Assembly (NCBI GenBank): GCA_965204115.1 | Contig: OZ241963.1 | Coordinates: 187,475-231,292, forward strand | Reading direction: 5' to 3' | DNA length: 43,818 bases | DNA from: Minisyncoccota bacterium | GTDB lineage: Bacteria; Patescibacteriota; Minisyncoccia; Phycocordibacterales; JABAAK01 | Part shown: piece by piece, positions 1 through 43,818 of the stretch | Numbering within the stretch: position 1 is the stretch's first letter | How the letters are laid out: every line of letters begins with the position of its first letter | The notes under the pieces: model-generated | The model's input: only the letters and a program-made list of their open reading frames with translations | Databases searched by the model: none | What the model was told of the DNA's origin: nothing | Made by a program: the position numbers and the translations under genes

Positions 1-230
1 CCGGAAGCAAGCATGTCCAACTCCATGACCCCGTCGCTGGTCGCAACTGCGAGCGTGATAACAAAATGGTCACTGGAATCGGGTGTAACGAGCGGATCAC
101 CAACATCCCCACTCTCATCCACAAAGATAAAAACTTTTTTTGCATTTTTGTAATCCATACCTACATCCCTGGTATCTTTTGCCCCTTCCTTCATTACTCA
201 CTTATTATATATCACCTACGCTCTAAACCT

Positions 231-1349
231 CTATACCACCGACCCACCGGTAACCTGCAGTCGCGCCATGCCGAGGACAATGGCGACGGCGAGGGTTTCG
301 GCGACGAGGTGGGAGCCGCCGTAGCTCATAAACGGCAGCGTGATGCCGGTGACCGGCAGCACACCGGTGGTGACGCCGATATGGAGGACGATATGAGCGA
401 AGAGGAAAATGAAAACACCGATGGCGAAGAGGGTTTCAAAGTTTGTGCGCCCGTGGGCGGCGTGCCACAGGAGGCGCCAGCCGATGACGGCGTAGAGCAG
501 GAACAGCAGGGACACGCCGACAAAGCCCCACTCCTCGGCAAAGGCAGAGTAGACGAAGTCGGACTCATACAGCGGGAGGAAGCCGAGCTTGGATTGCGTG
601 CCCGCGCCGATACCCTTGCCGAATATCTCGCCGGAGCCGATCGCTATTTTTGATTGGTAGGCGGTGTAGCCCGTTGACTGCAAATCTTCCAGTGGTGCGG
701 CAAACGAGAGCACTCGCGCTCGCTGATAGTCGGGCATAAACTGCCAGGCAACTAATGACGCCGCGACCGCGCACAGTATCAGGGCAATAATGTGCTTTTT
801 AGAGACACCGGAAACAAATATCATACCCGCCCAAATGGCAAGCAGGATTACCGACGAGCCGAGATCCGGCTGTTTAAATACCAGGAGGAATACAATACCC
901 GCTAAAGTGAGCGACACGAGTACATGCCGAATGTGGTGTATGTGTATGTGACGACTCGCGAAGTAGCGGGCTAATACAATGATCAGGATGATTTTTACAA
1001 ATTCCACTGGCTGCAGCGCGATCGGGCCGAGCACAAACCAACTTTTCGCGCCGTTAATCTCCTGCCCGAATAGGAGCAGCGCGCCCAGCACCAGCACCCC
1101 GACAAAGAAAAGAATGGAGGAGACAAACGGCCCTTTCAGTACCGTGTAGGTGTTCATTGAAAAAAAGAGCAGTATACCGATGCCTATGCCGCTGAAAATG
1201 AGCTGCTTAAAGAAAAGTGAGTCGGTGGAAAAACCTTCCATAGGAAAGTTAGTTATCAAGCCGATGCCCATCACGAGGATGATCGGCACGATGAGCAGCC
1301 AGTCAACCGTTTGAAAATGTTTTGCTAGTGCCTGCATACTACCATTCAC
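231..1349 (-). CDS. SEDS-family cell-wall polymerase (FtsW/RodA/SpoVE)
   Basis: 372-aa polytopic membrane ORF. C-terminal signature GVLPVTGITLPFMSYGGSHLV is typical of FtsW/RodA. Confidence 0.9.
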   Translation of the reverse strand: MNGSMQALAKHFQTVDWLLIVPIILVMGIGLITNFPMEGFSTDSLFFKQLIFSGIGIGILLFFSMNTYTVLKGPFVSSILFFVGVLVLGALLLFGQEINGAKSWFVLGPIALQPVEFVKIILIIVLARYFASRHIHIHHIRHVLVSLTLAGIVFLLVFKQPDLGSSVILLAIWAGMIFVSGVSKKHIIALILCAVAASLVAWQFMPDYQRARVLSFAAPLEDLQSTGYTAYQSKIAIGSGEIFGKGIGAGTQSKLGFLPLYESDFVYSAFAEEWGFVGVSLLFLLYAVIGWRLLWHAAHGRTNFETLFAIGVFIFLFAHIVLHIGVTTGVLPVTGITLPFMSYGGSHLVAETLAVAIVLGMARLQVTGGSVV

Positions 1350-2136
1350 GGACTATCGGGACAATCTCAACCCGCTCCACCTGCTTTTCGCAGAGCCCGC
1401 CGGGACATACCCCCTTCCGCAGTGTCAGCGGATGCACCCAGGTAAACTGAATAACCCGTTCCTCCCCCGGATGTATGTCTTTCTCAGCGGTGCGGGATGC
1501 GGCAATGGCTGTTCCCTCTTCGTCGTATAGGATGATCACAAAATCGGTTTTCCGAATCGAAAGTTCACCGACATGCTTTGCTATCGCCCGAACATACGGC
1601 GGCTTATCTTCCTCAATCTCACGATGCACATCTATAATCTCAAAACCGTGCGGATACGGCTGCTCCGCGAACATCGGCTCCTCCACAAAGCGAAATGAGG
1701 CAGACGACACCTCTTGTTTGCCGGTTAGGATATGGGGTACAAAAATCGGGGTGATGCCGTTCGGCATAATCGGTGTGTTTTGTGATACCCGCCCTATCAG
1801 TGTGCTCGCGGCATCATATAGCTCAATCTCAAACTGCACCTCAGGCACATAGAGCGTTTCGTTTTGATTTTCAATGTATGCGACCGCGGCATATACGCCG
1901 TCTGTGACCGGAAACGCCCGCCGCCACACATCGCGAAGCGGTTTCACCGTGATCGGACAGAGATTAGGGCAGGAACCGCCGCAGTCAATTCCCTCTTCAA
2001 GTCCGTTCTGCACACCATCATCGCAGGACGGAGGGTTGTAGAAGATACTGAAAAGAATTGCACTGATGCCGAACACCGCCAGTACCACCATCGTTAAGAT
2101 AATAAATAATTTTCTCTGCTGAGCCCATGCTGACAT
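1339..2136 (-). CDS. hypothetical membrane-anchored protein with Cys-rich N-terminal module
   Basis: 265-aa ORF with an N-terminal TM helix (LFIILTMVVLAVFGISAILFSIF) followed by CDDGVQNGLEEGIDCGGSCPNLC. Overlaps the downstream ftsW-like start by 11 nt, which suggests an operon. Confidence 0.6.
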   Translation of the reverse strand: MSAWAQQRKLFIILTMVVLAVFGISAILFSIFYNPPSCDDGVQNGLEEGIDCGGSCPNLCPITVKPLRDVWRRAFPVTDGVYAAVAYIENQNETLYVPEVQFEIELYDAASTLIGRVSQNTPIMPNGITPIFVPHILTGKQEVSSASFRFVEEPMFAEQPYPHGFEIIDVHREIEEDKPPYVRAIAKHVGELSIRKTDFVIILYDEEGTAIAASRTAEKDIHPGEERVIQFTWVHPLTLRKGVCPGGLCEKQVERVEIVPIVREW

Positions 2137-2171
2137 ACATCAGCAGTATACACCTCGCGAAACACACTCCT

Positions 2172-3281
2172 CTATCTAATGCTCTTTTGCAAATCCCGCA
2201 CAAAGCGGTCAATCACCTTTTTGGTCACATGCTGCATCACCACAATGTGGGAGCGATCTTTTTGTGTCGCCAGCTGCCATCGTTTGAGTATTTCTGCGGG
2301 CGGCTTATCAAAAAGAACCGTGTTAGAAAAATCATTCAGACAGACCGAGTACCTGATTGCTTTCAGCTTGTCGTGTAAATAGCGCGCATTCTCAATGCAC
2401 GCCCGCGCCTCCCTCTTGAAGCCCTCATACCCCCGCTTCTGAATCGCGTACCACAGCACCATCGGGCTGAACGCGTTGCGCGAACCTGAAATAGTCGTGT
2501 CGAGCGTATCAATGTACTCAATGGATCGGGATATGCTGTCCACATGATCCTTTCTGGTTAATGACACTCCGCACGGTACCGGTGAGCCGATGAATTTGTG
2601 CCCTGAAATGGCTAAGCTGTCAATCGGCTTGGTGAAGTCAACCGTCGGTGCACCCTCTAAAAACGGTAGCAGCATGCCGTACAGCGCGGCATCGCAGTGG
2701 ATGTAGTAGTCCCGTATACCCAAACGATTAAATACTTCAAGCACTCCATCAAGGTCATCAACCCCGCCCTTCATGGTCGTGCCGATATTCAAACTGCATA
2801 TCGGCACCCGGTCCGCATTACCGCGTACCGCCTTTTCAAACTGCTTCAAGTCCATCGTTCCCTCCGAGGTGGAGGGCACAACTATCGCCTTCATACCCAG
2901 CACCCGCGCGATTTTGGTGATGGAGTAGTGCGAGTCGGCAGAAAAATAGAGTACACTGTTCGGATACATCTCCCGACCTAAAAAAATACCGTGCATGTTC
3001 CCCTCAGTCCCCCCGTTTGTTACATAGCCCCAAAAATTACTCTCAGGGATGCTGTATAACCGCGCGAAAAACGCCAGCACCTCCTGCTCAAACTCCCGCG
3101 TCCCCAGGCGGTAGGTAGAATCATCATACGGATCACCTATATTGTTGAGAGGATACCGCAAAAAATCAAACAGCGCCGCATAATCAAACCGTGCGTTTGA
3201 CGGATACCCCACAAACGACCCTACCAGTCGCCGCATCTCCCGCTTTTTATCACGAAGCCGTTTTTGTATTGATCCCTGCAT
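2172..3281 (-). CDS. hdc: PLP-dependent histidine decarboxylase (group II decarboxylase)
   Basis: Motifs WGYVTNGGTEGNM, LNIGTT, HCDAALYGMLLPF, SGHKFIGSPVPCG (PLP lysine) and ISGSRN match Gram-negative-type HDC. The start is placed at the internal ATG at 3281 (MQGSIQKR), because the first 23 codons of the tracked ORF look non-coding. Confidence 0.85.
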   Translation of the reverse strand: MQGSIQKRLRDKKREMRRLVGSFVGYPSNARFDYAALFDFLRYPLNNIGDPYDDSTYRLGTREFEQEVLAFFARLYSIPESNFWGYVTNGGTEGNMHGIFLGREMYPNSVLYFSADSHYSITKIARVLGMKAIVVPSTSEGTMDLKQFEKAVRGNADRVPICSLNIGTTMKGGVDDLDGVLEVFNRLGIRDYYIHCDAALYGMLLPFLEGAPTVDFTKPIDSLAISGHKFIGSPVPCGVSLTRKDHVDSISRSIEYIDTLDTTISGSRNAFSPMVLWYAIQKRGYEGFKREARACIENARYLHDKLKAIRYSVCLNDFSNTVLFDKPPAEILKRWQLATQKDRSHIVVMQHVTKKVIDRFVRDLQKSIR

Positions 3282-3372
3282 GGTGTGTATTGTGAAAGAA
3301 GTGATGGTAGTGTACCAAGACAACTGGCAGGTAAACATAATTATCAACACAGCAAAATATATTTTGATGGTA

Positions 3373-3378
3373 TATACT
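3373..3378 (+). promoter_or_regulatory. candidate -10 box (TGgTATATACT) for the small-peptide transcript
   Basis: GATGGTATATACT matches the recurring GTGGTATA(TA)CT motif seen upstream of several genes in this window. Confidence 0.4.
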
Positions 3379-3413
3379 AAAAACCCGCACAGCGCGGGAA
3401 AGGGGGAAAGTAG

Positions 3414-3500
3414 ATGAAATCCAATTTGATTCTTCTCATTGCATTAGCCCTTATCACTTTGCATGTCTACTGGAATGAAAGAAGGGGTAGGAAAAAATAA
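3414..3500 (+). CDS. 28-aa hydrophobic peptide with basic tail (type-I-toxin-like small ORF)
   Basis: ATG lies 6 nt after the SD-like AGGGGGAAAG. The peptide is MKSNLILLIALALITLHVYWNERRGRKK. A 12-bp terminator hairpin follows immediately. The ORF is below the 60-aa cutoff of the ORF track. Confidence 0.35.
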   Translation: MKSNLILLIALALITLHVYWNERRGRKK

Positions 3501-3507
3501 TCATCGC

Positions 3508-3535
3508 GCCCCGATATGCAGTAGCATATCGGGGC
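3508..3535 (+). terminator. intrinsic terminator hairpin
   Basis: GCCCCGATATGC-AGTA-GCATATCGGGGC followed by ATATTTATTTC. Confidence 0.6.
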
Positions 3536-3571
3536 ATATTTATTTCTCGGCTTTTCATCCCATACCTACTT

Positions 3572-3603
3572 TGTGCTATTATAGTAATAGGGCTTCGTGC
3601 CCG
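3572..3603 (+). repeat. 32-nt direct repeat copy 1 (TATTAT box plus 5' hairpin GGGC-TTCGT-GCCC)
   Basis: TGTGCTATTATAGTAATAGGGCTTCGTGCCCG is 27/32 identical to 3679-3710. Confidence 0.8.
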
Positions 3604-3660
3604 CAAGTTTGCCGTTAGGCACCGCTCCCCCCTGTACAACAGGGGGGAGAAGACATTTTA
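3589..3660 (+). ncRNA. candidate small RNA 1 (about 70 nt)
   Basis: Would start about 7 nt after the TATTAT box with hairpin GGGCTTCGTGCCC. Ends in the 10-bp hairpin CTCCCCCCTG/CAGGGGGGAG (3625-3649) followed by a weak T run. Confidence 0.3.
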
Positions 3661-3678
3661 GAGACATTTGTTCTTTTT

Positions 3679-3710
3679 TGTGCTATTATGATGGCAGGGC
3701 TTCGTGCCCG
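3679..3710 (+). repeat. 32-nt direct repeat copy 2
   Basis: TGTGCTATTATGATGGCAGGGCTTCGTGCCCG. Confidence 0.8.
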
Positions 3711-3812
3711 TTTCGTATACCATCGCAAGATGGGACCGGTGACTCCTACAATGGGGAATAATCCGGAGAAAGTATTCACTAACCTCCTTTACAGGAGGTT
3801 GGTTGCGTTTTA
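3696..3812 (+). ncRNA. candidate small RNA 2 (about 115 nt)
   Basis: Shares the 5' hairpin of candidate sRNA 1. Has an internal GNRA hairpin CCATC-GCAA-GATGG. Ends in AACCTCC-TTTACA-GGAGGTT (3781-3800) followed by GGTTGCGTTTT. Confidence 0.3.
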
Positions 3813-3820
3813 TACCCCCA

Positions 3821-5857
3821 TCACTCATCAAGCCCCTCCAAATACCGAATCTCGTCCCGAACGAGAGCGGCAGTTTCAAAATCCAGCTCGGCGACAGCGT
3901 CTGCCATACGGCGCTCTTTTTCACGGATGGTTTTCTTCGGTGCTTTACGGTACTGCTCAATATCAAACTCCGCCAAAGTGGCAACCGTTTTTACCCGCCG
4001 CTCCTCCAGCTCTTCCGTGATGTCTTTAATGTTCTTTACAATCGTTTTCGGGGTGATGTTATGTTCCTTGTTGTGGGCGAGCTGCAGTTCCCTGCGCCGC
4101 TTCGTCTCCTCCATCGCCCGCTCCAATGAGCCCGTTGTCTTGTCGGCATAGAGGATGACCCGCCCGTCAACATTGCGGGCAGCACGGCCGATCGTCTGAA
4201 TGAGCGAGGTCTCCGACCGCAGAAACCCCTCCTTATCAGCATCTAAAATTGCCACCAAAGTAACCTCCGGCAAATCAAGCCCCTCCCGCAAAAGGTTCAC
4301 CCCGACCAGCACATCAAACGCCCCCTTGCGAAACTGCGTCAGCAGCTCAATCCGCTCAATTGTTTTCACCTCACTGTGTAAGTACTCCGCGCGCACCCCC
4401 GCGTCGGCTAAGTATTCCGCCAATTCTTCCGCTGTCTTTTTTGTCAGCGTGGTCACCAGCGCCCGCCCGCCCTTCGCGATGTCTTTCTGCGCCTCAGCGA
4501 TAAAATCTTTCACCTGTCCCGGGTAGTCATCGGTGCCGGTTACCGGATGCACCGCCACCTCCGGGTCCACCAAGCCCGTCGGACGAATAATCTGCTCCAC
4601 AATATGCCCCTTGCTGTGTTCCCGCTCGTACGCATCCGGCGTCGCAGAGGTGTAGACAACCGGACCAACCCGTTCAGCAAACTCTTCAAAAGTGAGCGGG
4701 CGGTTGTCCCGCGCCGAAGGCAGCCGAAAGCCGTGCTGCACCAGCGTGTCCTTCCGTGAGCGGTCTCCCGCGTACATCCCGCCGATTTGCGGCACCGTCA
4801 CATGCGACTCGTCAATCACCGTCAGAAAATCGGCATTACCATCAGCATCCTTAGGAAAGTATGAAAGGAGCGTGTGCGGCGCCTCCCCGGCAGCCCGCCG
4901 ATCAAAATGCCGCGAGTAGTTTTCAATGCCGTTGCAGTACCCGATCTCTTTAATCAGTGCCAAATCCTGTAGCGTGCGCCGCCGCAGCCGCTCATACTCC
5001 AGCACCTTCCCCTCCTTGTCCAGCTCCGCCAGCCGCTCCTGCAGCTCCTGCTCGATAGATTCAATCGCCGCCTCCTGCGCCTCCTTATCAGAGACAAAGT
5101 GCTTTGCCGGGAACAAAAAAAACGCGTCAACCGACGCGTCTTCTATCGCGCGGGTCAGCGCGTTAATGCGCGTGATGCCGCTAATGCTTGATCGATCAAA
5201 CGCAATGCGATAGATCGCCTCCTCGTTCACCGGCATAATCTCAACCGCATCCGCGATCACCCGCACCTTCCCGGACTGCAGCTCCCCCGTCGTCCGCTCA
5301 AAGTAGAGTGCTATCGCCTTCCGCACCAACTCCTCCCGCGTCAGCCCCATACCCTGCTCAATACGCAGATGCACCTTCTCATATTCCTCCGGGCTTCCCA
5401 AACCATAGATGCACGACACCGACGCAACCACCACCACATCACTTCGCGTCAGCAACGCCTGTGTCGCCGCATGCCGCAAGCGGTCAATCTCCTGATTGAC
5501 CAGTGCCTCCTTGGCGATGTAGGTGTCCGACCCCGGGACATACGCCTCCGGCTGGTAGTAGTCGTAGTAGGAGACAAAGTAGTGCACCGGACTGTTCGGA
5601 AAAAATTCTTTGTACTCCTGCGCCAGCTGTGCCGCGAGCGTTTTGTTGTGGGCGATAACCAGCGTCGGCTTATTCCACTGCGCGATGACATTCGCCGCGG
5701 TGAAGGTCTTCCCCGAGCCCGTCACCCCCAGCAGGGTTTGGTGCCGCGCATCATTCTCCAAGCCGCCAACAAGCGCGTCTATCGCCTGCGGCTGATCGCC
5801 GGCCGGCGTTTTGTCGCTCGCGAGGACAAACTTATTTCTGGACCTCATACAGCTCAA
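3821..5857 (-). CDS. uvrB: excinuclease ABC subunit B
   Basis: 678 aa with GVTGSGKTFT Walker A, helicase motifs, and a C-terminal UVR domain (ELDFETAALVRDEIRYL). Confidence 0.95.
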   Translation of the reverse strand: MSCMRSRNKFVLASDKTPAGDQPQAIDALVGGLENDARHQTLLGVTGSGKTFTAANVIAQWNKPTLVIAHNKTLAAQLAQEYKEFFPNSPVHYFVSYYDYYQPEAYVPGSDTYIAKEALVNQEIDRLRHAATQALLTRSDVVVVASVSCIYGLGSPEEYEKVHLRIEQGMGLTREELVRKAIALYFERTTGELQSGKVRVIADAVEIMPVNEEAIYRIAFDRSSISGITRINALTRAIEDASVDAFFLFPAKHFVSDKEAQEAAIESIEQELQERLAELDKEGKVLEYERLRRRTLQDLALIKEIGYCNGIENYSRHFDRRAAGEAPHTLLSYFPKDADGNADFLTVIDESHVTVPQIGGMYAGDRSRKDTLVQHGFRLPSARDNRPLTFEEFAERVGPVVYTSATPDAYEREHSKGHIVEQIIRPTGLVDPEVAVHPVTGTDDYPGQVKDFIAEAQKDIAKGGRALVTTLTKKTAEELAEYLADAGVRAEYLHSEVKTIERIELLTQFRKGAFDVLVGVNLLREGLDLPEVTLVAILDADKEGFLRSETSLIQTIGRAARNVDGRVILYADKTTGSLERAMEETKRRRELQLAHNKEHNITPKTIVKNIKDITEELEERRVKTVATLAEFDIEQYRKAPKKTIREKERRMADAVAELDFETAALVRDEIRYLEGLDE

Positions 5858-6371
5858 TCAAGAACCGTAGCGTTGTGTTCGGCGGAATACTGCCCGCCTG
5901 CTGATCGCCATACCCCATCTCCGGCTGAATGATAACCAATCGCTTCCCGCCGACTTGCATGCCCGTCACTCCCATATCAAAGCCCGGGATCACCTGCCCA
6001 CTGTCCAGCACAAAAGTAAACGCAGTACCACGCTCGGTATTCTGATCAAAAATAACCTCTTCACCCGTGTCCGGATCAATGCGCGTACCGATATAGCCCA
6101 CACTCACCGTGTTTCCCGACTCCGCAGTTTCCCCTTCACCAACCTGCAAGTCAAGAATAGTCACCGGATCAGAAAAAGCCGCAGCACCGGGTTCGGTAAA
6201 GTCGCCCTGTCCGGACAACGCTGAGTTTCCCGCCGTGTTGCCGCCCGAGAAACCGGTACGGAACATACTAAACGGAAAGATCTGTGAGAACAGCTGACCG
6301 CCGAATATAAACGGTACGAAGATTATTAATGCTAGCCCAATGGCGATGTAGGTCTGTATATTTTTTTCCAT
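5832..6371 (-). CDS. FKBP-type peptidyl-prolyl cis-trans isomerase, membrane anchored
   Basis: N-terminal TM helix. FKBP core GQVIPGFDMGVTGMQVGGKRLVIIQPEMGYG...PPNTTLRFLIELYEV. Confidence 0.85.
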   Translation of the reverse strand: MEKNIQTYIAIGLALIIFVPFIFGGQLFSQIFPFSMFRTGFSGGNTAGNSALSGQGDFTEPGAAAFSDPVTILDLQVGEGETAESGNTVSVGYIGTRIDPDTGEEVIFDQNTERGTAFTFVLDSGQVIPGFDMGVTGMQVGGKRLVIIQPEMGYGDQQAGSIPPNTTLRFLIELYEVQK

Positions 6372-6471
6372 ACAAAAATACTATACCACATTATTTTTTT
6401 GTCAAGCAAGATATCTAACATATGCTATCCTACCTATGTAGAAAATGTAGAGAAACAAAAAAACGAAAAAC

Positions 6472-6546
6472 GGCCCTATCGTCTAGCGGCTAGGACGCTG
6501 CCCTCTCACGGCAGAAACCGGGGTTCGATTCCCCGTAGGGTCACCA
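6472..6546 (+). tRNA. tRNA-Glu (anticodon CTC), CCA encoded
   Basis: Manual cloverleaf: acceptor GGCCCTA/TAGGGTC, anticodon arm CTGCC-CTCTCAC-GGCAG, T arm CGGGG-TTCGATT-CCCCG, 3' ACCA. Confidence 0.9.
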
Positions 6547-6983
6547 AGGTTTAAAGGCGGAGTCTGTGAGGACAGTGGGTTTTCCTTTGCGCCGTCGTCA
6601 CCATGGCATTGCTTTGTCAAGTTTCCACATCTTTGATGCTGTAATTGCGTATACGACGATAGTGCCATTATTTTTTTCGCCATAATGAATCTGCGCATCG
6701 TAAGATGTGCGGTGCTTAAGAAGTACTTTTTATTCGTTAAATATTTTCTTATGAATATATTACTAACAAATTTGAAGTGTTCCATTTGGGAGGTTAAACT
6801 TTTAAGCTGATGATCTGGCAAGGAAGTGCGGCTGATAGTCTTGGGCATAACAATCAATTTATTCACAGACTTATCACAGTGTGCAAGAGTGGCTTGACTG
6901 TCGATCAAGTCTCTACGGAAATACACCGATCATGGTGAACTTGAAGTAGTGCAACACCGCTTCCAAAGTGAATATCTAATGGC

Positions 6984-7009
6984 AAAAAAGAGGTTGACAC
7001 CTCTTTTTT
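6984..7009. terminator. bidirectional hairpin terminator
   Basis: AAAAAAGAGGT-TGAC-ACCTCTTTTTT. Confidence 0.55.
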
Positions 7010-7432
7010 GTTTGTATCGTCCTCTCCTGTTGGTTTGCTATTCCTCGTACTGTTACTCTACTGCGAGAGGGCAGGCATTCTCCGCTCACGCAATCTGGTG
7101 AAGTTTGTGTAAACGGCAGATTTCCTTATGATGTTACTCTATAATTGCCACATCATTTGACAATTGAGACCGTATAAAGATAATTAGAAAAATCTTAAAT
7201 ATATTTATAGCATAAAAATTTTTAATTTATATAAAAAAATCTTATTTTACAGTATATTTTATAATAAAAAATTATAAGTCAAAAAATATGCTAATCTGTA
7301 AATAAAGTATAAATTTATATTTTGTGTAAATTAATTAGTTTTTGTCTTTATTTTACAATTTTTAATAAAATATAGGAAATGATATAAAAAATAATTATTT
7401 TTTTTTGGTAAAGTTTTTTACATATGATGATG

Positions 7433-7460
7433 TTGACAAAATACATTCCTCATGTATACT
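7433..7460 (+). promoter_or_regulatory. sigma70-like promoter TTGACA-N16-TATACT at the head of the 4-gene operon
   Basis: TTGACA is at 7433-7438 and TATACT at 7455-7460. The -10 box overlaps the tracked ATG at 7452, so either the promoter call or that start is wrong. Confidence 0.35.
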
Positions 7461-7880
7461 GTTTTTATAACCCGAGCAAATACAATTAACGATCTGTTCG
7501 CTGAGCCGAAGGAACTGCTTGATTCTATCGTGCCTGCTCTAAAAAGCAAGGTCTCCATTGACCAAAAAACGCTTGAGCCCGCCTTATCGTCGGCTGATGT
7601 GATAAAAGAGAAAACTCGCATTAAAGCACTCTGGTATCTGCTGGCGAAGAAGGCGGTTGAGTTATCGCCTGAAGCGGCAAAGGGTGATCAAATTGGAATG
7701 TCAGCAATAAAACTTGCTGATGCTCTTCGTTTAACGAAAGGACAGAGTGATGGGGCCGTGAATACACTCAAACGAGAGGGGGTAATTACGGTTTTTACTA
7801 AGAGGGGGAAAGAGGTCTTGTATCATATACCAGATCATATGGTAGAAACTGCAATCAAAATCGTGCAAGAAAAAAAGTAG
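7452..7880 (+). CDS. hypothetical small protein with C-terminal winged-helix-like domain (paralog A)
   Basis: 142 aa. The C-terminus MSAIKLADALRLTKGQSDGAVNTLKREGVITVFTKRGKEVLYHIP reads as helix-turn-helix plus a beta-hairpin wing. First gene of a tightly packed co-directional operon. Confidence 0.6.
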   Translation: MYTVFITRANTINDLFAEPKELLDSIVPALKSKVSIDQKTLEPALSSADVIKEKTRIKALWYLLAKKAVELSPEAAKGDQIGMSAIKLADALRLTKGQSDGAVNTLKREGVITVFTKRGKEVLYHIPDHMVETAIKIVQEKK

Positions 7881-7889
7881 GTAATTATT

Positions 7890-8306
7890 ATGGAAGAATA
7901 TATAACAAAAAAAGAATTTACAGCCCTTGAAAAGAGAGTAAAAAAAATAGAGAGGGCGTTTGGTGCTGATGCAAACACGGGCACTAAGAAAGTAAGGCGT
8001 GTGGAATCATCGTCTGAGTTTTTAAGAAAAAAAGATCTGAAAACTGCTATGGACGCTGTTATTTGTATTGTGTATTTTATTGAAAACGGAAGTGATGAGG
8101 ATGTTGGGGTTACATCTAGTGATATAGAGCAGGGGCTTAGAAAAGCGCGACAAATTGTTCCTAAAAATATATCAGACTGCCTTGCCAAGTGTGCGAAAAA
8201 AGGTCTTATCCAAGAGAGTGGTGACGATAAGAGGGAGGGTAAAAAAGTTTGGGTACTGACGAATACTGGGATTGAATATGTCGAAAACCTTGATAAAGAA
8301 GAATAA
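7890..8306 (+). CDS. hypothetical small protein with C-terminal winged-helix-like domain (paralog B)
   Basis: 138 aa, 9 nt after gene A. N-terminal charged helix and Ser/Lys-rich linker, then AVICIVYFIENGSDEDVGVTSSDIEQGL...KKGLIQESGDDKREGKKVWVLTNTG. Confidence 0.65.
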   Translation: MEEYITKKEFTALEKRVKKIERAFGADANTGTKKVRRVESSSEFLRKKDLKTAMDAVICIVYFIENGSDEDVGVTSSDIEQGLRKARQIVPKNISDCLAKCAKKGLIQESGDDKREGKKVWVLTNTGIEYVENLDKEE

Positions 8307-8312
8307 ATACTT

Positions 8313-8780
8313 ATGAATGACAAACAGTTTAAAATCATAGTTGACTTATTGAAGGAGATACGCGATGCCCTGAAAAAGTCTGAGTCTGCTGCTACTTCTG
8401 TAAAAAATAGTTCAAAGAAGAGGAACGCCTTCCCAGCAGTGCCATGGGAAACATACATAAAAAATAAACAACCGAAAAATGATTATGAGGTCGTTGCAGT
8501 TGTGGTTGATTATCTTACAAAAACAGGAAAAGAGGTTACGATAGAAAGTATTATTGAGTTTATTCGTGAAAGTTCGGTTGCGTTCTCAAATGTAAGAGAT
8601 CCCGAGAAGGTTGTGAACAATACGAAAAATAATAAACACTATGGTTATATTGAATTTGTCGATAAGAAAAAAAGAAAGCATTATCGACTAAGCATTAAAG
8701 GGTCTCAGTTTATAAATATATTGCAAGAAAAAAAATTATCTCCCGCTAATGAAATCTATGATGGCAAAAAGAAAAAGTAA
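8313..8780 (+). CDS. hypothetical small protein with C-terminal winged-helix-like domain (paralog C)
   Basis: 155 aa, 6 nt after gene B, with the same layout as B: VVAVVVDYLTKTGKEVTIESIIEFI...GYIEFVDKKKRKHYRLSIKG. Confidence 0.65.
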   Translation: MNDKQFKIIVDLLKEIRDALKKSESAATSVKNSSKKRNAFPAVPWETYIKNKQPKNDYEVVAVVVDYLTKTGKEVTIESIIEFIRESSVAFSNVRDPEKVVNNTKNNKHYGYIEFVDKKKRKHYRLSIKGSQFINILQEKKLSPANEIYDGKKKK

Positions 8781-9507
8781 TAAGAGCATTTTTTCAGCAA
8801 ACATTCCACAAGGCTTGGAGCAGGCACTAATTGCTGAGTATAAAAAAGTTATTGTCAGATATAAGAGCGGTGATTTTGAGCATCACGAAACATCTGTGGG
8901 AAAATTTTGTGAAGTGGTGTTACGCATTCTTGAATACAATCTAAGAGAAACTTTTACCCCCATTGGTGATCGCATCTCCAACACTGGAAAAATCATCAAT
9001 GAGACCATAAACAGTAAGAGTATTGATGGGTCAGTAAGAAAGAGACTTGCGCCACTGATTAAAATATTGCTTGGATTTCGTAACGAAAGAGATGCTGCGC
9101 ATGTTGGTGGAGTTGACTTGGAATCCATTGACACCAATTTTACTTTCTATGCAACTAGGTGGATATATGCTGAGTTAGTAAGAATATATGGCGACATGGC
9201 AGTGAAAGAAATACAAAAAGAGGTAGACACGGCCGCGGAGATTGCTTTTCCTGATTTGCTCAAAGTTGGTAACAAGACGGTCATTGTTAATCCAAACTTG
9301 ACGTCGGGAAAGGAAATATTACTGTCTCTCAGAGATGGGGAGAAATCTTTTGAAGAGTTATTTGAAATGAACAAAGAGCAGAATAAAGCGCGCTTTAAAA
9401 GAAAATTGAGTGATATGGAAAAACAAAAGCTTATTTATCTTAAAGAAAACCAGAGGTACCACTTGCTGCCCGCAGGAAGGTCAGAAAATGTGAAGTTCAT
9501 TAAATAG
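8749..9507 (+). CDS. HEPN-like (Rx4-6H) protein with C-terminal winged-helix-like domain
   Basis: 252 aa, overlapping gene C by up to 32 nt. All-helical N-terminal region contains LLGFRNERDAAHVGG, an RN...AH signature like HEPN families. The C-terminus is KSFEELFEMNKEQNKARFKRKLSDMEKQKLIYLKENQRYHLLPAG. Confidence 0.55.
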   Translation: MKSMMAKRKSNKSIFSANIPQGLEQALIAEYKKVIVRYKSGDFEHHETSVGKFCEVVLRILEYNLRETFTPIGDRISNTGKIINETINSKSIDGSVRKRLAPLIKILLGFRNERDAAHVGGVDLESIDTNFTFYATRWIYAELVRIYGDMAVKEIQKEVDTAAEIAFPDLLKVGNKTVIVNPNLTSGKEILLSLRDGEKSFEELFEMNKEQNKARFKRKLSDMEKQKLIYLKENQRYHLLPAGRSENVKFIK

Positions 9508-9547
9508 ATAGGACATGTTTAGTATGAATGCGCCCTTAATCTACACC

Positions 9548-9733
9548 TTAAAACTCTTCATAATTTTCACTTATCACCTCACTTAAATCCTCGGTGATGG
9601 TGTCCAGCCCTTCTTCCACCTCTTTGTTTCCGTTGCCCAACTGCACTTTTATCAAAAGTGTCATCGCTTGATCCAGCAAGTGCTTCTCATCTTTTATGGT
9701 TAATTCTTTCATATTCTTATTATAAAACATCAT
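9548..9733 (-). CDS. 61-aa acidic hypothetical protein translationally coupled to the DpnI-like gene
   Basis: Its ATG overlaps the upstream stop (ATGA at 9730-9733). The sequence is rich in D/E (EEGLDTITEDLSEVISENYEEF). Confidence 0.45.
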   Translation of the reverse strand: MMFYNKNMKELTIKDEKHLLDQAMTLLIKVQLGNGNKEVEEGLDTITEDLSEVISENYEEF

Positions 9734-10509
9734 TTCACTCTGTACCTGCCTTTGTTGTTTATGAAAGTTAGATACCCTTTGTCTCGCAAAAATTGTAGCT
9801 GCTGTCTAATTTTTTGCTTAATGTGCATATTCTCAGTATGTTTTTTGCTCAAATCATTTTCAAAGGTGTATATATCCTCCAAGGCAAATTCTTTCTTATT
9901 CAACTCGTCTATACATTTCATAATGTCCAGTGTCCACCCCCTCAGATTTGTTGCATGAGTTTTTCTCAAAAATAGGGTTTTTTGCCAATTTTTTAAAACG
10001 CTCTTTCTGGTTTCAATTGAGCCATTTTTGATATAAAAGATTCTTCCGTCATTCGGAACACTATTTAGTAGAATGTTACAGCCAACCCACCCTGCCCTTC
10101 TTGCACTCTGTGGCAAAGGTTTTCTTTTTTTAATAACATCCGGAACAAAGAAATGCTTTGGAATGACTATAAAATTTTTCACTGAGTGGTTTTTTGGGTC
10201 ATATCTCAAGAAAAAGAAATTTGGATTACTGTCACTCTTCAGCCGATTAATCATTGTTTTATACGCTCCGTCTACAACTTGATTACCGATACTGTCTTTC
10301 TTGCTCTTCAATTCATATTCCTCATTGCAGTTTTTACAATAAAAATCAGCAGCTGGTCTGTTGTTTTCAAATTTTTCTAAAGCATCCTTCCCGCAGTTTG
10401 GGCAAAAAACTTCCCTGTCAACCCAGTGCTCAGATAAAAATCTAACCTTCTGTGTCTTACTTTTATATCTACTCATCTCTTTTGCCCGAGTGTCAAAAAA
10501 TATTTGCAT
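9730..10509 (-). CDS. DpnI-family methyl-directed type IIM restriction endonuclease
   Basis: Near-colinear with my recollection of S. pneumoniae DpnI. Shared segments include FCPNCG...FENNRPAADFYCKNCNEEYELKSKK (Cys4 plus D...ExK), NPNFFFL, RKPLPQSARRAGWVGCNI, and the C-terminal winged helix HIKQKIRQQLQFLRDKGYL...KGRYRV. Confidence 0.9.
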   Translation of the reverse strand: MQIFFDTRAKEMSRYKSKTQKVRFLSEHWVDREVFCPNCGKDALEKFENNRPAADFYCKNCNEEYELKSKKDSIGNQVVDGAYKTMINRLKSDSNPNFFFLRYDPKNHSVKNFIVIPKHFFVPDVIKKRKPLPQSARRAGWVGCNILLNSVPNDGRIFYIKNGSIETRKSVLKNWQKTLFLRKTHATNLRGWTLDIMKCIDELNKKEFALEDIYTFENDLSKKHTENMHIKQKIRQQLQFLRDKGYLTFINNKGRYRVK

Positions 10510-10560
10510 ACGGTTTTACATCTTTCAAGAATACCCTAATATCTTTCATTGCTATTAGTA

Positions 10561-10566
10561 TATACT
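10561..10566 (+). promoter_or_regulatory. candidate -10 box (TTAGTATATACT) for the RT leader transcript
   Basis: Same TATA(TA)CT motif as other promoters here. It lies about 470 nt upstream of the RT ATG. Confidence 0.35.
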
Positions 10567-10572
10567 GCAAAA

Positions 10573-11025
10573 CAGGTGCTACGCATGCCATGCACGACTC
10601 TTAAAATTTTCAATAGAATTCACTCGCAAACAGTCGCACCGGAAAAACCACTTGCATTTTAAAAGGAGCCATGTGATAATGCAGGCGTGGGTGTGTGCAT
10701 TCACGCATACACCCCGCCGTCAGTGGTTGCTATTTAACCCTCGGGCGCTTAGTGGTCACAGCTCTGTCGGATACAACAGGAGTTACACTCCCGCCAGTAG
10801 ACGACATCTACGAGTACATCTCGGTGATGGTTAATACAATGTGCTCCGCAAGAGCACATACCACTCGCTGGTGTTATGCTATAATGCGTATGATGAAAAG
10901 ACTGCTACGGAATATCATAGTGCCGTGGCAATTACACCAGCGAAGCTGGGTGAGTGGATTACAATGAGTACTGCTCAGCAAACGGTTCGACTCCGTTTCC
11001 ACCCTCAAACTCACTTTTTATTATT
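10573..11025 (+). ncRNA. candidate structured ncRNA/leader upstream of the reverse transcriptase
   Basis: GC-rich non-coding block inside an AT-rich island. Hairpins: 10684-10718 (GGCG-GGGTGT-TGC / GCA-ACACCC-CGCC), 10839-10859 (ATGTGCTC-CGCAA-GAGCACAT), CACCAGC-GAA-GCTGG(G)TG, and a tRNA-like T arm at 10981-10997. The closing helix GTGAGT/ACTCAC is followed by TTTTTATTATT. Confidence 0.45.
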
Positions 11026-11035
11026 CCAAATCAGC

Positions 11036-12244
11036 ATGACTAGTATTGACCTAACGCAAATCATAACAGAACAAGAATTAGAAAATGCGCGGAAGAAGCT
11101 CTTTGGGCATGAAGCACGAAGAAAAAAACCGCAAAAAAATATACACCACCCGCCGGCAGGAAGAGGTGTGCGCAATAAATTTCACGAAGAAAATATTAAT
11201 ACAGGCGAAATATACCAACAACGATGTGCTGACTTCAAATTCAAGCCCTACACAGGAACCGCTATTGAGAAGCCGAGTGGGGGCTATAGACCATTGCTTG
11301 TACCACATAACGAGGACAGAATCATACTCAAGGCAATATTCCCACATATCAGAGGCATCATTCTGCGAAAACACTCACACGAAGCTGAAATGCTCGGCGT
11401 CGGCAAAAAGTTTTCCAGAAAAAACATCGGCAATATAGTAAGCGATATTGCATGGATGACCTGCCAGGACGGATACCGATACATTATGAAAATAGACTTT
11501 TCCAGTTTTTTCTCAACAATAGATAGAAAACATCTACTGAGTATTCTGCGTGAAAAATACTTCAACCCTAACGATCTGATAGAGCTAATCCTGCTAAACC
11601 TTATTAAGGTATCTCTTTATAACGAAATACAAGAAGAAGGAGGCCCAGGGTCGTTTTTCTTAGGCGACATAGCGAGCATGAACCTGAAAGAAGTGGGTAT
11701 TCCACAAGGGCTTCCGTATTCCCCATTATTGGCAAACATCTACACACTTGGAGTTGACCAAGCCATCAACAGTATAGACGGTTGTAGAGTAATCCGGTAT
11801 ATTGATGATATGATAATCGTCTCAAAGACGAAAAAGTGTCAACACGACGCTTTTAACTTACTACGACAGATGGCTAAGAGAAAAGGGCTAAGGTTAAACG
11901 AAGAGAAAACAAAAACTTATAACATCAACAGCTCGAAGCACAGTCATATTAATTTTCTGGGTATCAATATAAGGAGTGACGGCACAAAAACTCTCCCGAC
12001 AGAAAAAAAGGGAAAAATCAGAGGGTGGCTACAAAAAATTAATGACAGCTCTCACCATCTTGCAAAATACACCAACCACCCACACTACAAAGAATCAGAG
12101 CATTATAAATCTTGCAGTGTGCAGGACATTGTTAAAAAGAAGATGCGGAATTCAATTGACGGAGTCAGAAGGCATTACAAATCAAACTGTATACAGGGGG
12201 TTGATGAATTCATTGAAAGAGTGGAAAAACAATACTCGCTCTGA
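11036..12244 (+). CDS. reverse transcriptase (group-II-intron-like / defence-associated 'unknown group' type), no fused effector domain
   Basis: RT motifs are IEKPSGGYRPLLVPHNEDRIILKAI (1-2), YIMKIDFSSFFSTID (3), GIPQGLPYSPLLANIY (4), VIRYIDDMIIVS (5, YxDD), GLRLNEEKTK (6) and INFLGINI (7). The start is placed at the ATG at 11036; the tracked GTG at 10841 lies inside a hairpin of the leader. Confidence 0.9.
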   Translation: MTSIDLTQIITEQELENARKKLFGHEARRKKPQKNIHHPPAGRGVRNKFHEENINTGEIYQQRCADFKFKPYTGTAIEKPSGGYRPLLVPHNEDRIILKAIFPHIRGIILRKHSHEAEMLGVGKKFSRKNIGNIVSDIAWMTCQDGYRYIMKIDFSSFFSTIDRKHLLSILREKYFNPNDLIELILLNLIKVSLYNEIQEEGGPGSFFLGDIASMNLKEVGIPQGLPYSPLLANIYTLGVDQAINSIDGCRVIRYIDDMIIVSKTKKCQHDAFNLLRQMAKRKGLRLNEEKTKTYNINSSKHSHINFLGINIRSDGTKTLPTEKKGKIRGWLQKINDSSHHLAKYTNHPHYKESEHYKSCSVQDIVKKKMRNSIDGVRRHYKSNCIQGVDEFIERVEKQYSL

Positions 12245-12270
12245 TTGATTTTTCGCACCATAATGATCTA

Positions 12271-12337
12271 TCACCCATTCACAAGGTAGTAGTACTTCCC
12301 TCTTTTTTCGATGATGCCTTCGGTGAGGGGGGCTGTG
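12271..12337 (-). pseudogene. displaced duplicate of the 3' end (last 22 codons plus stop) of the MutY-like gene (att-like repeat)
   Basis: 63/67 nt identical to 13107-13173. Translates on the minus strand to ..APLTEGIIEKRGKYYYLVNG*, versus ..ALLTEGIIEKRGKYYYLANG* in the intact gene. Confidence 0.85.
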
Positions 12338-12407
12338 TTGTCTACCTTGACAGAATGGGTGAAAGGTGGTTTGGTAGGTGTTGCTATACTTAAAAAGTGT
12401 GATGTGG

Positions 12408-12413
12408 TATACT
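12408..12413 (+). promoter_or_regulatory. candidate -10 box (GTGGTATACT)
   Basis: Consensus-like motif about 40 nt upstream of the AGGAGG-preceded ATG at 12453. A second TGCTATACT is at 12382-12390. Confidence 0.35.
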
Positions 12414-12452
12414 GGTAAATAGGTTATTGTGCAGCTATTTAGGAGGCACTGA

Positions 12453-13019
12453 ATGTCTAAAAAATTGTCGAAATTGCAGGTTTTTCAGGTTATTGGGGCC
12501 ATATTGATTGTGGCTCTTTGTGTTTTTTTGGTACTTTGCTTTGTTCAGCGAGATAAAATAGAAGATCTTGAGGTAGAAAACTCTGCTCTCGAAGGTCAGG
12601 TAGTGACGATTCAAGCTGAGCACGGTGAGACCCAAGAGGCCCTTAAAAATGCCGAAGAGCAGGTGGGTGCGAAAAACGTAGAAATCGTAAAATTAGAGGT
12701 GGTAATACAAGAGGCGGAAGAGAATTTTAACGCTTTGCAGGTTGACCATGGTCAGCTTGAAAAAAAGGTGAAAAATCTTCAATCCCTTAGAAGTGTTGAT
12801 AGGTCTAAAATTGTAAAGCTGACAGCAGAAAACAAAGATCTGAGGTCAGCTCTGTCTATCAGGAAAGTAGCTTTAGACGACTCCCTTAACGCTATTAAAG
12901 AGGTTCGGCAATCTGTTAATGAGGGCACGCAGGCAAACGAGAGGATGCTTGACGCCGTCGCCCAGAGCAGAGCGCGGATCGCCGAGATGAATGAGGTCAT
13001 TAATCGTATAAATAAATGA
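12453..13019 (+). CDS. membrane-anchored coiled-coil protein
   Basis: 188 aa with SD AGGAGG 7 nt upstream. N-terminal TM helix (VFQVIGAILIVALCVFLVLCFV) is followed by a heptad-like E/K/Q-rich helix. Confidence 0.65.
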   Translation: MSKKLSKLQVFQVIGAILIVALCVFLVLCFVQRDKIEDLEVENSALEGQVVTIQAEHGETQEALKNAEEQVGAKNVEIVKLEVVIQEAEENFNALQVDHGQLEKKVKNLQSLRSVDRSKIVKLTAENKDLRSALSIRKVALDDSLNAIKEVRQSVNEGTQANERMLDAVAQSRARIAEMNEVINRINK

Positions 13020-13038
13020 GAAAACAGCATAATAACCT

Positions 13039-13082
13039 AAAAGGTGTTTTTTGGAAATACATTTTTCCGAAAAGCACCTTTT
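13039..13082. terminator. bidirectional intrinsic terminator (19-bp stem)
   Basis: AAAAGGTGTTTTTTGGAAA-TACAT-TTTCCGAAAAGCACCTTTT flanked by T/A runs, between convergent genes. Confidence 0.7.
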
Positions 13083-13106
13083 ATTTTTTATGCATAACAA
13101 CCTATA

Positions 13107-13973
13107 TCACCCGTTCGCCAGGTAGTAGTACTTCCCTCTTTTTTCGATGATGCCTTCGGTGAGGAGGGCTGTGAGGGCTTTGTTGATGTGTTGTGTCGGT
13201 AATGCTTGGAGTTGTTTTCTGGAGGTGCCTTTTTGTGCGCTGATGAAGTGGCGGAGGAGCGCGCCGCGGGCTTGGCGGATGGAGCCGGTGAAGGGTGCTT
13301 GCTTGGTGTAGTGTTTGCTGCGAGGGTTTGTGCGCACTCCCTGCGCCTTGAGGTGGGTGCCGTAATCCATCATTGCGGAATAAAAGGTGCGGGGGGTGGT
13401 TTTGCGGTTGAGGGCGTTTTGTAATAGTTGCTCAACGAAGCGGTTGATTGTTTTGTCGCTCACCGCTTTCTTTTTTCGTGCGCAGTGATGGAGTACGACG
13501 GTGCGGATGTTTGTTTCGACGATGATGACCGGTTTGTCGTAGGCGAATGCCAGCACGGCACCGGCGGTGTAGGGGCCAATGCCGGGCAGGGTGCGCAGTG
13601 CTTCTTCAGTTGTCGGCACGATGCTGTTGTGCGAGGCGGTGATGGCTTTTGCGGTGTTGTGCAGTGCGATCGCCCGGCGGTTGTAGCCGAGGCCGCTCCA
13701 GAGTGCAAGCACTTCTTTTCGCGGGGCATTGGCGAGCTCGGTGATGTTCGGAAATGTTTTTATAAATGCGTTGTACTTCGGCACGACGCGATCAACTTGT
13801 GTTTGTTGCAGCATACATTCTGAAACTAAAATGCGGTATGGGTCGGTCGTCTCCCGCCAGGGGAATGTTCGCTGTTCGTTTTTGTAGTGTGTCAGTATGC
13901 GAGAAACAACATCGCTGATTTTTTCTTTTGACGATGGCGTGGGCATAGAGGGGTATAGAAAAACCCTCGGCAA
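13107..13973 (-). CDS. HhH-GPD DNA glycosylase (MutY/EndoIII-like N-terminal domain) with C-terminal winged-helix-like tail
   Basis: ECMLQQTQVDRVVPKYNAF...LWSGLGYNRRA...LPGIGPYTAGAV match the MutY/Nth core. The usual C-x6-C-x2-C-x5-C Fe-S loop is not visible. The C-terminus is QLQALPTQHINKALTALLTEGIIEKRGKYYYL. Confidence 0.8.
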   Translation of the reverse strand: MPRVFLYPSMPTPSSKEKISDVVSRILTHYKNEQRTFPWRETTDPYRILVSECMLQQTQVDRVVPKYNAFIKTFPNITELANAPRKEVLALWSGLGYNRRAIALHNTAKAITASHNSIVPTTEEALRTLPGIGPYTAGAVLAFAYDKPVIIVETNIRTVVLHHCARKKKAVSDKTINRFVEQLLQNALNRKTTPRTFYSAMMDYGTHLKAQGVRTNPRSKHYTKQAPFTGSIRQARGALLRHFISAQKGTSRKQLQALPTQHINKALTALLTEGIIEKRGKYYYLANG

Positions 13974-14688
13974 ACCCGAGAATAAAATATATCGGGGTTA
14001 GCCGAGGGAGTAAGATGTGCTTTGCGTGAATGCCGTTACCGGATCCGTGGCAATCCGCATTCTGCACGAAGTGCGGTGCATACAACTGTACGAGAAGTGT
14101 GCAGCACTTATTGCGCGATTTAGATCGCACATTAAAAGAACTGCAAGACAAAGTTATGTGTGAGTCATACATTTCGTGTACGACTTGTTGTTTGCGCTGT
14201 GCGCAAAATGATAACTTTGTTATGCTTAATGAAATCTCCCACGGATTTCAAAATTCTGAATGATCATAGTTCCCTTCAACCTGTCTGTCAGCCGGGCTAC
14301 TGTCCACTGACACTTGTACTAAGTGTCTCGTGAAAAGGCAGAAGCCACAGACAAGACACGAAGAAAGGATTACCTGAGCGGTGAAAGATCAAAGAGATAG
14401 CATACACATTATTCTGTTGTCAAACAAAATAACGGTATGTTTTTATGCAATCTATATTGCAAAGCGGGCATGAAAGTAATCTTGAATCCTATGAGAGCGC
14501 GTAGCGCTTCATAGACAGGATTTCGTCCTGCGCCGCAGACGAGCAGTTTTGCCGTCGCGGGAAGGATTATTTTCCGCTCTGTGTTTGCAAATTTTCATAG
14601 GTCACATGAGTTCCCTATCTGCTTTTATAATACCATACCTTGTCAAAGAAAAACGGTTTGCTGTGCGCGTGTGGAAAAACTTTACTGT

Positions 14689-15282
14689 CTATGCTGTGCC
14701 GAGTACATTTTTTAAAAAACTGTGCCGATGAATGGGGCTTGGGCCGTGTTCTTTGATCATTTCCCGATGGTGTTTTGTGGCGTATCCTTTGTGTCGTTCA
14801 AAGCCGTAGGCGGGAAATTGTTCGCTGAGTTTGCACATTGTGTCGTCGCGGGATTCTTTGGCAATGATTGAGGCGAGTGAGATAAGTGGGTTTTTTTCAT
14901 CTCCTTTAATAATGTGCGTCGCGTTATATTCCTCCGGTATCGGCAAGCCGTAGTCAGAATATACATGCGCTATCGGCTGGTGCTGCTGCAGTTTGAGCAG
15001 TGCCTCAGTTGAGGCGGTGTAGAGGGCGCGGATAATGCCGCAGGTGTCTATCTCGCCGGCGGAAACTGAGAACACGGTGCAGTGAAAGCTGTCCCGCTCC
15101 ATGGTATTGATTGCGCGGATCAGCCACTCTTGTCTTTTTTTCTGCGAAAGTTTTTTGGAATCACGAATACCGTTCAATACTTTTTCCGGTAACGCATCAT
15201 CCAGCCATTGCACCGCACATACGGTCACCGGGCCTGCCAATGGTCCACGCCCCACTTCGTCTATTCCGACGCATCCTTTCAT
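14689..15282 (-). CDS. rnhB: ribonuclease HII
   Basis: VGIDEVGRGPLAGPVTV, ...DSKKLS..., and a C-terminal GY..KHH motif (HKGYATKHH). Confidence 0.9.
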   Translation of the reverse strand: MKGCVGIDEVGRGPLAGPVTVCAVQWLDDALPEKVLNGIRDSKKLSQKKRQEWLIRAINTMERDSFHCTVFSVSAGEIDTCGIIRALYTASTEALLKLQQHQPIAHVYSDYGLPIPEEYNATHIIKGDEKNPLISLASIIAKESRDDTMCKLSEQFPAYGFERHKGYATKHHREMIKEHGPSPIHRHSFLKNVLGTA

Positions 15283-15411
15283 ATGCTCTCATTCTACACT
15301 ATGCTGAAACTGTTGTATACACCTTTTTGCCGATATTTTTGTCAATGGCTCTCAAAAAACATTATTGACAGATAGTCAAGTTGCGGGAAAGATGGTGTTC
15401 TGAAAAAGAGG

Positions 15412-15654
15412 ATGACATGCTATAGTAAATGTATGGTTATAAACTCTGAAGACACAGGTAATGATATTAAGATAGAGTTCACAAACGGACACCTTGATAA
15501 ACTTCGCAAAATAACAAAGGAGTATGGAATGAAAGGCGAGGTGCATACTATTGCCTTCCTACTTGATGTTGCAGAGCAATCAAAAGGAAAAGGGTTGTCC
15601 GTTGAATCTAAAAGATACACGCCCTCTGATGAAATGAAATATGAAAAAGAATAG
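15412..15654 (+). CDS. hypothetical small protein
   Basis: 80-aa ORF (more likely starting at MVINSEDT) in the AT-rich cassette. It overlaps the next ORF by 14 nt. Confidence 0.35.
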   Translation: MTCYSKCMVINSEDTGNDIKIEFTNGHLDKLRKITKEYGMKGEVHTIAFLLDVAEQSKGKGLSVESKRYTPSDEMKYEKE

Positions 15655-15889
15655 AACAAAAGATACAATTACTGATGAGCAGAGGGATACATTTGTTGCG
15701 CATGAGGATTTTGATGATAGATTTTTTCACCTAATGAAGGAAAGCAAGGAAGTGGATAGAATAATTGAAGCATCGGTGAAAGATTGCCTTAAAAAACATT
15801 GGATGACAATGGCGTATCATTTGGTTATTCTTTCAGCTGCAGTATATGGTATTGCTAATTTTTTTACTAAAACAGCCTTGTCGGCATAG
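15641..15889 (+). CDS. hypothetical small protein with C-terminal TM helix
   Basis: 82 aa with an acidic N-terminus and a C-terminal hydrophobic helix MAYHLVILSAAVYGIANFF. Confidence 0.4.
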   Translation: MKKNRTKDTITDEQRDTFVAHEDFDDRFFHLMKESKEVDRIIEASVKDCLKKHWMTMAYHLVILSAAVYGIANFFTKTALSA

Positions 15890-16176
15890 AGGTAATTAAA
15901 TATATACAATTCCCTATTTTAATAAAGAATTTTCTTGATGAAAATTTGTTACCTAAATCTGAGAAATTTCTGCACGGAAGAAAAGATATTGTCAGAGAAT
16001 TTTGGTTTGTTGTATGGTGTGTTCACAAAGATGATAAGAATTCTTTTGATCCAGAAGAATATTTGAATTTGAAAGTGATTTCTAAAGAACGCAATAGTTT
16101 TAGAGATAGTTCAGATTGTAAGATTGGATTAAGAAGTTTTGGACATTTAGATTGACTTAAATAGGTGTTGAAGTGA

Positions 16177-16182
16177 TATACT
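16177..16182 (+). promoter_or_regulatory. candidate extended -10 (TGATATACT) just upstream of the MTase start
   Basis: TATACT lies 4 nt before ATG 16187 and 10 nt before ATG 16193. TTGACT is 19 nt upstream. Confidence 0.4.
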
Positions 16183-16186
16183 GAAT

Positions 16187-17131
16187 ATGTTTATGGAAAC
16201 AGTAATATCATCTAGAAATAAGACCTTGCGTTTGAGTGAAAATGATATGGATTTTTTGGATAAATATGTAATCACTATTAATAGAAAAACGCAATTGGAT
16301 GAAATAGAGAATAAAATCTTACATCAGGATGTTTTTGAGACACTTGATCTCTTGCCTGATAATTTTATTGATCTTGTATTTGCAGATCCACCATATAATA
16401 TAGATAAAAGGTTTAATGAGGTTGTTTTTAAGAAAATGAATATACAATCATATGAGGAATATACGGATCAATGGATGTCTAGATTAAAGAACAAACTAAC
16501 TAAAGATGCATCACTGTATATATGTGGTGATTGGCGTTCAAGTGCTGTTTTATATCACGTTTTGAATAAATACTTTACTATAAAAAATAGAATAACTTTT
16601 GAACGAGAAAAAGGGAGAGGTGCAAAGACAAATTATAAAAACTGCTCTGAAGACATATTCTTTTGTGTTAATTCTAATAATTATACATTTAATGTTGATA
16701 CAGTAAAGCTAAGAAAAAAAGTTATTGCTCCATATAAGGAAAATGGAAAACCAAAAGACTGGGAAATTGGTTTTGGCGGTGTTGGTTATAGAGATACTTA
16801 CCCTTCAAATCTTTGGACAGATATAACTATTCCATTTTGGTCTATGAAAGAAAACACGGAACATCCCACACAGAAACCAGAGAAATTACTAGCAAAAATC
16901 ATTTTGGCGAGTTCAAACAAAGATGATGTGGTGTTTGACCCATTCCTTGGTTCAGGCACCACTTCTGTTGTTGCCTCAAAATTAGGAAGAAGGCATGTTG
17001 GTATTGAGGTTGATAAGAAATATTGTCTTATCTCTCAAAAAAGATTACAAGAAGCGGAAAAAGATGATAGCATACAGGGATACATTGATGGTATTTTTTG
17101 GGAAAGAAACGCATTCAATAAATCTATATGA
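16187..17131 (+). CDS. beta-class N6-adenine/N4-cytosine DNA methyltransferase
   Basis: Motif IV DLVFADPPYN precedes motif I VVFDPFLGSGTTSVVA. This permuted order is typical of the beta class (N6_N4_Mtase family). Confidence 0.85.
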   Translation: MFMETVISSRNKTLRLSENDMDFLDKYVITINRKTQLDEIENKILHQDVFETLDLLPDNFIDLVFADPPYNIDKRFNEVVFKKMNIQSYEEYTDQWMSRLKNKLTKDASLYICGDWRSSAVLYHVLNKYFTIKNRITFEREKGRGAKTNYKNCSEDIFFCVNSNNYTFNVDTVKLRKKVIAPYKENGKPKDWEIGFGGVGYRDTYPSNLWTDITIPFWSMKENTEHPTQKPEKLLAKIILASSNKDDVVFDPFLGSGTTSVVASKLGRRHVGIEVDKKYCLISQKRLQEAEKDDSIQGYIDGIFWERNAFNKSI

Positions 17132-17808
17132 CAAAAAATATCTTTTCTAGAAAATTACATACAAAGATTGAAAAAAGGGTAAAAGAGCTTTTAATTTCTC
17201 AGCCGGATTTTTTATCTGAACAAACACTACAAAGTCCACGAGCGGTTGGCGATGCTATACAGAATATATTAGAAAAAGATTTTCAAGAAATAATCAGTGA
17301 TTTATTGCAAAATAATTCTCGTGTTAAAGAATATTCGGCATCATTTGCAAGGAGAGCAATGGCCGATATTGCCTTTTATGATGAGGATGAAAACTATTAT
17401 ATTGTTGATGTCAAAACACATAGGCTGGATACTAAATTTAATATGCCTAATCTCACATCTGTTGAGCGGTTGAGCAGGTTTTATGAAGATGATAAGAATA
17501 ATTTTGTCATATTAAAGATTGACTATGAGATTCAAAATAATAATTTAGAGATCAAAAGAGTGTTATTTAAGTTGATAGAATATTTTTCTTGGGAATGCTT
17601 GACACTTGGAGCATTAGGCTGGGGGCAAATACAAATAGCAAATTCAAACATAATTAAGATTGCAGAAAACCAATTACGAAGAGAATGGATGTTGGAAATG
17701 TGCAATAACTTACTTGAATTTTATCCAAAAGAAATAGAAAAAATCAACGTAAGAATTGAACACTTTAAGAAAGTGAGAAAGTTTTGGGAAAACAAAAAAT
17801 GCCTATGA
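17128..17808 (+). CDS. putative type II restriction endonuclease (PD-(D/E)xK-like)
   Basis: ATGA overlap with the MTase stop. Candidate catalytic core is ADIAFYDEDENYYIVDVKTH (D...D-V-K). Confidence 0.55.
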   Translation: MTKNIFSRKLHTKIEKRVKELLISQPDFLSEQTLQSPRAVGDAIQNILEKDFQEIISDLLQNNSRVKEYSASFARRAMADIAFYDEDENYYIVDVKTHRLDTKFNMPNLTSVERLSRFYEDDKNNFVILKIDYEIQNNNLEIKRVLFKLIEYFSWECLTLGALGWGQIQIANSNIIKIAENQLRREWMLEMCNNLLEFYPKEIEKINVRIEHFKKVRKFWENKKCL

Positions 17809-20800
17809 GTAACCCAAAAAGAAAATTTGGGTATCTTAACACGCACAGTCATTATTCACTGTTGCGGGGGGTGGCGAAGGTGCCGGCGCTGTTGGAGCGG
17901 GCGAAGGAGGCGGGGTGTGATGCGATTGCGCTGACTGATACACACAATTTATACGGAGCGATTGATTTCTATAAAAAGGCGCAGGAGGCGGGGATTCGTC
18001 CGATTTTGGGTGTGACGCTTTTCGTTCGCGAGGGTGGTGCCGCGCAGCACACCCCTATCGTCCTGCTTGCGGAAAGTAAACAGGGGTATCACAACCTGCT
18101 GGAGTTGATCACGCAGGCGCACTTTTCTGAGGGGAAAGTGCCTGCGCTTTCGTTGGAGCAAATCGGCAAGCGCACGGAGGGCGTTATCGCGCTGCTTCCC
18201 GCGCTGCATAATCCGGTGCAGCAGTCGCTCATCCAGCAGGACACTGCGGCTGCGGCGAAACACCTCGCTGTCTATAAAACAATATTCGGAGACAATCTCT
18301 TCATCGGCATCTCACCGCAAAACCCGACACCGAAAGACGGCACTGCGGTCACCGCGCCGACGGAAGCGCTCGTCGCGCTGGCGCGCGAACATAGTGTCGG
18401 TGTCATTCCTGCTCCGCTGATTTACCTTTTGGAGGAGAGTGATGGTGAAGCACGCGATGTTCTGCTCCGCATTCAGCGTACTACCCTTTCCAATCTTGAA
18501 GAGGAGGTGTTTGAAGATCCACTCCTCTTCCCCGACCGTGGTGCGACTGAAGCGTGGTGCGCGTCCGTCTGCCCTGAGGCGTTGCAGACCTTGTCTGATT
18601 TGATAGCGCGTATTGACTGGGAGCTGGAACTCGGCAACTGGGTTTTCCCGAATCCGCCGACCGGCGGCGACACCCGCAGTCATGAGGAGATACTGCGCGA
18701 CCATGTGGAGCAGGGGTATGCCCGTCGTGAATTGCAGAAAACACCCGAGATGGAGGAGCGGGTTAATTTTGAACTCGGTGTTATCAACGACCGCGGCTAC
18801 ACCGACTACTTTCTCTCGGTGATTGATCTCATCAGGTACATGCACAGTAACGGCATTATCACCACCACGCGCGGTTCTGCTGCCGGTTCTTTTGTGTCGT
18901 ACTTGGCGGGGATAACGAATGTTGATCCGATAGAGTATCAACTCCCGTTTGAGCGCTTTCTCAATCCGTTCCGCCCTTCCCCGCCGGATATTGATATGGA
19001 TATCGCTGACAACCGCCGCAATGAAGTTATTGATTACATCCTTGACTGCTACGGTAAGGAGAAGGTGGCGCAAATCGGCACCCTGGGGACGATGATGGCG
19101 CGGGCGGCGGTTCGTGATACTGCCCGTGGGCTTGGCTATTCATATATGAGCGGTGATCGCATCGCTAAACTCATTCCGCTCGGCGCGCAGGGTGCTCCGA
19201 TGTATATAGATACCGCCCTTGAGCTGGAGAAAGAGCTGCGTGATTTGCACAACAGTGATGAAACGGTGCAGCACATCATTCGTGTCGCTAAAAAAATAGA
19301 GGGGAATGCCCGGCACATCTCGGTGCACGCTGCCGGTGTGGTCATCTCTCCGAGCACCGCAGCCGCCTATACCCCGCTTGAACGCGATCCGAAAGGAGTG
19401 TCCGACCGCCCTATCACCCAGTACGATATGCACGCTGTGGAAGATGCAGGGTTGCTCAAGTTTGATATTCTCGGACTCACCAACCTCGCTATTCTCGCCG
19501 GCGCTATTGATCTGACTAAGCAGGACAAAGGGGTGACCGTTGATGTGGAGAAAATACCGATTGATGATCGGGACACCTATGACTTGATCGGTAAGGGGTA
19601 TACCATCGGCGTGTTTCAGCTTGGCGGCAGCGGGATGACGGCTGTTCTCAAGCGGATGAAACCGACTACGCTGTATGACATTGCCGCGATTGTCGCGCTG
19701 TATCGTCCGGGGCCGATGGGTAATATAGATGAGTACATCGCCCGTAAGCAGGGTAAGCGACCCGCCTCCTATATCCACCCGAAAATGGAGTCCTATCTCA
19801 AAAATTCATACGGTGTGCTGGTGTACCAGGACGATCTTCTCTACACCGCTATTGAGATTGCCGGCTACGACTGGAAAGAGGTGGATGTGTTTCGGAAGGC
19901 GGTCGGTAAGAAAATTCCAGAGCTGATGGCGGAGCAGGAAAAGGTGTTTAAAAAACGCGCTCAAGAGCTCAGCGGGCTTTCAGATGCGCAGGCGAATAAG
20001 CTGTGGGATTCGTTTGACCCGTTTAAGGGGTATGGTTTTAATAAAGCGCATGCGATGAGCTATGCGAAAGTCGCCTACCAAACAGCATATATGAAGGTGC
20101 ACTACCCCGCGCAGTATATGACCGCGCACCTTACTGCCGTCTCCGGGGAAACGGAAAATGTCGCCGACCTGGTGTATGAATCAAAGCGTATCGGGCTCAC
20201 CGTGCTGGCACCGGGGCTGAATGAATCGGCTGTCTCGTTCAGCACTGAGCAGAACGGCACACCCAAGGAGAGCATTCGTATCGGGCTGGAGACCATCAAG
20301 CAAGTCGGCACCGCCGTTGCAAATGCTATTGTTTCAGAACGGGAAAAAGGAGGTCGCTACACCACACTGGAGGACTTCTTTACCCGCATCGGTCCGTACC
20401 GGGTTATTAATAAGCGTAGTTTGGAGGCGCTCATCAAGACGGGTGTTTTTGACTTATTTGACAAGCGAGATGTGCTGCTGGAAAATATAGACCTCCTTTT
20501 GGAGTGCACTCGGGACACCCGAGCCGGTGAACAGCAGCACGCTCTTTTTGACAGTGCGGAAAATGTTTCACTGGAGCTGCAGCCCGCTCAGTCGCCGATC
20601 AGCAAAGCGCAGGAGTTGTACTGGGAAAAAGAACTCCTCGGTGTCTATGTCTCTGGGCATCCGCTTGACCTCTGCCAGCGGGATGGATTGCACCTGCGTG
20701 ATTTGCAGCGAAGAGAGGAGAAGAGCAAAGTCGTGGTTACCGCTGTCATCAGTGACTTGAAACCGTTCAGAAGTAAATCAGGTAAAAAAATGTATTTCCT

Positions 20801-21083
20801 CACGCTTGAGGACGATCATAATAATAAAATAGAGGGGGTGTATTTCTTTCCGGAGGATCAGGAAGAGGCTGCGGAGGCAGAAGAGCAGTACGAGCCCCTC
20901 CTTGCCCCGTACCGTCCGGTCAAAATCCGCGGCAGTATCTCATTGAGAAACGATGAAACTACTATTCGTATAGATAGCGTGGAAAATCCGACACCGCTGC
21001 CCGCACAGCAAGCACCCGAAGCTGTGGTTACCGCAGCACCAACTGTCAGCACTACTCCCCAAACCACACCAACTCTTGTATAA
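17805..21083 (+). CDS. dnaE: DNA polymerase III alpha subunit
   Basis: PHP domain YLNTHSHYSLLRG plus PPDIDMDI, GLLKFDILGL, FNKAHAMSYA and an OB fold. The start is ambiguous (ATGs at 17784, 17799 and 17805), and all options overlap the nuclease 3' end. Confidence 0.95.
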   Translation: MSNPKRKFGYLNTHSHYSLLRGVAKVPALLERAKEAGCDAIALTDTHNLYGAIDFYKKAQEAGIRPILGVTLFVREGGAAQHTPIVLLAESKQGYHNLLELITQAHFSEGKVPALSLEQIGKRTEGVIALLPALHNPVQQSLIQQDTAAAAKHLAVYKTIFGDNLFIGISPQNPTPKDGTAVTAPTEALVALAREHSVGVIPAPLIYLLEESDGEARDVLLRIQRTTLSNLEEEVFEDPLLFPDRGATEAWCASVCPEALQTLSDLIARIDWELELGNWVFPNPPTGGDTRSHEEILRDHVEQGYARRELQKTPEMEERVNFELGVINDRGYTDYFLSVIDLIRYMHSNGIITTTRGSAAGSFVSYLAGITNVDPIEYQLPFERFLNPFRPSPPDIDMDIADNRRNEVIDYILDCYGKEKVAQIGTLGTMMARAAVRDTARGLGYSYMSGDRIAKLIPLGAQGAPMYIDTALELEKELRDLHNSDETVQHIIRVAKKIEGNARHISVHAAGVVISPSTAAAYTPLERDPKGVSDRPITQYDMHAVEDAGLLKFDILGLTNLAILAGAIDLTKQDKGVTVDVEKIPIDDRDTYDLIGKGYTIGVFQLGGSGMTAVLKRMKPTTLYDIAAIVALYRPGPMGNIDEYIARKQGKRPASYIHPKMESYLKNSYGVLVYQDDLLYTAIEIAGYDWKEVDVFRKAVGKKIPELMAEQEKVFKKRAQELSGLSDAQANKLWDSFDPFKGYGFNKAHAMSYAKVAYQTAYMKVHYPAQYMTAHLTAVSGETENVADLVYESKRIGLTVLAPGLNESAVSFSTEQNGTPKESIRIGLETIKQVGTAVANAIVSEREKGGRYTTLEDFFTRIGPYRVINKRSLEALIKTGVFDLFDKRDVLLENIDLLLECTRDTRAGEQQHALFDSAENVSLELQPAQSPISKAQELYWEKELLGVYVSGHPLDLCQRDGLHLRDLQRREEKSKVVVTAVISDLKPFRSKSGKKMYFLTLEDDHNNKIEGVYFFPEDQEEAAEAEEQYEPLLAPYRPVKIRGSISLRNDETTIRIDSVENPTPLPAQQAPEAVVTAAPTVSTTPQTTPTLV

Positions 21084-21093
21084 AAATAATGAC

Positions 21094-21121
21094 GGCAGGT
21101 TTGCTTGTGTGCAAACCTGCC
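21094..21121. terminator. bidirectional terminator hairpin
   Basis: GGCAGGTTTGC-TTGTGT-GCAAACCTGCC between convergent genes. Confidence 0.6.
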
Positions 21122-21143
21122 GCTATTCTCTTGCAAAAAACAA

Positions 21144-21602
21144 TTATGCCAGAGCATGCTCGGTAATGAGACGCTTCATCTTCTTCACATAGCCAGTTTT
21201 TCCTACCTCTTTGTATACGGCCAACTCTCTCAAAACCAGACGCTTTGCATACTCATGAGGAACCCTCGTGGCATGCGGGAAGCCCTCTTTTCTGCTCGTC
21301 AGAAAGGGCAGAAGACGGTTTTTGATCATCTTGTCCAGTCGCCTCGAAGCAACCCACTCTCCATTTCCGTTGCGATAGAGGGATATGATTTTCTCATAGA
21401 CGAAACCCAGGTCATCAGATTCTTTCCGTGCGAATTCGGCCACAAGAAAATATTTACTGTTGGCGACACCACCAAAAAAGACAGCGTCAGAAATATGCCC
21501 TTTGACCAGTTCCACCTCAGGTGAGAAGGTGACTTCCCCGGTTACCGAAGGTATATCCCCCGCTAAAAAAGCATCAATATCTTCAAATGTTGCTGTATCC
21601 AT
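21144..21602 (-). CDS. hypothetical protein
   Basis: 152-aa ORF with backbone-like composition and no recognisable motif. Confidence 0.5.
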   Translation of the reverse strand: MDTATFEDIDAFLAGDIPSVTGEVTFSPEVELVKGHISDAVFFGGVANSKYFLVAEFARKESDDLGFVYEKIISLYRNGNGEWVASRRLDKMIKNRLLPFLTSRKEGFPHATRVPHEYAKRLVLRELAVYKEVGKTGYVKKMKRLITEHALA

Positions 21603-21713
21603 TATTCTACCTCCTTGATAAAATGTATACCTCTATAGTATATGCCGACACCGTCATTCTCACAAATCTGAAACTAAAAAACACAAAACAAGCCCTGTCA
21701 ACCGAGAAATACT

Positions 21714-22187
21714 CTAAGCCGGACACGAGCCGGCTCCATGCTTCTGCACATACTTTTGATGATACCCCTCTGCCTCGTGAAATGGCGCAGCCGGCACAAC
21801 ATCCGTCATGATCGGTGACTTGTATACTCCTAATTCCTGCAGTGCCTTTTTTGATTTTTCCGCCTCTTCTTTTTGAGCGTCGTTGTGGTAGAAAATGACT
21901 GAGTGGTATTGCTCCCCCACATCAAGCCCCTGGCGGTTTGCCGTTGTCGGATCGTGCATACTCCAAAATGCCTTTACCAGTTGCTCGTACGATACCTGCT
22001 CAGGATCAAACACCACCTCAACCGCTTCTTTGTGTCCGGTGCCGCCGCCGCAGACCATCTCGTAGGTCGGCTTTTCGGCAGTGCCTCCGGTGTAGCCAAC
22101 CCGCGTCTCTACCACGCCGGGTATTTTCATAAACTTATCCTCCACACCCCAAAAACATCCTGCTGCAAATGTTGCTTTTTCTTTCAT
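21714..22187 (-). CDS. msrA: peptide-methionine (S)-S-oxide reductase
   Basis: ATFAAGCFWGVE active site plus GYTGG and HDPT motifs. The start is placed at MKEKATF. Confidence 0.9.
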   Translation of the reverse strand: MKEKATFAAGCFWGVEDKFMKIPGVVETRVGYTGGTAEKPTYEMVCGGGTGHKEAVEVVFDPEQVSYEQLVKAFWSMHDPTTANRQGLDVGEQYHSVIFYHNDAQKEEAEKSKKALQELGVYKSPIMTDVVPAAPFHEAEGYHQKYVQKHGAGSCPA

Positions 22188-22300
22188 GTTACATTTAGTA
22201 TACGCCACCAACGCGACCTCCTGTCAATTTGTGCGATAAAGAGAGGGTGGGCAAGCAGTCGCATTTATGTTAAAATGAAGAATAGAAAGGAGGGACTTGT

Positions 22301-22729
22301 ATGCGTCTCTTGTTATGCTTGTTTCTGTGCGCTGTAATGATTTTTTCCTGTCTTGTTGCTGGTTGCGGCGGAACGCCTCAACTTAATTATCAGCCTGATA
22401 ATCTGAAACAGTTACTAATATCTGTCGATGGTGCGTGGCCAGCCGCACTTGCTTGGGAGCAATGTAAACAAAGCAGAGAAATTGACTCTGGGCACTACAG
22501 AAGAGAAGATAGTCAAAGGCGGTTGATCAAAACCCTTGAAAAAAATCTTTTAAACCCCGAACAAATACTGAGATGGCCCTATATTCCTACACCTCAGGAA
22601 CAATGGGGATATAATATGTTTGGTTACCTTGTATTCACACCAGCAGAAAATTTTTTACCTAGTGAGGCAAAAACCCCTTCTCCCGAGGATCTGCTGCTTC
22701 TGAAAGAATTTTGGGGAATAGAAGACTAA
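22301..22729 (+). CDS. putative lipoprotein
   Basis: Signal peptide with lipobox LVAGC (MRLLLCLFLCAVMIFSCLVAGCGG). Confidence 0.6.
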   Translation: MRLLLCLFLCAVMIFSCLVAGCGGTPQLNYQPDNLKQLLISVDGAWPAALAWEQCKQSREIDSGHYRREDSQRRLIKTLEKNLLNPEQILRWPYIPTPQEQWGYNMFGYLVFTPAENFLPSEAKTPSPEDLLLLKEFWGIED

Positions 22730-22731
22730 TA

Positions 22732-22762
22732 AAAAGCGGTGCCTTTTCAGCACCGCTTTTTT
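22732..22762. terminator. intrinsic terminator
   Basis: AAAAGCGGTGC-CTTTTCA-GCACCGCTTTTTT. Confidence 0.7.
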
Positions 22763-22784
22763 CATATTATTTATAGTATACCCT

Positions 22785-22855
22785 GTCGGACTGCCGGGAA
22801 TCGAACCCGGACCACACGCACCCCATGCGTGCACACTACCACTATGCTACAGTCC
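22785..22855 (-). tRNA. tRNA-Pro (anticodon GGG)
   Basis: Manual fold of the minus strand: acceptor CGGACTG/CAGTCCG, anticodon arm CACGC-ATGGGGT-GCGTG, T arm CCGGG-TTCGATT-CCCGG. No CCA is encoded and the D stem is weak. Confidence 0.8.
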
Positions 22856-22945
22856 GTACTTTCAGTATACAAAACCCTGCGGCGTGTATAGCGTGTTTTC
22901 TGCGGCACTGGAAGAAACTCTATTTACGGTATATAGTGGTGGTAT

Positions 22946-24433
22946 ATGGCGCAGAAGGAGGAAGCGTACATCTCAGCGAAGGATATCATTACCGCGATGC
23001 GGCGGACATGTGGTGCCGAGGAGAAAAAGATGATTAAGGAGGCGTGCGCGTTCGCGCAGGAAAAACATAGCGAGCAAACCCGCTATTCCGGTGAGCCGTA
23101 CTACACACACCCGTTTGAGGTCGGGAGGATGCTGGCGGAGATCGGGATGTCGGTGGAGGTTGTTGTTGCAGGAGTGCTGCATGATACTATTGAGGACACC
23201 GATACGACAGTACGCGAGTTGGAGCGAGCGTTCGGGAAAAAGGTGGCGTTTTTTGTGGATGGCGTGAGCCACCTCGGGAAGGTGCGGTATCAAGGACTTG
23301 CGATGCGGGTGAAGTCGCTGCAAAAACTCCTGGTTGCCACCTCAAAGGACATTCGGGTTATTATCATCAAGCTGATGGATCGGCTGCATAATATGCGCAC
23401 CCTTGATGCGGTGCCGAAATCAAAGCAAAAGCGTATTGCCAAAGAGACACAGCAGGTGTATGCGCCGATTGCCGACCGGCTCGGTATGGGTACGCTGAAG
23501 ACAGAATTAGAAGAGATCGCGTTTAAGCATATTGATCCGTCGGCCTATGCCGAGATGAAAAAAGAGATTGATACTGCTATTGGGTCAATCTCAATGAGTG
23601 ACATTGAAAAGAAGGTGAAAAAAATACTGACCGATATGGACATTACTGACGCGACTATCTCGTCCCGTATCAAGAGTGTGTACAGCACCTTTATGAAAAT
23701 GCGGCACAAAAAGTATGCGCTGGAACAGGTGCACGATTTAGCGGCGTTGCGTATCCTGGTGCACACCATACCGGACGCATATAATGTGCTGGGCATTCTG
23801 CATGCGGAGTGGCGCTCTATTCCCGGGGCGTTTAAAGATTATATTTCACTCCCGAAGCCGAACGGCTACCAGGCACTGCACACGCGAATCCTCATAGACA
23901 AGCATATCCTTGAGGTGCAGATACTGACGCATGAGATGTACCGGCATGCTCAGTTCGGTGTTGCCGCGCACTTTTCGTACAAAGATAAGCGGCACGGGAC
24001 GATGAGTTTAGAGCTGGAGTGGTTTGATAAATTGCTCGCCAACAAAAAAGGTGCGAAGCGAGTGCCGTGGACAGAGCGCATTACTGCTATGCAGCGGGAA
24101 ACAACTGATGATCCGGACTTCATGGACACGATGCAGGCGGACTTCCTGCAGGAGCGGATGTTTATCTTCACCCCGAAAGGCGAGGTGGTTGACCTGCCGA
24201 AAAATTCAACACCGATTGACTTCGCTTTTGCTATCCATAGCGACATCGGCAAGCACGCCGAAGGTGCGTTTGTTAACGGCAAGTATGTCTCCCTCCGCCA
24301 TGAACTGCAAAACGGCGATGTGGTTAATATCAAAGCCGGCAAAAAGGTGACGGTAAATAAGAAGTGGCTGGACTGGGTTAAAACGACCGAAGCCCGCTCA
24401 CGCATTCGTCAATTTACAAAGAAAAATTCTTAA
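22946..24433 (+). CDS. bifunctional (p)ppGpp synthetase/hydrolase, short Rel/SpoT homolog
   Basis: HD domain (HPFEV...LHDTIEDT), RelA/SpoT synthetase region (YSTFMKM...ALRILV...GYQALHT) and a TGS domain (FTPKGEVVDLPKNSTPIDFAFAIHSDIG). The protein ends after TGS. Confidence 0.9.
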   Translation: MAQKEEAYISAKDIITAMRRTCGAEEKKMIKEACAFAQEKHSEQTRYSGEPYYTHPFEVGRMLAEIGMSVEVVVAGVLHDTIEDTDTTVRELERAFGKKVAFFVDGVSHLGKVRYQGLAMRVKSLQKLLVATSKDIRVIIIKLMDRLHNMRTLDAVPKSKQKRIAKETQQVYAPIADRLGMGTLKTELEEIAFKHIDPSAYAEMKKEIDTAIGSISMSDIEKKVKKILTDMDITDATISSRIKSVYSTFMKMRHKKYALEQVHDLAALRILVHTIPDAYNVLGILHAEWRSIPGAFKDYISLPKPNGYQALHTRILIDKHILEVQILTHEMYRHAQFGVAAHFSYKDKRHGTMSLELEWFDKLLANKKGAKRVPWTERITAMQRETTDDPDFMDTMQADFLQERMFIFTPKGEVVDLPKNSTPIDFAFAIHSDIGKHAEGAFVNGKYVSLRHELQNGDVVNIKAGKKVTVNKKWLDWVKTTEARSRIRQFTKKNS

Positions 24434-25397
24434 AGTTGTACATTTCGTCCTCGGTTTCTTCTGTTTCCTCCTCCCTGATAGTGTCCGCATTTTCTTCTTC
24501 AAAAGATACCGGTATTCCCGTATCCGCGACAACCGGATCCTGCTCTGCGTCGGACGCTCCCTCTAATTTGCCGACGATGCTTTCTAAGTCCTCACCGGAA
24601 AAATAATCAATCACAATTCTGCCGCCGGTATCCCCCTGCGATCGGATGGATACCCGCGTTTCTAAAAAGCCCTCCAGCATGGTCTGCGCCCTTTGTAGGT
24701 ATGGGTCGTGCTCGATTTTTCTGGCGCGATTTTTTGCCTGTCGCCGCGCGATGATCTCTGAATCCCGCACCGTTATCCTCCGATTGACAATTTCGTCGAA
24801 CAGTGCGCGCTGATCATCAGGGGTCTCTACCAGCATCAGCAGCGGCCGGGTGTGCCCTTCTGATATTTTCCTGTCGGTTACTGCCTGAATCATGTCTTCC
24901 GGCAGGGTCAACAGGCGTAAGCTGTTTGAGATGTATTCCCTGCTGCGGCTCATTCGCTGTGCTACTTCGGTATGCGTCATCTTAAACTCCTCAATCAGCT
25001 GCTTGAAGGCGCGCGCGCGATCAATCGGGTTGAGGTCGTCCCGTTCCAGGTTTTCTATCATCGCCAGCTCAAGCCGCACATTGTCTTCAGTCACATCAAC
25101 GCGGACAACCGCCGGCACTTCTGAGAGCCCGGCTATTTTTGATGCGCGCAGCCGCCGCTCGCCGGCAATGAGCTCGTATCGCGCCGACATGTCCCCCGTA
25201 TCGGCAACCGCTTCTTTCTTCGTCACCACCAGTGGCTGCAATACCCCATACCGCCGGATTGACTGTGCCAAATCCTGCAGTTTATCGTCTGCAAACTCTT
25301 TTCTCGGCTGAAATGGGTTCGGATCAATCTTATCCACCGACAACCAAAACACCGACAACGGGTTGTTTGTTGCGCTCTGCGCCACGCCTTCTTCCAT
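24414..25397 (-). CDS. parB: ParB/Spo0J chromosome partitioning protein
   Basis: DPNPFQPRKEF, LQPLVV, YELIAGERRLRASKIAG and HTH TEVAQRMSRSREYISNSLRLL. The start at 25397 is supported by a TATACT box 7 nt upstream. Confidence 0.9.
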   Translation of the reverse strand: MEEGVAQSATNNPLSVFWLSVDKIDPNPFQPRKEFADDKLQDLAQSIRRYGVLQPLVVTKKEAVADTGDMSARYELIAGERRLRASKIAGLSEVPAVVRVDVTEDNVRLELAMIENLERDDLNPIDRARAFKQLIEEFKMTHTEVAQRMSRSREYISNSLRLLTLPEDMIQAVTDRKISEGHTRPLLMLVETPDDQRALFDEIVNRRITVRDSEIIARRQAKNRARKIEHDPYLQRAQTMLEGFLETRVSIRSQGDTGGRIVIDYFSGEDLESIVGKLEGASDAEQDPVVADTGIPVSFEEENADTIREEETEETEDEMYNFKNFSL

Positions 25398-25452
25398 ATA
25401 TGTTAGTATACCGCACTGAAATATATGTATCATGTGGCGGGCTAAACGGTGG

Positions 25453-27129
25453 TTACTTTTTGGCGGGTGTTTTCACGCGTTCTTTTGCGCGTTTTTTTAC
25501 CGCTTTGATGAGTCCGGTGAAGAGCGGGTTTGGGGAAAGCGGGCGGGCGGTGAATTCGGGGTGGTACTGGACACCGATGAAGAACGGGTGGGTTTGCGGA
25601 GGGAGCTCTACTGCCTCAACGAGCCCTGATTTTGAGCGGGCGGAGATTTGCATGCCGCCTTTTTCAAGGTCTTGTACATATTTGTCATTCACTTCGTAGC
25701 GGTGGCGGTGACGCTCGTCGGCGGTGTTGGTGCCGTAGAGCTTTTGGATGGCACTCTCCTTTTTGAAGCGGGCGGTGTACGCGCCGAGGCGCATGGTGCC
25801 GCCGTAGCGTTTTTCTGCGAGGTGATCCCGCTGACTTTCCATAACGAATATCACCGGGTGCGGTGTTTTCGGGTCAACCTCAATAGTGTGTGCTTCCTTC
25901 TTGCCGGCAACAGAGCGTATAAATTCAACGACCATCAGCTGCATACCGTAGCAGATGCCGAGTATCGGAATCTTGTTTTTTCGCGCGTGGGCGATTACTG
26001 CGATTTTTCCGTCAACACCGCGCTTGCCGAACCCGCCCGGAACGATGAGGCCGTCGTATTCCTCTAACTTCTTCAGGTTTTTCTCGGCACTTTTTCCTTC
26101 ATATTGCTTTGTGTTCAGCCACTCTATCTTGGGAGACACTCCCTCTTTCGCACCGGAAAAGCGAACCGCCTCTATGACGGAAACATACGAGTCGCTGAGT
26201 GTGTAGGAACCGGTTTCAAAATATTTTCCCACGATGCCGATCCGAACAGGGCTTTTTTTGTTGTTTCTGATGCGGGTGTCAATCTTTTTCCACGCCGGTA
26301 GCACGCCTGTCACTTTTCGCTTTGAGAGACCGAGCTCGTCTATGAGAATGGCGCCGATTTTTGATTTTTCAAAAAGGATGGGGACAGAATAAATACTTTC
26401 CACATCGGGGGCGGAGATGATATTGCGGACGGGGATTGAGCATGCGCGCGCTATTTTTTCTTTTCGCTTGGCGTCAATGCCCTCTTCAGAGCGGGCAACG
26501 ACTACCGACGGGTTGATGCCGTATGAGTTGAGTGCGCGTATCGCGTTTTGTGTCGGGCGGGTTTTCACCTCGCCGACACTCGGCGGCAGCGGCAGGTAGC
26601 TGACGAGTATAAACAGTGTGCTGTCCGGGTCGCTGAGGTGCATTTGCCGCCCCGCTTCCAGGAAAAGAAGGTTTTGGTAGTCGCCGAGCGTGCCGCCGAT
26701 CTCAATAAGCTGTACCTCCGCCTTTGCCCGTCTTGCCGACTGCTTCATTCGTGCGCGAATCTCATCAACAACATGTGGCACCGCCTCAACGCACTTCCCT
26801 TCATAGCCGAACGACCGCTCCTTGTCCAGCACCGCCTTATATACCATCCCGCTGGTCATATAGTCGTGCGGGGAGAGATCGCGGTTTAAAAATCGCTCGT
26901 AGTTCCCCATATCCTGATCGGTTTCCATGCCGGACGAGAGCACGAATACCTCCCCGTGCTCTGTCGGACTCATGGTTCCGGCGTCAACATTGAGATACGG
27001 ATCAACCTTCATGATGTTGACGGTATATCCGTGGTGGGTGAGGATGGTGCTGATAGAAGAGGTGGTAACCCCCTTGCCGATACCGGACATCACTCCACCG
27101 ACCACAAATATATACTTCGTCTTCTTCAT
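25453..27129 (-). CDS. pyrG: CTP synthase
   Basis: KYIFVVGGVMSGIGKG at the N-terminus and a glutamine amidotransferase domain (GICYGMQ, HRHRYEVN). Confidence 0.95.
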   Translation of the reverse strand: MKKTKYIFVVGGVMSGIGKGVTTSSISTILTHHGYTVNIMKVDPYLNVDAGTMSPTEHGEVFVLSSGMETDQDMGNYERFLNRDLSPHDYMTSGMVYKAVLDKERSFGYEGKCVEAVPHVVDEIRARMKQSARRAKAEVQLIEIGGTLGDYQNLLFLEAGRQMHLSDPDSTLFILVSYLPLPPSVGEVKTRPTQNAIRALNSYGINPSVVVARSEEGIDAKRKEKIARACSIPVRNIISAPDVESIYSVPILFEKSKIGAILIDELGLSKRKVTGVLPAWKKIDTRIRNNKKSPVRIGIVGKYFETGSYTLSDSYVSVIEAVRFSGAKEGVSPKIEWLNTKQYEGKSAEKNLKKLEEYDGLIVPGGFGKRGVDGKIAVIAHARKNKIPILGICYGMQLMVVEFIRSVAGKKEAHTIEVDPKTPHPVIFVMESQRDHLAEKRYGGTMRLGAYTARFKKESAIQKLYGTNTADERHRHRYEVNDKYVQDLEKGGMQISARSKSGLVEAVELPPQTHPFFIGVQYHPEFTARPLSPNPLFTGLIKAVKKRAKERVKTPAKK

Positions 27130-27209
27130 ATACTCACAATGGTTTTAGTATACCACTGCACGCAACCCCCCTTGAAAAGCGTTAACTTTGGTGATTGGTG
27201 TGTACCACC

Positions 27210-27701
27210 TTATATAGTTACTTCTGCAACAGGTCGCCTGCGTGGGCTTGACCAACCGCTCGGAGTGGAATATGCCTCCTCCCAAGAAGCGTCTTCTATT
27301 ATGCTGTAACTTTTTATTTTCCCTTCCTGTTTTCTCTTCTCCAGCTCTTCCTCGAGAGTGTTAATGTCTGGATAGTCTACGCCTGACACCTGTGCGTCTG
27401 TGTTCGGGTCTCCATTTGACCTTTGATCTGCGTAAGTGATATGCGGAGATTCACCCGTTTGGTAATATGTTCTATGCGTCTCCCACCTCTCTTCTTCCCC
27501 TCCTTCTATTTTTTCTGCCTCTCTTTTCCTGATGGCTTCTTCTACTTTTTTCACTGACTGCTCTCCTTTCCTCCGAAGATTCTCTTTCTCTCGTTTTCTC
27601 ATTGATTCTTCCTCTTCAATATTTTTGGCGGAATCTTCAATCATTTTTGAAACTGGGTGTTTTTTGTTTTTTTCTGCAGATTGTTTAAAAATTTCTTTCA
27701 T
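27210..27701 (-). CDS. hypothetical highly charged (E/K/R-rich) protein
   Basis: 163-aa ORF with no recognisable domain, downstream of the G13-containing promoter. Confidence 0.5.
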   Translation of the reverse strand: MKEIFKQSAEKNKKHPVSKMIEDSAKNIEEEESMRKREKENLRRKGEQSVKKVEEAIRKREAEKIEGGEEERWETHRTYYQTGESPHITYADQRSNGDPNTDAQVSGVDYPDINTLEEELEKRKQEGKIKSYSIIEDASWEEAYSTPSGWSSPRRRPVAEVTI

Positions 27702-27742
27702 ATTTCTTGTTGTTTAATGTATTAACTAGATAATATGCTGTT

Positions 27743-27773
27743 AGTGTACCCCCCCCCCCCCGATTTTTGTCAA
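27743..27773 (-). promoter_or_regulatory. promoter TTGACA-N19-TACACT whose spacer contains a G13 homopolymer
   Basis: The minus strand reads TTGACA AAAATC GGGGGGGGGGGGG TACACT. The -10 box lies about 40 nt upstream of the ATG at 27701. Confidence 0.5.
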
Positions 27774-27810
27774 TACCATTTTTCCACACGCAACCCCCCC
27801 TTGCCACAAG

Positions 27811-27884
27811 TGCTGACGGGTGGAGTCGAACCACCGACCTTAGGTTTATGAGTCCTACGCTCTAACCACCTGAGCTACGCCAGC
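27811..27884 (-). tRNA. tRNA with CAT anticodon (elongator Met or lysidine-modified Ile2)
   Basis: Acceptor GCTGGCG/CGTCAGC, anticodon loop CTCATAA, T arm GGTGG-TTCGACT-CCACC. No CCA is encoded. Confidence 0.85.
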
Positions 27885-27973
27885 ATACACACGCATAGTA
27901 CCATGAATGTGTTGCCGTGACATAGACTGCGACAAAGACGCTATACTACATAATGCGTCTGCTCTCTTACTAC

Positions 27974-28044
27974 GCGGGTATAGTTTAGTGGTATGACGCG
28001 GCCTTCCCAAGGCTGAAACGGGAGTTCGATTCTCCCTACCCGCA
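27974..28044 (+). tRNA. tRNA-Gly (anticodon CCC)
   Basis: Acceptor GCGGGTA/TACCCGC, anticodon arm CGGCC-TTCCCAA-GGCTG, T arm GGGAG-TTCGATT-CTCCC. Confidence 0.9.
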
Positions 28045-28139
28045 CCTCTTGCTCAATAAAAAGTATATTTCTCTGGTATACTTTTTATGTTTATAGTCGT
28101 TGTGCTATATATTTGTATTATCCATTCCCTATAAAAATT

Positions 28140-28325
28140 ATGATGAATAAGAAAATGAACCTTACTCTTGCAGTTCTTTCCCTGATTGGTGCTGTGTTAG
28201 TGCTGTGGAACCAATACTTTAACGGTCCGATTGGCGGTGATCCTGTGCTCTGGAACTATATTGACCCGTATGTTATCGTGGTACTTCTTCTCGCGTCTCT
28301 TTCGCTGTGGAAATCGTCCAAGTAG
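28140..28325 (+). CDS. small two-TM membrane protein
   Basis: 61 aa from the ATG at 28140: MMNKKMNLTLAVLSLIGAVLVLW...YVIVVLLLASLSLW. Confidence 0.45.
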   Translation: MMNKKMNLTLAVLSLIGAVLVLWNQYFNGPIGGDPVLWNYIDPYVIVVLLLASLSLWKSSK

Positions 28326-28389
28326 GATACCGCATAACTATGAAAGAGCGGCTATTTTAGAAAGTCGTTTTTGTTATATACTATAGGTA

Positions 28390-28524
28390 ATGCCTGGTTT
28401 AGAGACAGCGCCGGTGGGTCCTGCGCAAATCCCGCCTCCTTTTAATGAAAAGGAAAAAGGGGGGGTGAAGAAAAAGAGGATTGGCGTCGCCGTGAGACAG
28501 TACACCCTGACCATGAGCAGTTGA
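28390..28524 (+). CDS. 44-codon ORF that is probably the true 5' end of the following gene (frame broken at a G7 tract)
   Basis: TGTTATATACT box (28377-28382) sits 7 nt before ATG 28390. The downstream ORF frame is open back to 28449 but has no ATG. The frames meet at A5G7 (28454-28465). Confidence 0.45.
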   Translation: MPGLETAPVGPAQIPPPFNEKEKGGVKKKRIGVAVRQYTLTMSS

Positions 28525-29492
28525 TTTTACATGGGCTTGGGCACAACGCTGCCAATCTTGAGCAAAGAAGTGGTATCTCTACTGATAAGGAAACAGGGAG
28601 GTATCTTATTCAGGAAAGTACCTATCTTACGCCGGAAGCGAAACAATCTGTGGAAGTGTTTGTTGATCGCAAAGAGTCTGAGTTTGCGCGGAAAAATGTT
28701 TCCCCAGAAGAAAGAGATCGAAACGCACGGGCATCTGTTCTTGAAAAAGTTGTTGATCTTGTGTTTGCAGAGTGTCTCCCTGAATACGATATCTGGATTT
28801 CCAGCCGCCTTAGTGATTTTCTTGGGCAGGATATTTATTTTAAAAACCGAGAGACAGGTCAGGTTGAATTCGTTGTTGATGTTACGCTGGGTAAGAATGA
28901 CCCCGTCCGGCCGGTAAACCGAGAAAAAATCAACGAAGTACGAGGAAAGATCATCAATGGGGTGATAGCGTATGACGGCTATGAGTACAATGATAAAAAG
29001 CATAGTGGCAAAAAGGATGTAGCATATATTCCCATCGCCTCTCTTATGACTCCCCTGCTCGTTGTTTCGCTCCCTGACAAAACGCAGGATGGTGAGGATA
29101 ACCTTGAGCGCATACTCAACCGCATGAGTCCGTCAACGGAAGACCCCACAAAGAAAGAATTTCTCTATGCAACGTACATGGTGCAACAAATGTTAAAATC
29201 AATGAATGAGGATAACCTCAACCTTAGACATATTCATGAAGAAAGCCAGTTTAATGTCGATAAAATCCAAAAACAAGCGCGAACGCTCTACTCCAGGCTT
29301 ACTTCCGCAGAACAGTTCAAGTGGTCTTCGGTTGCGGGTGAGGTGGATCTTGCAATAAACGAGTGGCCGAAACGCATTGAAAATTTGGAAGATCGGCTCT
29401 GGGCAATTGAATCGAAGCTCGGAAAACTCGCAGGATTATCAGAATCTGACCTGGATGACCTCTGGAATATCAATTTTGAGGACATCTCTTGA
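28521..29492 (+). CDS. hypothetical protein (323 aa as tracked, TTG start)
   Basis: Long ORF with no recognisable motif, lying between tRNA-Gly and the initiator-like tRNA-Met. Confidence 0.6.
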   Translation: MILHGLGHNAANLEQRSGISTDKETGRYLIQESTYLTPEAKQSVEVFVDRKESEFARKNVSPEERDRNARASVLEKVVDLVFAECLPEYDIWISSRLSDFLGQDIYFKNRETGQVEFVVDVTLGKNDPVRPVNREKINEVRGKIINGVIAYDGYEYNDKKHSGKKDVAYIPIASLMTPLLVVSLPDKTQDGEDNLERILNRMSPSTEDPTKKEFLYATYMVQQMLKSMNEDNLNLRHIHEESQFNVDKIQKQARTLYSRLTSAEQFKWSSVAGEVDLAINEWPKRIENLEDRLWAIESKLGKLAGLSESDLDDLWNINFEDIS

Positions 29493-29523
29493 TTTGTGCT
29501 GCAGTATTGCACCTACTTAATCT

Positions 29524-29600
29524 TGGTAGCGGGGGTTGGATTTGAACCAACGACCTCCAGGTTATGAGCCTGGCGAGCCACCTGACTGCTCTACCCCGCT
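29524..29600 (-). tRNA. tRNA-Met (CAT), initiator-like body, CCA encoded
   Basis: AGCGGGG...CTCATAA...GGTCGTTGGTTCAAATCCAACCCCCGCTACCA closely resembles bacterial tRNA-fMet. However, it has an A1-U72 pair and only two of the three G-C pairs expected in the anticodon stem. Confidence 0.85.
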
Positions 29601-29759
29601 GCGCTATATTGCTATAGTCGCAGGGGTAAAACGGTTATATATACCACATCATGCTTTGCGTTTGTGTTTGTATATGCTGTTTCATATTTGTGTCCCTTAC
29701 GACTTGCTATACAGTATACGACCCCTTGGTGATATTTGCAAGCGAGTTATGTGTATATT

Positions 29760-30806
29760 TTATGGAGTCCATTCCGGTGCGTCAAGGTGGTGCGGCAACA
29801 AACCGAGCCAAACAAATGAGGTGAGGTAGATAGCGGTCACTTTTTTCATCACCTTTTCTGTTATCGCCGGTACCGGTTCGCCCTCTTCCACTTCGCCTTG
29901 TGTTCGCAAGATCAAGCTATTCGCCTCCCACAATTTTTCAATACACCACAGGTCTTCTTCTTTCATATTTTGTAACTTTTCTTTCAGAGTTTCCCCCTCA
30001 AAGCGCAGCAGGGTGAGCGTGCCGTCCAGTGTTTCCTGCAAGAGTGCCAGCGTTTCTTTCCACTTTTCAGAATCCTCTTCGTTCATCACCTCATCAACCT
30101 TCCCCCAGTTGTCCTGCAGTTTTCGCATCTGCTCCTTGTCCTGCATCAGGCGGGATATGTAGGTTGCCCGAAGGGTGTGCCGCTTGTACCATACCTTGCG
30201 TTTTTTCTCAAATTTTGCCCCGATGTACACAAAGAATGCCAGCAGTACGCCCAGTATCGCCATGACGATGTAGATGGTGTTCAGGTAGAAGTTACGAAAC
30301 CAACTGGTGTAAGTTTGGGTTTCCACGACGGAGATCTGCTGCAGGGAAACCTCGCCTGTCGGTGTTCCTTTGTGCAAAAAGAGTATGGTGGAGATCGGTG
30401 CGCTGAAGAAGTTCTCAAACGGTGCCAGTGGTCTGTAGGTGTTCGGATCGCCGGTGAAGAACGGCTGTGCTTTCGCGAGCGTGTGAACATGCACACTTCC
30501 CGCCTCCTCGTCAATCCGTTCAATGATCACGCAAGTTCCCGGTCCGATAACGGTGTCCTCAAGTACGGTGGACCGTGTCAGCACTGCTGTTGCGCCGACA
30601 ACCGGCTCAACACTTCGCACAGATACCTCTTTTTCAAAATCATCCACATTCCCGCACGAGCCGACCAGCGTGGTTGCCGCCAGCGACAGCACTCCGAATA
30701 CAAATAAGGCAAAAAAGAATGTCTCCGCCGGCGTTACGATACTATTCTTTATCCCATCAACCATCTCATCCTCTATAGAGCGGGACACTTTTGAATCATC
30801 AGGCAT
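29760..30806 (-). CDS. hypothetical two-TM membrane protein with C-terminal coiled-coil region
   Basis: 348 aa. TM helices are FFFALFVFGVLSLAATTLV and IYIVMAILGVLLAFFVYIGA. Confidence 0.55.
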   Translation of the reverse strand: MPDDSKVSRSIEDEMVDGIKNSIVTPAETFFFALFVFGVLSLAATTLVGSCGNVDDFEKEVSVRSVEPVVGATAVLTRSTVLEDTVIGPGTCVIIERIDEEAGSVHVHTLAKAQPFFTGDPNTYRPLAPFENFFSAPISTILFLHKGTPTGEVSLQQISVVETQTYTSWFRNFYLNTIYIVMAILGVLLAFFVYIGAKFEKKRKVWYKRHTLRATYISRLMQDKEQMRKLQDNWGKVDEVMNEEDSEKWKETLALLQETLDGTLTLLRFEGETLKEKLQNMKEEDLWCIEKLWEANSLILRTQGEVEEGEPVPAITEKVMKKVTAIYLTSFVWLGLLPHHLDAPEWTP

Positions 30807-30892
30807 ATAGTATGATTGTACACCACTGTATGCTGATAGTGAGGGTTTGTCGCTGTGCTGCTATTATTCGGTACTACAGGTGGTGCGTTATG

Positions 30893-30966
30893 TGCTGAGG
30901 GTGGGACTCGAACCCACGACACCTCGCTCTTCAGGCGAGTGCTCTAGCCGACTGAGCTACCTCAGC
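30893..30966 (-). tRNA. tRNA-Phe (anticodon GAA)
   Basis: Acceptor GCTGAGG/CCTCAGC, anticodon arm CTCGC-CTGAAGA-GCGAG, T arm GTGGG-TTCGAGT-CCCAC. Confidence 0.9.
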
Positions 30967-31035
30967 GATAGTATCAGTATACACAATATATCGCGCTGCC
31001 TTATTAAAACTCTGCAATGACAGAGAAAATATGCC

Positions 31036-31464
31036 CTACTCTGCTGTTTCCGGGTTGACGGCTTCTGTGGTTCCTGCATCGGACTCAAGCCCTTCAAAAA
31101 TGCTGCGGATAGATCCGGCTGTATCCCCCACTTTCCCCGCCAATTCTCCGGCCTCGCGCAGATGCTTCTGTAACTCTTCAACGCGCTGCTGAAACTCAAT
31201 AATCTGAATCTTGTGTTTTTCAAAAAGATAGTACCCGTATCCCGCAACTCCACAAAGTAGCACCAACACCACTATCATTTTGATCTTCCGCGCGTTTCGC
31301 TCGCCTCGTAGCATTTTATTGGTATCTTTTGTGACCTGCAACAAATCATCCAGCTGCTTATCCTGCCGACTCCGATCCAAAAGTTTTTTACGATTCATGC
31401 CATCCTTTTTCATTGCGGTTAGTATAGCATCAAAAAAGGAGGCGAGTTCTGATTTATTACACAC
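31036..31464 (-). CDS. hypothetical single-TM coiled-coil protein
   Basis: 142 aa, overlapping the upstream MTase 3' end by 8 nt. TM helix is MIVVLVLLCGVAGYGYYLF. Confidence 0.5.
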   Translation of the reverse strand: MCNKSELASFFDAILTAMKKDGMNRKKLLDRSRQDKQLDDLLQVTKDTNKMLRGERNARKIKMIVVLVLLCGVAGYGYYLFEKHKIQIIEFQQRVEELQKHLREAGELAGKVGDTAGSIRSIFEGLESDAGTTEAVNPETAE

Positions 31465-32521
31465 AACTCACATAGTGCAGATACTCTTTTGTCCGATCCG
31501 CCTTGTTGTAACGATTGCTGTCTGCCTTGTACCGCTTGTAAGTTTTGGTAAAGACGCCGTACTCACCGCGTTTGCTCATAATACGCTTTATGTCGGCGTG
31601 TGTCATCAGTCCTTCGTTGTTGTAACTGAGGAATATATACTTTGCCTTAATGTTGTCTATCAAATCCTCAAACACATCGCATACTTTTACTCGGGAGCAG
31701 TATAGTGATGTGTGTCCGTCAGCGCGTAAGCCGGTCTTTCCTCGTATCTCCGGGTTGTCATACAGTGCAATGGTTTCCAAGATATGATAGTTTGCCGAGT
31801 ACTGCCGATGATTGTATGGTGGATCAAGATACACAATATCGCCTTCTATTTCTTTTACCAGCGTATTGATGTCCTGGTTAAATACTTTATGCTTTTGATC
31901 GTTCACTGTTAAAACAGATGGTCGCAGCACAAACTTCTGCGCTGCCCTCTTTTTCAGTTGTTTGAGGAATGCACCGTACACAGAGGCGGTGTTTGCATAC
32001 TGGTCTATGCTCTCTAATAGAGAGGTAAGGAGGAAGTAGTATTCATTATCGGTGATGTCTTTTTGCGCCTTCCACCGCTCTATCTTTTGGCGAATTGCAT
32101 CACAGCGCATGCTCGTCTCGTCAGAGAAATACTGCCGCTGCATATCTGCGCTCCGTGTGCCACCTGAGGAGTAGTTATTGTAGATAAAACCTTTGATGCC
32201 TTTTTCCTTGTTCAAGTGCTCACACACTGCATCACCCCGCTTTTCTCTTTGAACACTGCTAAGAGATGGAATGCTACTCCTTAATCCTAGAAAAGAGAGG
32301 TGCTTGTGGTTCTCTATTCGTTGTTTATTAATAACATAACTGTAATACTGTATGTCATTTGCTATCACCGAGTACCCTTTCTTTTTAAAGTGCTCACCAA
32401 CCGCACCGGTGCCGGCGAATAAATCGCAGAATACTTTATGGCCGTCTCCAACAACTTTGTCAATGGACTCCTCTAAAAAACTCAGGAGAGAATATTTACT
32501 ACCTATATAGTTTAAACGCAT
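31457..32521 (-). CDS. D12-class (Dam-family fold) N6-adenine DNA methyltransferase
   Basis: N-terminal LNYIGSKYSLL, motif I FCDLFAGTGAVG and motif IV VYLDPPYNHRQYSANY. Confidence 0.85.
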   Translation of the reverse strand: MRLNYIGSKYSLLSFLEESIDKVVGDGHKVFCDLFAGTGAVGEHFKKKGYSVIANDIQYYSYVINKQRIENHKHLSFLGLRSSIPSLSSVQREKRGDAVCEHLNKEKGIKGFIYNNYSSGGTRSADMQRQYFSDETSMRCDAIRQKIERWKAQKDITDNEYYFLLTSLLESIDQYANTASVYGAFLKQLKKRAAQKFVLRPSVLTVNDQKHKVFNQDINTLVKEIEGDIVYLDPPYNHRQYSANYHILETIALYDNPEIRGKTGLRADGHTSLYCSRVKVCDVFEDLIDNIKAKYIFLSYNNEGLMTHADIKRIMSKRGEYGVFTKTYKRYKADSNRYNKADRTKEYLHYVSCV

Positions 32522-32526
32522 ACTTA

Positions 32527-33426
32527 CTATGCATTATAAAGGAGGATAACGAAGCAATGCACTTCGTACTGCTGTTCTCCGTGTGCTTTATGTTTGTATT
32601 CAAACTGTATTTTTAGGGGTTTTGTGAGGTCAACAGCACTGACAATCTCTTTGATCCGTTGTGGACAAATGTCCTCATCAAGGTACACCACTAATAATCG
32701 TGGGTCAGCACTGAACCGCCCCTCATCCTGATACCGATACAGATACTCCGCGACTAAATCAGGTCGCTCGATCGCTGTTTGTCTCCAGTTCGCGGCGTCC
32801 TGAACGGTGTGTCCTAATTTTTCTGTCAGAGAGCCCTCACCCTTTTCGAAATCTCTGATGAATTGCTGTGTCGGTGATGCCGCAACTTTTTGATCATACT
32901 GCTCTCCGTCAATAAAAAAGTCAACACCTCTTCTGTGTGCGAGGGTTGGTAGTATATTTTCATTCTTTTCAAAAATCAATGTCTCTATGAAATCATTTCT
33001 CAAGGTGTTTATCTCCTTGATGCGCCGATACTGTACTGCTGCGCGTTTCACCTTTGCGTCCCGCTCTGCACTACCAATTTTTTCAGTATTTAACTGCTGC
33101 ACAAACCCATCAAACTGACCCTGAGAAAACGGCCACTTTATTTTTCCGAGTTTCATTTTCTCCCACTCGTTTATCAGCACCTCCATCTCCCCATCAGCCG
33201 CCTTCCCGTTTTTATATTTATCTGTTTTGATAAACATATCCCGTACTATCTTTAATCCTTTCTCATAATCCCAATGCTGTACTACCAATGCAAACACTTC
33301 GTTTGCAGACATACCGCTTGTAACAGGAGCCCCAAGCGCTTTCAGAAACTGTTCTGCATTTCCCCGATTCCCAAACACCTTTTTCGCCACCTCACCAGAA
33401 ATACCCGATCGTATATTGACAGACAT
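32527..33426 (-). CDS. putative cognate restriction endonuclease (uncharacterised family)
   Basis: 299-aa ORF 5 nt upstream of the MTase. A possible PD-(D/E)xK-like core is RRGVDFFIDGEQYDQKV. The assignment rests on position only. Confidence 0.35.
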   Translation of the reverse strand: MSVNIRSGISGEVAKKVFGNRGNAEQFLKALGAPVTSGMSANEVFALVVQHWDYEKGLKIVRDMFIKTDKYKNGKAADGEMEVLINEWEKMKLGKIKWPFSQGQFDGFVQQLNTEKIGSAERDAKVKRAAVQYRRIKEINTLRNDFIETLIFEKNENILPTLAHRRGVDFFIDGEQYDQKVAASPTQQFIRDFEKGEGSLTEKLGHTVQDAANWRQTAIERPDLVAEYLYRYQDEGRFSADPRLLVVYLDEDICPQRIKEIVSAVDLTKPLKIQFEYKHKAHGEQQYEVHCFVILLYNA

Positions 33427-33505
33427 AGTTGTTTGGAGTATATCACACCTCAGTTAACTACTTTTTCGGGATAGATGAAGAGAGTGTTGGTTAGGCCTTA
33501 CTCTG

Positions 33506-33578
33506 CCTCTCTGCCAGGACTTGAACCTGGATCTGGTCCTTAGGAGGGACCCGTTCTATCCCGTTAAACTACAGAGAG
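33506..33578 (-). tRNA. tRNA-Arg (anticodon CCT)
   Basis: Acceptor CTCTCTG/CAGAGAG (C1-G72), anticodon arm GGTCC-CTCCTAA-GGACC, T arm CCAGG-TTCAAGT-CCTGG. Confidence 0.8.
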
Positions 33579-33648
33579 TGTTGTACTCATAATACCATTA
33601 CAGGCACCGCGTTCGGTGCCTGTAATCTTTCTTGCTTTTGTTTTTCTT

Positions 33649-33894
33649 CTACTCGCTCAAGCCGAGTGATTCGATGATCTTTTCTTTGTCAAAGCCGTCT
33701 ATCATTTCGGTGTCGTCGATAAACATCACCGGCACGCCGACTTGCTTGCTCCGCTCAAGCAATTCTTCCCGCTTTACCTCGTCGGTGGTAACATCGTACT
33801 CAGTGTACTGCACCCCTTTTTCATCTAAAAACTTCTTTAAGTCAATACAGTGGTGGCAGGTTGGTGAGCTGTAAATTTCTATTTTTTTATCCAT
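33649..33894 (-). CDS. glutaredoxin-like / NrdH-type small redoxin
   Basis: 81 aa with IEIYSSPTCHHCIDLKKFLDEKGVQYTEYDV (CxxC thioredoxin fold) and GVPVMFIDD. Confidence 0.8.
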   Translation of the reverse strand: MDKKIEIYSSPTCHHCIDLKKFLDEKGVQYTEYDVTTDEVKREELLERSKQVGVPVMFIDDTEMIDGFDKEKIIESLGLSE

Positions 33895-33974
33895 AATGAT
33901 ATATTTCTATTTTTGTAATATGTGTATAGTATAGCAGAAAACAAATGCTGTTAAAAATGCTACAATTGTAGTGA

Positions 33975-34056
33975 GCCGAAGTGGCGGAATTGGCAGACGC
34001 GCGCGACTCAAAATCGCGTTCCTTCGGGAGTGTGGGTTCAAGTCCCACCTTCGGCA
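33975..34056 (+). tRNA. tRNA-Leu (anticodon CAA)
   Basis: Acceptor GCCGAAG/CTTCGGC, anticodon arm CGCGA-CTCAAAA-TCGCG, long variable arm, T arm GTGGG-TTCAAGT-CCCAC. Confidence 0.9.
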
Positions 34057-34117
34057 CTATGATAATTCCGCCACAGTGGCGTCTATTATTCAGCGTCAGC
34101 CAGAGGCTGCCGGCACG

Positions 34118-34178
34118 GGCAGACGCGCGCGACTCAAAATCGCGTTCCTTCGGGAGTGTGGGTTCAAGTCCCACCTTC
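34118..34178 (+). pseudogene. truncated duplicate of tRNA-Leu(CAA) (3' two-thirds, no acceptor pairing)
   Basis: 61 nt identical to 33992-34052. The 5' acceptor and D arm are missing, and the 3' acceptor strand changes from CTTCGGC to CTTCCAA. Confidence 0.85.
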
Positions 34179-34185
34179 CAAATAC

Positions 34186-35094
34186 ATGATATCTAATATG
34201 CAGTACACTCGTTCACCACTCCTCGTTATTGTCGGCACAACCGCCAGCGGAAAGAGCGATTTGGCGGTTGACTTGGCATTGCGCTACGGCGGTGAGGTTG
34301 TGTCTGCTGATTCCCGGCAGGTGTATCGCTCTCTGGACGCAACCACGGGCAAAATAACAGAGCAGGAAATGCGCGGTGTCCCCCACGCCATGCTGGACAT
34401 CATCAACCCCGGCGAGGAGTATAGTGCGCATCAATTTGCCGATGAAGCGATTCCGCATATAGCGGGGATATATGATCGGGGAACGCTGCCGATTGTCGCC
34501 GGCGGCTCCGGCTTCTATATTGATGCCCTCCTCTTCTCCGGCACAACGGCAAAAGTGCCGGCAGACGCTGCGTATCGAGCGACAATGGCACAAAAAAATG
34601 TGGCTGACTTGCAGCAAGAGCTTAAAGAAAAGGACAGTGATGCTTACGACAGAATAGACATACATAATCCCCGCCGCCTCATCCGTGCGCTGGAAGTTAT
34701 TCGTGAGCTCGGCATATTCCCGATGCAAAAAAGAGTGCGGCGGTATGAATATATGATGGTCGGCATCAAGCACAGCAGGCCGCACCTTCGCGAGCGTATC
34801 GCAAAACGGTTGGATGCCCGCTTTGACGCGATGACGCAGGAGGTTAAAACTCTGCTTGAGCAGGGCGTTGAGGTGGCATGGTTTGACCGCATGGGCCTGG
34901 AATGCCGGCATATCGCCGCTATGCTCACCCGGCATATCCTCCCTGAAGAGACAAAGGAAAACCTCCTCAACGCTATTTTTGCCTACGCCAAACGGCAGGA
35001 AAATTGGCTCCACCGCTACCCTGAAGCCCGCTGGTATCAAGAACACCAAATCAACCGACTGTATAACGACCTTGATGCTGTGTATAAAAACTGA
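34186..35094 (+). CDS. miaA: tRNA dimethylallyltransferase
   Basis: LLVIVGTTASGKSDLAVDLA (P-loop) and VSADSRQVYRSLDATTGK. The start is placed at the ATG at 34186, downstream of the pseudo-tRNA. Confidence 0.9.
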   Translation: MISNMQYTRSPLLVIVGTTASGKSDLAVDLALRYGGEVVSADSRQVYRSLDATTGKITEQEMRGVPHAMLDIINPGEEYSAHQFADEAIPHIAGIYDRGTLPIVAGGSGFYIDALLFSGTTAKVPADAAYRATMAQKNVADLQQELKEKDSDAYDRIDIHNPRRLIRALEVIRELGIFPMQKRVRRYEYMMVGIKHSRPHLRERIAKRLDARFDAMTQEVKTLLEQGVEVAWFDRMGLECRHIAAMLTRHILPEETKENLLNAIFAYAKRQENWLHRYPEARWYQEHQINRLYNDLDAVYKN

Positions 35095-35119
35095 TGTGCT
35101 ACAATAAAACCCTAACGCT

Positions 35120-35223
35120 AACGGAAAGTATCCAGGGCATCTTGCCGGCGAAAAGAAGAACACACTGGAGCCTTGAGGGAAGCAGTGCCCTCCGGCTGGG
35201 TCGCCGTTACCGACCCATTTTTT
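35120..35223 (+). ncRNA. candidate small (4.5S-type) SRP RNA
   Basis: CAC-UGGA-GCC-UUGA-GGG-AAGCA-GUG mirrors the SRP domain IV pattern GGU-CAGG-UCC-GGAA-GGA-AGCA-GCC, including the conserved GGAAGCAG. Outer helices are GCCGG/CCGGC and CCAG/CTGG. Terminator is GGGTCG-CCGTTAC-CGACCC plus a T6 run. The tetraloop is not GNRA. Confidence 0.4.
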
Positions 35224-35388
35224 ATTTGTAAACAACTTTCCGATTTCGTTTTATATAATCTTGACACTGTATACAAGCGCAAGGGTGTCGGCATTTGAGA
35301 AAAATATTGTATCGTGTACACTGTATGTGTGCGGGGGAATGATGAGTATTTTCCCGCTTATTTTTATAGCGTCTATTGTGAAAGGGAA

Positions 35389-36015
35389 ATGATGCAAAAA
35401 CAAAGGTCTACTACCGATACCCATCGACTTCCTGTGGAGCACAGCGACGCGGGAATAATCAAGTCGATGCCCCATGAAATTCGAATTGAAGATGTGAATG
35501 ATGCCAATTTTATTGAGGCAGTGGAGCACAAAATTGTTTCTGCTTCAAACTTGGGCGATCGTTTCACGGAAATACGGATGGATCAATATGTTCATGGCAA
35601 ATGGTGCGATGATGTCATAGAATCTATCCATGTTATTCTTCTTGATGAGTCAGGTGATGAGATTACCAGATTAGCAAGAGATAGAACTACTTCAACACGC
35701 CTCACTGGGTATGCCCACCCATATACCGGAGAGAAGATCTGTGTCAACCGAACCTGGGGAGATCACGTCCTTTTCGCCCTCTGCGATTTAGAGGAGGAGA
35801 TGTTTGATGTCCACTTTCTTCATTACATTATTTGTGAGGACAAGGGCGGCTTGACCCGAAAGGAAATCATGTATTCTTCTCCACAGGGTGAGCAGAATAT
35901 AGTTGATTATCTACTCTCTATATGGGAATCACCTTTTCCTCCCGGAGCATTGAATATCATCGGAGCAGCGGGCAGGGCAAGAGGCACCAGGCAGGCGGAA
36001 TGGCGATACCTCTAA
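35389..36015 (+). CDS. hypothetical protein
   Basis: ORF with AAAGGGA 3 nt before the ATG at 35389. No recognisable motif. Confidence 0.5.
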   Translation: MMQKQRSTTDTHRLPVEHSDAGIIKSMPHEIRIEDVNDANFIEAVEHKIVSASNLGDRFTEIRMDQYVHGKWCDDVIESIHVILLDESGDEITRLARDRTTSTRLTGYAHPYTGEKICVNRTWGDHVLFALCDLEEEMFDVHFLHYIICEDKGGLTRKEIMYSSPQGEQNIVDYLLSIWESPFPPGALNIIGAAGRARGTRQAEWRYL

Positions 36016-36338
36016 TCGCTCTATCAATTTTGTCCTTATCCGATTTTTTTCGGGTAAGGACATTTTCTATACAGATAAATGAAACTTGGTGCTCCTCCGG
36101 CGAAGAGCGCCCTTTTTAACCTCACATCCTCCGATTTCGCTTTGCAGCGGTAACGAGAGGTCATATACCGAACGCCGTTTGAAAAAAACTTGTGGCACGG
36201 AACAACTTGCTCTCCGATGCGCCTTTTAGAAAATTCGTAAGCCCCTGTACCACTGGTGGAGACAGACCGCGCGAGGAGAGCAAGGTTGTGAAGTGCCGCT
36301 TGCAAGAAGCGGTGTTCGGTGAATACCCGAGTGAAGTG

Positions 36339-36410
36339 CGGGTCCATCAGGACTTGAACCTGAAACGGCGGTTTTGGAGACCGCTGTTTTACCAATTAAA
36401 CTATAGACCC
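36339..36410 (-). tRNA. tRNA-Trp (anticodon CCA)
   Basis: Acceptor GGGTCTA/TGGACCC, anticodon arm GCGGT-CTCCAAA-ACCGC, T arm TCAGG-TTCAAGT-CCTGA. Confidence 0.9.
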
Positions 36411-36434
36411 CACACTCCATTTATACCACAATAA

Positions 36435-37361
36435 TCACGCTTTCCCGCGCAACGCGCTGACTCGCTCCGGTATCGGCGGATGGGTGTCAAAAAGGCGGGC
36501 GAATTTTCCACCGATTCGCTGTCCGCCGCCCCGGCGACGCGCATTACTGTTCGCATATGCGGCAAAAGGGTCAGAGATGAAAAGGTGTGCTGTTGCAGAG
36601 CTGGTGTGCCGCATCGGCTGGTGTTGTTTGCCGATTTTCTCCAGCGCTGACGCGAGCCCTTCGGGGTGCCTGGTGTAGACCCCGGCCGTTGCGTCGGCAA
36701 GAAATTCCCGTTTGCGGGAGACCGCAAGGCGGATTAGTGTCAACAGCAGCGGCATCACGAGATATGCGACAATGATAATGAGAATCATTATCGGACCCCC
36801 GCCATCGTCATCGTCGCCTCCGGCAAATGCCGTGAAGTGCAGCAAGATATCAAGCAGTATCACCACAAAGCCGAACAGCACCACTACAGAGGTCATGAGC
36901 AGCGTATCTCGGTTTTGTATGTGCGCGAGTTCGTGCGCCAACACCCCCTCCAATTCTGTCTTGTCCATTATATCAAGTAACCCTTTTGTCACCACAATGG
37001 CTGAATGTTTCGGACTGCGTCCGGTCGCGAATGCGTTAGGGGAAGAGTCGTTGATAATGTAGAGTTTTGGTATCGGCGCGCCGATGCTGATACACAGATT
37101 TTCCACCATGTTCCAGTAGTCAAAGTATTCTTCCCGACTTATCTCCCGAGCCCGTGTTAGGCGAACGGCGATTTTGTCGGAGTTCCAGTAGGCAAAGACA
37201 TTGATCAGCACCGCTATGAGCGTGACTACATACAGAATGATTGACGATTGAAAATAGTGCGATGCCAGCCATCCGACTCCGATGACAAACACCAAAAAAA
37301 GCGACATCAAGAAAAATGTCTGCCGAACATTCTTGCCCTGTTCTGCGTATAACGAAGCCAT
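36435..37361 (-). CDS. htpX: M48-family zinc metalloprotease HtpX
   Basis: HELAHIQNRD zinc motif in a four-TM protein. C-terminal THPPIPERV. Confidence 0.9.
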   Translation of the reverse strand: MASLYAEQGKNVRQTFFLMSLFLVFVIGVGWLASHYFQSSIILYVVTLIAVLINVFAYWNSDKIAVRLTRAREISREEYFDYWNMVENLCISIGAPIPKLYIINDSSPNAFATGRSPKHSAIVVTKGLLDIMDKTELEGVLAHELAHIQNRDTLLMTSVVVLFGFVVILLDILLHFTAFAGGDDDDGGGPIMILIIIVAYLVMPLLLTLIRLAVSRKREFLADATAGVYTRHPEGLASALEKIGKQHQPMRHTSSATAHLFISDPFAAYANSNARRRGGGQRIGGKFARLFDTHPPIPERVSALRGKA

Positions 37362-37376
37362 ACCATGTACTTAGTG

Positions 37377-37940
37377 TTAAAACTGCACCGCGACCGGCTC
37401 AGCCGCTTCTTCCTTCTCCTCTTCACTGAGCTCAAAAAATTCTTCTTCCTTAAAGCCGAATGCGTTCGCGATGATATTTTTCGGAAATACCTGTATTGCT
37501 GTGTTGAGGTCCTGTACGGTATTATTGTAGAATCGTCGCGCGGATTGAATCTTGTTTTCTGTGTCACTGAGCTCCCGCTGCAGTTCCGCGAAGTTTTCGC
37601 TCGCCTTGAGATCAGGGTAGTTCTCAGCGACCGCAAAAATTGTCTTCAGCGCGCCGGTCAGCATGTTTTCTGCCTCCCCTTTCTCTTTCACGCCGTCCGC
37701 TTCCAAGGCGCGTGTTCGCATCTCTGTCACTTTCGCCAGTGTCTCCTGCTCGTGCTTGGCGTACCCTTTCACCGTACTCACCAGATTCGGTATCAAATCA
37801 TACCGTCGCTTTAACTGCACATCAATATCAGACCACGCTTCCTCTTTGCGATTGCGCATACGAACCAGCCCGTTGTACATCAGCACAACGAAAAGAATTA
37901 CAAATAATAGCACCCCACCGATTATATATATGATATTCAT
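37377..37940 (-). CDS. lemA: LemA family protein
   Basis: N-terminal TM helix, then YNGLVRMRNRKEEAWSDIDVQLKRRYDLIPNLV...ENYPDLKASENF...ARRFYN. Confidence 0.9.
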   Translation of the reverse strand: MNIIYIIGGVLLFVILFVVLMYNGLVRMRNRKEEAWSDIDVQLKRRYDLIPNLVSTVKGYAKHEQETLAKVTEMRTRALEADGVKEKGEAENMLTGALKTIFAVAENYPDLKASENFAELQRELSDTENKIQSARRFYNNTVQDLNTAIQVFPKNIIANAFGFKEEEFFELSEEEKEEAAEPVAVQF

Positions 37941-38000
37941 ACAAAATTAGTACCCATTAACCCACCGCTATCAGTATATAGCATTGTGTGGAGAAATACC

Positions 38001-38023
38001 AAAATGGGCATTTTGCCCATTTT
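38001..38023. terminator. palindromic terminator
   Basis: AAAATGGGCA-TTT-TGCCCATTTT. Confidence 0.6.
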
Positions 38024-38036
38024 ATGCAACAGACGC

Positions 38037-38210
38037 TTACGAAAGCCAAGCGCTATGTAAGAGAATGGAGACAGTCAACAAAGACAGCAGCAGTATGCTC
38101 ATACCGACATACGAGCCCCCCTTCTCCCAATCTTTACGCGCAATAGAGCCGATGATGGCGATGATGAGAAATAAAAGCGAAAAAATGAGTGCCCAAATAT
38201 ACCAATCCAT
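38037..38210 (-). CDS. 57-aa two-TM membrane peptide (not in the ORF track)
   Basis: MDWYIWALIFSLLFLIIAIIGSIARKDWEKGGSYVGMSILLLSLLTVSILLHSAWLS lies directly downstream of rplK and is followed by a terminator. Confidence 0.4.
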   Translation of the reverse strand: MDWYIWALIFSLLFLIIAIIGSIARKDWEKGGSYVGMSILLLSLLTVSILLHSAWLS

Positions 38211-38225
38211 ACTTACCTACCCGCG

Positions 38226-38648
38226 CTATTTGACTTCTATGCCCATAGACTGCGCGGTTCCCTTTATAATTTCCATTGCTGCCTCTACATCCCGGGCGTT
38301 GAGATCTTCCATTTTTCGCTCGGCTATTTCTCGGACGGCCGCTTCGGTGACTTTGCCCGCTTTTTTTGTGAGATTTGTGCCCGACCCTTTGTCAATGCCT
38401 GCCGCTTGGCGGAGCAGGAATGACGCAGGTGGTGTTTTCATTATGAAACTGAACGTTCGATCTTCATAGATAGTCAGCACGACCGGGATGATTTCTCCGC
38501 TCCGCTCTTTTGACTGATCGTTGAATTGGGAGCAAAAGTCACCGATGTTAATACCCGCCGGACCGAGGACAGTACCAATAGGCGGTGCCGGCGTTGCTTT
38601 GCCCGCCTGTATCTGCAGTTTGATAACTTGTTGTACCGGTTTTGCCAT
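38226..38648 (-). CDS. rplK: 50S ribosomal protein L11
   Basis: [27 protein letters not shown]...[23 protein letters not shown]. Confidence 0.97.
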
Positions 38649-38663
38649 ATTAAGTATAGTGTA

Positions 38664-39209
38664 CTACACGCTGCGGATTTGGAAAAGGTCCAGTTTTACC
38701 GGCGTTTCCCTGCCAAACATAGGGATCAGCACCGTTGCCTGCCCTTTGTCAGCATCCACCTCACTGATTTTACCGCTCAACTCTGAGAACGGACCGTCAA
38801 TAATCTTGACGCCATCCCCCACCTTCAGGTCGGTGTCGTGCTTGACCATATCACCGCGCATCCGCTCTTTGATCGCCTCAACCTCCTGTTGCGACAATGA
38901 TTCGGCGTGCGCGCGGGAGCCGAGAAATCCGGAAGAATACTCAATGTTGTTGATCGCATACCATGTTTGGTCATCAATAACCATATGCACGATGATGTAG
39001 CCCGGATACATTCGCTCTTCTTTTTCCGTTCGTCTGCCGCCCTTAATGCGCACCTGCTTCTCGGTCGGTATCACCACCTCAAATATTTTGTCCTCCAGCC
39101 CGAGTGACTCGATGGTCTGCATGACGCTCATCTTTACCACCTGCTCAAAGCCGGAATGGACTTTTACCACATACCACTTTGCCTGCTTTTCTTCCTGCAT
39201 TTCTTCCAT
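38664..39209 (-). CDS. nusG: transcription termination/antitermination factor NusG
   Basis: KWYVVKVHSGFE NGN domain and C-terminal KOW (VGDGVKIIDGPFSELSGKISEVD). Confidence 0.95.
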   Translation of the reverse strand: MEEMQEEKQAKWYVVKVHSGFEQVVKMSVMQTIESLGLEDKIFEVVIPTEKQVRIKGGRRTEKEERMYPGYIIVHMVIDDQTWYAINNIEYSSGFLGSRAHAESLSQQEVEAIKERMRGDMVKHDTDLKVGDGVKIIDGPFSELSGKISEVDADKGQATVLIPMFGRETPVKLDLFQIRSV

Positions 39210-39221
39210 ATTATGTTTGTA

Positions 39222-39395
39222 CTATAGCACAATGCTCTGCAGCAGTGTGGAGAATACATTATCTATCGCGCCTAGTGCGAAGCCGGCTATAAAAGACGCA
39301 ATGATAACAATGACCGCAAACAGCAATGCTCTGCCTGTTGCTAACCAGCGGATTTGCTTGAACTCTCCGGCGACACCGGCGAAATACTGTAACAT
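39222..39395 (-). CDS. secE: preprotein translocase subunit SecE
   Basis: 57-aa ORF (below the track cutoff): MLQYFAGVAGEFKQIRWLATGRALLFAVIVIIASFIAGFALGAIDNVFSTLLQSIVL. It sits in the canonical position upstream of nusG. Confidence 0.8.
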   Translation of the reverse strand: MLQYFAGVAGEFKQIRWLATGRALLFAVIVIIASFIAGFALGAIDNVFSTLLQSIVL

Positions 39396-39487
39396 ATAGT
39401 TAGTATACTATCGTATTCTCCCCGCTTTTGCAATATATGTGTATAGCCATTGTGTTATTCGCTCAGTGTGGTATATACTATCTGCAT

Positions 39488-40048
39488 ATTCGTAGAGGAC
39501 CAAAAAAATTAGCACAGCCAAAAGTTCGTATCAATGAGGCGATTCGCGCCTCTGAGGTTCGCCTTATTGATGCTGATGAGAATAATGTCGGCGTTGTCCC
39601 CCTGAAGGACGCCTTGGCGCGGGCGCGTCGTGCAGGTCTTGATCTGGTGGAGGTGACGGCAAAATCCCGTCCCCCTGTCGTACGCATTGCCGACTACGGC
39701 AAGTATCAGTATGAGCAGAATAAATTGAAAAAGAAGTGGGCAGACCAGGACAAGGAGAAAGGCAAGCGGCAGGAAGGGACAAAGCACACACAGATTAAGC
39801 CGGGCACCAGCGGGGATATTCTTGAGATGCGGGCGAATAAGATCCGTGAGTGGTTGGATAACGGCAATCGCGTGCAGGTTGACCTCTTTCTCTTCGGTCG
39901 GTATAAGAGTATGGATAAAGATTTTTTGAAAGAGAAGTTATCTTCGTTTATACAGGCAGTGCCCGGTGAGGTGTCCATCGCCGACAACATACGAAAAAGT
40001 CCGAAAGGTTTTTCTATCGTTCTCCAGCCGAATGATGACAAAAAATAA
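39488..40048 (+). CDS. infC: translation initiation factor IF-3
   Basis: RINEAIRASEVRLIDADENNVGVVPLKDALARARRAGLDLVEV. The tracked TTG at 39428 adds a hydrophobic, non-IF3-like extension. An in-frame ATT at 39488 lies 8 nt after a GTGGTATATACT box; start placement is uncertain. Confidence 0.85.
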   Translation: MRRGPKKLAQPKVRINEAIRASEVRLIDADENNVGVVPLKDALARARRAGLDLVEVTAKSRPPVVRIADYGKYQYEQNKLKKKWADQDKEKGKRQEGTKHTQIKPGTSGDILEMRANKIREWLDNGNRVQVDLFLFGRYKSMDKDFLKEKLSSFIQAVPGEVSIADNIRKSPKGFSIVLQPNDDKK

Positions 40049-40069
40049 AGGCACCTGTTAAGGTGCCTT
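40048..40069. terminator. bidirectional hairpin between convergent infC and adk
   Basis: AAGGCACC-TGTTAA-GGTGCCTT overlaps the adk stop codon. Confidence 0.5.
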
Positions 40070-40705
40070 ATGAAAATGATAGGTCGGATGGCAGACCGGG
40101 TCTTGCTCTGTAAGATGGCTCAGTATCTCCTGATGCACTTCCTCTTCTGCTCTGTCACCGTTCACCTCCCAAAAAGAGTCAAGCAGCCTCTTTCTGACAA
40201 ACCATCTCCTTTTGAGGTACCGTATGGTTGGTGCGGTAAACTTTTTGAAGTGCTCCAGTCGTGCCTCTATCACCTTGATACTGTCATCGTCTCCCCGATT
40301 GCGGTCAAGGAGGCGTTTCTTTATGACATCCGGCGGAACATTGATATAGACACCCTTCTTTTGAATTGAGGGAAATACACCAAGCAATCTTGCGATGAGC
40401 TTAACTTCCGGTATCGACCGGCACATGCCGTCCACAATATAGATATCATATTCCCGGTTTTCAAAAAGCGCGTCCATAAAAGGACCCATCGGTAGTATTT
40501 CCGGTAGTATTTCACCGTTGCTCATCATATTTCTGAGAAATTGTTTAAATAGGGTTTCCCCCTTATCAATTTTCTCTCTGAAATACTTCCCGGTTTCAAC
40601 CACTTTGCAGGAAAAGCCCTGCTGTGTGTAGTACTCATCCAAACGAGTTGCATGGGTGCCTTTTCCGACGCCAGGCGGACCCAATAAAAATATGAACTCT
40701 TTCAT
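40058..40705 (-). CDS. adk: adenylate kinase family nucleoside-monophosphate kinase
   Basis: FLLGPPGVGKGTHATRL P-loop, GEILPEIL, IVDGMCRSIPE and RNRGDDDSIKVIEARLEHF (LID/core motifs). Confidence 0.8.
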   Translation of the reverse strand: MKEFIFLLGPPGVGKGTHATRLDEYYTQQGFSCKVVETGKYFREKIDKGETLFKQFLRNMMSNGEILPEILPMGPFMDALFENREYDIYIVDGMCRSIPEVKLIARLLGVFPSIQKKGVYINVPPDVIKKRLLDRNRGDDDSIKVIEARLEHFKKFTAPTIRYLKRRWFVRKRLLDSFWEVNGDRAEEEVHQEILSHLTEQDPVCHPTYHFHKAP

Positions 40706-40813
40706 TTTGTCAAAAGCCTCCTCCTTTTTCGCAATAATTTAGACTTTTTATCAGACCTCTTTTAGTATAGTATCACAATAAAAAGTATCTTGCACAATCT
40801 TTTCACATAGTGC

Positions 40814-40819
40814 TATACT
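40814..40819 (+). promoter_or_regulatory. -10 box (TGCTATACT) 7 nt upstream of the rpmI ATG (leaderless-type arrangement)
   Basis: GTGCTATACTATACAGTATG. Confidence 0.45.
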
Positions 40820-40826
40820 ATACAGT

Positions 40827-41015
40827 ATGAAATCAAATAAATCAGCCCGTTCACGGATTCGTGTTACAAAAAAAGGCACCCTTCTTGCCAGCGGTAAGGG
40901 GCGCGGTCATTTTAACGCGAAACATTCCCGATCTAAAAAACTGACGCAGAAGCGGCAGCGAGCGGTGCCGGTGTCTACAAAAATGAGGCAGCGGTATACC
41001 CTTTCTTCTTCATAA
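40827..41015 (+). CDS. rpmI: 50S ribosomal protein L35
   Basis: MKSNKSARSRIRVTKKGTLLASGKGRGHFNAKHSRSKK. Confidence 0.9.
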   Translation: MKSNKSARSRIRVTKKGTLLASGKGRGHFNAKHSRSKKLTQKRQRAVPVSTKMRQRYTLSSS

Positions 41016-41022
41016 ATAGCTT

Positions 41023-41370
41023 ATGGTTCGTATAAAACGAGGTACAATTTCCCTTAAAAGCCGAAAAACCCTGCTCAGAAAGGTGAAGGGGTATCGTTGG
41101 GGTCGCTCCACGAAAGAGCGGCAGGCCCGGGAAGCATGGCTGCATGCCGGCAACCACGCGTTCGCGCACCGCCGAAAGAAAAAAGGTGATTTTCGCCGAC
41201 TCTGGAATATCCGCATCAGCGCGGCACTTAAACCGCACAACCTCTCGTACAGCGCATTTATGGGTATGCTCAAGAAGAAAGACATCGCACTCAACCGAAA
41301 AATGCTTTCGGAAATCGCGCTGCAGAAAAAAGAGTCCTTTGACCGTATCGTTGAATCGGTTAAGTCGTAG
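41023..41370 (+). CDS. rplT: 50S ribosomal protein L20
   Basis: MVRIKRGTISLKSRKTLLRKVKGYRWGRS...HAFAHRRKKKGDFRRLWNIRISAA. Confidence 0.95.
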   Translation: MVRIKRGTISLKSRKTLLRKVKGYRWGRSTKERQAREAWLHAGNHAFAHRRKKKGDFRRLWNIRISAALKPHNLSYSAFMGMLKKKDIALNRKMLSEIALQKKESFDRIVESVKS

Positions 41371-41779
41371 AAATGGTGTTGGTATTGTCCGCGTCTCCTT
41401 TACAGAGCAGCAATGCCGCATAGGCGCCCCCTAAGCCGACCAGTACATCTTTTGTTGTGCTGACACTGTGCCACAACTCTTCTGTCGGCATGTTTACAAA
41501 AAGTATTTCAAACACCTCCCACCCGATGATGAAGACCAGCACCGTGCCGAGCGATAGCACGGTGGCTTGTTTTTTGTTTCTGTATACCAACGCCGTGAGT
41601 AAGCCCAGTGAAAATCCGCCCAGCAGATGCGTAATCACATCGAACCACGGGTAAGTCCAGTACCAGCTATGCTCCGTGCCGATACTGTGCAACACCACCG
41701 TGAGCGATGCGGTGAACATCGTGAAAAGTAGCACCTGCATACGGTTCGTGTACTTGTTGTTACTCAGCAACATTGTCAA
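41360..41779 (-). CDS. hypothetical four-TM membrane protein
   Basis: 139-aa hydrophobic ORF that overlaps the ndk 3' end by 20 nt (operon). Confidence 0.55.
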   Translation of the reverse strand: MTMLLSNNKYTNRMQVLLFTMFTASLTVVLHSIGTEHSWYWTYPWFDVITHLLGGFSLGLLTALVYRNKKQATVLSLGTVLVFIIGWEVFEILFVNMPTEELWHSVSTTKDVLVGLGGAYAALLLCKGDADNTNTISTT

Positions 41780-42362
41780 AATTTATATCGTATAATATGC
41801 GCTCGTGCGCCGTCTCATAGGTGAGCAAATCTTCCTGACGAAACCACAGCGCGATTTCTTTTTCTGCCTCTTCTGTGTCTGAAGAAGCATGCACCACATT
41901 ACGAATCGCTCGCTTGGCGCTGTTTGCCAGTTCATACGAGTCAAGGACAAAATCTCCGCGGATCGTGCCGACATCAGATGAAAACGGTTCTGTGCCGCCC
42001 ACCAACTTCCGCGTGAGCTGCACCGCATGCACCCCTTCCAGCACCATCGGCACCACCGGTCCGGCAGTCATAAATCGTATCAACTGCTTCAGGATCCGCT
42101 CACCGACCGCTATCGCGGCACTTTCGTCAATTTCCCCGCTATGCTCTTCCCTGCTTTGCAAGGTCTTTTCACCCACCTTCCGTTTCCAGTCCGGATCCAG
42201 TGAGTAGTGCTTCTCGGTAGTAGCGGCGTCTGTCTGTAGCATCTTCATCGCCACGATTTTCAGACCGACCCGTTCAAACCGCTGAATAATTTCCCCTATT
42301 AACACCCGCTGTACTCCGTCCGGCTTAATGATAACCAGCGTCCGCTCCAGATATTCTTTCAT
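41760..42362 (-). CDS. ndk: nucleoside diphosphate kinase (long variant with internal insertion)
   Basis: ERTLVIIKPDGVQRVLIGEIIQRFERVGLKIVAMKM, TIRGDF and NVVHASSDTEEAEKEIALWF. Confidence 0.9.
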   Translation of the reverse strand: MKEYLERTLVIIKPDGVQRVLIGEIIQRFERVGLKIVAMKMLQTDAATTEKHYSLDPDWKRKVGEKTLQSREEHSGEIDESAAIAVGERILKQLIRFMTAGPVVPMVLEGVHAVQLTRKLVGGTEPFSSDVGTIRGDFVLDSYELANSAKRAIRNVVHASSDTEEAEKEIALWFRQEDLLTYETAHERILYDINFDNVAE

Positions 42363-42508
42363 ACGCTATTAAGTATACTGCATAAAAGTTTTTCAAGCCA
42401 GTTAGGCGCGCTTTGTTTGTGCATAAAAAAACAAAACAGGGGTAGATAAAAATAGTTTGCTTTCTATCTTTACCTACCCCTGCTTGTTATAAACAAAAGG
42501 GAATGTTC

Positions 42509-42757
42509 TTACCTACGGCGACGGCGCCTTGTCGTCTTTTTCTTGGCCGTCTTTTTTGCGGACCGCTTTTTTGTGCTTCGTCGCTTCTTCGTTGTCTTCT
42601 TCTCCATCATTTTCTTCTTAGAAGATGACCTTCTCTTTGTGCTTCGTCGCTTTTTTGTCGTCTTTTTTGTCGTCTTCTTAGAAGCAGATTTTCTTCTTCG
42701 CTTCATTGGCTTCTTCTCGGCGGACTTCTTTGTGGTTTTTCGTCGTTTTCGTTTCAT
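42509..42757 (-). CDS. extremely basic K/R/T-rich repeat protein (histone-H1/Hc-like nucleoid protein candidate)
   Basis: 82 aa containing two copies of KKTTKKRRSTK(R/K)RS and an R6 C-terminal tail. The antisense F-rich ORF is judged spurious. Confidence 0.5.
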   Translation of the reverse strand: MKRKRRKTTKKSAEKKPMKRRRKSASKKTTKKTTKKRRSTKRRSSSKKKMMEKKTTKKRRSTKKRSAKKTAKKKTTRRRRRR

Positions 42758-42903
42758 GAAATGAAATTTACATTGATAATTGACCGCTTTTTGCAGGTCT
42801 ACTTACATTATGGTAACCATATACACTTTTTTATCATTGCGTATCACAATGTGTGGAAAACTTTTTTATCTTGTTTTTAAAATTTTTTCATCTTTTTCAA
42901 CAC

Positions 42904-43752
42904 TTACTCGTGGTGGTGCAAGCGTCTTTCTCTTTCACGCCGCGCGAAAATAATCGGCACCGACGCGATTGTTATCACGCCAATAAGCAGCGCTATCCAC
43001 ACAATGATCATTTGCAGGTCAGTTTCGGATTGCTCTTCCCCCTGAACGATGTGTGTGTCCGTCACAAAAACACCTGCATTTGGTTTGTTTGTATGTTGTT
43101 TTTGTGTGGTGTCAGTAGCGGTTTCTTCATCGGTGGTGTCCTGCTCCGTTTCTGTGTCACTTTCTTCCACCTCCTGCGATGCTTCTGCTATCGGCTCACT
43201 CTCTTCCGCCTCTTCTTCTCCCTCCTGTGTCAGATTCTCCGGTGCCGGAGGATCGGCAGCTGCCGTCTCCCCTCTGAACTGCCCACCACCGGCGGTTACA
43301 AAGAATATATCCTGCCCCGCAGGAGCGGCAAACGGCACCACAATGCTGTTTTGCTTCGGTACGAGTGACTTCGGCGGGAAGGTAAATGACCTGCCCGGCG
43401 ATTCAATGCGCCAACCTGACACATCCAGTATGGACGGGTGGCGATTGTGCAGCCGTACAAATGCGTCGTCAACCCGTTCAATATCAACCTGCGGGAAGAG
43501 CACCTGCACCTCTTTCTGTAGCACGATACCCTCAGACCCGTCTCTCAGTAATTCCTGGAACACGATGATGTAGGCACCTGCGTGCAAGTATGCATGATCC
43601 ACCGTGGTGCCCTGCACATGGTCGCCATCTCCGAAATTCCACAGCCCGCGCAGCACGGTCTCCTCCCCATCCTCCTGCCGCACCGCCGAAAACTTTGTTG
43701 TGGATGCGACAAACACAACAGGCGGATCAGCCACGAGCGTGTGCGTCGTCAC
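42904..43752 (-). CDS. surface protein with PKD-like and lamin-tail-like (LTD) domains and C-terminal TM anchor
   Basis: WNFGDGDHVQGTTVDHAYLHAGAY (PKD signature) and VERVDDAFVRLHNRHPSILDVSGWRIES (LTD-like). An acidic linker follows, then the TM helix IIVWIALLIGVITIASVPIIF. Confidence 0.6.
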   Translation of the reverse strand: MTTHTLVADPPVVFVASTTKFSAVRQEDGEETVLRGLWNFGDGDHVQGTTVDHAYLHAGAYIIVFQELLRDGSEGIVLQKEVQVLFPQVDIERVDDAFVRLHNRHPSILDVSGWRIESPGRSFTFPPKSLVPKQNSIVVPFAAPAGQDIFFVTAGGGQFRGETAAADPPAPENLTQEGEEEAEESEPIAEASQEVEESDTETEQDTTDEETATDTTQKQHTNKPNAGVFVTDTHIVQGEEQSETDLQMIIVWIALLIGVITIASVPIIFARRERERRLHHHE

Positions 43753-43818
43753 TTTCTTTGAACGAAGCGTGGGGCTCGTGTCTCGTGTGCCTGATGGCTG
43801 TCGTGTGGTAGCTTTCCG

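Follow-up and report, generated by a model that had tools for sequence, protein, structure and literature searches.

Between a tRNA-Glu(CTC) gene, whose 3'-terminal CCA is encoded (ARAGORN, Rfam), and a mutY-like HhH-GPD glycosylase gene, the window (the whole 43,818-nt stretch of DNA that was analysed) contains an AT-rich region at 6547-13106. The region carries four small ORFs, a DpnI orthologue with a coupled acidic ORF, a reverse transcriptase (RT; RVT_1) preceded by a structured RNA, and a coiled-coil ORF (Table 1), in agreement with the cargo listed in the preliminary description. GC content falls from 0.558 at 3821-6546 to 0.383 across the region and returns to 0.542 in the mutY-like gene, the host genome (662 kb, CPR) having a mean GC of 0.491 and a 5th percentile of 1-kb windows of 0.407. 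GC3 is 0.30-0.50 in the island genes (0.30-0.43 in the main ones) versus 0.55-0.71 in the flanking genes. GC against both flanks and genome, and GC3 against the flanks, confirm that the proposed discontinuity is real and that backbone composition is regained at the mutY-like gene. However, the drop is not abrupt at the CCA, as had been stated: 6547-7130 still has 41.6% GC, and the extreme of 16% is reached at 7131-7451.

Table 1. Features of the island and its two anchors (window coordinates)
Feature	Position	Strand	Basis
tRNA-Glu(CTC), left anchor	6472-6546	+	ARAGORN; Rfam tRNA 61 bits
Non-coding stretch, 41.6% GC	6547-7130	.	direct sequence reading, alignment
Promoter-like spacer upstream of wHTH/HEPN operon, 16% GC	7131-7451	+	GC count
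P1, 142-aa orphan protein	7452-7880	+	ORF
P2 and P3, paralogous copies of the cassette's small partner protein	7890-8306, 8313-8780	+	HMM
P4, HEPN-like N-terminal domain and C-terminal winged helix	8749-9507	+	homologues, AF2 model
61-aa acidic ORF, translationally coupled to DpnI gene	9548-9733	-	
DpnI orthologue	9730-10509	-	PF06044 262 bits, PF17726 (DpnI_C) 105 bits
Structured ncRNA of RT, ~330 nt, 51% GC	10681-11007	+	conservation, covariation, fold
tRNA-like minihelix at ncRNA end	5' acceptor strand 10954-10958; T arm 10981-10997; 3' acceptor strand 10998-11004		
RT, stand-alone, group-II-like	11036-12244	+	RVT_1 E 1e-27
Orphan copy of mutY's last 22 codons, stop and 2 nt, 49.3% GC	12269-12337	-	alignment
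Insert between mutY-end copies, 767 bp	12338-13104	+	
Membrane-anchored coiled-coil protein, 188 aa	12453-13019	+	weak coiled-coil-type matches alone
Bidirectional terminator, 20-bp stem	13038-13083		
mutY-like HhH-GPD glycosylase, right anchor	13107-13973	-	TIGR01084 mutY 183 bits (below the cut-off of 286.5), HhH-GPD

Two congeners (G002 and G004) share synteny with the host genome exactly up to the 3' end of tRNA-Glu on one side and the stop codon of mutY on the other. The comparison of the tRNA-Glu-to-mutY interval suggested earlier thus finds breaks at both edges, but the interval itself is not conserved in relatives. MutY orthologues are present in 5/5 congeners, their C-termini diverging past EKRGKYYYL, and in none of the relatives examined are tRNA-Glu and mutY neighbours, nor was an empty site seen among them. 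Because the two anchors lie apart in relatives, the island sits where two separately variable spots joined, not inside one conserved interval. Genomes of the host lineage are heavily rearranged. Within the stretch beside the tRNA (6547-7130), the first ~90 nt align weakly with a tRNA trailer common to both congeners, and around 6984-7010 there is a terminator-like hairpin flanked by A and T runs; no homologue of this stretch was found in 200 genomes of the order. The only long frame there (6483-6929, minus strand) runs antisense across tRNA-Glu, has flat GC1/2/3 and matched no family.

The supposed 4-gene wHTH/HEPN-like operon proved to be a conserved cassette of a HEPN-wHTH protein and its partner, the latter present in two copies, together with one orphan gene. 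Two sigma-70-like sites (7157-7184 and 7433-7460), each 11/12 by consensus matches alone, lie in the spacer in front of it. The orphan, P1, looks winged-helix-like at its C-terminus when judged by eye, matched no family and is absent from the 300 other genomes of the order (1/301). An HMM of the partner family, derived from 43 upstream partners in metagenomes, does not match P1 (E 0.41) but matches P2 (E 7e-12) and P3 (E 4e-9); P2 also gives a weak MarR_2 match. P3 and P4 overlap by 32 nt, and the R111-N-x-R114-x3-H118 motif of P4 is invariant in 16 homologues. In the AF2 model of P4 (pLDDT 84.7), the N-terminus aligns over 120 aa with the HEPN protein 2hsb (Z 10.4), the C-terminus aligns with MarR/PadR folds (Z 11-12), and additional leads were a Foldseek match to sacsin HEPN (probability 0.87) and Hypoth_Ymh in the Atlas. 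P4 is predicted to be the effector RNase of the cassette. Its family includes 556 metagenomic relatives, with a coupled partner at 53 of 58 loci; the closest relative of P4 is 93% identical, and the P2-P3-P4 order recurs in G002 at a different locus. P1-P4 gave no PADLOC match, and neither the cassette partner nor the HEPN protein belongs to a Pfam, NCBIfam or PADLOC family; the combination of wHTH partner and HEPN-wHTH protein is widespread and uncharacterised. It may act as a nucleic-acid-sensing, toxin-antitoxin-like module in which the partner would restrain the HEPN RNase.

The DpnI orthologue matches PADLOC mREase_II (374 bits) and, across its full length, S. pneumoniae DpnI 4ESJ (292 bits), and it retains the CPNCG/CxxC and D...ELK motifs; judged by its sequence, this DpnI-type methyl-directed endonuclease is intact. 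Full-length DpnI occurs in 6/301 genomes of the order, and small coupled downstream ORFs, of unrelated families, also lie beside other DpnI genes of the order. Given the full-length similarity to the pneumococcal enzyme, the island protein would cut incoming Gm6ATC-methylated DNA. The same genome encodes a D12-class adenine MTase (window 31457-32521); should this enzyme generate Gm6ATC, an active DpnI would be toxic to its own host, which counts against a defence reading.

For the RT, found in 7/401 genomes of the order, the best profile matches are group II RT/maturase (115 bits, cut-off 300) and PADLOC UG17 (107 bits), all best matches falling under curated cut-offs where one exists. The nearest solved structures are group II intron RTs (~95 bits) and G2L4 (82 bits), and the closest homologues, of 396-402 aa, start at the same Met as 11036, the closest relative being 89% identical. 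The structured leader previously noted for this orphan RT is a conserved structured ncRNA, for which no Rfam family match was obtained. Its T stem is 100% paired with compensatory pairs at 4/5, alifold of three sequences yields 54 pairs (20 compensatory), and the leader in the host genome folds with z = -4.28. The ncRNA ends in the tRNA-like minihelix; a TGTGATAAT box lies just upstream, and the same T arm, followed by 7 nt and TC, is located 25-50 nt upstream of the RT start at 6/6 RT-homologue loci fetched. The GC-richer block at 10560-11035 does stand out (46.8%); since it corresponds to this ncRNA, it is no sign of the nested insertion for which it had been taken. The RT and its RNA could form an RNA-templated, DRT-like defence module, in which the tRNA-like end may be a signal for processing or for CCA-tagging and initiation.

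The orphan mutY-end copy begins 24 nt past the RT stop codon and is identical at 65 of 69 positions, with sharp edges, to 13105-13173, the 3' end of mutY itself (13105-13973, minus strand, with this second repeat copy included). The duplication, previously placed at 12271-12337, is real and sharply bounded but 2 nt longer than described. The second GC-richer block (12245-12450), which contains it, reaches just 42.2%, its 69-nt core having 49.3%. The copies differ at two synonymous and two non-synonymous sites, and at both of the latter the functional mutY copy retains the G002 residue. The 767-bp insert between them has a promoter-like region with AGGAGG; its coiled-coil gene is absent from the 300 other genomes of the order (1/301), and the encoded protein gave no PADLOC match. 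Together with the flanking duplication, this insert is the island's clearest insertion scar, and it shows that the RT module already adjoined mutY when the insert arrived.

Both anchors behave as variable sites in relatives. Behind the same tRNA-Glu, G002 carries an AlwI-type R-M system, a D12 MTase and a Gabija-like OLD-ATPase/UvrD-helicase pair, and G004 an N6_N4 MTase. The mutY 3' flank holds C5-MTase/HATPase-Ymh genes in G002 and Panacea-antitoxin and MTase genes in G004. In the host genome, four of the five low-GC blocks of at least 3 kb adjoin a tRNA, a count equalled in 5/20000 random placements; R-M or type IV genes occur in the other three tRNA-adjacent blocks, which showed no integrase match among the ORFs scanned.

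The earlier remark that no integrase or transposase is visible holds for the island and extends to the genome, where the families searched revealed one Xer-like tyrosine recombinase in the entire 662 kb and no serine recombinase/resolvase, rve, DDE_Tnp_1 or Y1 (Y1_Tnp) transposase. A six-frame search with PF00589 at E<=10, with stops read through, gave no match in or near the island, PF00239 gave no signal there, and 6547-7130, formerly suspected to be a decayed integrase region, yielded no recombinase remnant. The anticipated direct repeat of the tRNA-Glu 3' end does not occur in the window, allowing 3 mismatches in 20 nt. Duplicated tRNA 3' ends are present elsewhere in the host genome, which also encodes ComEC.

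Most probably, 6547-13106 is a mosaic defence island that was acquired horizontally and sits at the junction of two variable spots, without mobility genes. The foreign composition, exact synteny breaks, differing cargo of the congeners, patchy modules and lack of recombinase and transposase genes agree with the acquired, composite accessory island proposed in the preliminary description. The composite reading, with two or more insertions, holds because the modules have separate patchy distributions, and not on account of the GC blocks. The island consists of four independently distributed modules (HEPN cassette, DpnI, RT-ncRNA and coiled-coil insert), most likely accreted stepwise at the two anchors. 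Entry was most likely by DNA uptake, considering the presence of ComEC, with insertion left to host recombination or to enzymes provided in trans that have since been lost. Simple replacement through flank homology fails to explain entry, since the same modules occupy different loci in different genomes.

A rather doubtful alternative is that one or more classical integrase-type elements targeted the tRNA-Glu and mutY 3' ends and then decayed, losing their integrases and most att repeats. The left boundary coincides with the 3' end of a tRNA, most large low-GC blocks adjoin tRNAs, and the imperfect 69-nt direct repeat rebuilding the mutY 3' end presents a textbook attL/attR picture; the divergent mutY C-termini of congeners look as if elements bring gene ends, tRNA 3' ends are duplicated elsewhere in the genome, and extra tyrosine recombinases occur on small contigs of a further congener (G003). 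However, those contigs have no tRNA and share no homology with the host genome, the permissive recombinase searches and the search for a tRNA-Glu repeat were negative in and near the island and in the window, respectively, and the ORFs scanned behind this tRNA in G002 and G004, or beside other tRNAs of the host, gave no integrase match. Moreover, the piece between the mutY repeats holds one gene, and an integrase would not fit in it.

Two further explanations are far less credible. The RT and its RNA might have been the insertion engine, copying target 3' ends like a retro-element and thereby producing the mutY-end duplication and perhaps the tRNA-tail repeats elsewhere. The proximity of the orphan copy to the RT stop, the tRNA-like end of the RNA, and the status of the RT as the sole mobile-element-type enzyme in the genome among the families searched speak for this, yet the RT has no endonuclease domain, the sharp-edged duplicated segment is DNA-like and bears no signature of poly-A or template switching, and inspection of other RT-homologue loci revealed no comparable duplicated gene end beside the RT; the idea is very improbable. 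Marginally less probable still, and disfavoured, is an ancestral region that is AT-rich for functional reasons and was lost or rearranged in the relatives examined. The separation of tRNA-Glu and mutY in every relative, and hence the lack of an empty site, in heavily rearranged genomes would fit, but the GC3 gap between the main island genes and their neighbours, the sparse and separate distribution of each module over 300-400 genomes of the order, the P2-P4 cassette at another G002 locus and the orphan mutY-end copy, a record of an insertion, stand against it.

Among known systems, the cassette resembles HEPN toxin-antitoxin/abortive-infection modules (HepT-MntA; Hypoth_Ymh/TIGR02391-type) in its Rx4-6H-type motif within a helical N-terminal domain and in being a tightly coupled two-gene cassette found in defence contexts. 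In contrast to HepT-MntA, its partner is a small wHTH-type protein rather than an MNT nucleotidyltransferase, and unlike such modules in general, its HEPN protein carries its own C-terminal wHTH. The RT shares with DRT10/UG17 and other ncRNA-dependent defence RTs (bioRxiv 10.64898/2026.04.29.721553; PMC12632851; PMC9226505) a stand-alone architecture, a dedicated structured upstream ncRNA and a defence-island setting, UG17 being its best PADLOC profile. However, it lacks a SLATT partner, matches group II intron RTs just as well, and has its ncRNA directly upstream and ending in a tRNA-like minihelix; the word "tRNA" is absent from the text of the DRT10/UG17 paper. With G2L4, a group II intron-like free-standing RT (bioRxiv 10.1101/2022.03.14.484287, PMC11761039), it has in common the YIDD motif, a length of about 400 aa and no intron RNA, whereas it possesses a conserved dedicated ncRNA and is no nearer to G2L4 than to intron RTs.

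At the level of the whole region, tRNA-targeting integrase islands and CIME-like integrase-less remnants offer the same tRNA 3'-end anchor, foreign composition and a direct repeat like that rebuilding the mutY 3' end, but here there is no integrase or remnant of one and no tRNA 3'-end repeat, and the repeat-bounded piece is just 767 bp. The alternative DpnI/DpnII restriction cassettes of S. pneumoniae are swapped through transformation and homologous flanks, with no mobility genes involved. The island matches them in its full-length DpnI orthologue with a coupled small downstream gene, in a host encoding ComEC and with a congener carrying adenine-MTase-based R-M at the same tRNA, although its coupled ORF is unrelated to those near other DpnI genes of the order. 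Defence islands were reportedly described by Makarova and co-workers in 2011, and hotspot surveys in E. coli and P. aeruginosa are said to have found variable hotspots between conserved core genes. The present region differs from these in that its host is a CPR genome of 662 kb in which the families searched revealed neither integrase nor transposase, that its flanks, tRNA-Glu and mutY, lie apart in relatives, and that two of its four modules are uncharacterised. As a kind of island it is ordinary: several unrelated defence-type modules cluster in a compositionally deviant stretch, and related genomes carry other defence systems at the same flank.

The AT-rich stretch between tRNA-Glu(CTC) and the mutY-like gene is a mosaic acquired defence island, located at a hotspot formed by the 3' ends of a tRNA gene and a protein-coding gene. 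This kind of feature is already known, and it occurs here in an unusually small genome without mobility genes among the searched families. The source genome (G000), that of a CPR/Patescibacteria-type bacterium, is a single contig of 661,662 bp (95% complete) with an overall GC content of 49.1%, and the 5th percentile of GC in its 1-kb windows is 40.7%. GC content falls from 55.8% upstream of the island (3821-6546) to 38.3% within it and returns to 54.2% in mutY, as had been described at first reading. The left-hand discontinuity is real, but the switch placed at the tRNA CCA, which is encoded in the gene, proved stepwise, passing through a tRNA-adjacent stretch of 41.6% GC before dropping to 16% in a promoter-like spacer. 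GC3 is 0.30-0.43 in the main island genes and 0.50 in a 61-aa ORF, against 0.55-0.71 in the flanking genes.

The left flank is colinear with two congeners, G002 and G004, as far as the tRNA 3' end and not past that point in tblastx comparisons, homology stopping at 6547-6561; a tRNA trailer of approximately 90 nt is common to both congeners and has left a weak trace in G000. On the right side, homology to both picks up again at the mutY stop codon, and the mutY C-termini of the three genomes differ just past a conserved EKRGKYYYL motif. These two flanking genes are not neighbours in relatives: in G002 one 696.5-kb contig carries tRNA-Glu at 649.9 kb and mutY at 69.8 kb, in G004 they are on separate contigs, and no empty site with tRNA-Glu directly beside mutY was found among the genomes examined. 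The island is therefore the junction of two separately variable spots, and the synteny comparison, with colinearity broken at both points and different cargo in G002 and G004, bears out the earlier proposal of acquisition. No paralogues of the island genes were found elsewhere in G000. If the tRNA and the mutY end are set aside, the only sequence that the island has in common with the rest of the genome is a stretch of about 47 nt, 85% identical to an intergenic segment of the tRNA-Ile island. An 18-nt inverted match to the tRNA-Glu(CTC) anticodon arm (15/18, with an exact 10-nt core, CTGCCCTCTC) may be what is left of an inverted tRNA fragment, or a product of chance.

Coordinates of the island, its modules and related features (window positions unless a genome or locus is named)
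Feature	Position	Strand	Remark
tRNA-Glu(CTC)	6472-6546		left anchor
Island	6547-13106
tRNA-adjacent stretch	6547-7130
Inverted match to tRNA-Glu(CTC)	7057-7074	minus	matches 6498-6515
Stretch common to tRNA-Ile island	7083-7129		matches genome 234742-234789
Promoter-like spacer	7131-7451
Module 1, operon P1-P4	7452-9507		P1 orphan; P2, P3 small paralogous partners; P4 HEPN-wHTH
Module 2, DpnI and coupled ORF	9548-10509
DpnI gene	9730-10509	minus
GC-richer block	10560-11035
Module 3, RT with ncRNA	10681-12244
ncRNA of the RT	10681-11007
RT ORF	11036-12244
Module 4, insert with mutY-end copy	12269-13104
Orphan mutY-end copy	12269-12337
Functional mutY end	13105-13173		last 22 codons, stop, 2 nt
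mutY-like gene	13107-13973	minus	right anchor
Second low-GC block	15283-17824		between rnhB-like gene and dnaE
D12-class adenine MTase	31457-32521	minus
MTase plus 299-aa ORF	31457-33426	minus	between tRNA-Phe and tRNA-Arg
tRNA-Leu(CAA) duplicates	33992-34052, 34118-34178
tRNA-Glu(TTC) 3'-end duplicates	genome 241960-242013, 242086-242139
Xer-like recombinase	genome 355942
G002 island at tRNA-Glu(CTC)	L025 4900-13689
G003 copy of MTase/nuclease cassette	L043 3913-5503		beside tRNA-Val(GAC)
G104 low-GC stretch with RT homologue and leader	L054 4737-11699

Both anchors behave as hotspots, since different cargo at one conserved flank across relatives is found at the tRNA-Glu 3' side and at the mutY 3' end alike. 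Beyond the same tRNA, the 8.8-kb island of G002 combines two adenine MTases, an R-M system of the AlwI family and a Gabija-like pair (an OLD-type ATPase/TOPRIM with a UvrD-like helicase); among its genes are an N6_N4 MTase, a D12-class MTase and the AlwI-family endonuclease. In G004 the same position is taken by an N6_N4 MTase and unassigned ORFs. Past the mutY stop, G002 encodes a C5 MTase and a HATPase_c_3/Hypoth_Ymh protein, and G004 a SocA/Panacea antitoxin, an 851-aa unknown protein and an MTase-like gene. In G000 itself, at least two defence-type systems are clustered (DpnI-type, RT and HEPN-wHTH cassette), among which DpnI is the strong assignment. The defence-type cargo of the preliminary description is thereby upheld, with 374 bits for DpnI against the mREase_II profile of PADLOC, matches of the RT to DRT profiles, and the HEPN-wHTH cassette.

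The association with tRNA genes is a feature of G000 as a whole: of its five low-GC segments of at least 3 kb, four have an edge no more than 400 nt from a tRNA, a figure equalled in 5 of 20,000 random placements. The tRNA-Ala-side block contains an MjaI-type R-M system and an MTase-HNH fusion, the tRNA-Ile/tRNA-Glu(TTC)-side block GmrSD-like, EcoRI-type MTase and IrrE genes, and the tRNA-Gly-side block an MTase and large unknown ORFs. Several side observations concern the same genome. CTAG is strongly depleted (observed/expected 0.23; TCGA 0.34, CATG 0.59), and the R-M system in the tRNA-Ala island is of the MjaI family (CTAG-type). The second low-GC block of the window (31.8% GC) is missing in G002 and G004, where the same flanking genes lie about 170 bp apart, and its MTase/nuclease cassette has a copy with 74% amino acid identity in the congener G003. 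In addition, a 61-nt exact duplicate of most of the tRNA-Leu(CAA) gene lies 126 nt downstream of it, and 54 nt at the 3' end of tRNA-Glu(TTC) are likewise duplicated at a spacing of 126 nt.

The clearest record of how the island grew is preserved at its mutY side. The duplicated gene 3' end reported at first reading is a 69-nt copy of the mutY end, identical to the functional end at 65 of 69 positions and sharply delimited at both edges. Two of the four differences are synonymous; the other two change an amino acid, and there the functional copy has retained the G002 residue, so that the orphan copy gives the impression of a relic subject to drift. The segment separating the copies contains a promoter-like region with an AGGAGG motif, a gene for a 188-aa membrane-anchored coiled-coil protein with no counterpart found in 300 further genomes of the order, and a bidirectional terminator with a 20-bp stem. 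Before this insert arrived, the RT stop codon stood 24 nt from the mutY end, which argues for stepwise accretion at the mutY anchor. The composite reading of the island accordingly holds by virtue of the module distributions and the mutY-end scar, and not of the GC-richer blocks as such, which had been taken as signs of nested insertions: the block upstream of the RT is GC-rich because it contains the RT ncRNA (51% GC). A DGR reading of the 69-nt repeat could draw on the position of three of the four differences at A residues of the RT-proximal copy; there are, however, just four changes, half of them synonymous, and they are on the mutY antisense strand. DGR RTs carry an SQ-type motif, whereas the motif here is QGLPYSP (group II/retron-like), and the DGR reading was rejected.

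The absence of an integrase or transposase noted from the sequence extends to the whole of G000: six-frame searches with PF00589 (E<=10) and PF00239, with stops read through, returned only the sole tyrosine recombinase, an Xer-like 301-aa open frame far from the island, and a noise match at 120904, and no resolvase, rve, DDE_Tnp_1 or Y1 transposase was found in six-frame family searches. The idea that the tRNA-adjacent stretch is a decayed integrase region found no support, as the PF00589 search at E<=10 was empty there, no homologue of the stretch was found in 200 genomes of the order, and its sole long frame runs antisense across the tRNA and has no family match. A phage or plasmid origin of the island was rejected (no blastn match in 50,697 phage or 72,556 plasmid records), and the extra integrases of G003, which lie on small contigs without a tRNA and without a link to G000, do not serve as a model.

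Insertion of the modules by an integrase that has since been lost is nevertheless a live rival. The island shares with integrase-type tRNA-targeting islands a boundary at the tRNA 3' end, but differs from them in having neither a recombinase gene or remnant nor a distal repeat of the tRNA 3' end; when the window was searched with a 20-nt pattern from the 3' end of tRNA-Glu, allowing up to 3 mismatches, nothing but the tRNA was recovered. One candidate exchange route is uptake by competence followed by host recombination, and DNA uptake is plausible given that G000 encodes ComEC. The occurrence of the same cassettes at different loci in different genomes is not accounted for by simple exchange through flank homology.

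The DpnI-type module is the most securely classified part of the cargo. Its 259-aa protein aligns over its whole length with Streptococcus pneumoniae DpnI (4ESJ, 292 bits, residues 13-255), keeping the zinc-binding cysteines (CPNCG, C..C) and the D...ELK core, and it covers PF06044 (positions 1-182 of 183) and PF17726 (positions 3-69 of 70). The full catalytic domain, C-terminal winged helix, Cys4 set and D...ExK core place it by sequence in the Type IIM DpnI family, for which cutting restricted to Gm6ATC-methylated DNA would be expected. Of 301 genomes of the order, 6 have a full-length DpnI gene, and these fall in different families. At three other DpnI loci (G185 L143, G176 L145 and G051 L146), a small downstream ORF abuts or lies near the DpnI stop; two of these encode related 52-aa basic proteins and one a very acidic 88-aa protein, none of them like the 61-aa acidic ORF of the island. 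A small partner gene next to DpnI is recurrent, and the family of the partner is not. The presence of DpnI in G000 and of adenine-methyltransferase R-M behind the same tRNA in a congener would constitute a natural incompatibility: if the MTases of the G002 island make Gm6ATC-containing sites, G002 DNA would be a substrate for the predicted G000 DpnI, which suggests a methylation-based barrier between related strains. The predicted activity would depend on the specificity of the D12-class adenine MTase encoded elsewhere in the window (354 aa, 174 bits). Upstream of this MTase is a 299-aa ORF with no family match, and the two look like another tRNA-flanked R-M-like pair.

The real novelty of the island lies in the cassette of small partners with a HEPN-wHTH protein and in the RT-ncRNA module. 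The HEPN-wHTH protein P4 (252 aa) is a member of a family without annotation, for which a metagenome scan gave 556 relatives; close relatives of P4 are 93% and 68% identical to it. Among the 58 loci with enough upstream sequence, 53 have a same-strand ORF of 130-230 aa abutting the P4 homologue; 43 of these upstream partners form one family, whose HMM matches P2 (E 7e-12) and P3 (E 4e-9) and gives no match to P1; no P1 turned up in 300 further genomes of the order. G002 carries P2-P3-P4 at another locus, next to a Dam-like MTase, with P4 65% identical. A profile search of the PDB with P4 returned nothing. In its structure model (pLDDT 84.7), the helical N-terminal domain resembles the HEPN protein 2hsb (Z 10.4 over 120 aa, a score that helical bundles may reach by chance), Foldseek points to the sacsin HEPN domain (probability 0.87), and the C-terminal domain folds as a winged helix of the MarR/PadR type (Z 11-12). 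The motif R-N-x-R-x3-H is invariant in 16 homologues (R111-N-E-R-D-A-A-H118), and the Rx4-6H motif of HEPN domains lies in the modelled alpha-helical bundle. Module 1 is probably a toxin-antitoxin-like or abortive-infection module with a predicted HEPN RNase effector.

These observations indicate that a 662-kb episymbiont-type genome concentrates its defence genes in a small number of low-GC islets beside tRNA genes, whose content turns over between species though integrases and transposases are absent among the searched families. The exchange of defence modules in CPR bacteria thereby becomes a concrete, testable question, and two delimited modules, the widespread wHTH-partner and HEPN-wHTH cassette and the RT with a tRNA-like ncRNA, are candidate new anti-phage mechanisms.

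The RT, with motifs GIPQGLPYSP and YIDD, scores nearly alike with the group II RT profile (115 bits) and with UG17 (107 bits, positions 39-295 of 429), and reaches 97 bits with the generic RT profile; the solved structures nearest to it are those of group II intron RTs, with G2L4 at 82 bits. It is classed neither as a mobile group II intron protein (TIGR04416, 115 bits, cut-off 300) nor as a retron RT (NF038233 retron St85, 80 bits, cut-off 235), and no Intron_gpII or other Rfam match was found in 5800-18500 at E<=0.1. Across a sample of 401 genomes of the order, 7 carry the RT, and the four congeners sampled are not among them; close homologues (89%, 47% and 44% identity; 396-402 aa) begin at the position of Met 11036. 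One of the homologues, in G104 from another family of the order, lies with its tRNA-like leader between tRNA-Arg(TCT) and tRNA-Glu(CTC), at low GC.

All six homologue loci fetched show, 25-50 nt upstream of the RT start, a canonical T arm with 7 nt and TC behind it. When these tRNA-like modules were compared over an ungapped 27-nt block, the T stem was paired in 30 of 30 cells, with compensatory changes in four of the five pairs. A complementary 5' strand lies approximately 20-40 nt upstream of the T arm, with a short hairpin in between in 4 of 6 loci. Together these elements appear to form a tRNA-like minihelix, comprising an acceptor stem, a single hairpin and the canonical T arm, with U-C-A after them. 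Three leaders align to 54 pairs, 20 with compensatory changes, the G000 leader folds with z = -4.28, and the ncRNA matches no Rfam family. The frame is open from 10841 and would allow the leader to be read as an N-terminal part of the RT, yet the homologues start at Met 11036 and the leader shows RNA covariation; nor is the T arm a relic of another tRNA (an att scar), as it recurs with covarying stems upstream of every fetched RT homologue.

It is possible, though no more than tentatively so, that the ncRNA-RT pair represents an undescribed group-II-like RT class serving CPR defence, in which an RNA with a tRNA-like end is tagged by tRNA enzymes and copied from its 3' end. The tRNA-processing and CCA-adding enzymes would use the minihelix to release and tag the RNA, and the RT would begin cDNA synthesis at the tRNA-like 3' end. 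More speculatively, the RT might drive the 3'-end-copying insertions seen in the genome. Among known ncRNA-dependent defence RTs (bioRxiv 10.64898/2026.04.29.721553; PMC12632851; PMC9226505), DRT10/UG17 has an ncRNA-SLATT-RT architecture with the SLATT effector in the operon, whereas the G000 module is without SLATT: no island ORF matches it in Pfam or PADLOC, and ORF inspection revealed no conserved partner gene at the RT-homologue loci. In its proposed mode of initiation, on the other hand, the G000 RT would resemble the RT of the Mauriceville retroplasmid, which starts cDNA at a tRNA-like 3' end.

What the first reader, a model, noticed from the sequence alone, without database searches (positions are those of the whole stretch)
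7433..9507. Candidate novel system: operon of three paralogous small winged-helix proteins followed by a HEPN-like/winged-helix protein
Four co-directional ORFs of 142, 138, 155 and 252 aa are packed with 9-nt and 6-nt gaps and a 20-32-nt overlap.

- **A, B and C share one layout:** an N-terminal charged helix and a low-complexity linker. A hydrophobic helix follows (ALWYLLAKKAV / AVICIVYFIENG / VVAVVVDYLTKTG), then an HTH (MSAIKLADAL / VTSSDIEQGL / VTIESIIEFI). A basic beta-hairpin wing closes the domain (KRGKEVLYHIP / REGKKVWVLTNTG / KKKRKHYRLSIKG). They therefore look like a triplicated paralog.
- **D differs at the N-terminus:** it has an all-helical domain carrying FRNERDAAH, which fits the HEPN Rx4-6H RNase signature (RN..AH as in several HEPN families). 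It ends in the same kind of wHTH (KQKLIYLKENQRYHLLPAG).
- **Why it looks new:** HEPN toxins normally pair with MNT or a single antitoxin. I do not recognise a HEPN-wHTH effector preceded by three sensor- or regulator-like wHTH paralogs as any described TA or defence system. It sits back-to-back with DpnI-like and RT genes in an island, which is a typical defence neighbourhood.
Basis: inference. Interest (0 to 1): 0.8.

Follow-up and report, generated by a model that had tools for sequence, protein, structure and literature searches.

The report
Unannotated HEPN-like toxin cassette with winged-helix partners
The four genes are real and belong to an unnamed but widespread two-gene cassette, a probable RNA-cutting HEPN "toxin" fused to a DNA-binding domain plus a small winged-helix partner, which this tiny-genome bacterium has expanded to four genes inside a defence island; function is still inferred.

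Summary
The four co-directional ORFs exist as described: A 7452-7880, B 7890-8306, C 8313-8780, D 8749-9507. All have conserved homologs.

The conserved unit is not the four-gene operon. It is a two-gene cassette: a ~175-aa partner ("U") translationally coupled to a ~255-aa D protein. It occurs in many phyla (1,330 D clusters at 50% identity) and is annotated only as hypothetical.

- **B and C:** diverged duplicates of U (HMM 8e-13 and 5e-9; hhalign B vs C 88%).
- **A:** a separate, rare family seen only in CPR bacteria, not a detectable paralog.
- **D, C-terminus:** a confident winged helix.
- **D, N-terminus:** an all-helical domain with invariant E55, R111, R114, H118, D128, W138, E142 and R145.
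  - RNERDAAH has the same spacing as the validated Abi_C/SadR RNase motif RNEYGDAH.
  - Pfam Abi_C hits recur but stay below threshold.
  - The best Foldseek superpositions are HEPN domains, none individually significant.

Best reading (about 0.5): a toxin–antitoxin-like or abortive-infection module, with D as a HEPN RNase held in check by its winged-helix partners. The nearby RT and DpnI genes are island neighbours, not components. I rate it a new variant of a known kind, of moderate interest.

The parts
7130..7451 (+). Very AT-rich leader (GC ~0.20) upstream of A; presumed promoter/operator region of the operon
   Evidence: GC is 0.19-0.21. Two 11/12 sigma-70-like matches lie at 7157-7184 and 7433-7460, but the total count is no higher than in shuffled sequence. 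Assigning a promoter here is inference only.
7452..7880 (+). Gene A (142 aa): rare CPR-only accessory protein with a probable C-terminal winged helix; not detectably related to B or C
   Evidence: - Homologs: P0174 at 73% identity, two copies in L012 at 45%, and weak matches in L071 and L014.
- hhalign against B, C and U gives 4% or less.
- Winged-helix hints are weak: ArsR/SdpR E~0.03 at residues 83-138, and TrmB 4e-4 in the L071 homolog.
- A is absent from the B-C-D loci L001-L003 and L097.
7890..8306 (+). Gene B (138 aa): paralog 1 of the universal D partner 'U'; N-terminal helix, linker, C-terminal winged-helix-like domain
   Evidence: - A profile of non-CPR U proteins hits B at 7.8e-13.
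- hhalign B vs U gives 98.7% and B vs C gives 87.8%.
- B orthologs precede C-D in L001, L002, L003, L097 and L094/L096.
- Weak Pfam MarR_2 hit, E=0.009, at residues 62-116.
8313..8780 (+). Gene C (155 aa): paralog 2 of the U partner, immediately upstream of D and overlapping it
   Evidence: - The U profile hits C at 5.1e-9, and hhalign C vs U gives 96.9%.
- C orthologs lie directly upstream of D in every CPR locus examined.
8749..9243 (+). Gene D, N-terminal domain (residues 1-165): all-helical, HEPN-like (Abi_C-type); predicted RNase effector
   Evidence: - AF2 pLDDT is 81-84, with six helices.
- E55, R111, R114, H118, D128, W138, E142 and R145 are invariant in 83 sequences.
- Weak Pfam Abi_C hits occur in 14 of 83 members, and the family consensus aligns to Abi_C over the motif region.
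- The highest-probability Foldseek hits are HEPN domains: 3o10, 1ufb, 1wol, 3c18, 2hsb, the HepT toxins and AbiV.
9079..9102 (+). Putative catalytic motif R111-N-E-R-D-A-A-H118 (Rx6H with Asn after the Arg)
   Evidence: Translation confirmed. R111, R114 and H118 are invariant and N112 is conserved in more than 90% of sequences. The spacing is the same as in the S. aureus SadR motif RNEYGDAH, where R225A, N226A and H232A each abolish RNase activity and defence (PMC13590631).
9244..9507 (+). Gene D, C-terminal winged helix-turn-helix domain (residues 166-252) and stop codon
   Evidence: The AF2 topology is a beta-hairpin, three helices and a wing, with pLDDT above 90. Foldseek gives probability 0.97-1.0 to the wHTH regulators YodB, HxlR, MarR and DtxR, with target TM-scores around 0.6.

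Best explanation
The locus is a lineage-specific, expanded version of a widespread, unannotated two-gene cassette. I read that cassette as a toxin-antitoxin-like or abortive-infection module.

- **D is the effector.** It has an N-terminal HEPN-like domain of the Abi_C/AbiJ type. Its invariant R111/N112/H118 motif, probably assembled at a dimer interface, would cleave RNA. A C-terminal winged helix is fused to it.
- **U is the partner.** This small upstream protein is present here as two diverged paralogs, B and C. It is co-translated with D and is proposed to bind D and keep the RNase inactive. It may also repress the operon through its own winged helix, until infection or stress removes or displaces it.
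- **A is an extra component.** It is a winged-helix protein found only in CPR bacteria and may act as an additional regulator or adaptor.

**Shown:** gene structure; conservation and tight coupling of U-D; B/C paralogy; the wHTH of D; the invariant motif.

**Inferred:** the HEPN fold, RNase activity, toxicity, neutralisation by B/C, any defence role, and the trigger.
For: **The cassette is conserved and tightly coupled**
- The D family has 1,330 representatives at E<=1e-3, nearly all 245-270 aa. It occurs in at least 192 GTDB species across many phyla.
- 73 of 80 loci have an adjacent upstream gene on the same strand. 68 of these are U-like by HMM and 3 more by hhalign.
- The median U-D gap is 0 nt, the commonest case is a 4-nt overlap, and 61 of 68 gaps fall within -40 to +20 nt.
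- No other neighbour recurs in more than 8 of 80 loci, so the cassette is self-contained.

**B and C are U**
- HMM 7.8e-13 and 5.1e-9; hhalign 99%, 97% and 88%.

**D resembles an Abi_C-type HEPN**
- Invariant E55, R111, R114, H118, D128, W138, E142 and R145.
- Abi_C is the only Pfam family that recurs (14 of 83 members). The match falls on the motif region (D consensus 96-132 to Abi_C positions 38-76).
- The motif spacing is identical to the validated SadR motif RNEYGDAH.
- The focused Foldseek search ranks HEPN domains highest by probability and TM-score: 3o10 at 0.82/0.58, 1ufb at 0.51/0.59, 1wol at 0.44/0.58, plus the HepT toxins and AbiV.

**The partners behave like antitoxins or specificity subunits**
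- They evolve much faster than D. Between this window and L001/L003, D is 66-68% identical, B is 28% and C is 31-35%. Mean column identity is 38% for the D family and 15% for U.
- There is a precedent for a WH protein neutralising a HEPN toxin: in type IX Retron-Kva2, WH alone suppresses HEPN toxicity by occluding the active site.

**Context**
- The CPR loci sit among R-M, GmrSD, Mrr, AAA_15, Schlafen/AlbA_2, SocA, DpnI and RT genes.
Against: - No Foldseek match to a HEPN structure is significant (all E>0.8), and generic four-helix bundles appear in the same list.
- The Abi_C match is below Pfam's threshold (14.7 bits against 24; best single-member E is 0.0033).
- Profile searches of PDB sequences found no HEPN protein.
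- The motif loop is the least confident part of the model (pLDDT below 50 at residues 115-122).
- In the wider family, the immediate neighbours are a mix of housekeeping and mobile or defence genes, so it is not consistently in defence islands.
- The cassette is essentially absent from sequenced plasmids, phages and IMG/VR, which is unusual for classic type II TA modules.
- A, B and C also occur without D in L012, as A-B-C-X and as A-C. They are therefore not simply dedicated D antitoxins.
- No toxicity, binding or RNase data exist.
Confidence: 0.5

Rival explanations
1. Sensor-activated effector complex rather than toxin-antitoxin. The winged-helix proteins (U; here A, B and C) would act as sensor or specificity subunits. 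They would recognise foreign nucleic acid or a phage protein and then switch on D's nuclease. Multiple paralogs would broaden recognition, and different effectors could be plugged in.
For: - U copy number varies from one to three across phyla.
- The partners evolve fast.
- In L012 the A-B-C set is followed by a different fourth protein, X. It has a wHTH-like N-terminus and a VPA1262_N-like C-terminal domain at 3.6e-8. A-C also occurs alone. This pattern suggests a reusable adaptor set with exchangeable effectors.
- D carries its own wHTH, which shows borderline similarity to the U/B domain (hhalign 49-64%). That is compatible with a hetero-oligomer that binds nucleic acid.
Against: - The gene order (small DNA-binding protein first, overlapping the enzyme gene) and the 4-nt overlaps are the classic antitoxin-toxin layout.
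- The only experimental precedent for a WH-HEPN pair shows WH acting as an inhibitor.
- X has no established function.
- The alternative arrangements come from a single locus, L012.
Confidence: 0.2
2. Non-conflict function. The cassette would encode a DNA- or RNA-binding regulatory or RNA-processing complex. The HEPN-like domain would be non-toxic: a ligand- or nucleotide-binding module, or a site-specific processing RNase, as in MtlR-type or other housekeeping HEPN proteins.
For: - Many flanking genes in the wider family are housekeeping: EF-G/LepA, NadA, GroEL and a tRNA synthetase.
- The family is absent from plasmids and phages.
- All components carry winged helices typical of transcription factors.
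- HEPN-fold proteins with regulatory roles exist, for example MtlR as listed in PMC3710099.
Against: - Distribution is patchy and cassette-like, in variable contexts with no conserved metabolic neighbour.
- The CPR copies sit in low-GC defence islands.
- Strict invariance of the R/N/H motif argues for catalysis.
- The rapid divergence of the partners is typical of conflict systems.
Confidence: 0.15
3. Retron-like or RT-linked system. By analogy with type IX retrons (HEPN + WH + ncRNA + RT), A-D would work together with the downstream RT (10841-12244) and a structured RNA upstream of it.
For: - An RT lies 1.3 kb downstream of D on the same strand.
- The 450 nt upstream of the RT fold with z=-4.4.
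- Type IX retrons pair a HEPN toxin with a WH protein.
Against: - Two opposite-strand genes, the 61-aa ORF and DpnI-like, separate D from the RT.
- No RT recurs near D in the 80 loci or in the other CPR loci.
- The RT scores best as UG17 or group-II-like, not as a retron RT.
- D and U match no PADLOC retron-effector model.
- The Kva2 HEPN lacks the canonical motif that D has.
Confidence: 0.03

Closest known systems
AbiJ / SadR (Abi_C-domain HEPN RNases; Pfam PF14355)
   Same: - The putative catalytic motif has the same composition and spacing: RNERDAAH here, RNEYGDAH in SadR, where R, N and H are essential for RNase activity and defence.
- Abi_C is the only Pfam family that recurs among D relatives, and it aligns over the motif.
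- AbiJ solo proteins are often found beside R-M systems (PMC3710099), as the CPR copies are here.
   Different: - The match is below Pfam's threshold.
- In AbiJ and SadR the HEPN domain is C-terminal, behind AbiJ-NTD or Sdh5 domains, and the protein acts alone.
- In D it is N-terminal, followed by a wHTH, and it always comes with one to three upstream winged-helix partner genes.
- R114, D128, W138, E142 and R145 are additional invariant residues specific to the D family.
HepT-MntA (HEPN-MNT) toxin-antitoxin systems
   Same: A two-gene, tightly coupled cassette with a small HEPN RNase toxin. HepT structures are among the Foldseek hits (6m6u, 8xeh, 8xdj, 8yuf).
   Different: The partner is not a nucleotidyltransferase, since A, B, C and U show no NTase signal. 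Neutralisation by AMPylation is therefore not expected. D also carries a fused wHTH that HepT lacks.
Type IX retron (Retron-Kva2) HEPN + WH effectors
   Same: A HEPN RNase is paired with a winged-helix protein that can neutralise it by sterically blocking the active site (bioRxiv 10.64898/2026.07.14.738597). This is the best mechanistic analogy for U (B/C) acting on D.
   Different: - That system needs an RT and msDNA, its gene order is HEPN then WH, and its HEPN lacks Rx4-6H.
- Here the order is WH partner(s) then HEPN-wHTH, and the motif is canonical.
- No RT or ncRNA is conserved with the cassette.
- There is no sequence similarity to the PADLOC models.
Generic type II toxin-antitoxin operons
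   Same: A small DNA-binding protein gene comes first and overlaps the enzyme gene by about 4 nt. Distribution is patchy and cassette-like, and the first gene evolves faster.
   Different: - The cassette is almost absent from plasmids and phages.
- The toxin carries its own wHTH.
- The partner is duplicated or triplicated in some lineages, and an extra component (A) is present in CPR bacteria.

Membership tests
HEPN superfamily (D N-terminal domain) | Conserved Rx4-6H motif with a polar residue (N/H/D) directly after the Arg | tested here: met
   R111-N112-x5-H118 is an Rx6H motif. R111 and H118 are invariant and N112 is conserved in more than 90% of 83 relatives from many phyla.
HEPN superfamily (D N-terminal domain) | All-alpha up-and-down helical bundle that superposes on solved HEPN domains | tested here: inconclusive
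   The AF2 model is all-helical (pLDDT 81-84). The highest-probability Foldseek hits are HEPN domains: 3o10 (prob 0.82, target TM 0.58, rmsd 5.1), 1ufb, 1wol, 3c18, 2hsb, HepT and AbiV. All E-values are above 0.8, and other four-helix bundles are interleaved in the list.
HEPN superfamily (D N-terminal domain) | Metal-independent RNase activity that depends on the R and H residues | not testable with these tools
   Needs biochemistry on wild-type D and on R111A and H118A mutants.
Abi_C / AbiJ family (Pfam PF14355) | Score at or above Pfam's gathering threshold for Abi_C | tested here: not met
   The window's D gives no Abi_C hit at E<=1. 14 of 83 relatives hit weakly, with a best E of 0.0033. 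The family consensus scores 14.7 bits against a cutoff of 24.
Abi_C / AbiJ family (Pfam PF14355) | Architecture: HEPN at the C-terminus behind an AbiJ-NTD-type domain, acting as a single gene | tested here: not met
   In D the HEPN-like domain is N-terminal with a wHTH at the C-terminus, and an upstream partner gene is nearly always present. For the AbiJ architecture see PMC3710099 and PMC13590631.
HEPN-MNT (HepT/MntA) TA | Adjacent minimal nucleotidyltransferase (MNT) antitoxin | tested here: not met
   A, B, C and 79 U-family members show no NTase family in Pfam.
Type IX retron | RT and msr/msd ncRNA in the same operon as the HEPN and WH genes, and conserved with them | tested here: not met
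   The RT is 1.3 kb away, beyond two opposite-strand genes. No RT recurs in 80 D loci or in the other CPR loci. There is no Rfam retron hit and no PADLOC hit for A-D.
Type II toxin-antitoxin module (generic) | Bicistronic, translationally coupled pair, with the DNA-binding partner upstream of the enzyme | tested here: met
   68-71 of 78 evaluable loci fit this. The median gap is 0 nt and the commonest case is a 4-nt overlap. Here C and D overlap by 20-32 nt.
Type II toxin-antitoxin module (generic) | Toxicity of the downstream protein, neutralised by the upstream protein | not testable with these tools
   Requires expression experiments.
Winged helix-turn-helix fold (A, B, C) | Recognisable wHTH domain by profile or structure | tested here: inconclusive
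   - Only sub-threshold hits were found: MarR_2 0.009 for B; ArsR/SdpR ~0.03 for A; PadR, HTH_45, F-93_WHD and Mrr_N for U members and the U consensus; TrmB 4e-4 for an A homolog.
- D's own wHTH is confident.

The most novel reading that the evidence does not exclude
A, B, C and U would form a previously unrecognised family of modular winged-helix adaptor or sensor subunits. They would assemble with interchangeable effectors: the HEPN-wHTH protein D in most genomes, and an unrelated wHTH plus VPA1262_N-like protein X in L012. Paralog number (one to three, plus A) would set recognition breadth. That would make this a new multi-subunit immune platform, widespread in bacteria and elaborated in CPR organisms, rather than a simple TA pair.
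Probability: 0.15. Interest if true: 0.75.

Novelty: new variant of a known kind. Interest (0 to 1): 0.5.

Why it matters
If the reading is right, this is an undescribed HEPN-based conflict cassette. It is present in well over a thousand sequence clusters, from Alphaproteobacteria and Actinobacteria to CPR bacteria and an archaeon, yet it is annotated only as 'hypothetical' and is invisible to Pfam, NCBIfam, PADLOC and PHROGs.

It would add a new partner type to the ways HEPN RNases are controlled: one to three winged-helix proteins instead of an MNT transferase. It would also give a foothold on immunity in CPR/Patescibacteria, whose defence repertoire is poorly known.

Homologs in cultured Bradyrhizobium, Sphingopyxis, Streptomyces, Gordonia and Halomonas make the hypothesis directly testable.

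Tried and rejected
- **Pairwise BLASTP of A, B and C** found nothing. Paralogy of B and C only emerged from a profile of the wider partner family.
- **Curated libraries.** Pfam, NCBIfam, PADLOC and PHROGs gave no significant hits for A-D.
- **PDB sequence searches** with the D and U profiles returned no HEPN or wHTH structure, only chance-level matches.
- **Full-length D Foldseek** against PDB and BFVD recognised only the wHTH. I therefore remodelled the N-domain alone and searched again.
- **A as a diverged U paralog:** rejected (hhalign 4% or less).
- **RT/retron linkage:** rejected because the RT does not co-occur with D.
- **Phage or plasmid origin:** rejected. There was one partial archaeal plasmid hit, no phage hit and no IMG/VR hit.
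- **att repeat of the tRNA-Glu 3' end** to delimit the island: none found.
- **Metagenome scans for more A or B relatives:** none found; one attempt failed for lack of a conserved stretch.
- **Identity of the alternative fourth gene X in L012:** unresolved.
- **SadR sequence for a direct comparison:** not available, since no supplement text is held.
- **Promoter scan:** not above chance.
Full report
**1. The observation**

| Gene | Coordinates | Length |
|---|---|---|
| A | 7452-7880 | 142 aa |
| B | 7890-8306 | 138 aa |
| C | 8313-8780 | 155 aa |
| D | 8749-9507 | 252 aa |

- The junctions are a 9-nt gap, a 6-nt gap, and a C/D overlap of 32 nt. The overlap is 20 nt if D starts at its third ATG (8761), where its 93%-identical homolog P0001 starts.
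- FRNERDAAH is encoded at 9076-9102.
- The genes sit in a low-GC stretch (0.34-0.42 against 0.50-0.58 in the flanks). It starts after tRNA-Glu (6472-6546) and a 320-nt leader with GC near 0.20.
- Downstream lie a convergent 61-aa ORF and a DpnI-like methyl-directed endonuclease (Pfam DpnI 3e-78; PADLOC mREase_II 9e-113). An RT follows (RVT_1 1e-27; best PADLOC model RT_UG17).
- All four ORFs have conserved homologs, so they are real genes.
- No Pfam, NCBIfam, PADLOC or PHROG model recognises any of them.

**2. What is conserved**

*The D family is large*
- The word-indexed search found only 18 D relatives.
- An exhaustive profile search found 1,330 representatives at 50% identity (883 at E<=1e-10), nearly all 245-270 aa.
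- A scan of one genome per GTDB species confirmed 192 relatives. They include Bradyrhizobium, Sphingopyxis, Devosia, Streptomyces, Gordonia, Nocardioides, Halomonas, Chloroflexota, Planctomycetota, Acidobacteriota, several CPR groups and a Woesearchaeote.
- The closest relatives are Candidatus Paceibacterota, so the window is most likely from a CPR bacterium.

*D travels with one partner gene*
- In 73 of 80 loci, D is immediately preceded by a gene on the same strand with a median length of 175 aa.
- 68 of these match one HMM and 3 more match by hhalign. In two loci D lies at a contig edge.
- The median intergenic distance is 0 nt, the commonest case is a 4-nt overlap, and 61 of 68 gaps lie within -40 to +20 nt.
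- No other neighbour recurs in more than 8 of 80 loci.
- The conserved unit is therefore a self-contained two-gene cassette, which I call U-D.

**3. What A, B and C are**

- BLASTP finds no similarity among A, B and C.
- A profile built only from non-CPR U proteins hits B at 7.8e-13 and C at 5.1e-9, over the same C-terminal ~100 residues.

| hhalign comparison | Probability | E-value |
|---|---|---|
| B vs U | 98.7% | 3.5e-15 |
| C vs U | 96.9% | 2.9e-10 |
| B vs C | 87.8% | 3.7e-7 |
| A vs B, C or U | 4% or less | not significant |

- B and C are therefore diverged duplicates of U.
- Duplicated or triplicated U genes also occur in about 10-12 of the 80 loci in other phyla, for example three copies in a Nitrobacter and an Aggregatilineales genome.
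- A is a separate, very rare family. Its members are P0174 (73% identity), two copies in L012 (45%), and weak matches in two other CPR genomes. Metagenome scans found none.
- Winged-helix signals for A, B, C and U are all below threshold but point the same way. They include MarR_2, ArsR/SdpR, PadR, HTH_45, F-93_WHD, Mrr_N and TrmB.

*Arrangements seen in CPR loci*

| Arrangement | Loci |
|---|---|
| B-C-D | L001, L002, L003, L097 |
| A-B-C-D | this window; L094+L096 (two overlapping contigs from one sample) |
| A-B-C-X (X is a different 224-aa protein) | L012 |
| A-C, separate pair | L012 |

The four-gene order does recur, but rarely. A, B and C can also occur without D.

**4. What D is**

*C-terminal domain*
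- AF2 with a 19-sequence alignment gives pLDDT 84 and pTM 0.76. The model has six helices (residues 21-163) followed by a beta-hairpin, three helices and a wing (170-251).
- Foldseek matches the C-terminal part to the wHTH regulators YodB, HxlR, MarR and DtxR at probability about 1.0.

*N-terminal domain*
- Across 83 relatives the invariant residues are E55, R111, R114, H118, D128, W138, E142 and R145, with N112 above 90%.
- Scanning all 83 members against Pfam, the only recurring family is Abi_C (PF14355). It matches 14 members, with a best E of 0.0033.
- The family consensus aligns to Abi_C over residues 96-132, which is the motif region. It scores 14.7 bits, below the cutoff of 24.
- Abi_C is the HEPN domain of AbiJ (PMC3710099).
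- In the S. aureus Abi_C protein SadR, the motif RNEYGDAH is required for RNase activity and for defence (R225A, N226A and H232A abolish both; PMC13590631). D's RNERDAAH has the same spacing and shares R, N, E, A and H.

*Focused fold search*
- A model of residues 1-165 alone (pLDDT 81) gave no significant Foldseek E-values.
- The hits with the highest probability and best superposition are HEPN domains:

| PDB entry | Protein | Prob | Target TM | RMSD |
|---|---|---|---|---|
| 3o10 | sacsin HEPN | 0.82 | 0.58 | 5.1 Å |
| 3c18 | nucleotidyltransferase-like protein | 0.75 | 0.25 | 5.0 Å |
| 1ufb | TT1696 | 0.51 | 0.59 | 4.9 Å |
| 1wol | ST0689 | 0.44 | 0.58 | 5.7 Å |

- 2hsb, three HepT toxin entries and AbiV are also listed, so about 12 of the top 50 are HEPN.
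- I take the HEPN (Abi_C-like) assignment as probable, about 0.75, but not proven.

**5. Context**

- The CPR copies lie in clear defence neighbourhoods:
  - this window: DpnI-like and RT genes;
  - L001: Dam-type methylase plus PDDEXK, Schlafen/AlbA_2, AAA_15/21, Fic and DUF3800;
  - L002: AlbA_2, AAA_15, an N6_N4 methylase, ResIII and Mrr;
  - L012: SocA and AlbA_2;
  - L096: a methylase-HNH fusion;
  - L097: EcoRI methylase and GmrSD.
- In the wider family, the nearest neighbours are mixed. Some are housekeeping genes. Others are ArdC, type I S subunits, integrases, DarT and a Dam methylase.
- The family is essentially absent from 72,556 plasmids (one partial haloarchaeal hit), from 50,697 phage genomes and from IMG/VR.
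- Sources call these proteins 'hypothetical'.

**6. Mechanism**

*Best reading (about 0.5)*
- U-D is a toxin-antitoxin-like or abortive-infection cassette.
- D is a HEPN RNase, and the co-translated winged-helix partner(s) hold it inactive and possibly repress the operon.

*Evidence for this reading*
- The gene order and overlaps fit the classic antitoxin-toxin layout.
- The only enzyme-like residues in the cassette are in D.
- The partners evolve much faster than D. D is 66-68% identical between this window and L001/L003, against 28% for B and 31-35% for C.
- There is an experimental precedent. In type IX Retron-Kva2, a WH protein alone neutralises a HEPN toxin by occluding its active site.

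*Rivals*
- The winged-helix proteins are sensors or activators with exchangeable effectors (0.2). The variable copy number and the L012 arrangements favour this.
- The cassette has a non-conflict regulatory or RNA-processing role (0.15).
- The operon is linked to the nearby RT (0.03). This is largely refuted, because no RT co-occurs with D elsewhere.

**7. Comparison with known systems, and novelty**

- D fails Pfam's Abi_C threshold and has the opposite domain order to AbiJ.
- It lacks the MNT partner of HepT-MntA.
- It lacks the RT and ncRNA of type IX retrons.
- It therefore works like a HEPN toxin system but is not a member of any described family.
- I rate it a new variant of a known kind.
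- Interest is moderate (0.5). The cassette is widespread and unannotated, with an unusual partner set that varies in copy number. However, the effector class is familiar and no function has been shown.

Noticed in passing
window 10510-10960 (+), upstream of and overlapping the start of the RT ORF at 10841-12244: This region folds far better than shuffled controls (MFE -144.6 against -120.2±5.6 kcal/mol, z=-4.4, 0 of 100 shuffles as good). There is no Rfam match. The RT is an orphan: it scores best as UG17 or group-II-like, far below the family cutoffs. A structured ncRNA may partner this RT, and the GTG start at 10841 is probably over-extended.
   Followed up: partly
window 9548-10509 (- strand): The DpnI-like methyl-directed restriction endonuclease (259 aa) is followed by a 61-aa ORF (9548-9733) that overlaps it by 4 nt. 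The small ORF has no family hit. It could be a co-translated accessory or controller protein.
   Followed up: no
window 16187-17808 (+): A second low-GC islet (GC 0.31-0.35) carries an N6_N4 DNA methylase (314 aa, 6e-42). A 226-aa ORF with no family hit overlaps it by 4 nt. This is probably a type II restriction-modification pair.
   Followed up: partly
window 6547-7016: About 440 nt between tRNA-Glu and the operon leader contain no convincing ORF. The stretch ends in a perfect 12-bp hairpin followed by a T-run (6983-7016), which looks like a terminator. No att-like repeat of the tRNA 3' end exists anywhere in the window.
   Followed up: partly
L012:1694-3648 (-) and L012:7571-8429 (+): One Paceibacterota-like contig carries A-B-C followed by a different fourth gene, X (224 aa). 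X has a wHTH-like N-terminus, and its C-terminal domain matches only NCBIfam VPA1262_N (3.6e-8), with an HxR...D...GTSxN stretch reminiscent of HKD nucleases. The same contig also carries a stand-alone A-C pair. This suggests the small proteins are reusable modules.
   Followed up: partly
L001:12610-13836, L002:6231-6776, L012:5796-7256: Schlafen/AlbA_2-domain genes, some with HATPase_c_4, lie next to or near the B-C-D or A-C modules in three independent CPR loci. This may reflect a shared island or a functional link.
   Followed up: no
L004:8950-9612 and L008:8826-9731: In two distant D subfamilies, a same-strand gene follows D: a 220-aa protein of unknown function in L004, and a DUF3825 protein in L008. 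These downstream genes are not conserved across the family.
   Followed up: partly
L093 (Natronomonas pharaonis plasmid PL131, 3941-4813): This is the only plasmid hit. It is a 290-aa haloarchaeal hypothetical protein that matches only D's N-terminal HEPN-like domain (33% identity over residues 18-143). It has no U-like gene upstream, so the domain also occurs in other architectures.
   Followed up: partly

Follow-up and report, generated by a model that had tools for sequence, protein, structure and literature searches.

A gene for a reverse transcriptase (RT) stands in the window, the whole 43,818-nt stretch of DNA analysed here, directly behind a hairpin-dense leader. The question raised by this locus is whether RT and leader belong together and, if so, to which kind of system. 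[quoted passage not shown] The features of the locus are given below, with + denoting the forward strand.

10652-10680, +: sigma-70-type promoter, -35 TTGCAT (10652-10657), 17-nt spacer, -10 GATAAT (10675-10680)
10687-11008, +: structured ncRNA of about 320 nt, with P1, P2 domain (P3-P5), junction UUAAUACAA, P6, P7 and TLD
10689-10714, +: P1 hairpin, GGGTGTGTGC / GCATACACCC, first element past the transcription start
10716-10831, +: P2 domain, closed by GCCGTCA (10716-22) with TGATGGT (10825-31), enclosing P3-P5
10723-31 with 10751-59, +: P3, inside the P2 domain
10765-69 with 10802-06, +: P4, inside the P2 domain
10811-14 with 10820-23, +: P5, inside the P2 domain
10832-10838, +: conserved single-stranded junction P2/P6, UUAAUACAA and neighbouring bases
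10839-10859, +: P6 hairpin, ATGTGCTC / GAGCACAT
10866-10942, +: P7 long hairpin, CGCTGGTGT (10866-74) with ACACCAGCG (10934-42), enclosing a variable insert
10948-11008, +: TLD, with acceptor-type stem, D-loop analogue, T-arm and T-C-A-A, and without anticodon arm
10948-52 with 11000-04, +: TLD acceptor-type stem, GGGTG with CACCC, the closing helix
10956-57, +: conserved GG of the TLD D-loop analogue, which also holds a small extra hairpin
10980-85 with 10993-98, +: TLD T-stem, AAACGG with CCGTTT; T-loop TTCGACT (10986-92)
11005-08, +: TLD tail T-C-A-A, N-C-W-A in the family
11036-12244, +: RT gene, 402 aa, with N-terminal extension, RT motifs 1-7 and X/thumb domain
12269-12337, no strand assigned: 69-nt copy of a glycosylase-gene 3' end, duplicating 13105-13173; not part of the module

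The Pfam RVT_1 model is covered from end to end by the RT ORF (1-205 of 205, E 8e-28), whose YIDD box lies at 11798-11809, in keeping with the stand-alone RT read from ATG 11036 in an earlier note on this DNA. The three closest homologues share the same ATG, and the AF2 model of the protein has a pLDDT of 84.5. The best NCBIfam match was TIGR04416 (group II intron RT/maturase), at 116 bits against a curated cutoff of 300, extending over RT and X (model positions 46-331 of 353). In a PDB sequence search the G2L4 RT was the best match (E 2.4e-16), and it was again the best in Foldseek (TM 0.69), with the GsI-IIC RT at 0.66 and the DRT2/DRT9 RTs at 0.55-0.60. The protein has the make-up of free-standing G2L RTs, that is, a group-II-type RT with NTE/RT0 and X/thumb and without intron RNA; sister clades carry the maturase-type GWxNYY motif, which is degenerate in the RTs of clade A, to which the window RT belongs. 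Judged from its sequence and fold, the RT is group-II-intron-like (G2L-type), closest to G2L4 and the group IIC RTs. Membership of the G2L4 clade itself was rejected: identity to G2L4 is about 21%, and against the clade-A profile G2L4-like representatives (P0132, P0182 and others) reach only E ~1e-17 to 1e-18 and rank beyond about the 100th place, far weaker than clades B and C (E 1e-30 to 1e-46).

In PADLOC, RT_UG17 heads the list for the window RT with 108 bits against 97 bits for the generic RT model, a rank to be read in the light of the fact that PADLOC has no G2L model, and the match covers the RT core only (profile positions 39-295 of 429). UG17 was also the top match for P0003 and for all eight clade B/C relatives tested (E 1e-29 to 1e-36), and came second, by about 2 bits, for P0004. 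UG17 is the G2L3 group of earlier naming (PMC8632793). The window RT is not a true UG17/DRT10 member, being without a SLATT partner and without a conserved neighbour. A resemblance to UG/DRT RTs had been noted previously; UG17 does top the PADLOC list, but the RT lies nearer to group-II-intron-like RTs (TIGR04416, G2L4). A retron RT (NF038233, 80 bits against a cutoff of 235; retron RT chains in the PDB only at E 1e-3 to 1e-4) and a Drt2-type RT (NF041746, 58 bits against a cutoff of 390) were rejected; the Drt9 score in PADLOC was 76 bits. The C-termini of the clade-A RTs (n=4) read EKQYSL, EKQYSL, KRDLL and KRNFLLAR, and no conserved terminal Tyr, Ser or hydroxyl for protein priming was found among the RT C-termini compared.

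The extent of the leader was determined from its promoter. A TATACT box (10561-10566) had been taken as its upstream signal in the earlier note; this box is not conserved in the homologous loci L003 and L004, and the conserved promoter is the one at 10652-10680. Its aligned counterparts are TTGCAT-17-GACAAT in L001 and TTGTGT-17-TACAAT in L003, and in clades B and C TTGnnn-17-TATAAT is located directly 5' of hairpin P1, making an equivalent -35/-10 pair at this place in all three RT clades. A promoter scan missed it because the -35 matches at only 3/6 positions. Transcription is predicted to start near 10687. Since the conserved promoter lies directly before P1, the RNA is about 320 nt long (~10687-11008) and not 450 nt as had been estimated. 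The GC content of the leader (10687-11008) is 50.3%; the RT gene has 40.3%, the upstream island genes have 35-36% and the window as a whole has 47%. As observed before, the leader is GC-richer than its surroundings. The + strand folds with z = -4.4 and -4.0 against shuffled sequences and the - strand with z = -1.7; z-scores of -4.0 to -4.4 were obtained in two divergent members. Substitutions are spread evenly over the codon positions (22/24/24 between window and L001, 31/29/34 between L003 and L004). The leader is non-coding, as had been supposed, with no coding signature in its substitutions. A search against Rfam 15 gave nothing even at E <= 10.

In L001, L003 and L004 different sequences form the helices at matching positions, and P1, P2, P6 and P7 covary among the four clade-A RNAs. 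P1 reads GGGTGCAA/TTGCGCCC in L003 and GGGT.CCGAT/ATCG.ACCC in L004, and in all clades a hairpin follows right after the -10 box. P2 is closed by ATCGCCA/TGGCGAT in L001, ATCGCAA/TTGCGAT in L003 and GCCGTT/AGCGGC in L004. In each of the four clade-A sequences this domain measures exactly 116 nt; it was recovered by RNAalifold and in the L003 centroid fold. Covariation is thin for P3-P5 because clade A has only four members, in two pairs. P6 changes to CAAGTA/TACTTG in L003 and CAAGTGG/CCACTTG in L004, and P7 to CGCTGGC/GCCAGCG in L001, CCAGCGATGG/CCATCGTTGG in L003 and CTGGTGA/TCACCGG in L004. P7 is the counterpart of hairpin H, which adjoins the TLD in clades B and C; clades A and C also have in common an AUACC/UAUCC motif 5' of P7 and a 3-5 nt linker to the acceptor stem. 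Two stems picked out by eye in the earlier note, 10684-10718 (P1) and 10839-10859 (P6), covary in homologues. The local hairpin CACCAGC-GAA-GCTGGGTG, also proposed there, is not kept in homologues; ACACCAGCG pairs long-range with CGCTGGTGT in the covarying P7. A retron msr-msd was rejected: no Rfam RNA family matched, and the RNA is not closed by pairing of its 5' end with its 3' end, P1 being a local hairpin and the 3' end the TLD.

The TLD at the end of the RNA contains the T-arm-like stem-loop mentioned in the earlier note; this hairpin, at 10980-10998, is the most conserved element of the region and forms part of a complete tRNA-like domain. The closing helix assigned before, GTGAGT/ACTCAC, is lost in the 89%-identical L001, and neither L003 nor L004 has the U-run that follows the TLD. 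The helix that actually closes the domain is GGGTG/CACCC, represented by GGGCG/CGCCC in L001 and GAGTG/CACTC in L003 and L004; this acceptor-type stem covaries with its own 5' partner. The T-loop closing G-C pair, T, T, C, A and T, as well as the GG of the D-loop analogue, are invariant, and the tail after the stem follows N-C-W-A, with a nearly invariant A, in the register of N-C-C-A. In TLD alignment A5 (20 sequences), pairing holds in 92.3% of cells; shuffling lowers this share to 64% and sliding to 33-50%. Of the 13 pairs, 11 have changed on both sides. The covariation score, 0.834 versus 0.274, was reached by none of 500 shuffles. Covariance model R1 finds window positions 10943-11012 at 41.5 bits (E 2e-8) and gives one match per RT locus. 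Each match lies shortly before the start codon, on the same strand as the RT, and two of the loci were outside the training set; real tRNAs score 16 bits or less under it. ARAGORN and the Rfam tRNA and tmRNA models made no call on the TLD. A tRNA or tmRNA gene, or a tRNA-derived att remnant, was rejected, as there is no anticodon arm and no tRNA of the same sequence in the window. To all appearances of its sequence, the TLD mimics the acceptor/T-arm/elbow 'top half' of a tRNA.

The TLD is common to a wider RT superfamily. It is present once per locus, on the RT strand and 5-40 nt before the RT start codon, at 23 loci which span three RT clades with 30-40% identity; the more distant RT loci L025 and L034-L037 lack it. 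The RT is linked to the ncRNA, whose structure is conserved and covarying across homologous loci. RT loci with a TLD-ended ncRNA occur in about two dozen genomes, and their hosts are mostly ultra-small CPR/Patescibacteria bacteria. In the earlier placement the RT was kept apart from retron, DGR, Abi, Cas-linked and intron-borne enzymes, and the structured ncRNA upstream of it could be assigned to no known class; this agrees with the Rfam, covariation and neighbourhood results.

No gene next to the RT is conserved among the window, L001, L003 and L004; the downstream genes of all four differ, consistent with the view that no effector is fused or adjacent. The 188-aa ORF downstream of the window RT came in as a cassette by a separate insertion, and the three homologous loci lack it; no neighbour, this ORF included, has a SLATT match. 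The direct repeat 12269-12337/13105-13173 is 94% identical, and similarity between window and L001 ends at its first copy, the right edge of the shared DNA; the 3' flank of the RT is not conserved in L003 or L004. As the shared DNA ends at this glycosylase fragment, there is no conserved 3' RNA element such as intron domains V/VI, and indeed none had been seen past the RT stop.

The loci are found in defence and mobile islands. Defence genes include a DpnI-like enzyme in the window and DpnII restriction-modification with an AAA ATPase at L001. Methyltransferases neighbour the module at L004, EcoRI methylase, T5orf172 and GmrSD at L010, and a type I R subunit, HinP1I, Shedu SduA and an Mrr-like enzyme at L013, L015, L022 and L026. 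From these neighbours the role of the module is probably defensive. Pfam-confirmed serine or tyrosine recombinases are present at L008, L010, L012, L014 and L017. In clades B and C, where a recombinase is often adjacent, the function could be mobility instead. At L016 a 423-aa convergent ORF occupies the position taken by recombinases elsewhere.

The reading preferred here, to which we give about even chances, is a self-contained two-part module in which a G2L-type RT works with its own ~320-nt TLD-ended ncRNA as scaffold and template and the cDNA or the RT-RNA complex is antiviral. RNA-protein binding, processing, cDNA synthesis and defence are the activities that we infer for it. The ncRNA is probably made from the promoter directly upstream and co-transcribed with the RT gene. 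The TLD would serve as a handle for the RT, a processing site or an initiation site; the RT may bind it, host enzymes of tRNA processing may cut it, or both, with RNase P acting at its 5' side and RNase Z or exonucleases past the N-C-W-A tail. Cutting would release a stable ncRNA whose tRNA-like 3' end is defined, and leave an RT mRNA with almost no leader. The closeness of the TLD to the AUG, at a distance of only 8-28 nt and with no obvious Shine-Dalgarno sequence before ATG 11036, fits translation that depends on processing or RT binding. With the ncRNA as its scaffold and template, the RT would begin cDNA synthesis at the tRNA-like end or close to it, and the cDNA or the RT-RNA complex itself would be the antiviral agent, as in the effector-less DRT2 and DRT9. 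The RT of the Neurospora retroplasmid binds the acceptor-stem part of the 3' tRNA-like structure, and group II RTs and this related RT initiate at RNA 3' ends (PMC8363836).

DRT2 (UG2) and DRT9 (UG28) are the best functional analogy: like the module here, they comprise one RT gene (400-500 aa), no effector and a conserved, structured upstream ncRNA of a few hundred nt, and occur in defence islands. They differ in RT lineage, as the Drt2 and Drt9 scores given above indicate, and a TLD at the 3' end of the ncRNA is found only in the module here. The ncRNA has no U-rich template loop of the DRT9 type, and stop-free concatemer frames of the DRT2 type are not above chance: a 282-nt frame on the sense strand is present in the window (sense p 0.07-0.2 versus dinucleotide shuffles), and neither L004 nor the antisense strand of the window keeps such long frames. 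The free-standing G2L4 RT of Pseudomonas aeruginosa (PDB 9D4S, 9D5X) is likewise group-II-like, of about 400 aa, with YIDD and without intron RNA. G2L4 acts in double-strand-break repair and has, to our knowledge, no known partner RNA, whereas the family here always comes with an ncRNA and lies in defence or mobile islands.

The TLD has likenesses of its own. In the Mauriceville/Varkud mitochondrial retroplasmids, too, a group II/non-LTR type RT goes with a tRNA-like structure of acceptor and T-arm, which on the DNA map lies just before the RT reading frame; their RT attaches to the acceptor-stem part, and initiation takes place at the 3' end (PMC8363836). These are fungal mitochondrial plasmids in which a CCA-bearing tRNA-like end tags the full-length RT transcript; the element here is chromosomal and bacterial, ends in N-C-W-A and tags the upstream ncRNA, not the RT mRNA. 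The mascRNA of MALAT1/MEN-beta and the TLD of tmRNA resemble it as tRNA mimics in a longer transcript without a functional anticodon arm. At MALAT1/MEN-beta, RNase P and RNase Z use the mimic to form the ends of long ncRNAs, and in the tmRNA domain the D-loop analogue is stemless. The former are eukaryotic nuclear lncRNAs, the latter is the RNA of trans-translation, and neither is known to be RT-linked. A bacterial counterpart of the 'genomic tag', in which the RT would recognise a host-processed tRNA-shaped 3' end, start DNA there and copy the ncRNA for immunity or mobility, is a further-reaching reading which we hold to be rather unlikely. The principle is so far known to us only from fungal retroplasmids and RNA viruses.

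Other explanations have to be weighed against the two-part module. The leader may be a cis-acting 5' UTR whose tRNA mimic is a translational operator or processing signal, the real substrates of the RT lying elsewhere; the RT would then be a G2L4-like DNA-repair enzyme, or one whose substrates are cellular or phage tRNAs and which uses a tRNA look-alike to repress its own mRNA. ThrRS represses its own mRNA in this manner and the group II intron protein does likewise at DIVa. The short distance from TLD to AUG without a Shine-Dalgarno sequence, G2L4 as the closest solved structure with YIDD in common, and the lack of a template feature in the ncRNA would all suit such an operator. The ~260 nt of further covarying structure (P1-P7) and the conserved promoter exceed what it needs, however, the G2L4-like proteins are distant (E ~1e-18), and the loci lie in defence or mobile islands rather than repair operons, so that this explanation is possible but doubtful. 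A mobile retroelement or its derivative, either a chromosomal relative of the tRNA-tagged retroplasmids or a DIRS-analogous RT-plus-recombinase element copying via RNA, is less probable still. A tRNA-like tag beside the RT gene does recall the Mauriceville retroplasmid (PMC8363836), a large serine recombinase immediately follows the RT in clade B and in some of clade C (L014, L017), 32-nt direct repeats flank the L003 module, and repeats of neighbouring gene ends adjoin the RT in the window, L001 and L004. These repeats, however, differ in nature at each locus, those of the window flanking the neighbouring cassette and not the RT, and an RT initiating at the TLD would copy the ncRNA and not the RT gene, since the TLD is 5' of the RT ORF. 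Copies number one per genome fragment with no multi-copy spread seen, the family had no matches in viral contigs, and it is rare, with 17 clusters at E <= 1e-30 when 1.84 billion representatives were searched by profile.

A degenerate or unusual group II intron, with the leader as ribozyme domains I-IV, is very improbable. It would account for a long structured RNA 5' of the ORF and for a best curated RT family, group II intron RT/maturase, that matches through domain X; yet the RT remains far below the TIGR04416 cutoff, neither D1-D4 nor DV/DVI of Rfam matched at gathering threshold or E <= 10, and the 3' flank is the fragment of a neighbouring glycosylase gene, which is not conserved in L003/L004. 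The RNA has its own promoter directly before P1, the TLD is foreign to intron architecture, and no host gene is interrupted. The least probable of all, and largely refuted, is a divergent member of DRT10 (UG17), a telomerase-like tandem-repeat system. DRT10 shares with the module the nearest PADLOC profile, a group-II-like lineage, an RT with ncRNA and Y(V/I)DD, and UG17-B systems have the RT first with a gap of roughly 200 bp to the next gene (bioRxiv 10.64898/2026.04.29.721553), as in the window, where 208 nt separate the RT from a downstream membrane protein. The UG17 match is nevertheless limited to the RT core, and there is neither a SLATT effector, the 188-aa ORF being an inserted cassette, nor a conserved C-terminal priming residue. 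DRT10 has a roughly 140-nt RNA upstream of SLATT (PMC12632851); compared with that RNA, taken by its description, the ncRNA here is more than twice as long, is placed differently, upstream of the RT, and is structurally unrelated, with a tRNA mimic at its end.

RT-plus-ncRNA systems (retrons, DRT2, DRT9 and DRT10) have each revealed an unexpected route of making DNA, and several are now tools. The two-part module adds a group-II-like lineage to them. Most of its hosts are CPR/Patescibacteria, a group whose defence biology has hardly been explored. With its complete tRNA elbow and acceptor mimic, the RNA partner offers a directly testable handle and bears on the choice of start site by RTs as well as on the old idea of tRNA-like ends as replication tags; a compact RT of 402 aa without a partner protein is attractive for heterologous testing. 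Initiation is so far achieved by 2'-OH branching in retrons and by protein priming in DRT9, DRT10 and AbiK. Should the genomic-tag reading be true, it would be a third way for prokaryotic RT-ncRNA systems to define the initiation site, RT activity would be tied to the state of the tRNA-processing machinery of the cell, and the cDNA would serve immunity or, in the recombinase-linked clades, mobility.

A further observation concerns the single-stranded junction between P2 and P6, which is TTAAWACAA-like in all four clade-A RNAs. The A-B-A' patterns there extend over 2-3 nt only, too short for significance, and the segment UUAAUACAA is, speculatively, a candidate for protein binding or for a template.

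At the locus in the window, one promoter, a conserved covarying RNA and a tRNA mimic are found, the mimic directly adjoining the start codon of an RT gene that has no Shine-Dalgarno sequence before its start and no partner protein. The ORF 11036-12244 (+ strand) encodes a 402-aa protein with a full-length match to Pfam RVT_1 (E 8e-28) and with YIDD (11798-11809) as its catalytic box, confirming the RT from ATG 11036 with a YIDD box described in the earlier note. ATG 11036 is also the start in the three closest homologues (89, 47 and 44% identity). The RT frame stays open for ~195 nt 5′ of this ATG (10841-11035), across the tRNA-like domain, and because of this the gene caller gave a 467-aa product from GTG 10841 (P0001). 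The homologues and the N-terminal alignment establish ATG 11036 as the true start. The gene lies in an island of low GC with the following surroundings.

Surroundings of the RT gene in the window
6472-6546, tRNA-Glu, on one flank of the island, with housekeeping FtsW, UvrB and FKBP
Immediately upstream of the RT stretch, divergent: DpnI-like methyl-directed restriction enzyme gene
Opposite flank of the island: HhH-GPD glycosylase and RNase HII

Four + strand ORFs in tandem (142, 138, 155 and 252 aa) occupy 7452-9507, in the interval from the tRNA-Glu to the DpnI-like gene. Apart from a weak MarR-like hint they had no Pfam or PADLOC match, and they may be further uncharacterised cargo of the island.

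A profile built from the four close clade-A proteins was run against a set of 1.84 billion representative proteins. Only two clusters scored ~750 bits, the next score being 175 bits, and 17 clusters reached E <= 1e-30. The relatives are 400-420 aa each and form three clades with a mutual identity of 30-40%.

Clades of the RT family (representative proteins)
Clade A: window RT, P0002, P0003, P0004
Clade B: P0021 and P0010 types
Clade C: P0005, P0006 and P0046 types

Carriers are mostly CPR (Parcubacteria, Saccharibacteria, Zambryskibacteria, Paceibacterota), along with one Bacteroidetes MAG and one Thermodesulfobacteriota MAG. No relatives were found in the viral contigs searched. GTDB genomes and JGI metagenomes yielded nothing in scans specific to clade A, the loci being recovered only by a broader RT alignment (A4).

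The RT was earlier said to resemble the 'unknown group'/DRT-type enzymes. The PADLOC top match is to UG17, but it is weak and covers the RT core only (108 bits, profile positions 39-295 of 429, compared with 97 bits for the generic RT model). The NCBIfam top match is a group II intron RT/maturase model, through domain X (116 bits; cutoff 300). Among solved structures, the G2L4 RT is the best sequence match (2.4e-16), and the AlphaFold model of the window RT (pLDDT 84.5) is closest in fold to G2L4 (TM 0.69) and a group IIC intron RT (0.66), followed by DRT9 (0.60) and DRT2 (0.55). The maturase-type GWxNYY motif is retained in the sister clades of clade A. As UG17 is the former G2L3 group (PMC8632793), the PADLOC, NCBIfam and structure results are mutually consistent. 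The RT is a free-standing group-II-like lineage, outside both the G2L4 clade proper and UG17.

In all four clade-A loci the gap before the RT is ~450 nt or more, and the leaders can be aligned. The leader in the window has a GC content of 50% as against 35-40% in its neighbours, and folding much better than that of shuffled sequences is confined to its + strand (z = -4.4 and -4.0; - strand, z = -1.7). A protein-coding leader, suspected from long stop-free frames, was rejected: between the window and its 89% relative, substitutions in the longest open frame are spread evenly over the three codon positions (22/24/24), and the frames do not exceed those of dinucleotide shuffles. The GC-richer, non-coding and structured leader reported from the sequence earlier is thus upheld. 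A -35/-10 pair is conserved in clade-A leaders (in the window, TTGCAT 10652-57 and GATAAT 10675-80, separated by 17 nt), and clades B and C have a canonical TTGnnn-17-TATAAT at the same place, directly 5′ of the first hairpin. The position of this conserved promoter just before the hairpin puts the RNA start near 10687. The TATACT promoter and the GTGAGT/ACTCAC helix proposed in the earlier note are not conserved. The segment upstream of the ncRNA promoter that includes the TATACT box (10513-10650) is ~85% conserved with the homologous locus L001, with breaks at an 18-nt indel and, at ~10567-10590, in a divergent patch; it is not conserved with loci L003 and L004.

RNAalifold, single-sequence folds and direct comparison gave one helix layout for all four clade-A sequences.

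Helices of the ncRNA in the window
10689-98 with 10705-14: P1
10716-22 with 10825-31: P2, closing a domain whose length is fixed at 116 nt across the four clade-A members
10723-31 with 10751-59: P3
10765-69 with 10802-06: P4
10811-14 with 10820-23: P5
P2-P6 interval: conserved, single-stranded junction UUAAUACAA
10839-46 with 10852-59: P6
10866-74 with 10934-42: P7

Pairing is kept despite sequence change in P1, P2, P6 and P7; P2, for instance, reads GCCGTCA/TGATGGT, ATCGCCA/TGGCGAT, ATCGCAA/TTGCGAT and GCCGTT/AGCGGC in the four members. Covariation across homologous loci, named earlier as a check on the leader, was therefore found in these helices and also in the tRNA-like domain. The long hairpin just 5′ of that domain (P7 in clade A, 'H' in clades B and C) and the AUACC/UAUCC motif preceding it are shared, and hence the whole RNA forms one family with a variable middle. 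tmRNA, RNase P RNA and other known RNAs were rejected as its identity: ARAGORN was negative, and Rfam 15 gave no match, whether at the gathering threshold or relaxed to E <= 10, in line with the earlier view of an ncRNA of no known class.

The tRNA-like domain forms the 3′ end of the ncRNA and is without an anticodon arm.

Elements of the tRNA-like domain in the window
10948-52 (GGGTG) with 11000-04 (CACCC): acceptor-type stem
Between acceptor-type stem and T-stem: loop carrying a conserved GG (10956-57)
10980-85 with 10993-98: T-stem
T-loop: TTCGACT, with the equivalents of U54/U55/C56 at 10986-10988
Directly past the 3′ strand of the acceptor-type stem: tail T-C-A-A

Loci from each of the three clades carry this same domain, 5-40 nt 5′ of where the RT starts (its start codon). 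Covariation statistics were obtained on an alignment of 20 sequences. Pairing was seen in 92.3% of cells, compared with 64% after shuffling and 33-50% with the partner slid; 11 of the 13 pairs change on both sides, and the covariation score was 0.834 against 0.274, a value of 0.834 being reached by 0/500 shuffles. Little or no variation is seen in the T-loop-closing G-C pair, the T-loop T, T, C, A, T and the GG. The tail follows N-C-W-A, with the A nearly invariant, in a register that matches tRNA N-C-C-A. A covariance model of the domain matched each RT locus exactly once, in every case on the same strand as the RT, and recovered two loci outside the training set (L018, 36.9 bits; L026, 33.8 bits); real tRNAs score <= 16 bits. 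More distant RT loci gave no match to the model. A tRNA gene was rejected on negative ARAGORN and Rfam results, and a tRNA-derived att remnant, considered with the island at tRNA-Glu, was rejected as no resident tRNA has the same sequence and the stem covaries.

The two recovered loci (L018 2439-2496, L026 2437-2493) have the T-loop UCCGAUU instead of UUCGAUU (U54 to C) and provide natural material for probing T-loop requirements. In the window, a promoter-like match (TTTCCA, 17 nt, TATTAT; 10996-11024) overlaps the 3′ part of the domain. It would yield a leaderless RT mRNA and is not conserved in L001, L003 and L004.

Each of the four clade-A loci has different genes 3′ of its RT; these genes have no mutual similarity and contain no SLATT domain, which agrees with the earlier claim of an RT without a fused or adjacent effector. 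In the window, 69-nt direct repeats (12269-12337 and 13105-13173; 94% identical) enclose a 188-aa membrane/coiled-coil ORF (12453-13019). The repeats are copies of the 3′ end of the HhH-GPD glycosylase gene (13107-13973, - strand), comprising its final 21 codons and the stop. The 188-aa ORF is the sole content of the 767-nt cassette between the repeats, and from this position it looks like a separately inserted cassette. Its candidacy as a SLATT-like effector of UG17-B style was dismissed: it had no SLATT hit, is not conserved and has the repeats on either side.

Restriction and other defence genes recur around the RT loci.

Neighbourhoods of family members
Window: DpnI-like enzyme
L001: DpnII restriction-modification plus AAA ATPase
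L004: methyltransferases
L010: EcoRI methylase, T5orf172, GmrSD
L013: type I R subunit
L015: R.HinP1I
L022: Shedu SduA
L026: Mrr-like enzyme
L008, L010, L014, L017: large serine recombinase, Pfam-confirmed
L016: 423-aa convergent ORF at the recombinase position, known by position and length alone
L012: tyrosine integrase

The setting of the family is defence islands on small integrative elements. The large serine recombinase lies 3′ of the RT in clade B (L008 and L010; in L016 the 423-aa ORF takes this position) and in two members of clade C, L014 and L017. Its gene is convergent and a few nt from the RT in clade B, and on the same strand ~80 nt downstream in L014/L017. RT and recombinase could act together. 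At L008 (sites 3596-3667, 5259-6539, 6703-6822) a tRNA-Glu near-identical to that of the window lies 333 nt 5′ of the RT, and a LOOT RNA (RF03000) match lies past the recombinase gene.

An RT with its own upstream ncRNA is the working principle shared with DRT2 and DRT9. The module belongs to such RT-ncRNA modules, and the tRNA mimic in the ncRNA is the element new to them; full-text searches turned up no account of a bacterial RT associated with a tRNA-like RNA. We propose that the RT binds the ncRNA and that the tRNA mimic would be a substrate for RNase P and 3′ tRNA-processing enzymes. Cleavage at the mimic would yield two RNAs, a stable ncRNA whose 3′ end is tRNA-like and an RT mRNA that is almost leaderless. 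Part of the ncRNA may be reverse-transcribed by the RT, perhaps from the tRNA-like end, by analogy with the related Neurospora retroplasmid RT, which starts at a tRNA-like end and binds its acceptor-stem part (PMC8363836). The product may serve defence, as it does in DRT2 and DRT9, which likewise lack an effector.

A template sought in the ncRNA was not located: it has no U-rich loop, DRT2-style stop-free frames in the leader do not exceed composition-matched controls, the A-B-A′ patterns are trivial ones only, and the RT has no conserved priming residue. The main rival to this reading is that the leader is purely regulatory and the RT acts on other substrates. That the module serves mobility, is an intron or is a DRT10 system is less likely. 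The RT is G2L-type by descent, and the module did not pass the tests that define DRT10, retrons, DRT2 or mobile group II introns.

The 3′ flank of the RT was also compared between loci. DNA similarity between the window and L001 stops exactly at the first 69-nt repeat, and the flank is therefore not a conserved RNA element; a conserved RNA 3′ of the RT was rejected, as the match in L001 is a fragment of the glycosylase gene and no similarity extends to L003 or L004. L001 has the same glycosylase fragment 3′ of its RT, with no glycosylase gene within ~6 kb downstream. In L003, a 32-nt direct repeat (5563-5594 and 7282-7313; 97% identical) brackets the entire ncRNA-plus-RT module. The repeat itself is an intrinsic terminator hairpin plus T-run, and it may have been left behind when a cassette inserted at a terminator. 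In L004, a minus-strand tRNA gene (7437-7524) has 26 nt from its 3′ end repeated (7220-7245 and 7429-7454) 14 nt past the RT stop, a third case in which the RT 3′ flank duplicates the end of the convergent neighbour gene.
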